Of a DNA stretch of 64,000 nucleotides, positions 1-64,000 are shown in pieces. Each line of letters opens with the position of its first letter. The first letter of the stretch is position 1. Source of the stretch: Eledone cirrhosa. Taxonomy: Eukaryota. The notes under the pieces were generated by a model, which had not been told where the DNA came from, made no database searches, and worked only from the letters and a program-made list of their open reading frames with translations. The stretch lies in NCBI GenBank assembly GCA_964016885.1, contig OZ024743.1:43462001-43526000 (forward strand). Reading direction: 5' to 3'. A program made the position numbers and the translations under genes.

Positions 1-192
1 GCGTACACACATGTACACACATACACACACATACACACACCTATATATATATATTATATATATATGTATATATATATGTGTGTGTGTGTGTGTGTCTGAT
101 TGTATTTGTGCATGTGCGTGCGCGAGTGTATATACGATAGAAATATTTTTTCATACATAATATATGAAATTATCTATTGTAAATATGCATGG

Positions 193-243
<51 letters not shown>

Positions 244-499
244 TATCTGTATATAGTCATATATAAGTAAACGGATACACGTTGATACTTTAGTGTAGAG
301 TTTGTGTCGAGTGTATCGATACTTCAGTGAAGTTATATCTCTTTTTCTTCCTCTATCCTCACCGCACATTCCTTCACGAATTTCCACCAAATATTTATCA
401 AATGACACTAAAAACATGTTTAAAAGCGGATAAATGTCCCTTATATTGGAGGGGAATTACCTATTTCTTCTCTGTTTCATATATATATATATATATATA

Positions 500-571
<72 letters not shown>

Positions 572-1994
572 GTATATATAAATATATATATATATAGATA
601 TATAGATATAGATATATTATTACTATTATTATTATTATTATTATTAGTAGTAGTAGTAGTAGTATTTATTTCTCCTAACTTTAAATTTACACCTAATTGT
701 GTATGGTTGACGGTATATTTAGTCAGTTTCTACATGCTGTTGAAATGTTGGGTAAATACCCCATTGGGGTCAACCGCGAAAAGGCCGCTTTCGGTTATTT
801 ATCAAATATTTCTTCATAGGAGCCTTTATTCTTATAGTCTGGTCTAATTGATTTTTTATATAGTTAACTATGCTAATTGGGAGAGGAATGGTATATATTT
901 TATCTAATAATTCTAAGGACATGATTTATGATATATTGCTCTGATTATTTAATTTATTAATTCTTCATTGAGCCACATCGTGACCGGTTGCCACATATAT
1001 ATCTGTGACTTTATGTATATGTAAATCTTTATATATATATATATATACATATATATACATATATATAGAGATAGATAGATAGATAGATATAGATATAGAC
1101 AGTTAGATATACAAGACCATATCAATATGATTAACGATATGATGGAATCTCAGATTTCAAATTTGCAACACATAAAACAGGTTTTATAGGCTGGAATACG
1201 TAGAACGTAAACTCGCTCTAATTAATCCGATATCTTTTATTTTTTAAATAATTTCTGTACCAAAACATTTCCGTTATATCTTGAGAAACATGTCATTTAA
1301 CCATAACTTTCTGTTCGATAAGTTGCATTGACATAAAATATTGATTCGTTTTACTTTTTGGCGGACACTTGCAACTATCATCGTAATCTCGACTATTTAT
1401 TAGTATTTGGAATCCTACTTCATGTGAAGGATTATAGGCAAATCTATTTTTGACAGATTTTGCACACCGAACGATTAACTGAATAATCTTGTAAATATTA
1501 TGATTGCTTCATCTTATTAGATGGTCGCCGTCTTCTCAGAGACATTTTATATGATTGGATTATGAAATACGGACTCTTGCACGACACATATGCCACATGT
1601 TTAGTATACAGCGACAAGCTAAAGTAGGACGACCTGACACTATGATAATCGCCTTTTTATGTTTCAGAATTGTTTTTATATTTTCCAATAAGGGATATCC
1701 ATGACATACTAGAGATTGATTTTGGAGTGTTCCCTTCTGAGATTTACTATATATATATGTATGAATGAAGTAATTCCGTCGGAAAAGTCCAGGAAAAAAG
1801 AGTGTTCTATGTAGGTAACAGAGCTTAATAGTTATGTAATAAACAACATAGGGCAATTATTTCATTTACCAGTGGTTTCTCACAAGCAAAAATAAATTGC
1901 TTTCAATCATCAGAATCAAAAAATTCTGGTTTATTTATTGACGTTGGATTTACCCATTTGCATTGTCGAGGCTTCCAAACGACTTAAAGATATT

Positions 1995-2048
<54 letters not shown>

Positions 2049-2214
2049 TATATGGGATAACAAGCAACTTATCGTTATAGGTAATCCAGGTAGAGGCTGT
2101 GTGTGCTCTGCGTCGTGGATAGTTTTAACGTACGGCTTTTTTTGACTCAACAAGATGCTTCCATAGTTGTGCAGCGAGTTCGCGGTAATTTTTATGATAG
2201 TTAAACTTGGAGTA

Positions 2215-4010
2215 ATAATAGTTAAAGAATGGTCGGCGTTACAATAAGGGCTTTATTTAAACTACTGACAATTGTTTCGTTGATTATGTAGGTATAGAGT
2301 TTGCTAATCGCTTGATGTTGCGTTATTCGATCTCCAATACATTATTCACCTATGATCAACACGTCAGAGCATGGAAATATGAAAATAATTCACTCGAAAA
2401 ATACCGTATAATTAAAACAATAACATCAATAATAAAATAGTGTATAATATAAACAATAACATCAATAATAATACATGTATGGTAAATAGGTAGAGAAGTT
2501 ACAGACGTAAGAAACAAAAGTAGAGTGAAAGATAAGGTACATAAAAAAAGTAAGAAAATAAGAGAATGGAAAATATAAAGAGATAAATAAATAAATAAAT
2601 AAATAAGTAAGATCGTCTAAGTACATAGTAGTAGTTTTTGAGTAAGTTTTCTGTGGCGGGAAGCTAGATTTGCGATGTACATAGATATGTGTAGAGGGTC
2701 CGATAAAAGAGACAATAAATTAGAGATTAATTGCTGGATGTATGTATGATATTTATGGGCTGGGGATGACTGGACATTTGATAAACGCTTGTTGTAAATG
2801 TTTTGCTGATTGTTCTATCTTAATGGGATTGATGTTGTTTCAGAGATTTATGATCCAGTGTCCAATTGGCCGTTTGATAGCTAATAGCAGTGCGATGGTG
2901 TGTATTCTATATGTCAAAATATAGGTGGTTCAGTACTAATTTAGGAATTGGCGGTTCAATTCATGGTGGTTTAAAGTTTGTGAATCTAGTAGCTATCTTA
3001 TGTCTACAGAAAATAGATCTTTCTATTTTGCTGGTAAGAAGCATCCCATCGTACCATAAAATATGTAGTAGTTCTAAATTACAAAGCCCGCAGTGGGATA
3101 TACCGTTGCTGTAGGCTTTCGCTACCGATAATTTTGACCAGCTAATCTTATATTCTAGGTTTCTGTCATTAAATTGCCACTTTTATTGGCGCGCGTCGTA
3201 GAGTTCTGCAGTGCACAGTTCTTCATGGAGTGTCTGTGGACGTACCACCTTTTCTTAAACGCCACAGACGTGGAACCTCTGTAGTGCCTGGTAGAATTGC
3301 CTGAATTCACAGTACACCGGTATACTATACTTGAATCCAGGCATCTATTCTGTAGTGGGCACTTATCCGGTAGGTGGCAATTACAATTTGAGGTTTTATT
3401 TTGTGCAGGTTCATCGTTGCGGTTTTGTAAGTTTGTGTGGGTGGGTTGTGATTTAGGCCTATTAATGTTTTGTTGTGATGTCTTCCGATGCGTTTGTGGT
3501 TGTGATGTTGTTATGTGTTTGTGTTTTGTATTTGGTGTCATGGTGCGTATTGGTAGAGATATTTTTGTGGTTGATCTCACGTATGTGCGATTCTATGCTG
3601 GCTGCAGTAGAGTAGTAAAGTTTTATAGTTTTTCTATTAAAGATTTTATGGTATTTGTGTTATGCAGAGAAGTGCTTATCTGTGAGTTTAAAGAATGTAG
3701 AAGGTAGTTTAGTTTTTATAGAGGAGTTGAATATTGGATGGAACCATAGGTACTTTCTATCTCTGGATCTTCTATAGTTGTTGTAGGTCCTTATATTAGT
3801 GTTATGTTCAGTTATTTTTGGTGTTCGTTGTCTAACTCTATGTTTAGTCCTATGCTTGTTATTTCTATATGAGTGGGTAGTGATGCTGTTGTTAGGTTTG
3901 TTATTGTTGTCTCTATCTAGTATGTATTCGAGTTTCCCTTTATGTCCAGCCTTATGGAAAGCTATGTTATAATAGATTTTAACATATAGAATATAAGCCA
4001 TCGCACTGTA
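2215..4010 (-). mobile_element. 5'-truncated, decayed Naiad-like Penelope-like element (RT C-terminus/linker, GIY-YIG endonuclease, 3' UTR)
   Basis: ORF 3155-3580 has CNC..KCPL.NRCLDSSIVYRC...YRGST..FKKRWYVH; ORF 3660-4001 has YNIAFHKAGHK and LWFHPIFN. Both match the Naiad-like copies at 44-45 kb and 49.6-50.8 kb. Confidence 0.8.
2263..2371 (-). ncRNA. Hammerhead-like ribozyme motif (core CUGACGU, long stem II, palindromic stem III CAAUUG)
   Basis: Minus strand reads tgct-CTGACGT-gttgatcat...ataatcaac-GAAA-caattg-TC-agta. Confidence 0.55.
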
Positions 4011-4074
4011 TTAGCTATCACACGGCGAACAGGTCACTGGAGCATAAATCTCTGAACATTTCTTTCACCCTCTC

Positions 4075-4724
4075 TCCCTGAAACAACACCAACCCCATTA
4101 AGATAAAACAATCAGCAAAGCATTTACAAAACGCGTTTATCAAATGTCCCGCCATCCCTAGCCCATAAATATCATACATAGATCCAGCAATTAATCTCTA
4201 ATGTATTGTCTCTTCTATGGGACCCTCTACACGAATCTATATACATCTCGAATCTAGTTTCCCACCAACGAATACTTGTAAGAACACTTACTCAAAAACT
4301 ACTACTATGTACTTACAAGCTCTCACTTATTTATTTATTTATCTCTTTATATTTTCCATTCTCTAATTTTCTTACTTTTTTATGTACCCTATCTTTATTC
4401 TACTTTTGTTTCTTACGTCTGTAACTTCTCTACCTATTTACCATACATGTATTAATATTGATGTTATTGTTTATATTATACGCTATTTTATTATTGATGT
4501 TATTGTTTTAATTATACGGTATTTTTCTATATAATCTTGCCTCGAGTGAATTATTTTCATATATACATACTCTGATGTGTTGACCATAGCTAAATAATGT
4601 ATTGGGGATCCAAACATCAAGCGATTAGCGAAATCTATATCCACATGATCAACGAAACAATTGTCAGTACTCTAAATAAAGCCCTTATTGTACAGCCAAC
4701 CATGTTAATCTTCATTCTTTAACT

Positions 4725-4730
<6 letters not shown>
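4075..4730 (+). mobile_element. Inverted copy of the 3' UTR of the 2215-4010 PLE (fold-back arm)
   Basis: Diverged reverse complement of ~2215-2830; ends at (TA)n. A further short inverted copy of its tip lies at 4785-4877. Confidence 0.85.
4568..4669 (+). ncRNA. Hammerhead-like ribozyme motif (core CUGAUGU)
   Basis: tact-CTGATGT-gttgaccat...atgatcaac-GAAA-caattg-TC-agta; stem I tact/agta pairs perfectly. Confidence 0.55.
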
Positions 4731-4790
<60 letters not shown>

Positions 4791-4874
4791 AGTTAAAGAA
4801 TGAAGATTAACATGGTTGGCTGTACAATAAGGGCTTTATTTAGAGTACTGACAATTGTTTCGTTGATCATGTGG

Positions 4875-4947
<73 letters not shown>

Positions 4948-4960
4948 TTTTAATATAGAT

Positions 4961-5012
4961 GAGATTCTACAGGACTAGAACTGTTTCATTCATTAGAAAT
5001 CATCAGGAATCT
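4961..5012 (-). ncRNA. Hammerhead ribozyme, canonical core (left arm)
   Basis: Reverse complement of the 5601-5651 motif. Confidence 0.75.
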
Positions 5013-5600
5013 GGGTATCAAAAAATAAAAATGGTATTTATAGGTCTCTACAAGTGGTAGGAGAGGGTGGGGAGTTGGATGGGTGTAGGTCATTGGTTGA
5101 TAGAAAAGGGAATTCATTAAAAGCTAATTCTACAAAGCTATAGTTTATTTTTATTTATTTATGTTTTTAGTAACAAGGGCAGACAGAATTCTATAAACAG
5201 GTTCCGGATGGCATACCATTCCTTGTCATTAAGTTTCCCTTAAGCTAACAGATGTCTATAAGATCAGTGGGGGGTCAGTCATTGTCGATAGAATTAAAGA
5301 AAAGGGAGATTCTTTAACTCTATCGACCATGACTGACCCCCCACTGATCTTATAGACATCTGTTAGCTTAAGGGAAACTTAATGACAAGGAATGGTATGC
5401 CATCCGGAACCTGTTTATAGAATTCTGTCTGCCCTTGTTACTCTAAAAACATAAATAAATAAAAATAAACTATAGCTTTGTAGAATTAGCTTTTAATGAA
5501 TTCCCTTTTCTATCAACCAATGATTTACACCCATACCACTCCCGACCCTCTCCTACCACTTGTAGAGACCTATAAATACCATTTTTATTTTTTGATACCC

Positions 5601-5651
5601 AGATTCCTGATGATTTCTAATGAATGAAACAGTTCTAGTCCTGTAGAATCT
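5601..5651 (+). ncRNA. Hammerhead ribozyme, canonical core (right arm)
   Basis: agattc-CTGATGA-tttctaatgaat-GAAA-cag ttctagtc ctg-TA-gaatct: stem I agattc/gaatct, stem III cag/ctg, GUA cleavage triplet. Confidence 0.8.
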
Positions 5652-5747
5652 CATCTATATTAAAACTTTTATACTCTGCTATGTATTGAGTACCTTACTT
5701 ACTGTGGTTACCTCCGATTCAACCCGGAATAACGTATATATATATAT

Positions 5748-5784
<37 letters not shown>

Positions 5785-5855
5785 CAGTATTTGTATATGT
5801 ATATATATACACACTACCGGGCATATTGATAGTGAAAAATGACTATATATATATA

Positions 5856-5946
<91 letters not shown>

Positions 5947-6144
5947 TTTTTTTCAACAGTTGAATATTGCAAACTTGACTGTCACCACTGAATATGAACC
6001 CGAAGTTTGCGAAAGCATGAAAGTACTTTTTCAATTAACACTTAACATTTAATATTCTAACATACTATTTCATTATAATATCATTAACACTTTAAGGGAT
6101 TGTAAATAAAACGAGTAAATCAGACAAAGTTGGAATTCGTTTTA

Positions 6145-6183
<39 letters not shown>

Positions 6184-6480
6184 TTCATTCCTTTTTGTAT
6201 AATCGATTAGTCTATGTTATAACATATATATACTACAAAAAATCTCAGCATTACAATCAATATTTCAAAACTTTCTCTCTATAGAGAATACGTTTGCATG
6301 TGAGTGTGTGTTTGAGTGTGCATACGTTTCGACTTGTACATAAGTGACTACTCCTAGGTGTAAGTTGAAGCGTATGCACTCTCAACCACACGCGCACATG
6401 TAAACACACACACACATATATATACATCTAAATATATATAAATATATGTGTGTGTATGTATATACCTATGTATGAATATA

Positions 6481-6577
<97 letters not shown>

Positions 6578-6579
<2 letters not shown>

Positions 6580-7132
6580 TTATAAGTCGTTTGGAAGCCT
6601 CGACAATGCAAATGGGTAAATCTCCGGGTAACAAGGTCCGGTAGTGGAGAGAGAGATATGTAAGTGGGTGTACGTTGAGATGCGTGGTGTGTATAAGATG
6701 TGTGAGATGTGTAGAATGAAGGGAAGAGTAAAAGGGTAAAAATAATAATAACAACACAAGAATAATAATATCAACAAACAGCGAAAGACGCGTTCCGAGT
6801 TGTCCGACAGACAACCTTTTCCCCCACCCCGGAAAAAAAACCCCAGTTGATGGATGTGAATCCGAAATATATAGGGACTATTAAATCTCTCCCAAGGTAA
6901 CTCTCTCTCTTGTGTTGTTATTACTATTTTTACCCTTTTACTCTTCACTTCATTCTACACATCTCACACATCTTATAGACACCACGCATCTCAACGTACA
7001 CCCACTTACATATCTCTCTCTCCACCACCGGACCTTGTTACCCGGAGATTTACCCATTTGCATTGTCGAGGCTTCCAAACGACTTATAAATATTTACTTA
7101 TTGTTCCACAATACTTCAAGCAAACTTCAATA

Positions 7133-7140
<8 letters not shown>
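6578..7140. repeat. Fold-back element in (TA)n: ~183-bp inverted arms with ~145-bp spacer, likely a PLE tail
   Basis: 6578-6761 is the reverse complement of 6908-7092; the right side extends ~45 nt to (TA)n. A short copy of the arm tip is at ~1947-1990. Confidence 0.75.
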
Positions 7141-7174
<34 letters not shown>

Positions 7175-7313
7175 GAATGTTTAATCAACGAAAGAGAGGA
7201 AAAAGGAAAGATAGGCGATACATATATTTATATGCCAATAGCTTGTGCAGACGTGCTCAATACTCGTGCCTACATGGCTAGATATTAGAAGCGTTAATAT
7301 TTGGTGGGTGATA

Positions 7314-7353
7314 AGCCTTGATAAGACCATTCCGGGCGAAACATACGTAGGTG
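7314..7353 (+). ncRNA. Degenerate minimal hammerhead (U3-A8 core variant) in a PLE-like terminal fragment (~7170-7410)
   Basis: gcc-TTGATAA-gaccattccgggc-GAAA-catacg-TA-ggt; homologous to 62270-62480. Confidence 0.55.
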
Positions 7354-7674
7354 TACTGTTATATAAACATGTTTTAACGGTTTTAAACTCCTTGTATTCA
7401 TTTCTTTTATATATATATATATATATATTACATTTTTGTAGAGGGTGAAGGGGTCCAGAACAAAATACAGACTGCCCTGTGGAAATACATAGCGATAGGA
7501 TGTCATTTAGAGTAAGGGTACAAATGAAAACACGGAAAATGTATGGCTTCTGTGCACTTTCCTAGAAAAGGTTTCAGTTTATCAATTATGACAGTCACAT
7601 ACACACACCAATGATGCCAATAGCTTCGATCATCAAATTCCTGATGTGTATTACTGCCTTCATATATAAATATA

Positions 7675-7849
7675 ATATAGTATATAGGAACTAGAATGAG
7701 AAGTGTGAAGTTAAAGAAGAATGGAAAGATAACATTTGACAAGTGGATAGATAGATAAAAAATTTGTATCCGTCTAACCACTTCTCAAATTTTATCTTTC
7801 CATTCTTCTTTAATTTCACACTTCTCATTCTAGTTCCTATATACTATAT
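7675..7849. repeat. Short palindrome (~83-bp arms) next to a TA/microsatellite tract
   Basis: atatagtatataggaactagaatgagaagtgtg... is the reverse complement of ...cacacttctcattctagttcctatatactatat. Confidence 0.8.
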
Positions 7850-7916
7850 ATATATATATATGTATATATACACATATCTCTCTCTCTCTATATATATATA
7901 TATACACACATATATA

Positions 7917-8020
<104 letters not shown>

Positions 8021-8084
8021 GCGAGGTTTTTTATATGAAATCGTGTGTCGAAAAATAAAAAAAATAAAAAATAAAAATAAATAA

Positions 8085-8400
8085 AATAAATAAATAAATG
8101 AATAAATAAACAGACTAAATAAAGATGGCGTAGGCATACAATACAACGGGAGGAAACATAATGGCACCACTGACGGTGCTGCAGATGTGCAACGAAAGAA
8201 CTTTGTTAGACTATATATATGTGTTTGTGTCTATATTGTATTTGTATTTTTGACCGTTGGTCAGTCAATGGTAACATTGAGGACCGAATAAATAAAGTTA
8301 ACCGATATAAAATACACAGAAGCAAAAACCAACAAAACATTGAGTGTGTTCTGTGATTAAATCTGGCAATATTATTACACAAATATGACCCTCCCCAAGT
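8085..8400 (+). mobile_element. Solo 3' end of the PLE family present at 62655-64000
   Basis: Reverse complement of 62660-62950; ends at (TA)n. Confidence 0.7.
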
Positions 8401-8532
8401 ATATATATATATATTTATGTGTGTGTGTGTGTGTATGTGTGTGTGTGTGTCTGTGGTATGTGTGTGTGTGGGGGGGTGTATGTGTGTGTGTGTGTGTGGG
8501 TGTGTGTGTGTGTGTTTGGGTGTGTATATATA

Positions 8533-8568
<36 letters not shown>

Positions 8569-8639
8569 TATATATAAACGGGCGGAAGAATTTATAAGAG
8601 TCAACGGTCATCCAAAAGTGAGTAAATATATATATAGAC

Positions 8640-8939
8640 ATGTACCACGCGGTTAAACGACTGGGAGTGAATGACCCCTAGACTTTGAAGGGGCAATCTT
8701 GTAGGAGAAGGCAATTCTGGAAACTGGGATAACTCCGATATAAAACCTAAGGCTCAGTAGTTACCGATGATGTTGATCTTTTCTTATTTTTCGGTTATAG
8801 TTACTGTCGCTCAGAGAGTGTGATTGGCCGAGTTCACAGTCTATTCCACATTTTAAAACATATTTTCACGCACAGGCATTGCACGATAGAAAAAAAATGT
8901 ATATCATGCAATGGGCATACTCGATAACGTGGGGGCACT

Positions 8940-8943
<4 letters not shown>
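8640..8943 (+). mobile_element. Possible RTE-related SINE or 5' UTR fragment
   Basis: gggcaatcttgtaggagaaggcaattctgg...ctccgatataaaacc resembles a conserved RTE 5'-region motif (from recall); ends in catcat then (TA)n. Confidence 0.35.
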
Positions 8944-8999
<56 letters not shown>

Positions 9000-9014
9000 A
9001 TATATAAATATAAT

Positions 9015-9310
9015 GGTAAAGACGCGATTAGTCTCGAATGACGATGGAATTTGCGCCTAGAAAGTTAGGTCTCGGATGAACAAGTCCGGACAAATTTGTT
9101 TGTGGAAGAACAGCTATCACATTTCCATGCCACCGATATTGTCGAAAGGAATGGGAATGAACGAAACAAATAATTTCTACAGCTGACTAAATTGGAGCGA
9201 GGTGAAAAAAAGTGTCTTGCTCAAGATCGGAAGGTATCACCAGGTACGAGAAACGAACTCACAACCACATGATTAGAAACCTAATGCTCTAACCACTAAG
9301 ACAAGTGGAT
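9015..9310 (-). mobile_element. Decayed tRNA-derived SINE
   Basis: Minus strand has an A-box-like tagtggttagagc, a B-box-like gagttcgtttc and a cttgagcaagacac core; tail similar to 55650-55762 and 55990-56095. Confidence 0.65.
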
Positions 9311-9324
9311 TTATATATATATAT

Positions 9325-9366
<42 letters not shown>

Positions 9367-9367
<1 letters not shown>

Positions 9368-12300
9368 CTTTCTTTATTAACCACAAGAGTTTACATAAAG
9401 TAGGCATTAAGGACAGTGCAGGACAATACAGGACGGTACAAATGGACATTTCTGCGTGTAAAAAAACAGAGGATGTAATAAAAATAACAATGAAAAATTC
9501 CCCAATGGGGGGGGGAGACTTCCGAGGAACATTTGTGGAGAAAGACCATTAAAAGGCCACAGTGACCCTTACCACCAGGGCAAGTGCCCGCTCCCAGTTT
9601 TCCACCTTTAATTCCAAGATACGTACTCAGAGTAGGCCCATTCACTCGAGCCATATTTGCAACTCTCACCCATCTTTCAACAAAATGCTGGGAAGAGAGC
9701 ACTTTCCTCTCTACCCTGATTTTCCTTTTCAAATGAAATTTGAAAAGGTTAATTAGGGCATCACCGAAGAGGTAAGTGCTCGTCTTCAGCCCTTTCAAAC
9801 GTGTCCACCATACTATCTCTTTAGCCATGGCCACCAGAGAGATAAAAACTGCCTGCCCTTCCCGGCTAATGGAAGAGGGCGGGGCAATCCTCACGATGTC
9901 TCAGCTGATAGCTGGATCCATCTTACACGTGACAGCAGGTGTTCGACATAAACCCACAAGTCAGCAATGCTTGGACACTGGACGAGTGCGTGCAGGACGG
10001 TTTCGTCGCCCTGTGCGCATCTCGGACATGCCCGGCTGACGACACCTCCATGCCTGTAGAGTTTATCCCGAACTGGCAAAACTCCTCGGTAGCACTGCCA
10101 GGCCAGGGATTTCTGGAGGTTGTCCATAGGCCCCGGCCCGAATGTCCTTCCTAAAAGATTGGCTAGTAGATTTTCGTCGACGCCTAGAGTTTCTCCAAGT
10201 ACATCGTCGCTCTTCCCCTCCACTAATCCTCTATAGAACGACAAGGTTGAGTTTCCACCGATCACATTGCCCGATTGGTCGAGGGCTGTGAGCGCCTGAA
10301 GACATTCCATTCTCCAAGCGCTCCCTCTCGGTCTTCGTTTGACCCAGGGGCAGCTCCGTCAAGGAGACGAGCTGGGGAAAGGCGTGTCTAGCAAACGGTG
10401 ACCACACCTGATCACCGCCGGGGAAGAGGTGGAGATGTCGTTCCTGAGCACGTGTCTGCGCATCATCAGCCACGGTATGCCCAGCCCTCCATGTAGCGGG
10501 TGTTGACAGCAGATGGACCGCCTGTCCATCGGAGCGCGTCCCTTCCACAAAAAGCGAAAGAGCAAACGCTCCAACGCAGTCAGGCGGGGCTTAGTACAAG
10601 GTACGACGGTCAGGCGGTAATAGATGACGGACGCGATGTACGCGTTGGCCAACTCCGCTCGACCTTTCAGGGATAGCCTTTTCTGGGTGAGAGAAGCCAC
10701 CCTGCCCATCACCGTGTCCCAGTTTTTTGTCCGTCTGGAGGTCCGGACCGAACCAGACCCCTAGCAATTTAACCGGTCCGTCCGTCCAGCGCCCGACGAC
10801 GCTGTTAGACGGCATGGACCTGCCGGACCAAGAGGGACGAGAGGGGACATCCTTGGCAGACCGAGCGCATGATGTTGAACGGTTCCAAAAGGTGACCTTC
10901 ACTCTCACCACAGAGCAGATGTCGCTGTGCATGGCAGCGACCCAGCCTCTGAAGACCGGCCCAAAGCCAGCCGCCCTCAGGATTGCCGCTAGGTAACGAT
11001 GGTCGATCCTATCGAAAGTTTCGACTGATGTAAATTGACCATGGACCCACCCGTGCCAGGTTCTCTACGATGTATCGCATGAGGTGGAGATTGTCGTGGA
11101 TGGATCTGTCGGCAATGGCGCAAGTCTGCGCCTCTCCCACCAGACCACCAACGACAAGCGCCAACCTCTTTGCTAGCACCTTGGCCAAAATCTTGAACTC
11201 TGTGTTTAGCAGAGTTATGGGCCTGAAATGATCTATGTTATCCCCCTTGTTCGGATCCTATCTCAGTGGCGCCACAGCTGCTCGACTCACAGAGCTTGGA
11301 ATTCTCCCGTTCTGTTGCCAGTTGCAGTAGACGTCCGCCAAGAGGTCTCCGAACAAGTCTGGCATTTGTACGTAAAGTTCATAGGGCAGACCATCCAAAC
11401 CAGGCGATTTACCCCTTGTGCAGCCAGTGATTGCCGCCCGTATTTCAGCGGCGGTTATCGGCTTTTCGCAACACTCCGTCTCAGTGGCCGAGAGCCACGG
11501 CAGTCCGTCGAGGTAGACACTAAAGTCCATCCCTTGATCCGGCCCGCCGCTGCCCCCGAACAGCTTTGCGAAGTGTCGCTCAAAAGCTTCACACATTTGC
11601 CCGGGATCGAGTAGCATGCGCCTGTTGTGGTCCACCAAAGACCGGATCGTCGCTTTGTTGCCACGACGCGCTTCCGCCACTCGGGCCCATTGAACGGCTT
11701 TCGTCCCCTCGTGTTTGAGAGCACGCACCCTAGCTCTGACAACGCAGGCTTCGTGCTTTGCATTGAAGAATTGGTCAAGGGCCAATTTCGCCGCAAGTAC
11801 GTCGGTCGCGATGCCTTTGCTAAGGGCGTCGTCTAATTTTCTAACTAATTCTCCCTCTGCTCTATTTTTCTCTATTGATAAAGCCTTACTAAACCTAATG
11901 GATCTATTTTAATTGCTCTTTTCAGAGCAAACCACCACTTGTTGACGATGAAAACCGTCAACGCCCTCTTAACTAGTTCGCTAATCCGGTCTCTGTAGGC
12001 CTTGAGCGCTGGTAAGGACGCGTTTAGCTTCCAGTAGCCGGGTCGTCGTCTATGAAGCCTATCTAAGTCACGGACACAGATCATGAATTTGTGGTGCGTG
12101 TAGCTGACTATCTTGAATTGTGGACAGCCTATGCTAGACCTATCTATTTCCCTACAAAATACTCTATCTAGATATGAGATGGATGACACCATGCGATTTG
12201 TCCAAGTCCACATTGGTACATTCGGGAAATCCATTCGGTACCTGTCAGACAGTACAAAACGCCTGAGCAGGTTGGTGAGGCTCTTGCACCCTCCTCCCCT

Positions 12301-15006
12301 ATCCGCTAATCTCACACAGTCCCAGCATGCATCTAAGATCCCGTTCCAGTCGCCCACTAACACTAAAGAGCGGGACGTTCCAAGAAAGACCTCCAGACGC
12401 CGGAAGAAATCGGGCCATCCTGCTCCTGTCGAGGCATAGACGGCCTCAAGCCTGAAAGCTTTCCCGTCTCCGCTGGTCACGTCCAGCAACACCAACTTAC
12501 CCTCTGGGTCCAGGAGGATGGCCCGTATGGCGAGATCCAAACCTCTCCGAAAAAGCACAGCAATTCCTCCTCCCGATCCAGGACGGCTGGGAGATGCGTA
12601 GACATCGTAGCCGCGGAAGATCGGTGAGAAGGCCCGTGCTTCGGAGATTCTGGTCTCACCGATGGCCACTACATCTATGTTTAGTGACCTGAGGTTGTTG
12701 AGCAGGTGGCCCTGCTTCCATGACGACCCCAAGCCACGCGCGCTATGCTGCCTATTCTGAGTGAGGTCATGTTGAAAAGGAGTGGAAAAGATGGGAAAGA
12801 CCACTTACCTTACTTCTCGTAGAGGAAGGACGGTTTTTCCATCCTTTTCACTGCTTGTGGCCTCCCCAGGAAGGATGTCCTTATAAATCCTCCTGGAGAG
12901 TGCTTGTCGGAAGTCTCCGATGTCTTTGGAGAATTTTCGTTTTAGTGTCATGTACGTTTTCTGTGTGATGCGAGTGATTTGTATGAGTGGAGGCGGTGTG
13001 AATTTTTGGGTTGTTGTGTAGTCTTTTTCTGTGATGCTGGTGTTGTGTTGGATGTAGTGTAATAATTGCTTGTTGTTCAAATTTAATGCTGTGTAGTGTG
13101 TATCGTTTTGGTTGTTTTGTTTTGTTGGCGTTTGTTGTAGGGTTTGTTTCTGTTTCGCATTTGGTGACTTTTGTGGGGTAGGTGATGGTGGTGTTGGGGT
13201 TAATGATGGTGATGGTGTTGGTGTTTGGGTTGATGGGGTTGATGATGCTGGTGTGGATGGTGGCATATCTGTCCTAACTTTTTTTATTTCTTAATTTATT
13301 TGTTTCCCTCTGTATTTTGTTTTTGGAGGGGTAAGGAAGAGAATGTTTTCTTTTTTGGTTTCTTTTTTTTTTCCTGATACCGTTTCCCACTCCTCGTCGT
13401 CACAATCTGTCTCCAGTTGTGATAGGCCGGGGAGTGGAAAATCTTCCACAGGCGTTAGTTTTGGTTGTGGCGTGGTGGATGGTGTAGGCGCTGGTGCTAG
13501 TTCTGAAGCGTTGGGTGGTGGAGGTGTTGGTTTTGCTGGTGGTGGTGGTGTTGGTTTTGCTACTGTTGCTGGGATGTTGCTGTTATAGTTGCTTCTGTTG
13601 TTGCTGCTACAGTTGTTGCTGCCATCTCTGCTACTGGTGGTGTTGATGGTTGTGTCACTGGGGTGGGTAGGAGATGTGGCCTCAACCTTTTAGCCTGAGG
13701 ACAGAAAGCCCTTAGGTGGGTTCCTTCACCACAAACGACACACCTAGGCCTTCTGCCCTCGACAATTACGGTGAGGTGGCTGCCGTCAGTGAGGTCTATT
13801 ACCTCTGGGATGTCCTCAATGCTTTTTTGGTCCGCTTGGATCAGGAGCTCCATTCCAAATCCGGACCAGTTCTCCTGTTTTTCTTTTGCTATTGCTATTA
13901 TCTTTGTGTTGGCTTCGATGCCGGCGAGGACGGCCGCTATTAGCCAGGGAATTTCGATGGCCGGTGGAATGTGGGTCACCCTGATCTTTACGAGTCTCTG
14001 GCCACAATAGCTTGGGACGAGTGTGAAGTCGTCACATCTTAATGGGGCCATGGGGTGTTCTCTAGTCTCCTCTGGCTTTTCAAAGAACACGTCCACGGTT
14101 CCATACTTCTGCCCACGTCTGATGTGGGTTTTTCTTGCCCACACATGTCCCAAAGCTTTTTGGATTTGGGACTCGGATGCCCGTTCCACTCGGCGCGATT
14201 TTACATTTATTGTTCGATACGACACGGTGCATAGGCGCCGATGCTCCATTTTATTAGGTGTGGGGGGGGGGGGGGAGGCTGACCCTGTACCCATCTTTCT
14301 TTACCATTTGTTTGGCATTTTCTATTTCCTCCTGAGTTACCGTAAATGCTTCGCACTGTTTTGCTACTCTGGCAAAACTCAGGGTGGTTTTTTTAATGTC
14401 ATTGTTGTTGTTGTTGCTATCGTTATTTTTGTTATTATTAATTTTAGTTTAAGTTGTGGTGGTGGTGACGTCAGTGAAGTTCGGTTTGGGAGAGTCCATT
14501 TTGGTTGAAAATATTTCGACATCACGAGTTGATTAATTTTTTCCTTTTGTTTCTGTTGTCGCGGTGGTGGTAGGGGTGGTGGTTGTCGCAGTGGTGGTGG
14601 TGGTGGCGGCTTTAACAACTGCAGTCATTGGTAATGGCGGGAAATGAATGTCTGCCTGAGACAAATTTAAAATATTGCTAGTGCTTAAATTGTTTGTGTT
14701 GGCAGACGTAGTATCATTTACAATGGTGGTGTCGGTGTGAGCTGTTAATTTGTGAGAAAGGCTTTCAGCTGCTTGGTGCAGTGGTGAATTAGCCATTTTT
14801 TTTTCAAAGAAATTGTTTGATAATCATCAAAGTTTAAATTTTGGGCACAAGGCCCCAATCTTTTTGGGTGTCCTTTTCGGAAAACAATGTATGTGCGCTT
14901 ATATATAGTTAACAATAAAAATTTTCCATAAATGGCAATTTTTAACAAACGGAAATAACAAACCTTTGCGGAGCTCACGATGATACGATTTACTACGTAG
15001 GTCGCC
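9367..15006 (-). mobile_element. Tx1/L1-group non-LTR retrotransposon copy 1 (full-length ends, decayed ORFs)
   Basis: ORF1 with CX2CX4HX4C (13560-14294) and APE-RT fragments (11872-12804, 11258-11785, 9891-10310). A ~0.23-kb deletion near 10825 removes YADD. AATAAA at the 3' end; (AAT)n on both flanks. Confidence 0.92.
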
Positions 15007-15043
<37 letters not shown>

Positions 15044-15078
15044 GGGAAGGTACGCACATGGTGGATAGAGTGTTATGC

Positions 15079-15565
15079 AATCGCTCCCGTAACTTTTGGA
15101 TTTTTTACATATTTAAAACAATTGTGATAGAATAATTCTTATTACAAATGGAACATAATATACCAGTTTTCCGTCTCAGGAAATGACAACGCATCACATT
15201 ATGGCATATGGCTCCAATATGCAATATTTAATTTTGTATCAGAAATTTTATAGTCAAAAAAAGAAAATGATTACAAACAACAGCCAAATAAATTCACCAC
15301 CAACACAACCACCGGCGCCGCCACCATCACCACTATCACAAGCAAAATACAAACCAAAGGCTGCAGCATCACCATCACTATAGTACTACTATCCCGCCAC
15401 CACCGACACCACTACCCCATCGCTACCGCCACTATTCCCTCACTCCCTCCTTTTAAGAGAGAGATGGTAATAGTGTCACTACAGATGAATAGAAGCGAGG
15501 AAGGCATCAAAAAGATATAAATAGACTGATTTAGTGACCCGGTCAAACAGATAACAACATCAACA
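15079..15565 (+). repeat. Unclassified repeat module X (copy 1), upstream of R4/Dong copy 1
   Basis: aatcgctcccgtaa.ttttg.attttt.acatatttaaa start, CAC-rich middle and gatataaataga.tga.ttagtgacc end are shared with 31478-32165. Confidence 0.65.
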
Positions 15566-15949
15566 CCAAAATTATTATTGTTGTTGTATCTCTAAACTCT
15601 CTCAAAATATTTAGTTTAAACGATGTCAAATCTAAACTATAGTAAAATAATAATAATAAGCAACAAGTCGAAAGATTATAGAACAGAAAACAGACAAAAA
15701 CAAGTCCAACAACAACCAATTTCAAGAGTTTTGAACGCAACAACCCCTAGTTCCCAATAGCTAACATCAAAAACAGCAGCAGCTGCAGCAACAACACTAG
15801 TAACTGATGTTACTGGCCTTAAACAACGAAAAACGTGAATGAAAAAAACAAACAAACAAAAAAGTCACACATTCAAACATTACCAAGAAACTTATGTTTA
15901 TTTTTTTAAGTTTTCATATATCTCTTTGTTTATTTATTTATGTTCATCT

Positions 15950-18900
15950 ACGCTAAAATCACCGTGGGTGATGAAATCACTGGGGGTGATGAAATCACCG
16001 GTGGTTATGTAACCATACATTCACCAATCCTCGATATGAGTATTTAAATGTCGAACCTAAACAGTTCGAATAACGGTGAAGAGGAGACTGGAATGTCATG
16101 TGACAGACTCTCAACCAGCAAGTGCCCCTTGGCCCAGCAGCAGGGACCTGGCTGTCATCCAAATTCTGCTGGTGTTGGAGGAAGATGAAGAAGGAAATGG
16201 ACAAGAACCAACTGGACGAAAGAATTGAATAGAACTGTCACGGAATGTTACCTGAAGTTTAATCCCAAGGAAACGGATGCATAACATCTGGAACGAGATT
16301 GGTCTATTTAAATTAGATGAACAAAAATTTGCCAGGCATGCTCGGGTAATATGAACTAATGGTTGGATAAGCGAGTTGGAACAGAAGGAACTGAGCAGAA
16401 AGATTAGGTTAGAAATGGAGAGTGGAGTATGCCAGACAAATGAGCCAGTGGGAAATGAAGGGGAAGAGGTTGAGAGAACGGAGAAAGCATCCGAAGCAGA
16501 CAAAGATATGGATGCTGAAATAAGTAACATCTGGAACAAAGATACGGCCATTGAGGAAATGAATGCTGACGGGCTAGGACAAGATTTGGTTGATATCCTA
16601 AACTTAGTGGTAGATGAAATGATAAATGATAGTGGGAAACCTATGAACCTAAGATTTGTAGACAGGAAGAAGTTAAAAGAAACAACAGCTAAGGTAAACA
16701 AAGTCATCCCATACCTTTAGGCGAGGAGCATTATCCTCAAAGCAACAGCAAATGCGGTGAGGAAATTACTTGGCATAAAAATGAGAGGAAACATCAAACA
16801 AGAAAGATTAGAACCTTGGTGGAAGAAACGACTGAATGGTCAAATCAGGGAAATGAGAAATGATATTGGAAAGCTTGTGTCCCTACTGAATGGGACATTA
16901 TAAAACATAGACACGAAAAATAGACTGGAAATAAAGTACACAACTAGGAGGAAAAAGCTAAATATCATCATAGAGGAACTGAAGCAACGCACTGTAGCAA
17001 AGAGTGCAAAGATTAGGCGATATGAGAGCAGAGTCGGTCAGTATAGACAGAACCGCATGTTTCACAACAACCAGAGATGTTGTTTGGACAGCTTGAAGGG
17101 AAAGAAAGAGGCAACGACTTGATCCCTGCGGCGGAACAGACTAAGACATTCTGGAGAGTAATATGGGAGCAGGATGTTGAACATAATAATCGGTCAGTGT
17201 GAATTGAGACAGTTCAAAAGGAGATAAGTCAACAAGCACACCAACAAAAAGATTTGAGTATCACAGTTGAAATTCTTAAAGGGCAGGCCAAAAAATTAAC
17301 CAACTGGAAATCATCAGGCCCAAATGGTTTGCAGGGGGTATTGGATCAAAAATATAATATCCCTCCACCCGAAACTGACAACCATGTTCAATGACTGCTT
17401 GATGAGTGTGAGGTACCAGAGTTGTTTACAAAATGTACCACAGTTCTGGTAATGAAAGACCGAATCAAGGGTAATGATGTTACCAACTATAGACCTATCA
17501 CATGTCTGTCCGTAATGTGGAAACTGTTAACAAGCATTGTGTCTGAGGAAATCTACCATCACCTCCACATAAACAACTTGTTACCGGACGAACAGAAAGG
17601 ATGCAGAAAGAAGTCCCGTGGTACAAAAGACCAGTTACTTATTGATAAGATGGTAATGAACAATTGCAAGAGGAGACACACTGGTCTTGCCATGGGATGG
17701 ATAGATTACAAAAAGGCATTCGACATGGTTCCTCATTCTTGTATAACCAAAAGCCTAGATATCTTCAAGTTGGCAAATAACATCAGACAGTTGTTGAGCA
17801 AAAGTATGAAATCCTGGGAAACAGATTTAATATCGGGTGAGAATCATTCGGAGGCGTGAAGATCAAGAGAGGTGTCTTCCAGGGAGATAGTTTGTCCCCT
17901 CTGCTGTTTGTCCTTGCCCTGATGCCCCTGTTCGTTATATTGCGAAAACTGAGAGCTGGATACAAGTTGGGAAAAGGAGAGCTTACCATCAACCACCTCC
18001 TCTTCATGGACGATCTTACACTCTTTGGGAAGAGTGAGAAGGAGTTGGATGTACTTGTTGACACTGGCCTTATTTTCAGCAATGATATATGTATGCAATT
18101 TGGTATTAAAAAGTGTGGAGTCCATGTGATGAAGTGGGGTAAATTGAGCAGAAGCAACGGAATCCAGGTACCAACAGGTGAGATGAGAAAGGAAATTGAC
18201 ACTGAAGAAGGATACAGATATTTAGATGTTCTGGAGGCAGATGACATCAAGAACAAAAAAAATGAAGGAATCGATGAGATCTGAGTACATAAGGAGAGTA
18301 AAGAGCGTATTAAAATCACATCTAAATAGTAGGAATGTCATAAGTGCAGTGAATTCCCGAGCTGTGTCTATTTTTAGGTACAGTGCGGGAATTCTGAAAT
18401 GGAATGTTGCTGTGCAAAAAGAAATGGATAGGAAGACGAGGAAGCTATTGACTATCTACATGTTCCACAATAGGAGTGATGTCGATAGACTCTACTTAAA
18501 CATATCTGAAGGTGGAAGAGGTCTTATCAGCATAGAGGACTGTGTTCAGATGGAGAAAAGCAACCTGCACAAATACGTGACTGACAGTAGGGAGCCAATG
18601 GTCAGAATTGTACTGAAGGAGAGGACAATCGACCAGGGTATGTCCAAGGAGGAAATAACAACGAGGAGGAAATGCAACCTTCATGAAATATGCCTTCATA
18701 TTACCTTCTTTAAGAAAACTGAATTTAGGGATCCACAGACATGGAACTGGTTAAAAAGAGGGACCTTAAAAAAGCTACAGAAGGAATGCTAATGGCTGCG
18801 CATATTACAAGGAGGAGGTTAGACCACTGTGCAGGATATGTGGAGAGAGAGAGGAGACTTTGGCTCACATTGTATCCGAGTGTAAAACCTAGCCCAGACA

Positions 18901-19473
18901 CACTATAAATGCTGGAGACATGGTGTGATGGGCAGGGTGATCCACTGGCACCAATGCAAAGTAAACAATTTACCATATTCTGAGCAATGGTATGAGCAGA
19001 AGCCAGAGTCGGTGATAGAAAACGATTAGGTGAAGGTGCTATGGGATTTTAGGATATAGACAGACAAGAAACTGGAACACAATAGGCCTGACCTGGTGGT
19101 TTTGAACAAGAAAAAAAATCGTGCCTGATTGTAGATGTAGCATGCCCATTTGACACGAGAGTGCAAGAAAAGGTGAGGGAGAAAATTAACCGATACCAAG
19201 ACTTAAAGTGGGAGGTAAACAGGATTTGGAACTGCCGTGAAGTCAGAGTCGTCCCGATTGTCATAGGCGCACTTATTACTATCTCAAAGAGTTTCCAAGG
19301 ATGGTTACAAAATTAGTCCAGCCCCGCTTTTTGGAACACTTCAAAAGGCATGCTTGCTGGGAACAACAAGAACACTCCGTATGTCTTGAATATCTGAGGC
19401 TGAAGGTAGCGGCTTGATATTCAGTTCAACAAACTTTCCAGTTAACTAACATCAATGATTGAGACTCAAAGAA
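15950..19473 (+). mobile_element. R4/Dong-like non-LTR retrotransposon copy 1 (frameshifted, decayed)
   Basis: [38 protein letters not shown] in ORFs 17422-18792; RLE remnants (RPD..., VDVACP, KINRYQDL) near 19080-19210; 3' end joins (AAT)n. 5' boundary approximate. Confidence 0.88.
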
Positions 19474-19474
19474 C

Positions 19475-19523
<49 letters not shown>

Positions 19524-19819
19524 TTTTCTTTATTAACCACAAGGGTTCACATAAAGTAGACATTAAGGACAGTACAGGACAATACAGGACGGTACAAATG
19601 GGCATTTCTGCGTGTAAAAAAACAGAGGTTGAAATAAAAATAACAAAGAAAAATTCCCCAATAGGGGGGAGACTTCCAAGGGACATTTGTGGAGAAAGCC
19701 CATTAAAAGACCACAGTGGCCCTGACCACCAGGGCAAGTGCCCTCTCCCAGTTTTCCACCTTTAATTTACAGACACATACTCAGAGAAGGCCCATTCATT
19801 CGGGCCATACTTGCTTCTC

Positions 19820-22800
19820 TCACCCATCTTTCAACAAAAGCTGGGAAGAGAGCACTTCCCTCTCTACCCTGATTTTCCTTTTCAAATGAAATTTGAAAAA
19901 GTTAATCAGGGCATCACCGAAGAGGTAAGTGCTCGTCTTCAGCCCTTTCAAACGTGTCCACCATACTATCTCTTTCGCCATGGCCACCAGACAGATAAAA
20001 ACTGCCTGCCCTTCCAGGCTAAAGGAAGGGGGCGGGGCAATCCTCACGATGGACTCAGCTGATAGCTGGATCCGTCCTACACGTGACAGCAGGTGTTCGA
20101 CATAAACCCACAAGTCAGCAATGCTCGGACACTGGACGAGTGCGTGCAGGATGGTTTCGTCGCCCTGCGCGCATCTCGGACATGCCCGGCTGACGGCACC
20201 TCCATGCCTGTAGAGTTTATCCCGAACTGGCAAAGCTCCTCGGTAGCACTGCCATGCCAGGGATTTCTGGAAGTTGTCCATAGGCCCCGGCCCTAAAGTC
20301 CTTCCGAAGAGATTGGCTAGTTGATTTTCGTCGACGCCTAGAGTTTCTCCAAGTACGTCGTCGCTCTTCCCCTCCACTAATCCCCTATAGAACGCCAAGG
20401 TGGAGTTTCCACCGATTACATTGCCCGATTGGTCGAGGGCTGTGAGCGCCTGAAGACATTCCAGTCTCCAAGCGCTCCCTCTCGGTCTTCGCTTGACCCA
20501 GTACTGCAGCTCCGTCAAGGAGACGAGCTGGGGAAAAACGTGTCTTGCAAACGGCAACCACACCTGATCACCGTCGAGGAAGAGGTGGAGATGTCGTAGC
20601 CTGAGCGCGTGTCTGCGCATCATCAGCCACGGCATGCCCAGCCCTCCACGTAGCGGGTGTTGACAGCAGATGGACCGCCTGACCATCGGAGCGCGTCCCT
20701 TCCACAATAAGCGAAAGAGCAAACGCTCCAGCGCAGTCAGGCGGGGCTTAGGACAAGGTACGACGGTCAGGCGGTAGTAGATGACGGATGCGATGTACGC
20801 ATTCGTCACCTCCGCTCGACCTTTCAGGGATAGCTTCCTCTCCGCCCATTTCTGGGTGAGAGAAGCCACCCTGCTCGTCACCTCGTCCCAGTTTTTGTCC
20901 GTCTGGAGGTCTGGACCGAACCAGACCCCTAGCAATTTAACCGGTCCGTCCGTCCAGCGCCCGACGACGCTGTTGGACGGCATGGACCTGCCTCTCCAGG
21001 TGCCGAGCTGCAGGCCCACTGACTTTTCCTGGTTGATCATTGCTCCTGTCACCGCTTCGTATTCTCTTAGTGTAGTGCCGATCGCCTCGATGTGTTTGGC
21101 GTTCGACACCACTACGGTGACATCGTCGGCATATGCTGACACGGATCTTCCGCATCCTAGTTCGCGCGGGACCCCCTTCAACGTCTCCAGTTTGTGCAGT
21201 AATGGCTCGAGAGTCAATACGTACAATAGGGACGAGAGGGGACATCTTTGGCGGACCGAGCGCATGATGTTGAACGGTTCCGAAAGGTGACCGTTCACTC
21301 TCACTACAGAGCAGATGTCGCTGTGCATGGCAGCGATCCAGCCTCTGATGACGGGCCCAAAGCCAGCCGCCCTCAGGACTGCCGTTAGGTAACGATGGTC
21401 GACCCTATCGAAGGCTTTCGACTGATCTAAATTGATCAAAGACCCACCCGTGCCAGGTTCCCTAGCTACCCTCTCTACGATGTATCGCATGAGGTGGAGG
21501 TTGTCGTGGATGGATCTGTCGGGAATGGCGCATGTCTGTGCCTCTCCCACCAGACCACCAACGACAAGCTCCAACCTCTTTGCTAGCACCTTGGCCAAAA
21601 TCTTGAACTCTGTGTTTAGCAGAGTTATGGGCCTAAAATTATCTATGTGATCCCCCTTGTTCGGATCCTTTCTCAGCAGTGCCACCGCTCCTCGGCTCAC
21701 AGAGCTGGGAATTCTCCCGTTCTGTTGCCAGTTGCAGTAGACGTCCGCCAAGAGGCCTCCGAACAAGTTTGGCATTTGTACGTAAAGTTCATAGGGCAGA
21801 CCATCCAGACCAGGCGATTTACCACTTGTGCAACTAGTCATTGCATCCCTTACTTCAGCGGTTGTTATCGGCTTTTCGCAACACCTCGCCTCAGTGGCCG
21901 AAAGCCGCGGCAGTCCGTCGAGGTAGACACTAAAGTCCATCCCTCGATCCGGCCCGCCACTGCCCCCGAACAGTTGAGCGAAGTGTCGCTGAAAAGCTTC
22001 ACACATTTGCCCGGGATCGAGTAGCATGCGCCCGTCGTGGTCCACCAAAGACCGGATCGTGGCTTTGTTGCCACGACGCGCCTCCGCCACTCGGGCCCAT
22101 TGAACGGCTTTCGTCCCCTCGTGTCTGAGAGCACGCACCCTAGCTCTGACAACGCAGCCTTCGTGCTTTGCATTGAAGAATTGGTCAAGGGCCAATTTCG
22201 CCGCAAGTACGTCGGTCGCGATGCCTTTGCTAAGCGCCTCATCTAATTTTCTAACTAATTCTCCCTCTGCTCTATTTTTCTCTATTGCTAAAGTCTCACT
22301 AAACCTAATGGACTCTATTCTAATTGCTCTTTTCAGAGCAAACCACCACTTGTTGTTGACGATGGCCCCCGTCAACGCCCGCTTAACTAGTTCGCTAATC
22401 CGGTCTCTGTAGGCCTTGCGCGCTGGTAAGGACGCGTTTAGCTTCCAGTAGCCGGGTCCTCGTCTATGAAGCCTATCTAAGTCAAGCACACAGATCACGA
22501 ATTTGTGGTCCGTGTAGCTGACTATCTTGAATTGTGGACAGCCTATGCTAGACCTATCTATTTCCCTACAAAATACTCTATCTAGATATGATCTGGATGA
22601 CCCTATGCGATTTGTCCAAGTCCACATTGGTACATTCGGGAAATCCATTCGGTACCTGTCAGACAGTTCAAAACGTCTGAGCAGTTTGGTGAGACTCTTG
22701 CACCCTCCTTCCCTATCCACTAATCCCACACAATCCCAGCGTGCATCTAAGATCCCGTTCCAGTCGCCCACTAACATTAAAGAGCGGGACGTTCCAAGAA

Positions 22801-23185
22801 AGGTCTCCAGACGCCGGAAGAAATCAGGCCGCCCTGCTCCTGTCGGGGCATAGACGGCTACTAACCTGAAAGCTTGCCCGTCTCCGCTGGTCACGTCCAG
22901 CACCACCAACTTACCTTCTGGGTCCAGGAAGATGGCCCGTATGGCAAGATCCAAACCTCTCCGAAAAAGCACAGCAACTCCTCCCCCCGATCCCGGACGG
23001 CTGGGAGATGCGTACACATCGTAGCCGCCTAAGATCGGTGCGAAAGCCTGTGCTTCGGAGATTCTGGTCTCGCTGATGGCCACTACATCTATGTTTAGTG
23101 ACCTGAGGTCGTTGAGCAGGTGGCCCTGCTTCCATGACGACCCCAAGCCACGCGCATTTATGCTGCCTATTCTGAGTGAGGTCAT
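19820..23185 (-). CDS. ORF2: APE endonuclease - reverse transcriptase - CCHC finger
   Basis: INARG, ISET, VYAP, GDWN, SYLDR, TDH; SPGLDG, NFRPITLLN, DQSKAFD, YADD; CPRC..H..C. The QG motif is altered (RQRCPLS) and there is a 1-nt deletion near the C-terminus relative to copies 1 and 3. Confidence 0.93.
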   Translation of the reverse strand: MTSLRIGSINARGLGSSWKQGHLLNDLRSLNIDVVAISETRISEAQAFAPILGGYDVYASPSRPGSGGGVAVLFRRGLDLAIRAIFLDPEGKLVVLDVTSGDGQAFRLVAVYAPTGAGRPDFFRRLETFLGTSRSLMLVGDWNGILDARWDCVGLVDREGGCKSLTKLLRRFELSDRYRMDFPNVPMWTWTNRIGSSRSYLDRVFCREIDRSSIGCPQFKIVSYTDHKFVICVLDLDRLHRRGPGYWKLNASLPARKAYRDRISELVKRALTGAIVNNKWWFALKRAIRIESIRFSETLAIEKNRAEGELVRKLDEALSKGIATDVLAAKLALDQFFNAKHEGCVVRARVRALRHEGTKAVQWARVAEARRGNKATIRSLVDHDGRMLLDPGQMCEAFQRHFAQLFGGSGGPDRGMDFSVYLDGLPRLSATEARCCEKPITTAEVRDAMTSCTSGKSPGLDGLPYELYVQMPNLFGGLLADVYCNWQQNGRIPSSVSRGAVALLRKDPNKGDHIDNFRPITLLNTEFKILAKVLAKRLELVVGGLVGEAQTCAIPDRSIHDNLHLMRYIVERVAREPGTGGSLINLDQSKAFDRVDHRYLTAVLRAAGFGPVIRGWIAAMHSDICSVVRVNGHLSEPFNIMRSVRQRCPLSSLLYVLTLEPLLHKLETLKGVPRELGCGRSVSAYADDVTVVVSNAKHIEAIGTTLREYEAVTGAMINQEKSVGLQLGTWRGRSMPSNSVVGRWTDGPVKLLGVWFGPDLQTDKNWDEVTSRVASLTQKWAERKLSLKGRAEVTNAYIASVIYYRLTVVPCPKPRLTALERLLFRLLWKGRAPMVRRSICCQHPLRGGLGMPWLMMRRHALRLRHLHLFLDGDQVWLPFARHVFPQLVSLTELQYWVKRRPRGSAWRLECLQALTALDQSGNVIGGNSTLAFYRGLVEGKSDDVLGETLGVDENQLANLFGRTLGPGPMDNFQKSLAWQCYRGALPVRDKLYRHGGAVSRACPRCAQGDETILHALVQCPSIADLWVYVEHLLSRVGRIQLSAESIVRIAPPPSFSLEGQAVFICLVAMAKEIVWWTRLKGLKTSTYLFGDALINFFKFHLKRKIRVEREVLSSQLLLKDG

Positions 23186-23219
23186 GTTGAAAAGGAGTGG
23201 AAAAGATGGGAAAGACCAC

Positions 23220-25213
23220 TTACCTTACTTCTCGTAGGGGAAGGACGGCTTTTCCATCCTTTTCACTGCTTGTGGCCTCCTCAGGAAGGATGTCCTTATA
23301 AATCCTCCTGGAGAGTGCTTGTCGGAAGTCTCCGATGTCTTTGGGGAATTTTTGTTTTAGTGTCATGTACGTTTTCTGTGTGATGCGAGTGATTTGTATG
23401 TGTGGAGGTGGTGTGAATTTCGGGGTTGTTGTGTAGTCTTTTTTCTGTGATGCTGGTGTTGTGTTGGATGTAGTGTAATAATTGCTTGTTGTTCAAATTT
23501 AATGCTGTGTAGTGTGTATCGTTTTGGTTGTTTTGTTTTGTTTGCGTTTGTTGTGGGTTTGTTTCTGTTTCGCATTTTGGTGACTTTTGTGGTGTAGGTG
23601 ATGGTGGTGTTGGAGTTAATGATGGTGATGGTGTTGGTGTTTGGGTTGATGGGGTTGGTGATGCTGGTGTGGATGGTGGCATATCTGTCCTAACTTTTTT
23701 GTTTCTTAGTTTATTTGTTTCCCTCTGTATTTTGTTTTTTGGAGGGGGAAGGAAGAGAATTTTTTTCTTTTTTGGTTTCTTTTTTTTTCCGGATATCGTT
23801 TCCCACTCCTCGTCGTCACAATCTGTCTCCAGTTGTGATAGGCCGGGGAGTGGAAAATCCTCCACAGCCGTTAGTTTTGGTTGTGGTGTGGTGGATGGTG
23901 TAGGCGCTGGTGCTAGTTCTGAAGCGTTGGGTGGTGGTGGTGTTGGTTTTGCTGGTGGTGGTAGTGGTATTGGTTTTGCTACTGTTGTTGGGTTGTTGCT
24001 GTTATAGTTGCTTCTGTTGTTGCTGCTACAGTTGTTGCTGCCATCTCTGCTACTGGTGGTGTTGATGGTTGTGTCACTGGGGTGGGTAGGAGAGGTGGCC
24101 TCAACCTTTTAGCCCGAGGGCAGAAAGCCCTTAGGTGGGTTCCTTCACCACAAACGACACACCTAGGTCTTCTGCCCTCGACAATTACCGTGAGGTGGCT
24201 GCCGTCAGTGAGGTCTATTACCTCTGGGATCTCCTCAATGCTTTTTTGGTCCGCTTGGATCAGGAGCTCCATCCCAGATCCGGACCAGTTTTCCTGCTTT
24301 TCTTTTGCTACTGCTATTATTTTCGTGTTGGCTTCGATGCCGGCGAGGACAGCCGCTATTAGCCAGGGAATTTCGATGGCCGGTGGAACGTGGGTCACCC
24401 TGATCTTTACGAGTCTCTGGCCACAATAGCTTGCGACGAGTGTGAGGTCGTCACTTTTTAATGGGGCCATGGAGTGTTCTCTAGCCTCCTCTGGTGTTTC
24501 AAAGAACACATCCACGGTTCCATACTTTTGCCCACGTCTGATGTGGGTTTTTCTTGCCCACACATGTCCCAAAGCTTTTTGGATTTGGGACTCGGATGCC
24601 CGTTCCACTCGGCGCGATTTTACATTTATTGTTCCATACGACACGGTGCACAGGCGCCGATGCTCCATTTTATTAGGTGGGGGGGTGAGGCTGACCCTTT
24701 ACCCATCTTTCTTTACCATTTGTTTGGCATTTTCTAAATCTTCTTGAGTTACCGTGAACGCTTCGAATTGTTTTGCTACGATGGCGAAACTGAGGGTCGG
24801 TTTCATAATGTCATTGTTGTTGTTGTTGCTATCGTTATTTGTGTTAATCTTAATTTTTGTTTCAGTTGTGGTGGTGGTGTCGTCATTCGTCTTTGGTGCG
24901 GAAGAGTCCATTTTGCTTAATTTCATTTCGACATCACGAGTTAATTTATTTTTTTCTTCTTTTGTTTCTGTTGTCGCAGTGGTGGTGGGGGTGGTGGTTG
25001 TCGCGGTGGTGGTGGTGGTGGAGGTTTTAACACTGCAGTCATTGGTAATGGCGGGAAATGAATGTCTGCCTGTGACAAATTTAAAATATTGCTACTGCTT
25101 ATATTTTTTTTTGTGTTGGCAAATGTAGTAACATTTACAATGGTGGTGTCGGTGTGAGGTGTTATTTTGTGAGGAAGGCTTTCAGCTGCTTCGTGCAGAG
25201 GGGAATTAGCCAT
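23220..25213 (-). pseudogene. ORF1 (gag-like, zinc knuckle CVVCGEGTHLRAFC) of Tx1 copy 2, broken by frameshifts/stops
   Basis: Consecutive ORF pieces 24941-25213, 24699-24926, 23979-24668, 23296-23865, homologous to copy 1 ORF1. Confidence 0.8.
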
Positions 25214-25413
25214 TTTTTTTCAAAGAAATTATTGGATAATAATAAAAGTTAAAATTTTGGGCACAAGGCCCCAATCTTTTTGGGTGTCCTTTTCGGAAAA
25301 CAATGCTTATAAACAGTTAACAATAAAATTTTCCATAAATGGCAATTTTTAACAAACGGAAATAACAAACATTTGCGGAGCTCACGATGATACGATTTAC
25401 TACGTAGGTCGCC

Positions 25414-25464
<51 letters not shown>

Positions 25465-25466
<2 letters not shown>

Positions 25467-28400
25467 TTTCTTTATTAACCACAAGGGTTTACATAAAGTA
25501 GACATTAAGGACAATGCAGGACAATACAGGACGGTACAAATGGGCATTTCTGCGTGTAAAAAAACAAAAAAAACAGAGGGTGTAACAAAAAATAACAATG
25601 AAAAATTCCCCAATAGAGGGGAGACTTCCGAGGGACATTTGTGGAGAAAGCCCAGTAAAAAGCCACAATGACCCTGAACACCAAGGCAAGTGCCCTCTCC
25701 CAGTTTTCCACCTTTAATTTACAGATATATACTCAGAGTAGGCCCATTCACTCGGGCCATTCTTGCTTCTCTCACCCATCTTTCAACAAAATGCTGGGAA
25801 GAGAGCACTTCCCTCTCTACTCTGATTTTCCTTTTCAAATGAAATTTGAAAAAGTCAATCAGAGCATCACCGAAGAGGTAAGTGCTCGTCTTCAGCCCTT
25901 TCAAACGTGTCCACCATACTATCTCTTTCGCCATGGCCACCAGACAGATAAAAACTGCCTGCCCTTCCCGGCTAAAGGAGGAGGGATGGGGCAATCCTCA
26001 CGATGGACTCAGATGATAGCCGGATCCGTCCTAAACGCGACAGCAGGTGTTCGACATAAACCCACAAGTCAGCAATTTTCGGACACTAGACGAGTGCGTG
26101 CAGGACGGTTTCGTCGCCCTGTGCGCATCTCGGACATGCCCGGCTGACGGCACCTCCATGCCTGTAGAGTTTATCCCGAACTGGCAAGGCTCCTCGGTAG
26201 CACTGCCAGGCCAGAGATTTCTGGAAGTTGTCCATAGGCCCCGGCCCGAAAGTTCTTCCGAGATTGGCTAGTTGATTTTCGACGACGCCTAGAGTTTCTC
26301 CAAGTACGTCGTCGCTCTTCCCCTCCACTAATCCCCTATAGAACGCCGAGGTGGAGTTTCCACCGATCACATTGCCCGATTGGTCGAGGGCTGTGAGCGC
26401 CTGAAGACATTCCAGTCTCCAGGCGCTCCCTCTCGGTCTTCGCTTGACCCAGGACTGCAGCTCCGTCAAGGAAACGAGCTGGGGAAATACGTGTCTAGCA
26501 AACGGCGACCACACATGATCACCGTCGAGGAAGAGGTGGAGATGTCGTAGCCTGAGCGCGTGCCTGCGCATCATCAGCCACGGCATGCCCAGCCCTCCAC
26601 GTAGCGGGTGTTGACAACAGATGGACCGCCTGACCATCGGAGCGCGTCCCTTCCACAAAAAGCGAAAGAGCAAACGCTCCAGCGCAGTCAGGCGAGGCTT
26701 AGGACAAGGTACGACGGTCAGGCGGTAGCAGATGACAGACGCGATGTACGCGTTAGCCACCTCCGCTCGACCTTTCAGGGATAGCTTCCTCTCCGCCCAT
26801 TTCTGGGTGAGAGAAGCCACCCTGCTCGTCACCTCGTCCCAGTTTTTGTCCGTCTGGAGGTCCGGACCGAACCAGACCCCTAGCAATTTAACCGGTCCGT
26901 CCGTCCAGCGTCCGACGACGCTGTTGGACGGCATGGACCTGCCTCTCCAGGTGCCGAGCTGCAGGCCCACTGACTTTTCCTGGTTGATCATTGCTCCTGT
27001 CACCGCTTCGTATTCTCTTAGTGTAGTGCCGATCGCCTCGATGAGTTTGGAGTTCGACACCACAACGGTGACATCGTCCGCATATGCTGACACGGATCTT
27101 CCGCATCCTAGTTCGCGCGGGACGCCCCTCAACGTCTCCAGTTTGTGCAGTAATGGCTCGAGAGTCAATACGTACAAGAGGGACGCGAGGGGACATCCTT
27201 GGCGGACCGAGCGCTTGATGTTGAACGGTTCCGACAGGTGACCGTTCACTCTCACCACAGAGCAGATGTTGCTGTGCATGGCAGCGATCCAGCCTCTGAA
27301 GACGGGCCCAAAGCCAGCCGCCCTCAGGACTGCCACTAGGTAACGATGGTCGACCCTATCGAAAGCTTTCGACTGATCTAAATTGATCCAGGACCCACCC
27401 GTGCCAGGTTCCCTAGCCATCCTCTCTACCATGTATCGCATGAGGTGGAGGTTGTCGTGGATTGATCTGTCGGGAATGGCGCATGTCTGTGCCTCTCCCA
27501 CCAGACCACCAACGACAAGCGCCAACCTCTTTGCTAGCACCTTGGCCAAAATCTTGAACTCTGTGTTTAGCAGAGTTATGGGACGGAAATTATCTATGTT
27601 ATCCCCCTTGTTCGGATCCTTTCTCAGCAGTGCCACCGCTCCTCGGCTCACAGAACTGGGAATTCTCCTGTTCTGTTGCCAGTTGCAGTAGACGTCCGCC
27701 AAGAGGCCTCCGAACAAGTCTGGCATCTGTACGTAAAGTTCATAGGGCAGACCATCCAAACCAGGCGATTTACCCCTTGTGCAGCCAGTCATTGCCTCCC
27801 TTACTTCAGCGGCTGTTATCGGCTTTTCGCAACACCTCGCCTCAGTGGCCGAGAGCCGCGGCAGTCCTTCGAGGTAGACACTAAGGTCCATCCCTCGACC
27901 CGGCCCACCGCTGCCCCCGAACAGCTGAGCGAAGTGTCGCTGAAAAGCTTCACACATTTGCCCGGGATCGAGTAGCATGCGCCTGTCGTGGTCCACCAAA
28001 GACCGGATCGTGGCTTTGTTGCCACGACGCGCCTCCGCCACTCGGGCCCATTGAACGGCTTTCGTCCCCTCGTGTCTGAGAGCACGCACCCTTGCTCTGA
28101 CAACGCAGCCTTCGTGCTTTGCATTGAAGAATTGGTCAAGGGCCAATTTCGCCGCAAGCACGTCGGTCGCAATGCCTTTGCTAAGCGCCTCGTCTAATTT
28201 TCTAACTAGTTCTCCCTCTGCTCTATTTTTCTCTATTGCTAAAGCCTTACTAAACCTAATGGATTCTATTCTAATCGCTCTTTTCAGAGCAAACCACCAC
28301 TTGTTGTTGACGATGGCCCACGTCAACGCCCGCTTAACAAGTTCGCTAATCCGGTCTCTGTAGGCCTTGCGCGCTGGTAAGGACGCATTTAGCTTCCAAT

Positions 28401-31400
28401 AGCCGGGTCCTCGTCTATGAAGCCTATCTAAGTCTAGTACACAGTTCACGAATTTGTGGTCCGTGTAGCTGACTATCTTGAATTGTGGACAGCCTATGCT
28501 AGACCTATCTATTTCCCTACAAAATACTCTATCTAGATATGATCTGTATGTCCCTATGCGATTTGTTCAAGTCCACATTGGCACATTCGGGAAATCCAAT
28601 CGGTACCTGTCAGACAGTTCAAAACGCCTGAGCAGGTTGGTGAGGCTCTTGCACCCTCCACCCCTATCCGCTAATCCCACACAGTCCCAGCGTGCATCTA
28701 AGATCCCATTCCAGTCGCCCACTAACACTAAAGAGCGGGACGTTCCAAGAAAAGTCTCCAGACGCCGGTAGAAATCAGGCCGCCCTGCTCCTGTCGGGGC
28801 ATAGATGGCCACTAGCCTGAAAGCTTACCCGTCTCCGCCGGTCACGTCCAGCACCACCAGCTTACCCTCTGGGTCCAGGAAGATGGCCCGTATGGCGAGA
28901 TCCAAACCTCTCCGAAAAAGCACAGCAACTCCTCCCCCCGATCCAGGACGGCTGGGAGATGCGTACACATCGTAGCCGCCAAAGATCGGTGCGAAGGCCC
29001 GTGCTTCGGAGATTCTGGTCTCGCTGATGGCCACTACATCTATGTTTAGTGACCTGAGGTTGTTGAGCAGCTGACCAAGCCACGCGCATTTATGCTGCCT
29101 ATTCTGTGTGAGGTCATGTTTAAAATAGAGTGGAAAAGATTGGAAAGACCACTTACCGTAGTTTTGGTAGAGGAGGGATGGTTTTACATCCCTTTTCACT
29201 TGATCGTCTGGTGAAGGGACCGTTGAATCGTCCCTTCGGCTGGTCGTCGGCTCTTCTAAGAGAATGTCTGAATATACTCTTCGATTGATAGTTCCTCCTA
29301 GGTCCCTGAAATCACCAACTGCGTTGGGGAATTTCGTTTTAATGTTTGTGTATTGTTTCTGTGCTATTTTTTGCAGTCTTATGTTAGTTGGCGTTTTAAT
29401 TGGTGCTGGTATTATGTTGTCGTGTTGTGAAATGTCTGTGTGTTCAATTATGTAAGTCATTAGTTTCTTGTGTGTATTTATTGCCGTGCATTTGTTTTTC
29501 TGGGGGTGGGGTGTGGTTCTGCTATTTTCTTGCCGTTGTTGCTGGGTCTGTGTTTTGTTGTTGTGTTTGCGATGTTGGTGCTTGTGGTGGTGGTGTTGAA
29601 GGTGTTGTTGGCGGTGGGGTTGTCGCCGGTGGTGATGGTGGTGCTAGTGTGGGCGATGATGGTGTTGGTGGTGTTGCTGCTGTGGGTCTCTTTGCAGTAG
29701 ACTTTACCCTTTTCTCATTTCTTTCCTCCCTTTTCAAAGGCGACGATGCGCTGTTTCTGCGTTTGTGCCTTCTTACGACCTCACACTCCATGTCTGATTC
29801 TGTGAGGTCGGGAAGGGGTACCAGCTCCACTCTTTCACTTGTTGTTGTTGGTGATGTTTGCACTGGAGTCTCTGTTGCAGCTGCATTTGGTATTGCTGTT
29901 GTTGTTGTTAATATTTCCACTGCTGCTGCTGTTTTTGATTTCCTTGGCGTGGGCATGGGTGCCACGGACCCATCGTTCCTGGTTGCCGCTTGTCCTGTTG
30001 CTGGTAGCCGTGGAGCCGGTTTTGGAAGGAGGGGGGTTTTCTCCTTTCTCAGGGTCTTCTCGTTGCAGAAGGCCCTGAGGTGAGTCTTCGATCCACAGCG
30101 AAAGCATTTCGGGCGTTTTCCCTCAACACTTATGGGCAGTTGAGTGCCGTTATCGAAGTCTATCACATCCGGGATAGCTTCGATGCACTCCTGGTTGGTT
30201 TGAATTAGCATCTCAATGGAGGTGCCGACCCAATCTTCTCTTACTTTTTTCTGTACATGCAGTACAGTTGTTTTGTCCTCGATTCCGACGAGGACAGACG
30301 CGGCCAGCCAAGAAGGGGCCAAGAAGGGGGGGGACGGACGGACGGACGTGGGTCAGTTTGACCCTCACAATTTTTTGCCCGCAGTAGGAGGGTACCAACA
30401 GCATTTCCTCGCTCCTTAGTGTCACTACGGATTGGGCCTTTGCCTCCTGGGGTGTGGTAAAAAGTACGTCTACGGTGGCATATGTTTTTCCTCGGGTGAT
30501 GTACGTTTTCCGCTGCCACACAGACCCCAAGGCTTTTTGTATTTGAGCCTCTGTGGCTCTTTCCACCCTACGGGATATTGTACTTACTGTACGGTACGTG
30601 ACCGTACAGTGCTGTTGGGTTTCGAAAAATGTTTCCGGTGCCTTGCAGATTACTCGGTGTCCAGTCTTTGTCACCATCTTCTTCGCTTCGTCTAATTCCT
30701 CATTTGTTATGAGGATTGTTTCCAAGTTTTTCGCAATACCTGAAAATGAGATTGGTTTTTCTTTGCTGCTGTTGTTGTTGTTGTCGTCAGAGCTGCTGTT
30801 ACTTTTGTTGTTGCTGCAGGTACTACGACTACTGCCTCCGCCGCTGTTGCTGTGGTTGTTGTTGGTGTTGCTGCTGCTAATGCTGTTGCTGTTTATGCTG
30901 CTGGTGATGCTGTTGCGGCTGCTACTGTTGTTTTCATTGTCACTGTTGCTGTTGTTATTACGGCTGCTACTGCTATTATTCCTGACGTCAGACGAATGAA
31001 CTGGGTTTTCGTATTTCCCGCACACCTGTTTCGTCGCTGTCGTCGTCGTCGTGGAGAAACCTTGCACGCTTTGCACGAGACTTTTCTTTTCTTTCGTCGC
31101 TTGCGAAAGAGAAGGGAGGGAGAGAGACACATTTAAAGAAGGGAGGGAGGGAGACAATCTTCTCTCTGCTGTAGTGACCATTGAGGAAAAAGAAGACGGA
31201 ATGAGTGGGAGTGACCTATGCAAATTCTTTTTCGTAGCCATGTTGTTTTTTTTGTTTAAAATAAATATTGGGTACAAAAACCCAATAAGCAGTTATTTAA
31301 CCCCGAAGGGCCAAATAACGGGCAGAAAGACCCCTCTCACCAGAAGGAGGGTGTTTTTGTCTACAAGTTGGTCTAAGTTTTAAACAATTTACAATTGTTA

Positions 31401-31457
31401 TAGCGTTCAAAATTTACAGTACCTTACAGAGCCGAGCCTCCGTCAACCATAGCATTC
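25465..31457 (-). mobile_element. Tx1/L1-group non-LTR retrotransposon copy 3 (near-identical ORF2, different 5' UTR/ORF1)
   Basis: ORF2 pieces 26086-28449 (YADD, RQGCPL) and 28567-29100 with stops; ORF1 30213-31277 and 29522-30322 with CFRCGSKTHLRAFC; (AAT)n on both flanks. Confidence 0.93.
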
Positions 31458-31477
31458 AATAATAATAATAATAATGA

Positions 31478-32165
31478 AATCGCTCCCGTAAGTTTTGAAT
31501 TTTTAACATATTTAAATCATTTGTGAAATAACAACTCTTAGTACAAATGCTACGTAAAGCATCCGGCTTGAGCCCCAAAAAATTCGGACCCAAAATATAT
31601 TGTTATAAGGCTCAAATATTCAAATATTCAACTTTGTATTGTACATTGTATATTTAAAAAAGAAAATGGCTATAAATGGAAGAAGAACCCCCCCCCATCC
31701 TCTGTCTACGCTATATAGAACAGCCAAACAACACCAGAAACTAGATACAACACCTACCCCATCGCCTCACTGAGTACACTAAACACAACAGCCAGATAAC
31801 GGCAATTTCACCACCACCACTCACTACTGCCATCATTACCACCACTATCCCATCACCGCCGCCACCACTCCTTCATTGCTACCACCGCTACAACACCATC
31901 GCTACAGTAATACGATCACATCACCACCACCACTGCCTCGGTATCGACATCACCACCACCACTGTCTCAGTATCGATACCGCCGCTACTGTCTCCCACAT
32001 CTCCCCGCCGCCACCACTCTTTCAATGCTACCACCACTATTCCCCTGTTAACTTCAGAGAGAAAGGGGAAGGTGGCGGTATCACTAGACAAGGGAGAGGC
32101 TAGCAAAAGATATAAATAGATTGACTTAGTGACCTGGCCACCGGCCAAACGTCAACATCAACAAC
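31478..32165 (+). repeat. Unclassified repeat module X (copy 2), upstream of R4/Dong copy 2
   Basis: Homologous to 15079-15565. Confidence 0.65.
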
Positions 32166-32399
32166 TATGGGACTGCTGGCTCACCCCTTCCTCACCAACA
32201 ATATAATAAGCCCCGGCACCACCACCGACATAGCCAACAACAATAACAGCCAACTACAACAAAAAGTATATTATATTATTGTAATGCACTGGGTGATTGC
32301 TGGCCTTGTGCCTGGAGTGGGGACAGTTATTAATAATGTCATTCTTAAGCCACGCAATGCTCACATTAAGGAACCACTCATGCTAATAACAATTAAAAA

Positions 32400-35300
32400 A
32401 AAAACAACAAAAAGAAAACCCCGTGACCAAGAAATACCGAGATGGCGGCCGGCGGGGAATAGCCGTGTCACTAGGGGATAACGACCCCTCTAGTCTTGGT
32501 TGACACTCGTTCTAGAAGTGGTAACACGAAATGATTACCCCTTGGCGGATAAGGATAAAACGCGACAAAATATAGTAAATGTCTAATGATAAAATCTCAT
32601 ACCGGATCGGCCGTCACCCGGGTAAAAAAGGGCCGTGTTCCTCAGAGAGGAACCAGACTGGGGTCGAAAAATCAGCTAATGGTTCAAACCTTCCCATCGC
32701 TTCGGAGCTGGAGAACTCCCATAACCGGAATACTCCTACTGTTGGCCCTCCATGCTCACCACCAAGAAATCCAAAGAAAAAGAGAGAAAAACGGTCAAGG
32801 GAAGATAATAAAGAAGTCCTTGAGGCTTTCTACACTGCCATGTACTACCCATCAAATACATCGAATATAGAACAGACATATATCAACCGGAAAAAGAAAC
32901 ATCCCGAAAACAGAGGCTATATTGACAGTAACAAACTAGCCAATATACGAAGAAATATTGTAAGAAAAAAGTTACTAACTGATATAGAAATTGATCAGAT
33001 CAAGCTATTAGCACAAAGTCAGCGAAGGGAAAATGAAACATGTGTCAGTGAAAACGAGGTAAACTGTAACACTTCGAACACCAGGGTTGGGGCGGAATCA
33101 CTGGCAACAGAACAAATTAAAGAAAGGATCGAAAAAGTGGAGGGAGTGCATGCTCAGGATGAAACTCCAAATGAAAATAATGAGATCGTAAATGATAAAG
33201 AAATGAATGAGAATGAACTTGCCAACTTGAAGGATGAAATTATGATCGAACGGATGAAAATGAAAGAATCTGACATGGGGCAACGAGACAACCTCCCTAA
33301 AATCCAGAACTCCAAACAGAACCAAAATATAATACACAAGACTAACATAATTCTCAAAAACATTATCATCACAAACAAACTAAACATTACTGATTTAAAT
33401 CATCTCTATTATGCATCGGCTAAAGTCACCACTCACTTATGTGGAGTGAAGATGAAAAAACGAAGGAATTCCCACAAGAAATCTACTTGGCAAGAGAACA
33501 TCAATCGCCAAATAAACCTTCACCGATCTAACATAGAAATGTTAACAAACTATAAAGTAGGTGAACATGTTAAACAAACCAAACTTAGAAAATGGAAAAA
33601 AAAGTACAGTATAAAATCAACATGTGACATAGACATGCTGATAGAAATAATCAAGCAAAAAGTGTCGGCCAAAGCTGCTCGTATAAGGCGCTTTGAAAAA
33701 CGATCTAGATTCTATAAGGACAATAATATGTTCAAAAACAACCAAAGAAACTTCTACAGAAAAATTGGTAAGTCAACAATAACTGCTAAATCAATACCAC
33801 CCAAGGAGGAAGTGCAAGAATTCTGGGAAAAGATCTGGGCCGAAGAAAAAGTTCATAACATACATGCCCCATGGATAGACAGACAAATGAAAGATACAGC
33901 TCACCTTGAGGAACAAATATGGGAAAGTATAACAGTTGAACAGTTGCGCTTGGCTCTAAGAAAAACCAGCAAATGGAAATCCCCAGGAAAAGACAAAATA
34001 AAAAACTTTTGGATAAATGACTTCACAGAGTCTCATGAGCTGTTAGCCCAACTTTACAATGAAATAGTTAAGGAGCCAGAAAAGATACCATCATGGCTAG
34101 TTAACCGCATTACATTCCTGCTTCCGAAGAATGATGAGACAAACAATCCCAAAAATTACAGACCGATAACTTGCTTGACCACAATGTATAACATTTTAAC
34201 ATCAGTCCTAACTGAATACACATATGACCACCTGATAACAAATGACCTATTTCCCATTGAGCAGAAAGGGTGTAAACGAGGCTCATGTGGCTGTAAGGAT
34301 CAGCTTCTGGTTAACAAAATGATACTGGAAGATTGTCATAATAGACACAAAAATCTATCGATTACTTGGATAGATTATAAAAAAGCATTCGATAGTTTAC
34401 CACACAGTTGGATTGAAATATGTTTAGAGATTTTCAAAATATCCCCCGTTGTCAGGGGGTTTTTGTCATTCAGTATGAAGACATGGAAAACGACACTCCT
34501 TTTGAATAGTGAAACAAAATCACTGGAAGATGGAGAAGTTAATATTAATTGTGGAATTTTTCAGGGTGACTCTTTATCACCGCTTTTATTCTGCATCGCA
34601 CTTATACCATTAAGTAAAATGCTCAATGAAACAAAACATGGATATCAAATCTATGACAAAACCATTAATCACCTGCTCTACATGGATGACCTGAAATTAT
34701 TTGCAAAAAATGATGAACAATTGCAAGGGCTATTATCCACTGTGGAGCAGTTCAGTGATGACATTAAAATGGAGTTTGGACTAGATAAATGCGCCAAAGC
34801 AACGTTCACCAGAGGAAAGCTGCTGAAGAGTTCAGACATTAATCTTGATCGGAGGAACGTGATAAGAGAACTTGATCAAGAAAAAACTTACAAATATCTA
34901 GGTGTTTGTGAAGGAGACGGAATCAAGCACTAACAATGAGGGAAAGGATAAGGAAGGAATGTTACCGCAGAGTAAGAGCAATCTTAAGAACGGAATTGAA
35001 TGCAAGGAATAGGATCGATGCCATAAACACGCTTGCCATACCAGTAGTAACCTACAGTTACAATGTCATCAACTGGTCAAGCACAGAGATCCGTAGGCTC
35101 GATACAAAAATTCGAAAATTCTTAACCATGCACAGAATGCATCACCCTAAGGCAGATATAGATAGAATATATCTCCCTAGGAAAGAAGGAGGGCGTGGGC
35201 TAATCCAGTTAGACATTGCGTTGAAAACTGCAACAATTGGATTATCTACATATCTAAGGGAATCACGTGATTGGATGATCAAACTCGTTTTGAAATACGA

Positions 35301-36372
35301 AAGCATCAAAAGATCATATTCCATTACAAAAGATGCACAAAGATACAGTAATGGACTACAAATTTCAGAAGTCCCATTTACTGCTGAAATGGAAAACACA
35401 TAAAAAGCAAAGCAGTTAAAAGTAACTGCAAAGAAAGAACTGCTACAGAAACTGGCTAAGAAATCGCAAGAAAAGCCTCTGTATGGAAAATACCCAGAGT
35501 GAGTTAACAATCCTGATGTTGACAAAACTTTAACCCATCAGTGGTTGGCATCCTCTGGACTGAAATCGGAGACTGAAGGACTGATTATATCGGCACAAGA
35601 TCAGTGTCTGCCAACAAAAAATTACCAAGCCAACATAATAAATAATGGGTGCAGCCCATTATGCCGTGTATGCAAAAAACAACCAGAGACCATTGACCAT
35701 ATAATTTCAATGTGCAGTCCTATAGCTCCAACCGAATACCTAAACAGGCATGACAGAGCTGCACAATACATACATTGGATAATGTGTAAACATTTTGACC
35801 TGCCCCATCAAAAGAATTGGTGGGAGCATCAACCACCTCCCATACTTGAAAAAGATCACATCTCAATCTTGTGGAACTTTAGCATCCAAACAGACCGAAA
35901 AATAGATGCAAATAGACCTGATATAATATTGAAGGACTTTAAAAAGAGGGTATGCCTGCTAATTGATATGTCTGTTCCAATAGCCAAGAATGTATCTATA
36001 AAAACATTTGAAAAATTGAGCAAGTATAAGGACCTGGAGATAGAAATTGGAAAAATGTGGAAATTGAGAACTAAAACAATACCAGTGGTTGTAGGCGCTC
36101 TGGGAATGATACCTAAGGGGTCTAATGATTACTTACCGCAGACGCCAGGAAACCCGCGAATAGGAGAAATACAAAAGATAGTATTAATGGGAACTGCCCA
36201 TATACTAAGGAAGATTCTGTCAATATAAGTACATCACAAGTCTAAACACTAAAGATGCATGTGTGAATATGTATGTTCTTTCTTGAACATGGCGCACCTT
36301 GTTGTCTCCTGAGGTCACTGGTTGTGACTTGGTGATAACTCGTATGAACATAAAGCATGATAAATGCAACTG
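32400..36372 (+). mobile_element. R4/Dong-like non-LTR retrotransposon copy 2 (near full-length, a few in-frame stops)
   Basis: One reading frame 32579-36228 interrupted by stops near 34931, 35401 and 35500: RT ([29 protein letters not shown]), CCHC (CRVC..H..C), RHD, and a PD-D..K RLE; (TAA)n tail. Confidence 0.92.
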
Positions 36373-36403
36373 TAATAATAATAATAATAATAATAATAAT
36401 ATT

Positions 36404-36414
36404 GAGAAGAAGAA

Positions 36415-36449
<35 letters not shown>

Positions 36450-36541
36450 AGAAGAAGAAGAAGAAGAAGAAGAAGAAGAAGAAGAAGAAGAAGAAGAAGA
36501 AGAAGAAGAAGAAGAAGAAGAAGAAGAAGAAGAAGAAGAAG
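36404..36541. repeat. (GAA)n microsatellite
   Basis: Long GAA tract following the (TAA)n tail. Confidence 0.95.
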
Positions 36542-36544
36542 ACT

Positions 36545-38882
36545 AGAATGGGTATGCATGTAAAGACGTTGCTTGAATCTATTGGCGGTTAACCCTATGT
36601 TGGCCATAATGGGCGTGGGTTTTTCAACCTTACATTTGTAGACAATGTTACTAGAGAGGCATTTCCCGGAAAGGTGGCAGTCAACCCGATTCCTACAATT
36701 ACTGTTAGTACTAGCTAGGGTTGGACGAGTTCTTACGGCTAGATAATTTAGCTAAATTTGAAGCATTGATGTTATGTTCAAGGATAGGAGTCGTAGAGTA
36801 AGAAATATTAATGGTATTTCTATTAAAAATGGTATTATATTTATGTGCTGGGGGGAAATGCTGCAATATAAGGGAGAGAAAGATCTTAGCTAATGGTGTG
36901 GCCACCTCCATATTATATGGTGGGTTTTACCATATAATATGTCGTGATCTATTTTTCCTAGGTCTATGCGCATACTCGATATATGCTACCTTATCGACAA
37001 ATCCACTCCGAGCAAGAGCGTCATTGTAATATGTGGAATGGTCGGTGAAAGTATGCTCGTTTGTAGATAAACGGGAAACCCTCAAAGAAACGTTTCTTAC
37101 CAGGTTCTTGGTTATGCTGGCAGGATGGTTAAAATGCTTACTTAAGTAATTAAGCGTATCATTTGGCTTTCTATGGAGAGCTTGAAGCCTTTAAAGAAGG
37201 CTGTGTGTTCTTTTCTGAACCTGTCGCAAGTGCGTGGGCCGCACTTTGTCATGGTCAAAAGACCGTCATCACGGTACAAACAACCGCCCACGTTGGGGAA
37301 TACTTCCCTGATAGAGAAAAGAAGGAAAAGGCCGATAAGATCAGTAACCTCCGCAGAAACACTGGCGCCCATACTCACGTCGAAAGAGGTACTATTAGAT
37401 GTTTTAATCCAAATAGAGTCGTCGAAATTAATCAGCGACTTACGAGCATTGAGGAAGACATCAACTTCGAAATCTTTAACCACCGTGAGCGTTTTAGCGA
37501 AATTGATAGCTCTAATAAGAAGTGGTAAAGTGATGGAGTAGTAGTAATTATTAATGCAGAATTGGATAAAACGGCAACGGTCCTTGTTACATATGCCGTT
37601 GAACCAATCAATCACCGCGAAAGAATTGTTCCACAGTGCAAGAGGGACCAAGCTTCTAATTTCAGGTATACTTCTATCTAAAATCCTTTTACTAAGTCCA
37701 CCTAAATCGGACATCGTAGAGTTAATAACCGAAAAGAGGGGTTGTTCGGGAAATTGGATGTGTGGTCCTTCAGGTTAAAGTGGGGTGAAACAGGATCCAG
37801 AGGTTCAGTCCGGTCCATGATGTTGAGATCAGAGATGATCTTAAACCCAGCATCGTTGATGTCATTAAAGACACACCGATTAGTTTTACGGTAATCCTTA
37901 GTTACAGCATTATGTAGCAGTTGATGGTAAGTACTGCGCTCCACTTGATATAGATTGCCAGTTTTATCGGAGTGGACGTGCACGGCATAAGAATTCTTAA
38001 TAGAAAGAATTCTATTCATCAGGTCCTGCTGGAAGGAATTGCTCCTATTCCGAAATTTGATACTCCGTATGAGTTCCAAGACATCATTTTGGAAGGGTAG
38101 AAATGCTGGGTTACTCGGAGGGTTATTGTAGGTTTTAAACCCAAATGTATCCTGTTTGTTGTCCGCTATTCCCTGATTATCGAAATAAAAGGCGCGCCAA
38201 CGCAACCTTTTAATGAACGAGTCTGTTTTCTGTATCAGGAGTTTTAGGTATTTTTTCCTGTTTGGTACGGGTATGTTCTTTGTAGAAATATTCAGATGTT
38301 GTTTGTGCATGATTAATATAAGTCATTAGAGTACTCAACCGAGGGAGCCAAATAATAAATTTGAAGACTAAAATACAAAGATGGCTCGATAAGGATAAGT
38401 ATATATCAAATATTTAAGAACCGTAGAGGAAATATTTATTAAAATAACAGATTAAATTTTAAGCAAAGAATCGCTGCTTTCACCCTTAACGGGATCTTCT
38501 GAAACAAACAAAAAATCAATATGTGTACGCAGAAATAAATATTTCGAAAAACGTTGCAACCGAAGGAAGACAGGAAGACGATACTTTGGTTCGTGGAGAC
38601 GTTCCCTGGCAAAGAACGAAAAAAAGGAACATAAAACGTCATTATGTGGCGCGTGAGAACAATTATACGTCAATACAAAACCACGTTTATGGTATAACTG
38701 AAGTCGTAGACAAAATTCTATTTACGAAACCGAATGATTCTCGGCTTCAGAATTAAGAATAATGTAAATAAATGACAGAGGTTATTGAAATCAACAATAA
38801 TTACATATATACATGCACGCATCCGTATACGTACATACATATGCATACGCGAAAACACCCGCCATGGATATGCAAATAAGTA
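36545..38882 (-). mobile_element. Naiad-like Penelope-like element with 5' region, decayed, truncated within the endonuclease
   Basis: N-terminus STKNIPVP...KRLRWRAFYF (37702-38310); RT VSMGA...YRDDGL (37142-37714); EN start YIG-like..ANRFKQR near 36560-36620. Confidence 0.85.
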
Positions 38883-38892
38883 TATATATATC

Positions 38893-38919
<27 letters not shown>

Positions 38920-38927
<8 letters not shown>

Positions 38928-40325
38928 AGATCAAAAGATGGTTAAAAGAGTTCCATGTATTTTATTATGCGCATTTCAAAAACAAATATCATCATGCAAT
39001 AACAGTTGTGTTTTCATCAGATAAAATAGGAAAACATGATATGAAGGTTAAAAACACTTGTGGATAGTGCAGTTTTAAATCAACATATGAAAAGTAGTTT
39101 TAGATTGATGTGTGATATTGGGGAAAACATTTTTTTTAGGGGGGGGGGATGAAAAAGAGGAGGAGATGAGAGTAAAAAGTGGAGGGGGAGGAGTATACTG
39201 AAGAAGGAGGAGATAGGAGGAGAGATGGGTGATAGAGAGAGAGAGATAGCTTTTATAACTGAGAAAAAATGTATTGTTTTACATAGAGAGGTTGAAAAAC
39301 CGTTGGAAGATAATGTATAAATTAAAAGAATTTGAAAATTAACGAAGAGAAAAATAATGTAAAGTTAAGGTTTGTATATTGAAGGGTTTAATAATATGTG
39401 CGATGAAAAGAAGTTGTTAATATGTATTAAGAATAATATTTAAGGGTTTAATAATATGTGCGTTGGAAAGAAAATGTTGATATGTATTATTACAAAAAAC
39501 AAAAGTAATGTAAGTAAGGATATATTGTGAGATGAGCATGAATAAGTTAGATGAAAGTGAGAAAAAAATAATGAATAGAGGATGAATAATCTAACGTCAA
39601 AAAAAAAATGTTTATGTTTACGAAGGATTTTTTCAAGGTAATATAAAGTAAGAATATATTGTATTGTGTAATAGTTGTTTCTATGTTAGGCACAGTGAGA
39701 AAAGGTACAGATTAGGGGTTAGAAATTAAAAGAAAAAGAAAAGAAAAGTAAAAGGAAGAAAGAGAAGTGATAAATAGGAGTGATATAGAATGAGTAACAA
39801 GTATTATATAATGTATAATAAATAACTTTGAAATAAGGTAGAAAGATGGGTATATTTTTAAAGAAGTATATATATATATATATGTGCCTTTGAGAAAAGG
39901 ATTCTGAATTGATAAACTTTAGGATATTAGCTGTATACTTTATGGAATGTTCTGTGGAATTTATGCAAACAAAGAGAAAACAAGTCAGTGCGTCTATTTA
40001 TTATAGAATCTAAATCAGATATAATGGTAAATTTTTCATTTAGACAGAGATTGCAAGTCTTGGATAGAGAACTGTTCAAGTATGAAAAAGCAGAAGAAAC
40101 CTTTTTCCAAGAGATGTTATATTTAATATTTTTGTATTTCAAGGACCATATGAGTTCTGAGAGAGCCGTGTTGGTGCTTTTAAGTTGGTATTTAAAGACG
40201 AATGATGATTATAAAGACGAACTTTAAAGGAGGTGGAAGTGGAGCCAAAATAGGTGAAGGAATTGGTGTTAGTTATAACTTTACATTCGTAGATTAAGTT
40301 TTTATCAAGACAATGGTTGTTGAAA
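38920..40325 (-). mobile_element. 3' portion of a Naiad-like PLE (EN C-terminus plus AT-rich 3' UTR)
   Basis: NLIYECKV..YFGST..FKVRLYNH; CNLCLNEK..INRR.D....C.H; inverted homolog of 45150-46802. Confidence 0.82.
38958..39028 (-). ncRNA. Hammerhead ribozyme, canonical core, palindromic stem III
   Basis: tattttat-CTGATGA-aaacac...gttttt-GAAA-tgcgca-TA-ataaaata; 8-bp perfect stem I. Confidence 0.8.
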
Positions 40326-40335
40326 CTCACCTCCT

Positions 40336-40425
<90 letters not shown>

Positions 40426-40478
40426 TAATATTATTCAGAATATTAATAAATGAAGACATTCACATAATCAAAATATAT

Positions 40479-40543
40479 GTTTTATTATATATAGTTCGTA
40501 GGTAATGTGCTGTTTTTTCAGTACGTCGTCGTCAGATAAAATA
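40479..40543 (-). ncRNA. Degenerate hammerhead motif
   Basis: ttttat-CTGACGA...GAAC-tatata-TA-ataaaa; GAAA is mutated to GAAC. Confidence 0.45.
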
Positions 40544-40854
40544 CATGAATTGATGTATGGCGTACCTCAACAGTCTTGATGGTTCAATTCCAGTATTGGC
40601 AGTGATTTATTACAACAAATCTCAACATTTATATACCACAAATAATAACATGATAAACTTAAATTTAATGAAGAAGAGCATGTGGAGCGAGATATGGGTA
40701 TAGGAGGGAGTGCAAGAAGAAAATAAATAATTATATACATACGTGAATATGTAACAAAAAACATTTAACAAAATACTTCCCTTGACAAGAATCTAGTATA
40801 TTAATGTACCATTAAGACAAATAATAATTGTTTCTACTTTTGGCAGAAGGCCAC

Positions 40855-40932
40855 AATTACCCAGTGCATTACTGGTACTTTATTTTATCGACCCCGTAAG
40901 GATGAAAGGCAAAGTTAACCTCGGCGGGATTA
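40855..40932. mobile_element. SINE central-domain fragment (Nin/Deu-like)
   Basis: tggtactttattttatcgacccc..aggatgaaaggcaaagt..acctcggcgg matches a common mollusc SINE core (from recall). Confidence 0.55.
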
Positions 40933-41089
40933 AGACAAATAATAATAATATTTATAACTACATTGGTGCCACTTCATCGAACTTTAAGTTTCGCTTTTCC
41001 AATATAAACACCCGAGGGTGGTTTTCTGCTAGTATATATAACAGAGTGTTGTAGCTTGCTTGAAGCACGAATTCAAATTTTGAAGACCA

Positions 41090-41392
41090 ACATATTGCGT
41101 TATGAATATTAATAAAAATTGCCAAGATAACAAAGGAATCTTACCGTAGCAAATTTAAAAATCCCAAATAATTAATGGGTTTAAAAAGTCATTATCAAGG
41201 GATGTCCCTATAAGACTTAAAATTCGAACGGATAAACTTGTTTGTATCGAGTTTTAAGTCTCTTATATGGTAATTTCCTTGATAATGTCTTTCCAAACCC
41301 CAATATATTTGTGATCGTTAAATTTGGTAAGGTAACATTCTCTTGTTATCTTGGCAATTTTAATATTGTTCATAACGCAATGTGTTAATCTC
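41090..41392. repeat. Diverged inverted repeat (~125-bp arms)
   Basis: attgcgttatgaa..aaaattgccaagataacaa (41094-41133) has its reverse complement at 41342-41381. Confidence 0.65.
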
Positions 41393-41419
41393 CAAATTGA
41401 AATTTGTATTATATATATA

Positions 41420-41760
41420 TATATTTGGTTCCACCTCGACAGAATTTTAAACTTCGCTATAATAACCACAAGAATTCTTTCACAGATCCAAGCAAAAAAT
41501 CTTCAACATCACTATCAGGCTTACTCTGGCAACTTAAGCATGATAACGTTGGATATTCGACGGCTTGGAATATAGTCTCAAGAGGGATTCCTTTTAATTC
41601 ATCCTCTGAGACATGTGACCTCTGCGCAGAGGAGATATTCTTTATACTAAAATCTAAAAATTCCCTTAATTTACGGACAAATTTATTCAGTTGCTGCAGA
41701 CATAGATTGAACTCAACTTTTAAATATAAATATAAATTTAAAATGTAGTATATTTAACTT
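41420..41760 (+). mobile_element. Naiad-like PLE GIY-YIG C-terminal fragment
   Basis: FKLRYNNHKNSF..TSLSGLLWQLK..CDLCAEE..LNLRTNLFSCCRH. Confidence 0.75.
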
Positions 41761-42089
41761 GATTTATAATTATTTATGAAACTCGCCGATAAATCTTTCG
41801 ATTTCTTTTTTATTTTAAACATTCTTCATGAATAATTAAACTACCCTAAAAGCTGATGCTCCAAATATATCGAATAAATTTTACACTAGATAAACCTCTA
41901 TTAAATATAAGACCATCTGTAGATCAAATGGGTATCCTAAACTTTTGGAATGATTTCTGCTAGACAGGATTTGGTAAATAATTTTGGTTTTGTTTGCTTT
42001 TGATTCTGATGCTTATAACGAACTTGGCAATATATTGTCAATTAACCTTGAAGGGTTGATCTCTGTGGTTGATTTGCGGGGCATACTAT

Positions 42090-42410
42090 GTTTTATTTTT
42101 TATTTTTAATATTTTTAATATTTTTATTTTTAATATTTTTATATTTTTTTTATTTTTTATTTTTTATTTATGTTTTATTTTTTATTTTTTATTTTTTATT
42201 TTTTATTTTTTATTTTTTATTTTTTATTTTTTATTTTTTATTTTTTATTTTTTATTTTTTATTTTTTATTTTTTATTTTTTATTTTTTATTTTTTATTTT
42301 TTATTTTTTATTTTTTATTTTTTATTTTTTATTTTTTATTTTTTATTTTTTATTTTTTATTTTTTATTTTTTATTTTTTATTTTTTATTTTTTATTTTTT
42401 ATTTTTTATT
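42090..42410. repeat. (TTTTTTA)n heptamer tandem repeat
   Basis: Direct reading. Confidence 0.9.
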
Positions 42411-43338
42411 TCTGATATTTTTATTGATATATTGATATCTGTTCTTTATTTATGCTTGAACGATAATCATGTAAAGTAAAGACAAGAATAGTATTGTTAA
42501 AATTAATGTAGACTCTATATATATTTGTGTGTATGTACACATATACGTATACTAGAATTTTATAGCACTATGAGAATGTTTTCGTGTGAAATAGGAATTT
42601 GCAGAGTTGATCACGTAAATTCACATGGATGTCTATAGTATCGAATCTGGCATAACCTTCTATTTTAACTCAACTCTAATATAAACCTAGGAATGTTTAA
42701 ACTAGACATATGATCATTATTTTTCACACATTATTGATACGTGTCTCATTCATAAATACTGATATTTACATTATAATGCCTGATTCATACGAATTTATAT
42801 TCTTACATTGATGAAACATAGTGTTTTAAATCTGCCTCGTTTATGTCTGGATATTTTTCTTTTCTCTCTATGTAACGGCTGTTTTCTCTCCTAACCACAT
42901 ATATCTCTCTATATTAATACTAGAACTAAATGAATAAATAAATAAATAAATATATCATTGATACGTCATTCAACTGGTGCCCAACTACATATTTTCTTTC
43001 TCTCTATCTCTATCTATATCTATCTCTCTCTATTTTTTTCTCTCTCTCTCTCTTTTCTCTCTCTCTCTATATATATCTATCTCCCTCTGTGTTTTTTCCT
43101 CTCTCTATATATCTCTCTCTGTTTCTTTACATGAATTCCTCTCTCTATCTATCTCTCTATATCTATCTCTCTCTATTTAGTTGCATGCATTTCTTCTTTT
43201 TTTCTTCGTTTTTCTTTCTTTCTTTCTTTCTTTTTATAACTGTCCCTAACATTTTTCACTACCAAATCAACTTTTTAAATGGAAGATGAAGTTGAAAGGT
43301 ATGTGAAATCTATCTATTTATAAGACTGTTTATATTGT

Positions 43339-43402
43339 GTTTTGTCTGAAGAAGGCATAACATATTTTTAATATGATATCCCTGAAATATATATAATGAA
43401 AT
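43339..43402 (+). ncRNA. Hammerhead-like motif in an isolated PLE-like tail upstream of (TA)n
   Basis: gttttgt-CTGAAGA-agg..catatt/aatatg..cct-GAAA-tatata-TA-atgaaat; stem I depends on G-U pairs. Confidence 0.55.
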
Positions 43403-43443
43403 AAATATGGTTTTATAAATATAGTTTCCATTTATTTAATATC

Positions 43444-43493
<50 letters not shown>

Positions 43494-43634
43494 TTATATG
43501 TCTCATGTATGTATATTTATTTATACATTATAAACTAAGTAGAATATGTTTACTTTTGGAATACGTGTCTTCCATATAAATATACATGAAGGTCACTAAA
43601 TCAATGTTCTAGAATAAATATTAAATATTTATTT

Positions 43635-43678
<44 letters not shown>

Positions 43679-43682
43679 ACAG

Positions 43683-43761
<79 letters not shown>

Positions 43762-43850
43762 GGTAGGAGGTGATTTATATTGTAGCACAATAAAGCAATG
43801 CAAATATCGGATAAGTAACACTCTACATTTTGTAGGACTGGAGTATAAAT

Positions 43851-46799
43851 AATATAAGATCAAAAGATGGTTAAAAGAGTTCCAAGTTCCACAACCTGAA
43901 TACGGAAAACAAACAAAAATTTATTCAATTTGATATTGCCAGCTATTATTCTTCTATTTCGCCTTCACTTCTCAACAATGCTCTATCTTTAGCACTTAAA
44001 TATTCTGACATCACCACAGATTGTAAGTCACATCATTCTCACCGCAAGAAATACCATCTTAGAATTCAACAATGAATACTGAACTAGAGCCGATACTTCC
44101 AACAACTTTGATATCACAATGGGTGCGTCCGATTCATCGCAATTAACTGATTTGGTTGGAATTTTTTATTTTGAATACCTTAAATAGGAAAATTCCTCAA
44201 CTTCGCGGTGGAATTTATCGTGTCGATGGACTTTTACTATCTTAAATTTCAGATTTAGTTAACCTTAATATTATTAAGAACAATATAAGTGATCTCTTTA
44301 AGCAACATAACCTTAAAGTTGAATTTGATAGCAACGTGAAACTAGCTAACTTCTTGGATATATCCCTTAATCTTGACACTGGCCTATATTACCCTTACCA
44401 TAAAAACAATGAGTATCTAAATTATGTTAATTTTAAATCTAACCACCCCACTATCATTAAAAAAGCTATAGTCAGAAATATTGGAAAAAGAACCTCAAAC
44501 CTATCATCTAATAAAAAATAGCTTTGATGCTAACGCCAATTACTAAATAATGCGCTTTCTAAAGCCGGTTATCCTGATAAAATTAAATACAGTAAAGAAA
44601 CCAATCCTAGAAGGTCTTACAGTAAAATAAGTAATCATGTTCATTCCAATAACTTAAATAAAACACCTAGATACAAAAATATAATCTGGTATAATGCTCC
44701 TTTTTCTATTTCTATTAATAAACTATTCTTTAGAGCCTTAGATAAATGCTTCCCTCCCTCACATATCTATAGTAAAATCTTTAGCAAACATACAATAGAA
44801 TTTTCCTATTCCACCTCCTCCAACATCTCTAACATTATCTCTAAACACAACAATAAAATATTAAATATTAAATCACATCCTTCCAACACTGAGCGTCATA
44901 ATAATAGCAGTAGTACTCCTGACGTCATTGTTAACTCTAGGCTAGATTCTGCAAACTCAAATACGACGTCACACGTAACTTCGTTGAATGTTCATAATAC
45001 CAATCTAAATCAGGAAACTATTATTTTTATCGTAAATAACTTCTCCAATCCAATTCCTCTTATAAATAACACTAGGTGACTTGTTAATAAGTCTGTTAAT
45101 TTCTCTAATCGCAATTGTAATTGCCCTGTTAGAACTAAATGTCCTCTCAATAACCATTGTCTTGATAAAAACTTAGTCTATGAATGTAAGGTTATAACTG
45201 ATACCAATTCCTTTACCTATTTCGGTTCCACTTCCACCCCCTTCAAAGCTAGATTTTATAATCACAATTCGTCTTTTAAATACCAACTTAAAAGAATTAA
45301 CACGGCACTCTCAGAACTCATATGGTCCTTGAAAGACAAAAATATAACTATAACATCTCTTGGAGAAAGGTTTGTTCTGCCTTCCCTACTTGAATGCCTC
45401 TCTATCCAGAACATGTAATATTTGCCTGTCTGAAAAATTTACCATTATATCTAATTTCAATTCTATAATAAATAGACGCACTGATTTATTTTCTCTCTGC
45501 TTGCATAAATTCCACAGAACATTACATAAAGTATACAACTAATATCTAATACCTTACTAGATTAAAATCCTTTTTCACAAAGGCTTATATATCTTTTAAA
45601 AATATACCCATCATTCTACTTTATTTCAATATTATTTATTATTTATTATATATTATATAATACAAGTTACTCATTCTATATCATACATCTTTATCACTTT
45701 CCTTTTTTCCTCTTTTCTTTTTAATTTCTAACCTCTAATCTGTACTTTTTCTTCCTAACTACTTCTCAATTCTTATTATTATTCACCACAACATTATCCA
45801 TTTCTTCCATCTTTCTTCATATCATTGGCCATAAAAATTATTATTATTTTTTTAATACATTATAGTATTACCTTCGTAAACATAACCATTTTTTTTTACA
45901 TTAGATTTTTCTTCCTTAAATTCCTTATCTCCTAAAATTCCTTATCTCATCCTTTCAGGCTCCTTTGACTTTTACATATTACAATACATAAAAACAAACT
46001 TAAACTCTAACTAATTTCTTTTAATATATTATATTATTACCATTAGAAAATATTTCGTAAACATATATATTTTTTGATGTTAGATATTTTCTTCCTTAAA
46101 CATTCTCTTCTTCTTTGCTTTCTGCGCTCATTTTTAAACAAACTATTTAAGTACACATATTACGTACACATATTACATTACATAAAAACAAGCTTAAATA
46201 CTAACTAATTCCTCTAAATTCATAACTCATTCATTATTCTACTTCACATTATATCCTTAATAACATTAATATTTTTATTTTAATAATACATATTAATAAT
46301 TTCTTTAAACCATTCAATATACAAACCTTAATTTCATATTATTCTTAATCCCTTTTTCTCTCAATGAATAAACCTCATTAACTTTTAATTTCAAATTCTT
46401 TTAAATTTTCTATTATCTTCCAACGGCTTTTAAATTCTCTCCGTGAGACAATATATATGTTTTTCTCAGTTGTAAAGGCTATATCTCTCTCTCTATCACC
46501 CATCTCTCCTCCTCTTTCATCCTTCCTTCTTAAATTCCTCCCCCACCATTCTGTACTCTCATCTCCTCCTCTTCCTTACCTTTTCCAACCCTCACTTTTT
46601 CCCAATCTCATACATCAATCTTAAATTATTTTTCATATGTTGATTTAAAACTTCACTATTCACATTTTTTTTTTAAGCTCCATATCATGTATCCCTATTT
46701 TATCTGATGAAAACGCAGATATGATCCCATGATGATATTTGTTTTTGAAATGCGCATGATAAAATACTTGGAACTCGTTTAACCATCTTTTGATCTTAT

Positions 46800-46802
<3 letters not shown>
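43851..46802 (+). mobile_element. 5'-truncated decayed Naiad-like PLE with a 37-bp terminal inverted repeat
   Basis: FIQFDIASYYSSI, FDITMGASDS, ANFLDISLNL, SNHP, WYNAPF, CNC..CPL, YFGST. 43851-43887 is the reverse complement of 46766-46802 with one mismatch. Confidence 0.85.
46696..46766 (+). ncRNA. Hammerhead motif with mutated cleavage site (UG instead of UH)
   Basis: tattttat-CTGATGA...GAAA-tgcgca-TG-ataaaata; paralog of 38958-39028. Confidence 0.65.
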
Positions 46803-46843
<41 letters not shown>

Positions 46844-46934
46844 AGGAACGATCCACTTTTTGTCAAATCGGACCGAGGGAACAATATTTCCGTTAGTCTT
46901 TCCAACTGCTAATACTATCTATCGGTCGCAACTC

Positions 46935-47062
46935 CAGGTAGAAGGAGCAACGTGAAATAAAGTGTCTTATTCAAGGACATAACGCATCGCCTGGTCCAGG
47001 AATCGAACTCACAATCCTACGAATGCGAATCCAATTCTCTAACCACTCAGCCACACGCCTTC
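46935..47062 (-). mobile_element. tRNA-derived SINE head
   Basis: Minus strand: ggcgtgtggctgagtggttagaga (A box) ... gagttcgattcc (B box) ... ccttgaataagacac core. Confidence 0.7.
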
Positions 47063-47106
47063 ACTAAGACACAGAGAGGCACGCACACACATACTTAATT
47101 TGATAT

Positions 47107-47316
<210 letters not shown>

Positions 47317-47415
47317 CGTTTCTGAATTTGTTTAGCAAGATTCTTTATCTGAAATCGTGTGTTCAAACCGATATTGCGTGTGTTTCTTATTGGCAACATG
47401 ACCCTCCCAAAGTAT

Positions 47416-47515
<100 letters not shown>

Positions 47516-47609
47516 TTTGCATAAATAATGTATGACTGTGTATTATAAATATATATGTATAATGACATATTTGTAAATATATATAAATATATATATATAT
47601 ATATGTGTG

Positions 47610-48592
47610 TGTATATAAAATTAAGTATGTGCGTGCGTGCCTGTCTGTGTCTCTGTGTATTACCTATAGGGGCCTACATCGTTCGACCGACTTTCATGAA
47701 ACATTACAGACTCATAGAGTAGTCATCGGGGAGTGCTTTCTATATATCAGCCTATCGTTCTTTTTATTCCGGGGTCATTCTGCAGGTAAAAATCGATATG
47801 GGTGTCACCTTTTTTTAGGTATCGAAAAATAAGATTTTGGGGTCTAGCTCCCACATATTGCCACCGATTCCGTTCAAATTTTAAGGCAAAATAGAATTTA
47901 TTATTGCACATCCTGCAATCGCTTTATATTTTGCATTTGTTGTTCAGGGACGGCTTAAATATTCAAAAATACCACTTTTAGACTCAAATTTCCATTTTCG
48001 GCAGTAGCTCCCACATTGATCAACCTACTTTGTTCAAATTTTATACTACGCTAGATCTGATTATTTCATGTCTTAAAGTGGCTTTACATTTCGGATTCTT
48101 TCTTGAAGAACGGCGTGGCAGCCGCTTAAATATTCGAAAATACCACCTTTTCGACTCTAGCTCCCACATTTTTCAAACGATTTCGTTCAAATTCGAAACT
48201 TCGGCTCCACCTCACACATAAATCAATTTATTTGGTTCAATTTTTATATTACGATAGAACCTATCATTGAACATCTTATAGCTGGCCAAACGCAAAACGA
48301 TGGCCACTGACGTCGTCTGAGCATTTAGTTGTGTATTTGTGAATTCAGCGGTTTCCAATCAAGTAGCGTGAGGAAATTTGGCTTAATGTTAGAGGTCATT
48401 ACCTCCCTCCCCAAGCATGCCCCTTTGTCAGTCACCCGCGTTTCTCAGTGATAGAGGTCATCACAACCCTTACCCGCATGGCCTGTGTGTGGCCATAGAT
48501 GAGTCATCGAGAAGCAGTCGCTAAGATCAACAACTTTTCATCAAAGCAGATATTATTTTACCTACCCAGGCAGTGCTGGGTACTGCTGCTAG
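47610..48592 (+). mobile_element. Non-autonomous Helitron-like element
   Basis: 3' hairpin tacccag-gcagtg-ctgggta followed by CTAG|T (48563-48593); 5' tatataaaa plus a GT/CTGT-rich region; three internal subrepeats tagctcccacat...ttcaaatt. Confidence 0.65.
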
Positions 48593-48606
48593 TATATATA
48601 TGTATA

Positions 48607-48720
<114 letters not shown>

Positions 48721-48838
48721 CATATCTTTCCGTAAATAATGTATGTGTGTGTGCGTGTAGTAATAAACAAGCAACACCGTTTCACTTGTACATCCCTATT
48801 TATTTAATTATACGTATTTCATTTGTATAACATCTGCG

Positions 48839-48962
48839 CTACGTGTTTTCATCATATATAAATATCCGTTGATATGTCGCCGGTCACACGAGCTATTCAG
48901 CAAGTCACTGAATGAACAACTCATGTGATATCAACGGACTTGTATGTGATAAAAACACGTAG
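48839..48962. repeat. Imperfect palindrome
   Basis: ctacgtgtttt..atca..tccgttgatat ... atatcaacgga..tgat.aaaacacgtag. Confidence 0.6.
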
Positions 48963-49019
48963 GGCAGCTTTAATATAAATGGTATGTGTCTTTCAAATAC
49001 GTATAATAAAATAAACTAG

Positions 49020-50791
49020 AAATATACATCATTTTGGAAGGGTAGAAATGTTGGGTTACTCGGATTTATTATGGGTTTTTAACCCAAATTTATCCTGTTT
49101 GTTGTCGCTTTTCCCTGATTATCGAAATAAAAGAACGCCAACGCAACCTTTTAATGAATGAGTCTGTTTTCTGTATCAGGAGTTTTAGGTATTATTTCCT
49201 GCTTGGTACGGGTATATTCTTTGTAGAAATATTCAGATGTTGTTTGTGCATGATTAATATAAGTCATTAGAGTACTCAACCGAGGGAGCCAAATAATAAA
49301 TTTGAAGACTAAAATACAAAGATGGCTCGATAAGGATAAATATATATCAAATATTTAAGAACCGTAGAGCAAATATTTATTAAAATAACAGATTAAAGTT
49401 TAAGCAAAGAAACGCTGCTTTCAACCTTAACGGAATCTTCTGAAACTAACAACGTCAATTTGTAAACGCAGAACTGGATATTTCAAAAAACGTTGCAACC
49501 GGAGCAAGACAGGAAGACGATTATTTGCATAGGTATATACATACCTATGCAAATAAGTAATGGTTTAAACATAACATATACTTAGCTAACACATCAAGAC
49601 GTAAAACATCCACATATAGATCGTACTATCCGTTAGGGTATAATGTGAGGCTGTAATACAGGAAGGTTTTGTGCAATTTATGTTTACAAGCCGAAATTGC
49701 CTCAGATTTTTTGTTTAAAATGTGGTCTGTGGCGTAGAGTATTTCCAGGGCCTCAGCGGTGCAGAGGTCACATGGTCTTTTATTTCCGTTATACGATCTA
49801 GACCTACCTAGGATCTCCCAGTGTAACTTATATTGGGTGTGGTTGTCTTTTAGTCTCCAGATATAAGCTGAAAGTGACGTCATATTCCTTCTTAAAGGGT
49901 AACGAAAAGAATGGGTTTGCACGTAAAGACGCTGCTTGAATCTATTGGCGGTTAACCATATGTAGGCCCTACGGGACGTGGGTGTTTCAACCTTACATTT
50001 GTAGACAATGTTACTAGAGAGGTATTTCCCGGATAGGGGGCAATCAACCCGATTCCTACAATTACAATTAGTACTAACTACAGGGTTGCACGTGTTCCTA
50101 CAGCTAGGTAGTTTAGCTAAATTTGAAGCTGTGATGTTATGTGCAAGGTTAGGAGTCGTAGAGTAAGACATTTTAAAAGTATTTCTATTAAAGATTTTAC
50201 TACATTTATGTGTAGGGGGAAAATGCTTCGTAATAAGGGATAGAAAGATCTTAGCTAATGGTGTTGACTCCTCCATATTATATGGTGGGTTATACCATAT
50301 ACTGCGGCGGAATCTATTTCTTATAGGTCTATTCTCGTACTCTGTATAAGCTAGCTTATCGATAAATCCACTCCGAGCAAGAGCTTCATTGTAATAAGTG
50401 GAATGCTCGTTGAAAATATGCTCGTTAGTAGATAGACAGGAAAGCCTCAACGAAACGTTTCTTATCAGGTTCTTGGTTATGCTGTCAGGGTGGTTGTAAT
50501 GCTTACTTATGTAATTAAGCGTATCATTCGGCTTTCTATACGGGTAATACAAGCCATTCGATAAATTGAGTGTAACGTCGAGGTAATTAACGACCGAGAG
50601 GTTGGCCTCAACCTGTATAGAGAGGTTGAAGCCTTTAAAGAAGGCTGTGAGTTCTTTTCTGAACCTGTCGCAAGCACGAGGGCCGCACTTAGTCATGATC
50701 AAAACCATCATTACGGTACAAACCACTGCCTGCGTTGGGGAATTCGTCCTTGAAAGAGAAAAGAAGGAAAAGGCCGATAACATCAGTAACC
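49020..50791 (-). mobile_element. Naiad-like PLE (same family as 36545-38882) in permuted tail-to-head (pseudo-LTR) arrangement
   Basis: RT C-terminus and GIY-YIG in ORF 49626-50790, followed downstream by the 5' UTR and ORF start (49020-49520, near-identical to 38085-38580). Confidence 0.85.
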
Positions 50792-50799
50792 TATATGTA

Positions 50800-50866
<67 letters not shown>

Positions 50867-50870
<4 letters not shown>

Positions 50871-53800
50871 AGTGTACAGGGTAAATGCAAGAATCATTAA
50901 ACTCAGACTAGTCCTGAATAAGACAATTACCACAATAATATCAGCTTACGCACCCCAATCGGGGCTGCCAGACGAACTTAAGGATAGGTTTTACGAGTCC
51001 CTAATACACACTACTGCTCTAACAGACGACAAGGACTTCCTAATCATTGCAGGAGATTTTAACGGACACGTAGGTAAACACTGCGACGGCTTCAATAGAG
51101 TACATGGAGGCCATGGAGTTGGCACAAGGAATGAGGAAGGATTCAGACTTCTAGAATTCTGCGACGCCAATGACATGTCGATATGTAACACAAACTTTAA
51201 AAAACCCGACAACCACCTGATCACCTATAGATCAGGGGAGCACTCTAGTCAGTTAGATTTTATTCTCATCAGAGGACGTGACAGATGGACGGTCGTAAAC
51301 ACAAAAGCCTTCCCTAGTGAGGAATGTACATCCCAACATAGCTTAGTTGTCAGCGACCTCACGGTCAGAACTAGACGAGCCCTGAAACAGAGGCCAACCT
51401 GGAGAAGAAAGATCTGGAAGCTGAAAGTCCCCTCAACCAGTAACAGATTTAAAGATATTTTACTCAACGCCTACGACAGTAAAGAAGAACAGATAGAGAC
51501 ATTTAACGTAGAAGAGAACTGGGAGTTCCTAAAAAATAACTTACTAGAGGCGACGGATGAGGTTTGTGGCTGGAGTAAGACCTCAAGCAGGAGGAGAGTG
51601 ACTTGGTGGTGGAACAATAAGGTAGATGAAGCAGTCAAGGCCAAGAGACAGGCATGGAAAGAATGGAAGAACGGGGGGAGCAGGGTACATTACATAGAGA
51701 CCAAGAGGGAAGCTAGGCGACAAGTATACTTAGCTAGGAGGGAAGCAGAGGATAGAAAATTCAAGCATGTTTTACAACGTGAGGACCAGAAACAGGAGGT
51801 ATTCAAGATTGCGAGGCAGTGTGTCAGAGATAGTTGTGATGTCATTGGAGAGAAGTGTATCCGGAATGATAAAGGTGAGCTTGCCCTCACAAGTGCTGAG
51901 AAGAAAGATGCATGGAAGAGTCATTATGATAGATTACTAAATGAGGAGAATGCATGGGAAGAAGAGACCCTACCCCACGTAGACCCTATAGAGGGACCAG
52001 CAGTACAAGTCAGCGGCAGCGTAGTAAGTAAGGCAATCAGAGATATGAAGATAGGGAAGGCAACCGGTCCATCGGGTATAGCTGCCGAGATGCTGAAGGC
52101 ATCTGGGTCTGTAGGTCACACTATAACCACACGTATCGTTAACCAGGTAATACTAGAGGGGGCCATACCAAAAGATTGGTGCAGTAGCATCATTGTCAAC
52201 TGCTACAAAGGTAAAGGCGATGCACTAGATAGAGGAAACTATAGAGGTATAAAGTTGATGGACCAGGTCATGAAAGTAACAGAAAGAGTTATAGCACAGC
52301 TGATTAGGGACCGGGTGAATATAGACGAGATGCAATTTGGGTTTGTTCCAGGGAAAGGCACCACTGATGCGCTCTTCCTTGTGAGGCAATTACAGGAAAA
52401 GTACCTAGCTAAAAGTAAGCCACTCTACTTGGCATTTGTCGACCTTGAGAAAGCCTTTGACAGAGTTCCACGTGCAGTAATCTGGTGGGCTCTTAGAAAA
52501 CTAGGAGTAGATGAATGGCTTGTGAAAGCGGTACAAGCCATGTATAGGGGAGCAGTCAGCAAAGTTAGGATTGGCAATGAGTATAGCGAGGAATTTAGCG
52601 TACAGGTTGGGGTCCACCAGGGCTCTGTTCTTAGCCCTCTCCTGTTCATCATAGTCCTGCAGGCAATAACGGAGGAGTTTAAGACCGGATGCCCATGGGA
52701 ACTCCTGTATGCTGATGACCTCGCACTCATAGCTGAATCTATGGTAGAACTAGAGAATAAATTCCAAACCTGGAAGCAGGGACTAGAGAGAAAGGGCCTC
52801 AAAGTCAACATGACAAAGACTAAGGTCCTTATAAGTAGACGAGAAAACAGAACCCAGATCCCCTCAGGGAAATGGCCTTGCTCAGTATGTAGGAAAGGTG
52901 TAGGTAGGAACTCCATTCTTTGCCCCAAATGCAAACAATGGGTACACAAGAGATGTAGCGGGATCTCAGGAAGCTTAATTAAGAATGTAGGATTCACATG
53001 CAGCAGCTGTGCTGAAACAGCAAGCAAACAGCCACAGGAAACAAGTACCACCAATCTCTGGGAGGGCCCTGTAGAAACAGTAGACAGCTTCTGCTACCTA
53101 GGTGACCGAATTAGCAAAGGAGGTGGGTGCTCAGAAAGTACAATAACTAGGGTAAGAACGGGATGGAAGAAGTTTAGGGAACTACTACCACTGCTAGCTG
53201 CAAAAGGCTTCTCCCTCAGAATGAAAGGCAGACTGTATGATGCGTGTATCCGAACAGCGATGTTGCATGGTAGTGAGACCTGGGCGCTGAAGGTGGAAGA
53301 CTTACGTAGATTAGAGAGAAACGAAGCCTGCATGCTCCGATGGATGTGTAACAGTAATATACGTGAACGACAAAGCATAAAGGAATTGAGAGAGAGACTG
53401 AGCATAAGAGGAATCAAATGCTGCGTGCAGGAGAGGCGGTTACGCTGGTATGGACATGTGATGCGTATGAAGGATGACAGCTGCATAAAAAGGTGCAGAG
53501 CACTAGAAGTTGATGGAAACCGCGGAGTGGGGAGACCCAAGATGACTTGGGATGAGGTGATAAAAGCCGACCTTACCCAACTACACCTCTCAAAGTCAAT
53601 GACACACGACCGTGACTTCTGGCGTCACGCAGTAATACAGGGTACCCGACCTCCCATGGGTACATGCTGAAGCATATAAACAATATGCCCCCCCCCCCCA
53701 CCGCAAGGTGGTCGTGGAGGTGCCACGGCAAAAAAGCACCCAGCCCACACTGTAAAGTGGACGTGTAGGCGCCACGAAAAAGCACCCAGCACTCACTGTA

Positions 53801-53962
53801 AATGAGGTTGGTGTTAGGAAGGGCATCCAGCTGTAGAAATCAAGCCAGATCAGTTCCTGTATGAGCAAGGCATGGTCAGCCGACCAGACACTGCCCACAA
53901 CAGGACAACCCGTCTAACCCATGCTAGCGTGGAAGAATGGACGTAAAACGGTGATGATGATA
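50867..53962 (+). mobile_element. RTE-clade LINE, 5'-truncated, with (GAT)n tail, inserted in (TA)n
   Basis: Uninterrupted APE-RT frame; 3' UTR ends aacccatgctagcgtggaa...gacgtaaaacggtgatgatgat. Confidence 0.9.
50869..53670 (+). CDS. RTE ORF: partial APE, RT and internal PHD finger (open ~930 codons, no native start)
   Basis: SAYAPQ, GDFNGH, SQLDFIL, GNYRGIKL, QFGF, DLEKAFD, GVHQGSVLSP, YADD, C4HC3, FCYLG, RRLRWYGH, GRPK.TW. Confidence 0.9.
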
Positions 53963-53973
53963 TATATATATAT

Positions 53974-54141
53974 TAGAAAGTGAGGTTTTTTTTACAAAAT
54001 GTGAGAAAAACCACAGACCCTCCATCTCAACTCACCTTTAGAAAAGCAGAAAAACTGCGAAACCGGTAAAGGAACCAAATAAATATATATATTTAAAAAA
54101 AAAATAAGACTTCAGTTGCATTTTCGATTTCATCCCTTTTT

Positions 54142-54150
<9 letters not shown>
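53974..54150 (+). mobile_element. Mini fold-back fragment of the Neptune-like family tail, with degenerate hammerhead
   Basis: 53998-54150 matches 62034-62181; 53974-54000 is the reverse complement of 62216-62241; the hammerhead core reads TAGAAAA. Confidence 0.75.
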
Positions 54151-54175
<25 letters not shown>

Positions 54176-55649
54176 TACATATATACATAAATGTATATTT
54201 ATATGTGTGTCTGTATGTGTTCTATATATATGTATACATTTGAGTATGTATGTATGTAAATGTAGATGTGATCCCTCTCTAACTTAACATATACATATTT
54301 GATTATCGAGACTGATTGATTAGCAGTACCCTTAAATGAGAATTTGGGCTTGATGGACAAGGTATTATTACTAAAACTGCAGGACAGGCTCGAATGATTA
54401 AAACAATCTGAATTTCAATAATTGGATCCAAGACGTAGGTGGCGCTGTTATAATGAGTTGTTGAATTATGACTAATTACAAAACAAAAATCCTCAACGAG
54501 ATATGAACGAAGGACATGAAAGACCAACAAAGGACCTGAACATTGGGTAGAGGATTAAGTACCTCCAAAAATTGTCTACTGTTGGAATTTATCACAGAAC
54601 GCAAAATAGGAAGCAACTATTTCACTTCATTTCTTCAAAATATTGAACAAGTATTCCACTCTACCACCCACTACTTGTACTATAGAGAAATTAAAATGTA
54701 AACCTACATTTGAGGACATTTGAACTCAATGAGGAGCCAGAACAAATTCCACAAATACAATGGCAATCCTAACGGTAACTAAGAATTATCTCAAAATATG
54801 TTAGTCTCCGTAGTCGTTCGAATGTTAGATAAATTGCTTGCGATACCTGTTCCGACTCTCTTAATTTTTAATTCTATTCTCGTCGAAGTCTACCTAAGTT
54901 TTATTCATTCTCTATCGATAAAGAAAGGTTTAGTCAAGTACTGGGGAAGATTCTCCTTCTATATATCTTTCTCCTTTAATCTCGTCATCTCTTTTCATTT
55001 GTAATAAATAAGTTGTGTTCGGATCATGTTCAAGTCTGCTTCTATGTTTATATGAAGAATTAATAACCCATAGATAGGTGGATAAATGTTATTCTCTGAT
55101 ATATTTAACTTTCTTATTATTGTCTTGCTGCTTTCAGGTTTGATAAACGAATAAAACTGATCGGAAGTAAACATGACCTTACAAACCCATCTAAGTTTCA
55201 TGTATAATGTATCAATAACCTCATTGGACAATGTTACTATGTTCAAGCGACCTAGTGTAATTTGTGAGAGATTTAGTTGCTACGTTCAGGTAGTGGATTG
55301 ATTACATGAAAAATCAATCGCTTGCACATGTCATTCATTTCAGGATATTTTGTCTTCCTCTCAATTATCAAGTGTGATATTTACAATAGATCAACTAGCA
55401 TATATTATTTGTGAATATAGGGGTGGTAGATTTAATCTTACGTTTTAGTTTTAATCTCGTGTGGCAGATTTAATTTCGAGTGCCACAGTTAATCCGTCAT
55501 CCTCTTTAAGACTGCAACCTTCGGAGTTTTAGTGGTGTTCCCTTTAGGGAAATTCCGTTTGGGTGAAATTGCACGTTCCTCCGAAACTAAACAGTAAATA
55601 GAAATAAAATGAAAGTAAATATTGTGGGATTCAGTGAACTCAAAATACG

Positions 55650-55762
55650 TAAAGACCCCCCTTCGGTCACGAATGACCATGGGGTTTGCACATAGAAAGT
55701 TCCCCTCCGAGAGGCAAGTCCGGGTAAGGTTGTTTGTGGAAGACTACTAGTCACCCATGCAT
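55650..55762 (-). mobile_element. SINE tail fragment, inverted relative to the adjacent SINE
   Basis: Diverged reverse complement of 55990-56095. Confidence 0.6.
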
Positions 55763-55774
55763 GATAGAAGGCAT

Positions 55775-56095
55775 ATCATTGTGTGGTTAGAGCATTGACT
55801 TGCAATCGGAAGTCTGTGAGATCGATTCTCGGAGCGGGTGATGCGTTGTATCCTTGAGCAAGACCTTTTATTTCACGTTCCTCCAGTTTACTTAGCAGTA
55901 GAAATGAATTGCGAAGTCACTGGTGCCAATCTGTTCCGGCCTTTGCCTTTCCCTTGGAAATCCACGTTGGCGTGGAGAGGGGAGATTGGTATGCATTGCT
56001 GATTGCTGGGCTTCCACAAACAACCTTGCCTTGACCTGTGCCTCGGAAAGAAACTTTCTAGGTGTAAATTCCATGGCCATTCGTGACCGAAGGCG
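55775..56095 (+). mobile_element. tRNA-derived SINE
   Basis: gtgtggttagagc (A box), gatcgattctc (B-box-like), ccttgagcaagac core, tail ..ccatggccattcgtgaccgaagg. Confidence 0.7.
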
Positions 56096-56699
56096 ATCAA
56101 AATATAATTTATTGCAATTAAATACTGTTCCTCTTGTTGAGTGAGTACCATATATTCCTTCAGACAAAATTCCGTTTAATTTTTCTTTTTTATTGTTTAG
56201 TTACGGATGAACATGGCATATCACCCAGACGTTTGCTTTAAAAAATCCCAAGGTTGCATTATTAAACAGGGTGACGGATTCATTGTAGCACTCGAAATGT
56301 GCAATCGAGTCGATATGTTACATAACTCATAGAAACATATAATTTGGGAAGACATAAAACAAGGATTGCAGAGAGGAAATACAAATACTATAAGAATGTG
56401 TTACCCAAAATAGGTTACATCAAACCCAAGACTTCCTCTAAAACAATTTGGTTTTCGACTTGTTCAAATGTTAGATATTATTTCGATCTCTGAATTAAAT
56501 TGACATCACGTTCCAGTTTGGTTTTTATGATTTCGCGATGGATCGTCCAATGGGACAAGTTTCAGAGCAACTCAGTTTCCGTTAGCATAGGGAAAGAACC
56601 CGTAAAACCAGCTCGTAAATGCATAATACATATTATCCAGCTATACCCAAGTGTGTGCGAAGGCAGTATCTATTTTTTTTTTAAATATATAATAAAACA

Positions 56700-56704
56700 T
56701 CTTC

Positions 56705-56736
<32 letters not shown>

Positions 56737-56794
56737 CTTCTTCTTCTTCTTCTTCTTCTTCTTCTTCTTCTTCTTCTTCTTCTTCTTCTTCTTC
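56700..56794. repeat. (CTT)n microsatellite
   Basis: Direct reading. Confidence 0.95.
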
Positions 56795-57144
56795 GTCAGT
56801 TTTTACGACATGAAATGTAGAGTGAAATCTATTTTGCGAACAGGAACCTCTACCTAAGGATTAAACGCATCCCTTGTTAACCCGCACGAAGCACGATGCG
56901 GTATGATTCAATAAATTCTTTTGACATTTAAAATGAATGCTTTCTCTGAAATAATTTTATTTCATTAAATGTATATCGTAAATTACGCTCGCTGGGGTTA
57001 TGCTTAGTTATGGGTTCTAAAACATATTCGTTTGTACTAATTATATGGGAAAATTAAATGACATGTATCTATTATGCTGGTCAGCGCACATTTCCCACGC
57101 CAAATCGTGAGAAGGACATCACATATTTTGAAAAGTGTACACTT

Positions 57145-57188
<44 letters not shown>

Positions 57189-57194
57189 AATGAA

Positions 57195-57355
57195 ATAATT
57201 CCGTCTGAAAGGTCCAGGAAAAAAGAGTGCTCTATGTAAGTTACAGAGCTTATTAGTTATGTAATAAACAACATAAAATAATTATTTCATTTACCAGTGG
57301 TTTCTTGAAAGAAACCACTGGTAAATGAAATAATTATCTTATGTTGTTTATTACA

Positions 57356-57393
<38 letters not shown>

Positions 57394-57452
57394 TAGCTCT
57401 GGTCTATACATAGAGCCCTCTCTTTTCCTAGGCTTTTTCTTCGGAAATACTT
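57195..57452. repeat. Fold-back repeat (near-perfect core palindrome 57254-57361), homologous to 1775-1880
   Basis: tagttatgtaataaacaacataa..ccagtggtttctt|ga|aagaaaccactgg..ttacataacta; contains a GAAA-taatta-TC hammerhead-like half. Confidence 0.7.
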
Positions 57453-57489
57453 AAAACAGACACACACACACACACACATACATATATAT

Positions 57490-57528
<39 letters not shown>

Positions 57529-57589
57529 TATATATGTATATATATATGTGTATATATATATATATGTGTGTGTGTGTGTCTAGAGAAAC

Positions 57590-58034
57590 CATGAAGTTGG
57601 ACGGGAGGTATATTTAAGGGTTTTTTTTTATTTTTTATTCGTTAAAGTGACATTATTGAAAAGATAATGTTATTAAAAAAAGAGAGGGACAATTGTTCTT
57701 TAAACATTTGTTTATAAAATATTTAAAATATATGAGAAAATTACCGGTTTCAATGTATTAAGATCCATCTTGTCAAATTCAATGAAAAAAGTTAATTAAA
57801 AAGAGTTGGTAGGAGGAAATAAGGGTTTTAATTTAAAATCAAACTCGAATGTTTGAGTAAAATTTCTTCCATGAAGCTTCTTGAAAAGTGGACTGGGAAT
57901 GAGAACAAGTTGTTTTCTGGATGTGAAAAATATGCTTTTTTTAATAACACTATATTTTCAATAATGTCACTTTGACGAATCAAAAAAGATAAAGAGACCA
58001 TTAAATATATCTCCCGTGCTATTTCCAACTTCAT
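57590..58034. repeat. MITE-like or fold-back element with ~95-bp imperfect terminal inverted repeats
   Basis: atgaagttgga.cgggag.tatatttaa...aaagtgacattattgaaaa has its reverse complement at 57935-58034. Confidence 0.6.
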
Positions 58035-58082
58035 CTTGTCTCTATATCCACTGTTTTGTATAGAACCTCACTTTCCTTTTCT

Positions 58083-58204
<122 letters not shown>

Positions 58205-58274
58205 AAGAAAAAGGGATGAAATCGAAAATGCAACTGAAGTCTTATTTTTTTAAAAATATATATATTTATTTGGT

Positions 58275-58314
58275 ACCTTTACCGGTTTCGCAGTTCTTCT
58301 GCTTTTCAAAAGGT
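58275..58314 (-). ncRNA. Minimal hammerhead ribozyme, U3-A8 variant (left arm)
   Basis: acctt-TTGAAAA-gcag aagaa ctgc-GAAA-ccgg-TA-aaggt. Confidence 0.75.
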
Positions 58315-58831
58315 GAGTTGAGATGGAGGGTCTGTGGTTTTTCTCACATCTGGTTGGTCTCTAAATGTTACTTGTTTTATATCGAAAAACTGGCTCGAAA
58401 ACCAGGTTTTTCGAGAAGTAATTTGATTGGTTTGTCAATAATTATAATAAATTTCGCGCCAGTTCGCGTTATAATAGTTCTTCAAATAAGAGAGGGGGGG
58501 GGGGGGTGGATTGTCACAGGTTGTTTTTTCATATATGAGTGTTTGAATTTCTTTTTACTTGAAAAAATGAGGCTCACGAAGGCTTTTTTTTGGTTGGTTA
58601 TAAATGAAATTTGGCTGTCACGTGAACAAGTTTTCATTACATTTTTGCGCCCTTATTTGGAAAACTATTCTGTAGTCTATAGTGAATGTTATGACAATGG
58701 AGAGATAGTGGTCAAGGGAAAAGGGATTGGGAGAAATGTTCTGGTTCAGTGAATATGGCCAGCTGTCAGAGTTCAGGTGTCAGAGTTCAGATTTTCTATT
58801 GAGACTGAAGATATGTGTTTATTTGTGTGCT

Positions 58832-58868
<37 letters not shown>

Positions 58869-59286
58869 ATGTGTGTATTGGAAGATGATTCTATTAGTAG
58901 AGATGGGGGAGGGAGTTGTGTGTGTGTGTATATGGGTGTTATGTGTGTGTGTGCGAGTATGTTAGATAGAGAGAATATATATTTTTTGTGTGTGTGTATA
59001 TATATATGTGTTTAGGAAAGTGGTTCTATTAGTAGAAATGGGGAGGGTGTTGTAGGTGTGGGGGTTTTTATGTGTGTGTATGGGTGTTATGTGTGTGGGA
59101 GTATGGTTAGCATGTTAAGATGAAGAGAATATATATATATATATATATATATATTGTGTGTGTGTATGTGTGTGTGTAGGAAAATGATTCCTTTAGTAGG
59201 AATATTTTTGAATGAACATATTTTCCTGACTTTTTCGTGTTTGCTGTTGTATTGCCAGTGCAAACGTATGTTTAAGGTTTATTTAT

Positions 59287-61035
59287 TTGACCAAATTAAA
59301 CACACTGATTTATCGATACCAGGAAGACCTAACTAAAAAGGAACGCGATTATTTAACAAATGTTGAATACAAAACCAGCAACCTTTACGGACTTCCGAAG
59401 ATCCACAAATGTAAAATAATCAACGATGCCTGTAAACAATCCACCTCAGCCTGCGTGAACACACAATACCCCACAGACCTTAAATTAAGACCAATTGTAG
59501 CGGGCCCACAATGTGAAACACACAGATTGAGCAACTTTATAGACATACTACTGAAACCAATACTGAAACACATACCAAGCCTTGTAAGAAACGATCTGGA
59601 CCTCTTAAACCACCTCCCCAAACATGTCAACAACGACACTATTATTGTGTCTTTCGATGTAGTGAATCTCTACACAACGATCCCACACCAATACGGACTA
59701 GAAGCAATAGGATTCTGGCTAGAGAAATATCCCAATGAGATACCTGACAGAATAGAAAAAAGCTTCATCACCGAGGGATTAAAATTCATCCTACAGAACA
59801 ACTTTTTTGATTTCGATGGCAATACTTACAAGCAAATATCGGGGACTGCGATGGGCACAAAAGCCGCTCCAACTTATGCCAACTTAGTCATGGCATACTT
59901 AGAAGTCCAGATATATGAACAGTCCAAATCAAAATACGGATTGAACTTCCACAAATATTTATCAGAGAATTGGAAACGCTACTTGGATGATTGCCTCTTT
60001 CTTTGGTCCCACACACTCGACCAACTGAAGGATTTCAAAAACTTAATAAACGACATCAATAACCACATCCAATTCACAATGGAATACAGCCAAGATCAAC
60101 CCCCATTTCTGGACATCTTAATCACAAAAAAAGACACAAATATCGAAACTGACATACACTACAAACCAACAGATTCCAAACAATATCTGCTATTCACCTC
60201 CAACCATCCAAAGCACACGAAGACGAACATTCCTTTTAACCTAGCAAGAAGAATTTGCACAATTGTCTCGAATTATGAAACGCGAAATAAAAGACTTCAA
60301 GAATTAAAGGAAATTCTACTTGAGAGAGAGTACCCACTATTACTAATAAATAATGGAATAGAAAGGGCTAAAGCAATAGGCATTGATGAATTACGGAAAC
60401 AGAAACAAATTCAAGGTACGTCCAATATTCTATCATATATCTCAACACACAACCCAAGAAATGCGGAAGCTTACAACACTATTCACAATAACATCCCACT
60501 ACTAAAACAAAACCCAAGAATGAAAAAAGCCCTTGAAACACACAAAATAATCAAAAGCAAAAGACAACCAAAATCACTGAAAACATTACTCACCAATGCC
60601 AAATTACCTACCACAAACCCACAACCAAGTATCAAAAAATGTGGTCGCTCTAATTGTGGAACCTGCACTCACCTCATTGAAGGCAACACGTATACATTTA
60701 AATCAGGACAAAATTTTACTGTAAAAAATCACTTCACTTGCTCATCAAAAAATCTAATTTATGCCATTAAATGTAAAGGATGCAATGAAGATTATATAGG
60801 ACAAACTAAACTCACACTCAGAAACAGAATGACAGTTCATCGCCAACAATTACGAGATCCAACCACGAGACAAATACCACTAAGTGCACATCTAGACATT
60901 TGCGCAAGTAATAAGACACCCAAATTCCAAGTCTTCCCATTTTACCTTTGCGCTAACAATACAACAGAACAAATGCGAATAAATAAGGAAAATATGTTTA
61001 TTCAAAAACATAGACCAACATTAAATAAGGTTTAA
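59287..61035 (+). CDS. PLE reverse transcriptase - Cys linker - GIY-YIG endonuclease (5'-truncated, no internal stops)
   Basis: LYGLPKIHK, LRPIV, SFDVVNLYT, GTAMGT, RYLDD, FLDI, SNHP, KCGRSNCGTC, NLIYAIKC..CNEDYIGQT..R...H, E..FI....P.LN. Confidence 0.93.
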   Translation: MTKLNTLIYRYQEDLTKKERDYLTNVEYKTSNLYGLPKIHKCKIINDACKQSTSACVNTQYPTDLKLRPIVAGPQCETHRLSNFIDILLKPILKHIPSLVRNDLDLLNHLPKHVNNDTIIVSFDVVNLYTTIPHQYGLEAIGFWLEKYPNEIPDRIEKSFITEGLKFILQNNFFDFDGNTYKQISGTAMGTKAAPTYANLVMAYLEVQIYEQSKSKYGLNFHKYLSENWKRYLDDCLFLWSHTLDQLKDFKNLINDINNHIQFTMEYSQDQPPFLDILITKKDTNIETDIHYKPTDSKQYLLFTSNHPKHTKTNIPFNLARRICTIVSNYETRNKRLQELKEILLEREYPLLLINNGIERAKAIGIDELRKQKQIQGTSNILSYISTHNPRNAEAYNTIHNNIPLLKQNPRMKKALETHKIIKSKRQPKSLKTLLTNAKLPTTNPQPSIKKCGRSNCGTCTHLIEGNTYTFKSGQNFTVKNHFTCSSKNLIYAIKCKGCNEDYIGQTKLTLRNRMTVHRQQLRDPTTRQIPLSAHLDICASNKTPKFQVFPFYLCANNTTEQMRINKENMFIQKHRPTLNKV

Positions 61036-62068
61036 TATACATTATGTCAACACCACAATATGACATACACACACACACATAACACCTACTTTAGAAAATA
61101 AAAACCCGAACTAAATAAACCTTAAACATACGTTTGCACTGGCAATACAACAGCAAACACGAAAAAGTCAGGAAAATATGTTCATTCAAAAATATTCCTA
61201 CTAAAGGAATCGTTTTCCTACACACACACATACACACACACAACATATATATATATATATATATATTCTCTTCATCTTAACATGCTAACCATACTCCCAC
61301 ACACATAACACCCATACACACACATAAAAACCCCCACACCTACAACACCCTCCACATTTCTACTAATAGAACCACTTTCCTACACACATATATATATACA
61401 CACACACAAAAAATATATATTCTCTCTATCTAACATACTCGCACACACACACATAACACCCATATACACACACACACAACTCCCTCCCCCATCTCTACTA
61501 ATAGAATCATCTTCCAATACACACATACACACACACACACATATACACACACACAAGCACACAAATAAACACATATCTTCAGTCTCAATAGAAAATCTGA
61601 ACTCTGACACCTGAACTCTGACAGCTGGCCATATTCACTGAACCAGAACATTTCTCCCAATCCCTTTTCCCTTGACCACTATCTCTCCATTGTCATAACA
61701 TTCACTATAGACTACAGAATAGTTTTCCAAATAAGGGCGCAAAAATGTAATGAAAACTTGTTCACGTGACAGCCAAATTTCATTTATAACCAACCAAAAA
61801 AAAGCCTTCGTGAGCCTCATTTTTTCAAGTAAAAAGAAATTCAAACACTCATATATGACAAAACAACCTGTGACAACCCCCCCCCCCCTCTCTCATTTGA
61901 AGAACTATTGTAACGCGAACTGGCGCGAAATTTATTATAATTATTGACAAACCAATCAAATTACTTCTCGAAAAACCTGGTTTTCGAGCCAGTTTTTCCA
62001 TATAAAACAAGTAACATTTAGAGACCAACCAGATGTGAGAAAAACCACAGACCCTCCATCTCAACTCA

Positions 62069-62106
62069 CCTTTTGAAAAGCAGAAGAACTGCGAAACCGG
62101 TAAAGG
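62069..62106 (+). ncRNA. Minimal hammerhead ribozyme, U3-A8 variant (right arm)
   Basis: cctt-TTGAAAA-gcag aagaa ctgc-GAAA-ccgg-TA-aagg. Confidence 0.75.
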
Positions 62107-62398
62107 AACCAAATAAATATATATATTTTAAAAAAAATAAGACTTCAGTTGCATTTTCGATTTCATCCCTTTTTCTTTATACTTCCACTCGTGTAGGACA
62201 CCTCGGTTATTTTTCATTTTGTAAAAAAAACCTACTTTCTAGTATATATATATATATATATATATATACAGTATTTACGTATCGAGAAAGAGAAAAAAAG
62301 GGGATGATAGGTGATACATATAGTTATTTGCCAAGTAGCGTATGCCAAAAGTGCTCGATACTAATGCAGTATTAAATACTCGAAGTGTTAATATTTAT

Positions 62399-62438
62399 GC
62401 CCTTGAGAAGCCCAACTGGGCGAAACGTACGTAGGTGC
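62399..62438 (+). ncRNA. Minimal hammerhead ribozyme, U3-A8 variant, in PLE-like terminal fragment 62270-62480
   Basis: gccc-TTGAGAA-gccc aact gggc-GAAA-cgtacg-TA-ggtgc. Confidence 0.7.
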
Positions 62439-62601
62439 TGTTTTAAATAAACATGTTTTAACGGTCTATTCTCCGATGTTTTACTTTTTTTACTTTCCCC
62501 CGTATATATATATATATTATTATATTACCCACTCTACTACCCCAAGTATTGAGTACTTTGGTGCGTTATGGTCCACCTGGTTCCTTACCACATTTCCTTC
62601 G

Positions 62602-62654
<53 letters not shown>

Positions 62655-62663
<9 letters not shown>

Positions 62664-64000
62664 ATACATGGGGAGCGTCATATTTGTGTAATAATATTGC
62701 CAGAATTAATAACAGACACACTCACTGTTTGGTTGGTTTTCGCTTCTGTGTCTTTTCTATCGGTTAATTTAATTTATTCCGTCCTCAATGTCAAAAATAC
62801 AGATACTATATAGACACAAACACATATATATAGTCTAACAAAGTTCTTTCGTTGCACATCTGCAAAACGTCAGTGGTGCTATTATGTTTCCTCCCGTTGT
62901 ATTGTATGCCTACACCATCTTTATTTAGTCTGTTTATTTATTTATTTATTTTTGTCTTCTCTGTGCATGCGTTTGCGTCTGTGTATAGTGTTTTGTTTGA
63001 TGTGTGTTAGTGTTGAGGTGACTGTGTATTGGTTATTGTATTTTATCTTAGTTTACTAGTGTGTGTTTATATGTGTTTGTTGTTATTGTGCTTGTGTGTG
63101 TATTTATTTATTTATTTATACTTCTCTTTGGTCAGTGTTGTTTGTTTGGGTGTTGTTATTCCATTCATTTTTTCTGTTTAGCCTTGGCCTTCTAAGTTCT
63201 ATTTCGCTGGCCTCTCTGATTTGCCTATCTGCTGGGTCATTTCTATGTTTAGATATTATTCTAATTTCTATGTTGTCTATGTTACCGTCATGTTGTTGTC
63301 TGGCATGTTCGTATAGTACTGAACCGTTTTTTCGTCCTCTTAGTTTCCCCCAGTATTGGTCTATCCTTTCATCTATGCTACAAGCTGTCTCGCCTATGTA
63401 TGTTGATCTCATGTTTCTGCTATAGACTACGTTTCTAGTTTTACAGTTTATCGGGTTCTTTACTTTACATATAATACATTTCCTATTAGTACAGTGGGTT
63501 TTCTTAAAAGGATAGGTTCTTGCTGATCAGGGATTTTATGGTGGTTCCTGGCTTTTCTACCACCTTAATCATTAAGTGGGTCTCTCTCAGGGCCTTTCTA
63601 CACTGGTTAGCTAATTTCCCTCCAGGGGTAGCGTCCACAAACATTTCACTCTGTTATCTCTGGTTGACGTACCATGAGGTGGATTTCCCTATCTCATGTC
63701 TAGTCCTATCTAAGCAATTCGATGATTTGCTCCTGTATAATGGGCAAATTCCTTTCATGTCCAGTTCTATGAGGGCCTTATACTTCTCCGTGGCTCCTTC
63801 GTATACTCTGATTCTCTCTCTTTGGTTGTAGCCAGAGAACTTCATGCGGTTGATGATGTGTTAGATGCGTCTTTCCATTTCTGTTGGGTAGCACATGCGG
63901 GACACGTTCTTCATCACTCGTACCAAGTCTGCGATCAGAATATTAAAAATAGCACTACTGGACATTGCTGAGTTTTTGAGTATCAGGTATTTGGAGGCCA
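62655..64000 (-). mobile_element. Decayed Penelope-like element (different clade): RT thumb/linker, GIY-YIG and 3' UTR; runs off the window
   Basis: ORF 63116-63412 STYIGET..ER..YEHARQQH..RQIREA..LNRKNEW; ORF 63654-63845 SGYNQRER..PLYR. Confidence 0.75.

What the first reader, a model, noticed from the sequence alone, without database searches (positions are those of the whole stretch)
4942..5733. ORF-less 0.8-kb near-perfect palindrome with a canonical hammerhead in each arm
Seen: ~360-bp arms, an 8-nt loop, and intact CUGAUGA/GAAA/GUA hammerheads at 4961-5012 (-) and 5601-5651 (+). A transcript from either strand would be a long rod ending in a self-cleaving motif. Inference: either a one-off fold-back PLE insertion or a mobile non-autonomous palindromic retrozyme-like element, with a rod-like RNA and ribozymes in both polarities.
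Basis: partly seen in the sequence, partly recalled or inferred. Interest (0 to 1): 0.72.

Follow-up and report, generated by a model that had tools for sequence, protein, structure and literature searches.

The report
Back-to-back stump of a Penelope retrotransposon
This 0.8-kb DNA palindrome is two short back-to-back copies of the end of an abundant Penelope-like jumping gene, likely joined at a small natural hairpin during or after insertion, and is an ordinary product of that kind of element rather than a new self-spreading ribozyme RNA.

Summary
The palindrome and both hammerhead motifs are real. They are the end (pseudo-LTR) of a high-copy Penelope-like retrotransposon (PLE). The right arm plus its one-sided 61-nt tail is 97.6% identical to the DNA in front of an intact 713-aa Hydra-clade ORF elsewhere in the genome. 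The hammerhead core has 17,787 exact matches; 1,334 arms read straight through the loop site; the fold junction occurs only twice. The second copy carries markers of another subfamily, so the two most likely arose separately at the family's one native 8-bp inverted repeat. Other copies fold elsewhere, mostly next to the hammerhead. In a full transcript the rod would pair the ribozyme away (84 kcal/mol), and each strand has only one hammerhead, so no circle can be cut out. Inverted truncated copies, a one-sided tail, (TA)n targets and opposite-strand hammerheads are all described for PLEs. This scan found the same architecture before on other DNA of this genome. Verdict: ordinary PLE insertion, low interest.

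The parts
4940..5317 (-). Tail-less, 5'-truncated inverted copy of the PLE pseudo-LTR; it reads through the loop and the second half of the native inverted repeat
   Evidence: family positions 62-441; outer end at the family's second common end (43 of 111 arms end at 61-68)
4962..5012 (-). Type I hammerhead motif of the left arm; predicted cut between 4968 and 4967
5294..5317 (.). Native 8-bp inverted repeat with 8-nt loop (5302-5309); the two arms are joined here over 8 bp of microhomology
   Evidence: present in unfolded family copies; the only inverted repeat with arm >=6 bp and loop >=4 nt in the 625-nt family majority sequence
5310..5673 (+). Tail-bearing, 5'-truncated copy of the PLE pseudo-LTR
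   Evidence: 5310-5734 is 97.6% identical over 425 of 425 nt to the DNA upstream of an intact ORF in L148
5601..5651 (+). Type I hammerhead motif of the right arm (U.U at 10.1-11.1, as in many Hydra-clade PLEs); predicted cut after 5645
5674..5734 (+). One-sided PLE 'tail' (61 nt); in full-length copies it continues to the ORF start about 47 nt further on
   Evidence: (58 of 111 arms end at positions 1-4)
4879..4942 (.). (TA)n target microsatellite, left flank
5735..5785 (.). (TA)n target microsatellite, right flank; any target duplication is hidden in the repeat

Best explanation
This is a dead, doubly 5'-truncated insertion of an autonomous Hydra-clade Penelope-like retrotransposon in a (TA)n run, and its two arms are likely two reverse-transcribed copies of the element's RNA joined at a native 8-bp inverted repeat. 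Shown: the arms are the family's pseudo-LTR; the outer ends fall on the family's two common ends; the joint lies on 8 bp of microhomology; intact RT-endonuclease ORFs of the family exist. Inferred: the element's protein cut the (TA)n target; each target end primed a cDNA on the same RNA, one at the end of the tail and one about 61-67 nt further in; both stopped near the hairpin; their 3' ends, being complementary over 8 bp, annealed and were filled in. The hammerheads are passengers of the pseudo-LTR and are predicted to be masked in any transcript that spans both arms.
For: Identity (about 0.93): arm plus tail 97.6% identical to the DNA before an intact 713-aa ORF (intact ORFs in 3 of 8 loci examined). 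The ORF has the Hydra-clade marks RWR, DKT, CxCx5C and CxxC/CxH and visibly matches the Hydra rows of Craig et al.'s alignment around WYNPPF. Exact counts: hammerhead core 17,787, 40-60 nt upstream 2,194, loop site read through 1,334, ORF start 87, junction 2. Ends: 58 of 111 non-edge arms at the tail end, 43 of 111 at 61-68. Mechanism (about 0.5): of 8 other directly joined pairs that I picked out, 7 are asymmetric and 6 have 0-2 nt of overlap or one added base, which fits two separately truncated copies and not a hairpin turn. Paired arms share private variants (13 in one pair, position 330 in the C5 twin). Two insertions carry the same non-native circular junction on both arms, so both arms came from one template there. 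In both junction copies the loop is read by the tail-less arm, so a target-primed cDNA that snapped back on itself could not have supplied the tail. Frangieh et al. (PMC11167929, parts 1-2 of 4) report cutting and extension of both strands and two RT start sites that bound the tail.
Against: Pfam and NCBIfam give no RT or GIY-YIG hit for the ORF; its identity rests on motifs, a weak pairwise match to a GIY-YIG RT in the window (E 7e-5 and 4e-4), Atlas neighbours and comparison by eye with a published alignment; no tree was built. The window's left arm shares a rare 2-bp deletion with both arms of the C5 twin (14 matches against 1,130 without it), a coincidence that a common origin would explain more simply at that one site. 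Sequence alone cannot separate joining during insertion from a later central deletion. The loop-orientation argument rests on two copies. The arm sample is biased towards long, young copies and towards contig C1.
Confidence: 0.85

Rival explanations
1. Same PLE origin, but the centre was made later: a longer palindromic insertion lost its middle by deletion between the 8-bp direct repeats that the native inverted repeat creates across a palindrome's centre.
For: Longer palindromes of this family exist (arms to position 625 and beyond). The geometry gives exactly this junction. Arkhipova et al. 2013 (PMC3846280, passages) report microhomology-mediated deletions in Penelope copies.
Against: Other arms end at 419, 420 and 424 with unrelated joints, which hints that copying stops at this hairpin; the numbers are small and the sample is biased. 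No longer allele was seen (reads do not cover this locus uniquely).
Confidence: 0.2
2. Same PLE origin, but by self-priming: an antisense RNA or a free cDNA ending at the hairpin folded back and was copied, and one arm was then trimmed by the endonuclease at the tail boundary.
For: The joint sits exactly on the only suitable hairpin. Arkhipova et al. 2013 propose self-priming on an antisense template for palindromes at inverted junctions. Both arms share subfamily markers.
Against: It needs an extra trimming step to leave the tail on one side. It does not explain the 7 of 8 asymmetric joints without a hairpin, nor the two insertions with unequal numbers of repeat units per arm.
Confidence: 0.2
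3. The palindrome is a mobile non-autonomous unit (a rod-like retrozyme) that is transcribed, self-cleaves and reinserts as a whole; the C5 copy is its sister.
For: A second copy has the same junction, the same loop orientation, the same kinds of ends, and shares a rare 2-bp deletion with the window's left arm. The hammerhead is the least variable part of the arm among 114 arms (0.8% against 1.4-3.5%).
Against: Only 2 junctions in 3.0 Gb. The C5 copy carries two further markers on both arms (114T and a 5-bp deletion) shared with 10 other arms that lack this junction, while the window carries neither and has 362C on both arms. Nine of the 11 other deletion-bearing arms read through the loop site. 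The ends are the family-wide ends, set by new insertion events. One hammerhead per strand cannot release a monomer, and the rod masks it by 84 kcal/mol.
Confidence: 0.03
4. Assembly artefact: a fold-back chimeric read made the palindrome.
For: No laid contig or read was seen to bridge the junction (other samples, partial listing).
Against: The arms differ at 8 places, one of them a 2-bp deletion seen in other family copies; the two ends match the two family-wide ends; a separate copy with the same joint exists on another contig.
Confidence: 0.02

Closest known systems
Hydra clade of C-terminal EN+ Penelope-like elements (Craig et al. 2021, PMC8557442; passages, section 11, supplement part 2 of 59 and search hits read)
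   Same: RWK-type, DKT, CxCx5C and CxxC/CxH motifs; (TA)n target; hammerhead in the pseudo-LTR, often with U.U at the base of stem II; inverted 5'-truncated copy and one-sided tail. Penelope-13_HM is listed with an inverted 5' copy and the hammerhead on both strands.
   Different: This family is not Hydra-1_Obim (its listed hammerhead differs). The tail is 61-67 nt against the 30-40 nt stated there. Here both copies are truncated before the ORF, and full-length copies have a long microsatellite-rich stretch between ORF and pseudo-LTR.
Opposite-strand pairs of minimal hammerheads from truncated PLEs in Schistosoma mansoni (Cervera and De la Pena 2014, PMC4209133; parts 1-2 of 4 read)
   Same: Two type I hammerheads 100-700 bp apart on opposite strands, attributed to truncated PLEs; here they are 589 bp apart.
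   Different: Here stem III has 4 bp and an 8-nt loop with a central CTAG, not the minimal form.
Penelope insertions with palindromic inverted junctions in Adineta vaga (Arkhipova et al. 2013, PMC3846280; passages read)
   Same: Inverted pseudo-LTR overlapping the direct one, palindrome at the joint, tail on one side that overlaps the ORF frame.
   Different: They favour self-priming on an antisense template; the asymmetric joints here fit two joined cDNAs better.
Metazoan non-LTR retrozymes (Cervera and De la Pena 2020, PMC7229834, passages; Li, Clavereau and Pollet, bioRxiv 10.64898/2026.07.22.740005, part 1 of 5)
   Same: Non-coding, type I hammerhead, low GC, likely moved by PLE proteins.
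   Different: Retrozymes are head-to-tail repeats with at least two hammerheads in the same sense; this has one per strand and no repeat unit of its own.

Membership tests
EN+ Penelope-like element insertion | Sequence is the pseudo-LTR of an element with one RT plus C-terminal GIY-YIG ORF | tested here: met
   713-714 aa intact ORFs behind the same arm and tail; YRDD and VY..YIG motifs; no Pfam hit, weak pairwise hit
EN+ Penelope-like element insertion | 5' truncation with an adjacent inverted copy | tested here: met
   truncation profile 17,787 / 2,194 / 1,334 / 87
EN+ Penelope-like element insertion | Tail on one side only | tested here: met
   5674-5734; two family-wide ends
EN+ Penelope-like element insertion | Type I hammerhead motif in the pseudo-LTR | tested here: met
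EN+ Penelope-like element insertion | Target site duplication | tested here: inconclusive
   Both flanks are (TA)n
Hydra clade | RWK-type motif, DKT, CxCx5C linker, CxxC and CxH around the C-terminal E and N | tested here: met
   (RWR in place of RWK)
Hydra clade | CCHH motif absent from the endonuclease | tested here: inconclusive
   By eye only: two cysteines lie between the VY and YIG words in P0001 at an atypical spacing; no alignment was run
Hydra clade | Groups with Hydra in an RT tree | not tested
   No tree built
Hydra clade | Insertion into (TA)n | tested here: met
Metazoan non-LTR retrozyme | Head-to-tail units with two or more hammerheads in the same sense | tested here: not met
   One hammerhead per strand
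Metazoan non-LTR retrozyme | Propagates as its own family | tested here: not met
   2 junctions, different subfamilies
Metazoan non-LTR retrozyme | Expressed as self-cleaved linear and circular monomers | not testable with these tools
   No RNA holder listed
Active hammerhead ribozyme | Self-cleavage at the GUA triplet | not testable with these tools
   Motif intact and conserved; fold not favoured alone and masked in the rod

The most novel reading that the evidence does not exclude
The palindrome is itself transcribed and reinserted by the PLE protein as a rod-shaped, two-polarity hammerhead RNA, and the C5 copy, which shares its junction, loop orientation and a rare 2-bp deletion, is a relative whose arms were later re-templated: the first step towards a viroid-like palindromic retrozyme born from a PLE.
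Probability: 0.03. Interest if true: 0.65.

Novelty: new member of a known kind. Interest (0 to 1): 0.14.

Why it matters
As a locus it matters little: it is one of thousands of PLE stumps and is probably inert or a source of double-stranded RNA. Its small value is as a data point on an open question, how PLEs build inverted ends and one-sided tails: the same 8-bp joint formed twice in separate subfamilies, with the loop on the tail-less arm both times, which fits two cDNAs joined by microhomology. The family, with intact ORFs, two sharp ends and about 18,000 hammerhead-bearing arms, would be a usable system for that test. The 191- and 195-nt hammerhead arrays of the same family seen in passing are more interesting than this finding.

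Tried and rejected
Rfam found no hammerhead at gathering score in the window or at E<=10 in 4900-5800; the microRNA-like hits there reflect the palindrome only. A neighbouring PLE ORF in L037/L041 first looked like the partner but has its own 620-nt repeat and was rejected. Pfam, NCBIfam and solved-structure searches gave nothing useful for the partner ORF. Sequencing runs: no RNA holder listed. Laid DNA runs showed no bridge across the junction, and one of the runs laid no reads at all; loose ends ran on into the parent sequence; these are other samples and say nothing on this locus. The idea that insertion generally folds back the flanking DNA around (TA)n was rejected: 1 of 360 runs near family ends (this locus) against 4 of 1,582 elsewhere. 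The shared 2-bp deletion was followed up as a sign of descent and rejected on linked markers. A paper search for Penelope + twin priming + inverted + palindrome listed one review, not read; five paper searches in all. 'Twin priming' as an L1 mechanism is recalled, not from a call. Look-ups of earlier findings by sequence, near place and words gave nothing.

Full report
Observation. The window holds an inverted repeat with arms at 4940-5301 and 5310-5673 and an 8-nt loop. The arms differ by 7 substitutions and one 2-bp indel. The right side continues for 61 unpaired bases to 5734. (TA)n flanks both ends. A type I hammerhead motif lies at 5601-5651 (+) and, as its mirror, at 4962-5012 (-). A descriptor with stem I >=6 and stem III >=3 found none in 20 of 20 shuffled windows. 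Rfam does not report it, and its 10.1-11.1 positions are U.U.

The arm is a repeat. The genome is a 3.0-Gb animal assembly. The arm drew 1,769 candidates, of which 40 were scored, at 97-99% identity. In these copies the sequence runs straight through the loop: the 8-bp inverted repeat and its loop are native to the family. Exact pattern counts give a steep truncation profile: hammerhead core 17,787, 40-60 nt upstream of it 2,194, loop site read through 1,334, ORF start 87. These are counts of arms, not insertions, and exact matches undercount.

The parent is an autonomous PLE. Among 20 long stretches fetched around family copies, several showed the tail running on into an ORF. L085 has a stop-free frame through the tail and a 713-aa ORF from the first Met. 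Of 8 loci examined for the ORF, 3 were intact from that Met (L081, L085, L148); the window's right arm plus tail matches the DNA before the L148 ORF at 97.6% over 425 of 425 nt. The protein has YRDD, a C-terminal VY..YIG region and the marks that Craig et al. give for the Hydra clade (section 11): RWR for RWK, DKT, CxCx5C, CxxC and CxH. The stretch around WYNPPF matches their Hydra rows by eye, and their table shows U.U at the base of stem II in many Hydra hammerheads. Against: Pfam and NCBIfam give no RT or GIY-YIG hit; the pairwise match to a GIY-YIG RT in the window is weak; the Atlas neighbours are unnamed animal proteins, some clusters with GIY-YIG or RT in a share of members; no tree was built.

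The ends are the family's ends. Of 114 arms mapped in the first 98 loci, 111 were not cut by a locus edge; 58 end at the tail end (positions 1-4) and 43 at positions 61-68. The window has one of each. Frangieh et al. found two RT start sites that bound the tail in an anole PLE, and cutting and extension on both strands.

The junction is not a family. A 76-nt search and a pattern with one mismatch found it twice: here and at G000:C5:52173936. The C5 copy has the same layout. It shares with the window's left arm a 2-bp deletion found in 14 arms against 1,130 without, which I followed up as possible descent. Of the 11 other deletion-bearing arms, 10 carry two linked markers (114T and a 5-bp deletion) that both C5 arms also carry; 9 of the 11 read through the loop site. 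The window lacks both markers and has 362C on both arms (10 of 93 arms). So C5 belongs to a small subfamily that is otherwise not folded here, and the window to another; the deletion, in a short AG repeat, most likely recurred. Both joined at the same place because it is the only inverted repeat with arm >=6 bp and loop >=4 nt in the family majority sequence; only 38 of 226,576 position pairs offer 8 or more bases of microhomology.

Palindromes are the family's normal product. Among the first 30 hammerhead matches on contig C1, 18 fall in 10 tight palindromes; 7 of the 10 fold within a few bases of the start of hammerhead stem I on both arms; 3 loci gave no row under my filters. Reads from other samples show many joints at the same place. 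Among longer copies I picked 15 pairs; 10 are directly joined. Leaving out this locus and its twin, 7 of 8 are asymmetric and 6 of 8 have 0-2 nt of overlap or one added base.

Mechanism. Asymmetric joints, private variants shared by paired arms and two insertions whose arms both carry one non-native circular junction point to two cDNAs, one from each target end, on one template. Here their 3' ends are complementary over 8 bp. In both junction copies the loop is read by the tail-less arm, so a target-primed cDNA that folded back could not have produced the tail. This is inference: I put two-ended priming at about 0.5, later central deletion at 0.2, self-priming with trimming (Arkhipova et al. 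2013) at 0.2. All three are PLE insertions; the overall identity is about 0.93, and I give 0.85 to the statement as worded. The wording 'both ends prime' was prompted by earlier AI notes of this scan and then checked on this family.

The ribozyme. It is the least variable part among the 114 arms (44 of 5,313 cells, 0.8%, against 1.4-3.5% in other regions apart from the hairpin, which was part of a search pattern), with variation almost confined to loop II; this suggests constraint in the active lineage, with the caveat that one third of the sample was chosen for high identity. In a transcript across the palindrome all 51 bases pair with the other arm, and forcing the hammerhead costs 84 kcal/mol, against about 2 in the single arm. 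Each strand has one hammerhead near its 3' end, so no monomer or circle can be released.

Comparison. It works like, and is, an EN+ PLE insertion: inverted 5'-truncated copy, one-sided tail, microsatellite target (Craig et al.). Cervera and De la Pena 2014 already noted hammerhead pairs 100-700 bp apart on opposite strands from truncated PLEs, and Penelope-13_HM is listed with the hammerhead on both strands. It fails the two testable marks of a non-LTR retrozyme. The family itself did not match the one cephalopod Hydra entry in that table, so it may be unnamed; I did not search a repeat library. Earlier notes of this scan describe the same architecture on other pieces of this genome.

Verdict. 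Observation confirmed; fold-back PLE reading supported, mobile palindromic retrozyme not supported. New member of a known kind, interest 0.14.

Noticed in passing
L143 (G000:C4:279228300-279231000) and L144 (G000:C9:23834500-23837500): Head-to-tail arrays of 191-nt and about 195-nt units made from this same PLE (start of the hammerhead, tail, first ORF codons), each folded into an asymmetric palindrome with the family's two ends. The unit junction is not the hammerhead cut site and appears on both arms; 10 junctions at these 2 loci only. They look like retrozyme-type arrays newly born from a PLE, and read-through would give hammerhead-to-hammerhead monomers.
   Followed up: partly
L031/L032 (G000:C1:83679689-83692189): Twelve tandem units of about 1.08 kb, each the family's pseudo-LTR with tail plus a microsatellite-rich stretch and one hammerhead in the same sense.
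   Followed up: partly
window 4638-4877: A 100% identical inverted duplication of about 95 nt around a (TA)n run, directly left of the finding; the duplicated DNA looks like the end of another PLE with a degenerate hammerhead near 4570-4670. Such TA-centred duplications were rare in my loci.
   Followed up: partly
window 2229-4703, 6497-7174, 7661-7862, 38884-46840, 58201-62181: Further inverted-repeat structures; 58201-62181 flanks a 601-aa RT plus GIY-YIG frame, and hammerhead-like motifs lie at 39020 (-) and 43346 (+). Likely other PLE families.
   Followed up: no
window 5065-5090 and 5523-5545: Five of the seven substitutions between the arms cluster in a 21-nt stretch with four G runs that could form a quadruplex; different changes break the runs in each arm.
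   Followed up: no
family arms, positions 455-461 and 419-425 from the tail end: Small clusters of 5' truncation points (five arms at 455-461; 419, 420, 424, 425, 425); possible RT stop sites, from a biased sample.
   Followed up: no
L037:529-4179: Intact 1,217-aa frame of a different PLE with an asparagine-rich insert and its own 620-nt repeat; no Pfam hit.
   Followed up: no
window 9323-29200: Three related copies of a LINE-type element (91-95% identical), one with an open 1,134-aa frame at 19820-23224.
   Followed up: no
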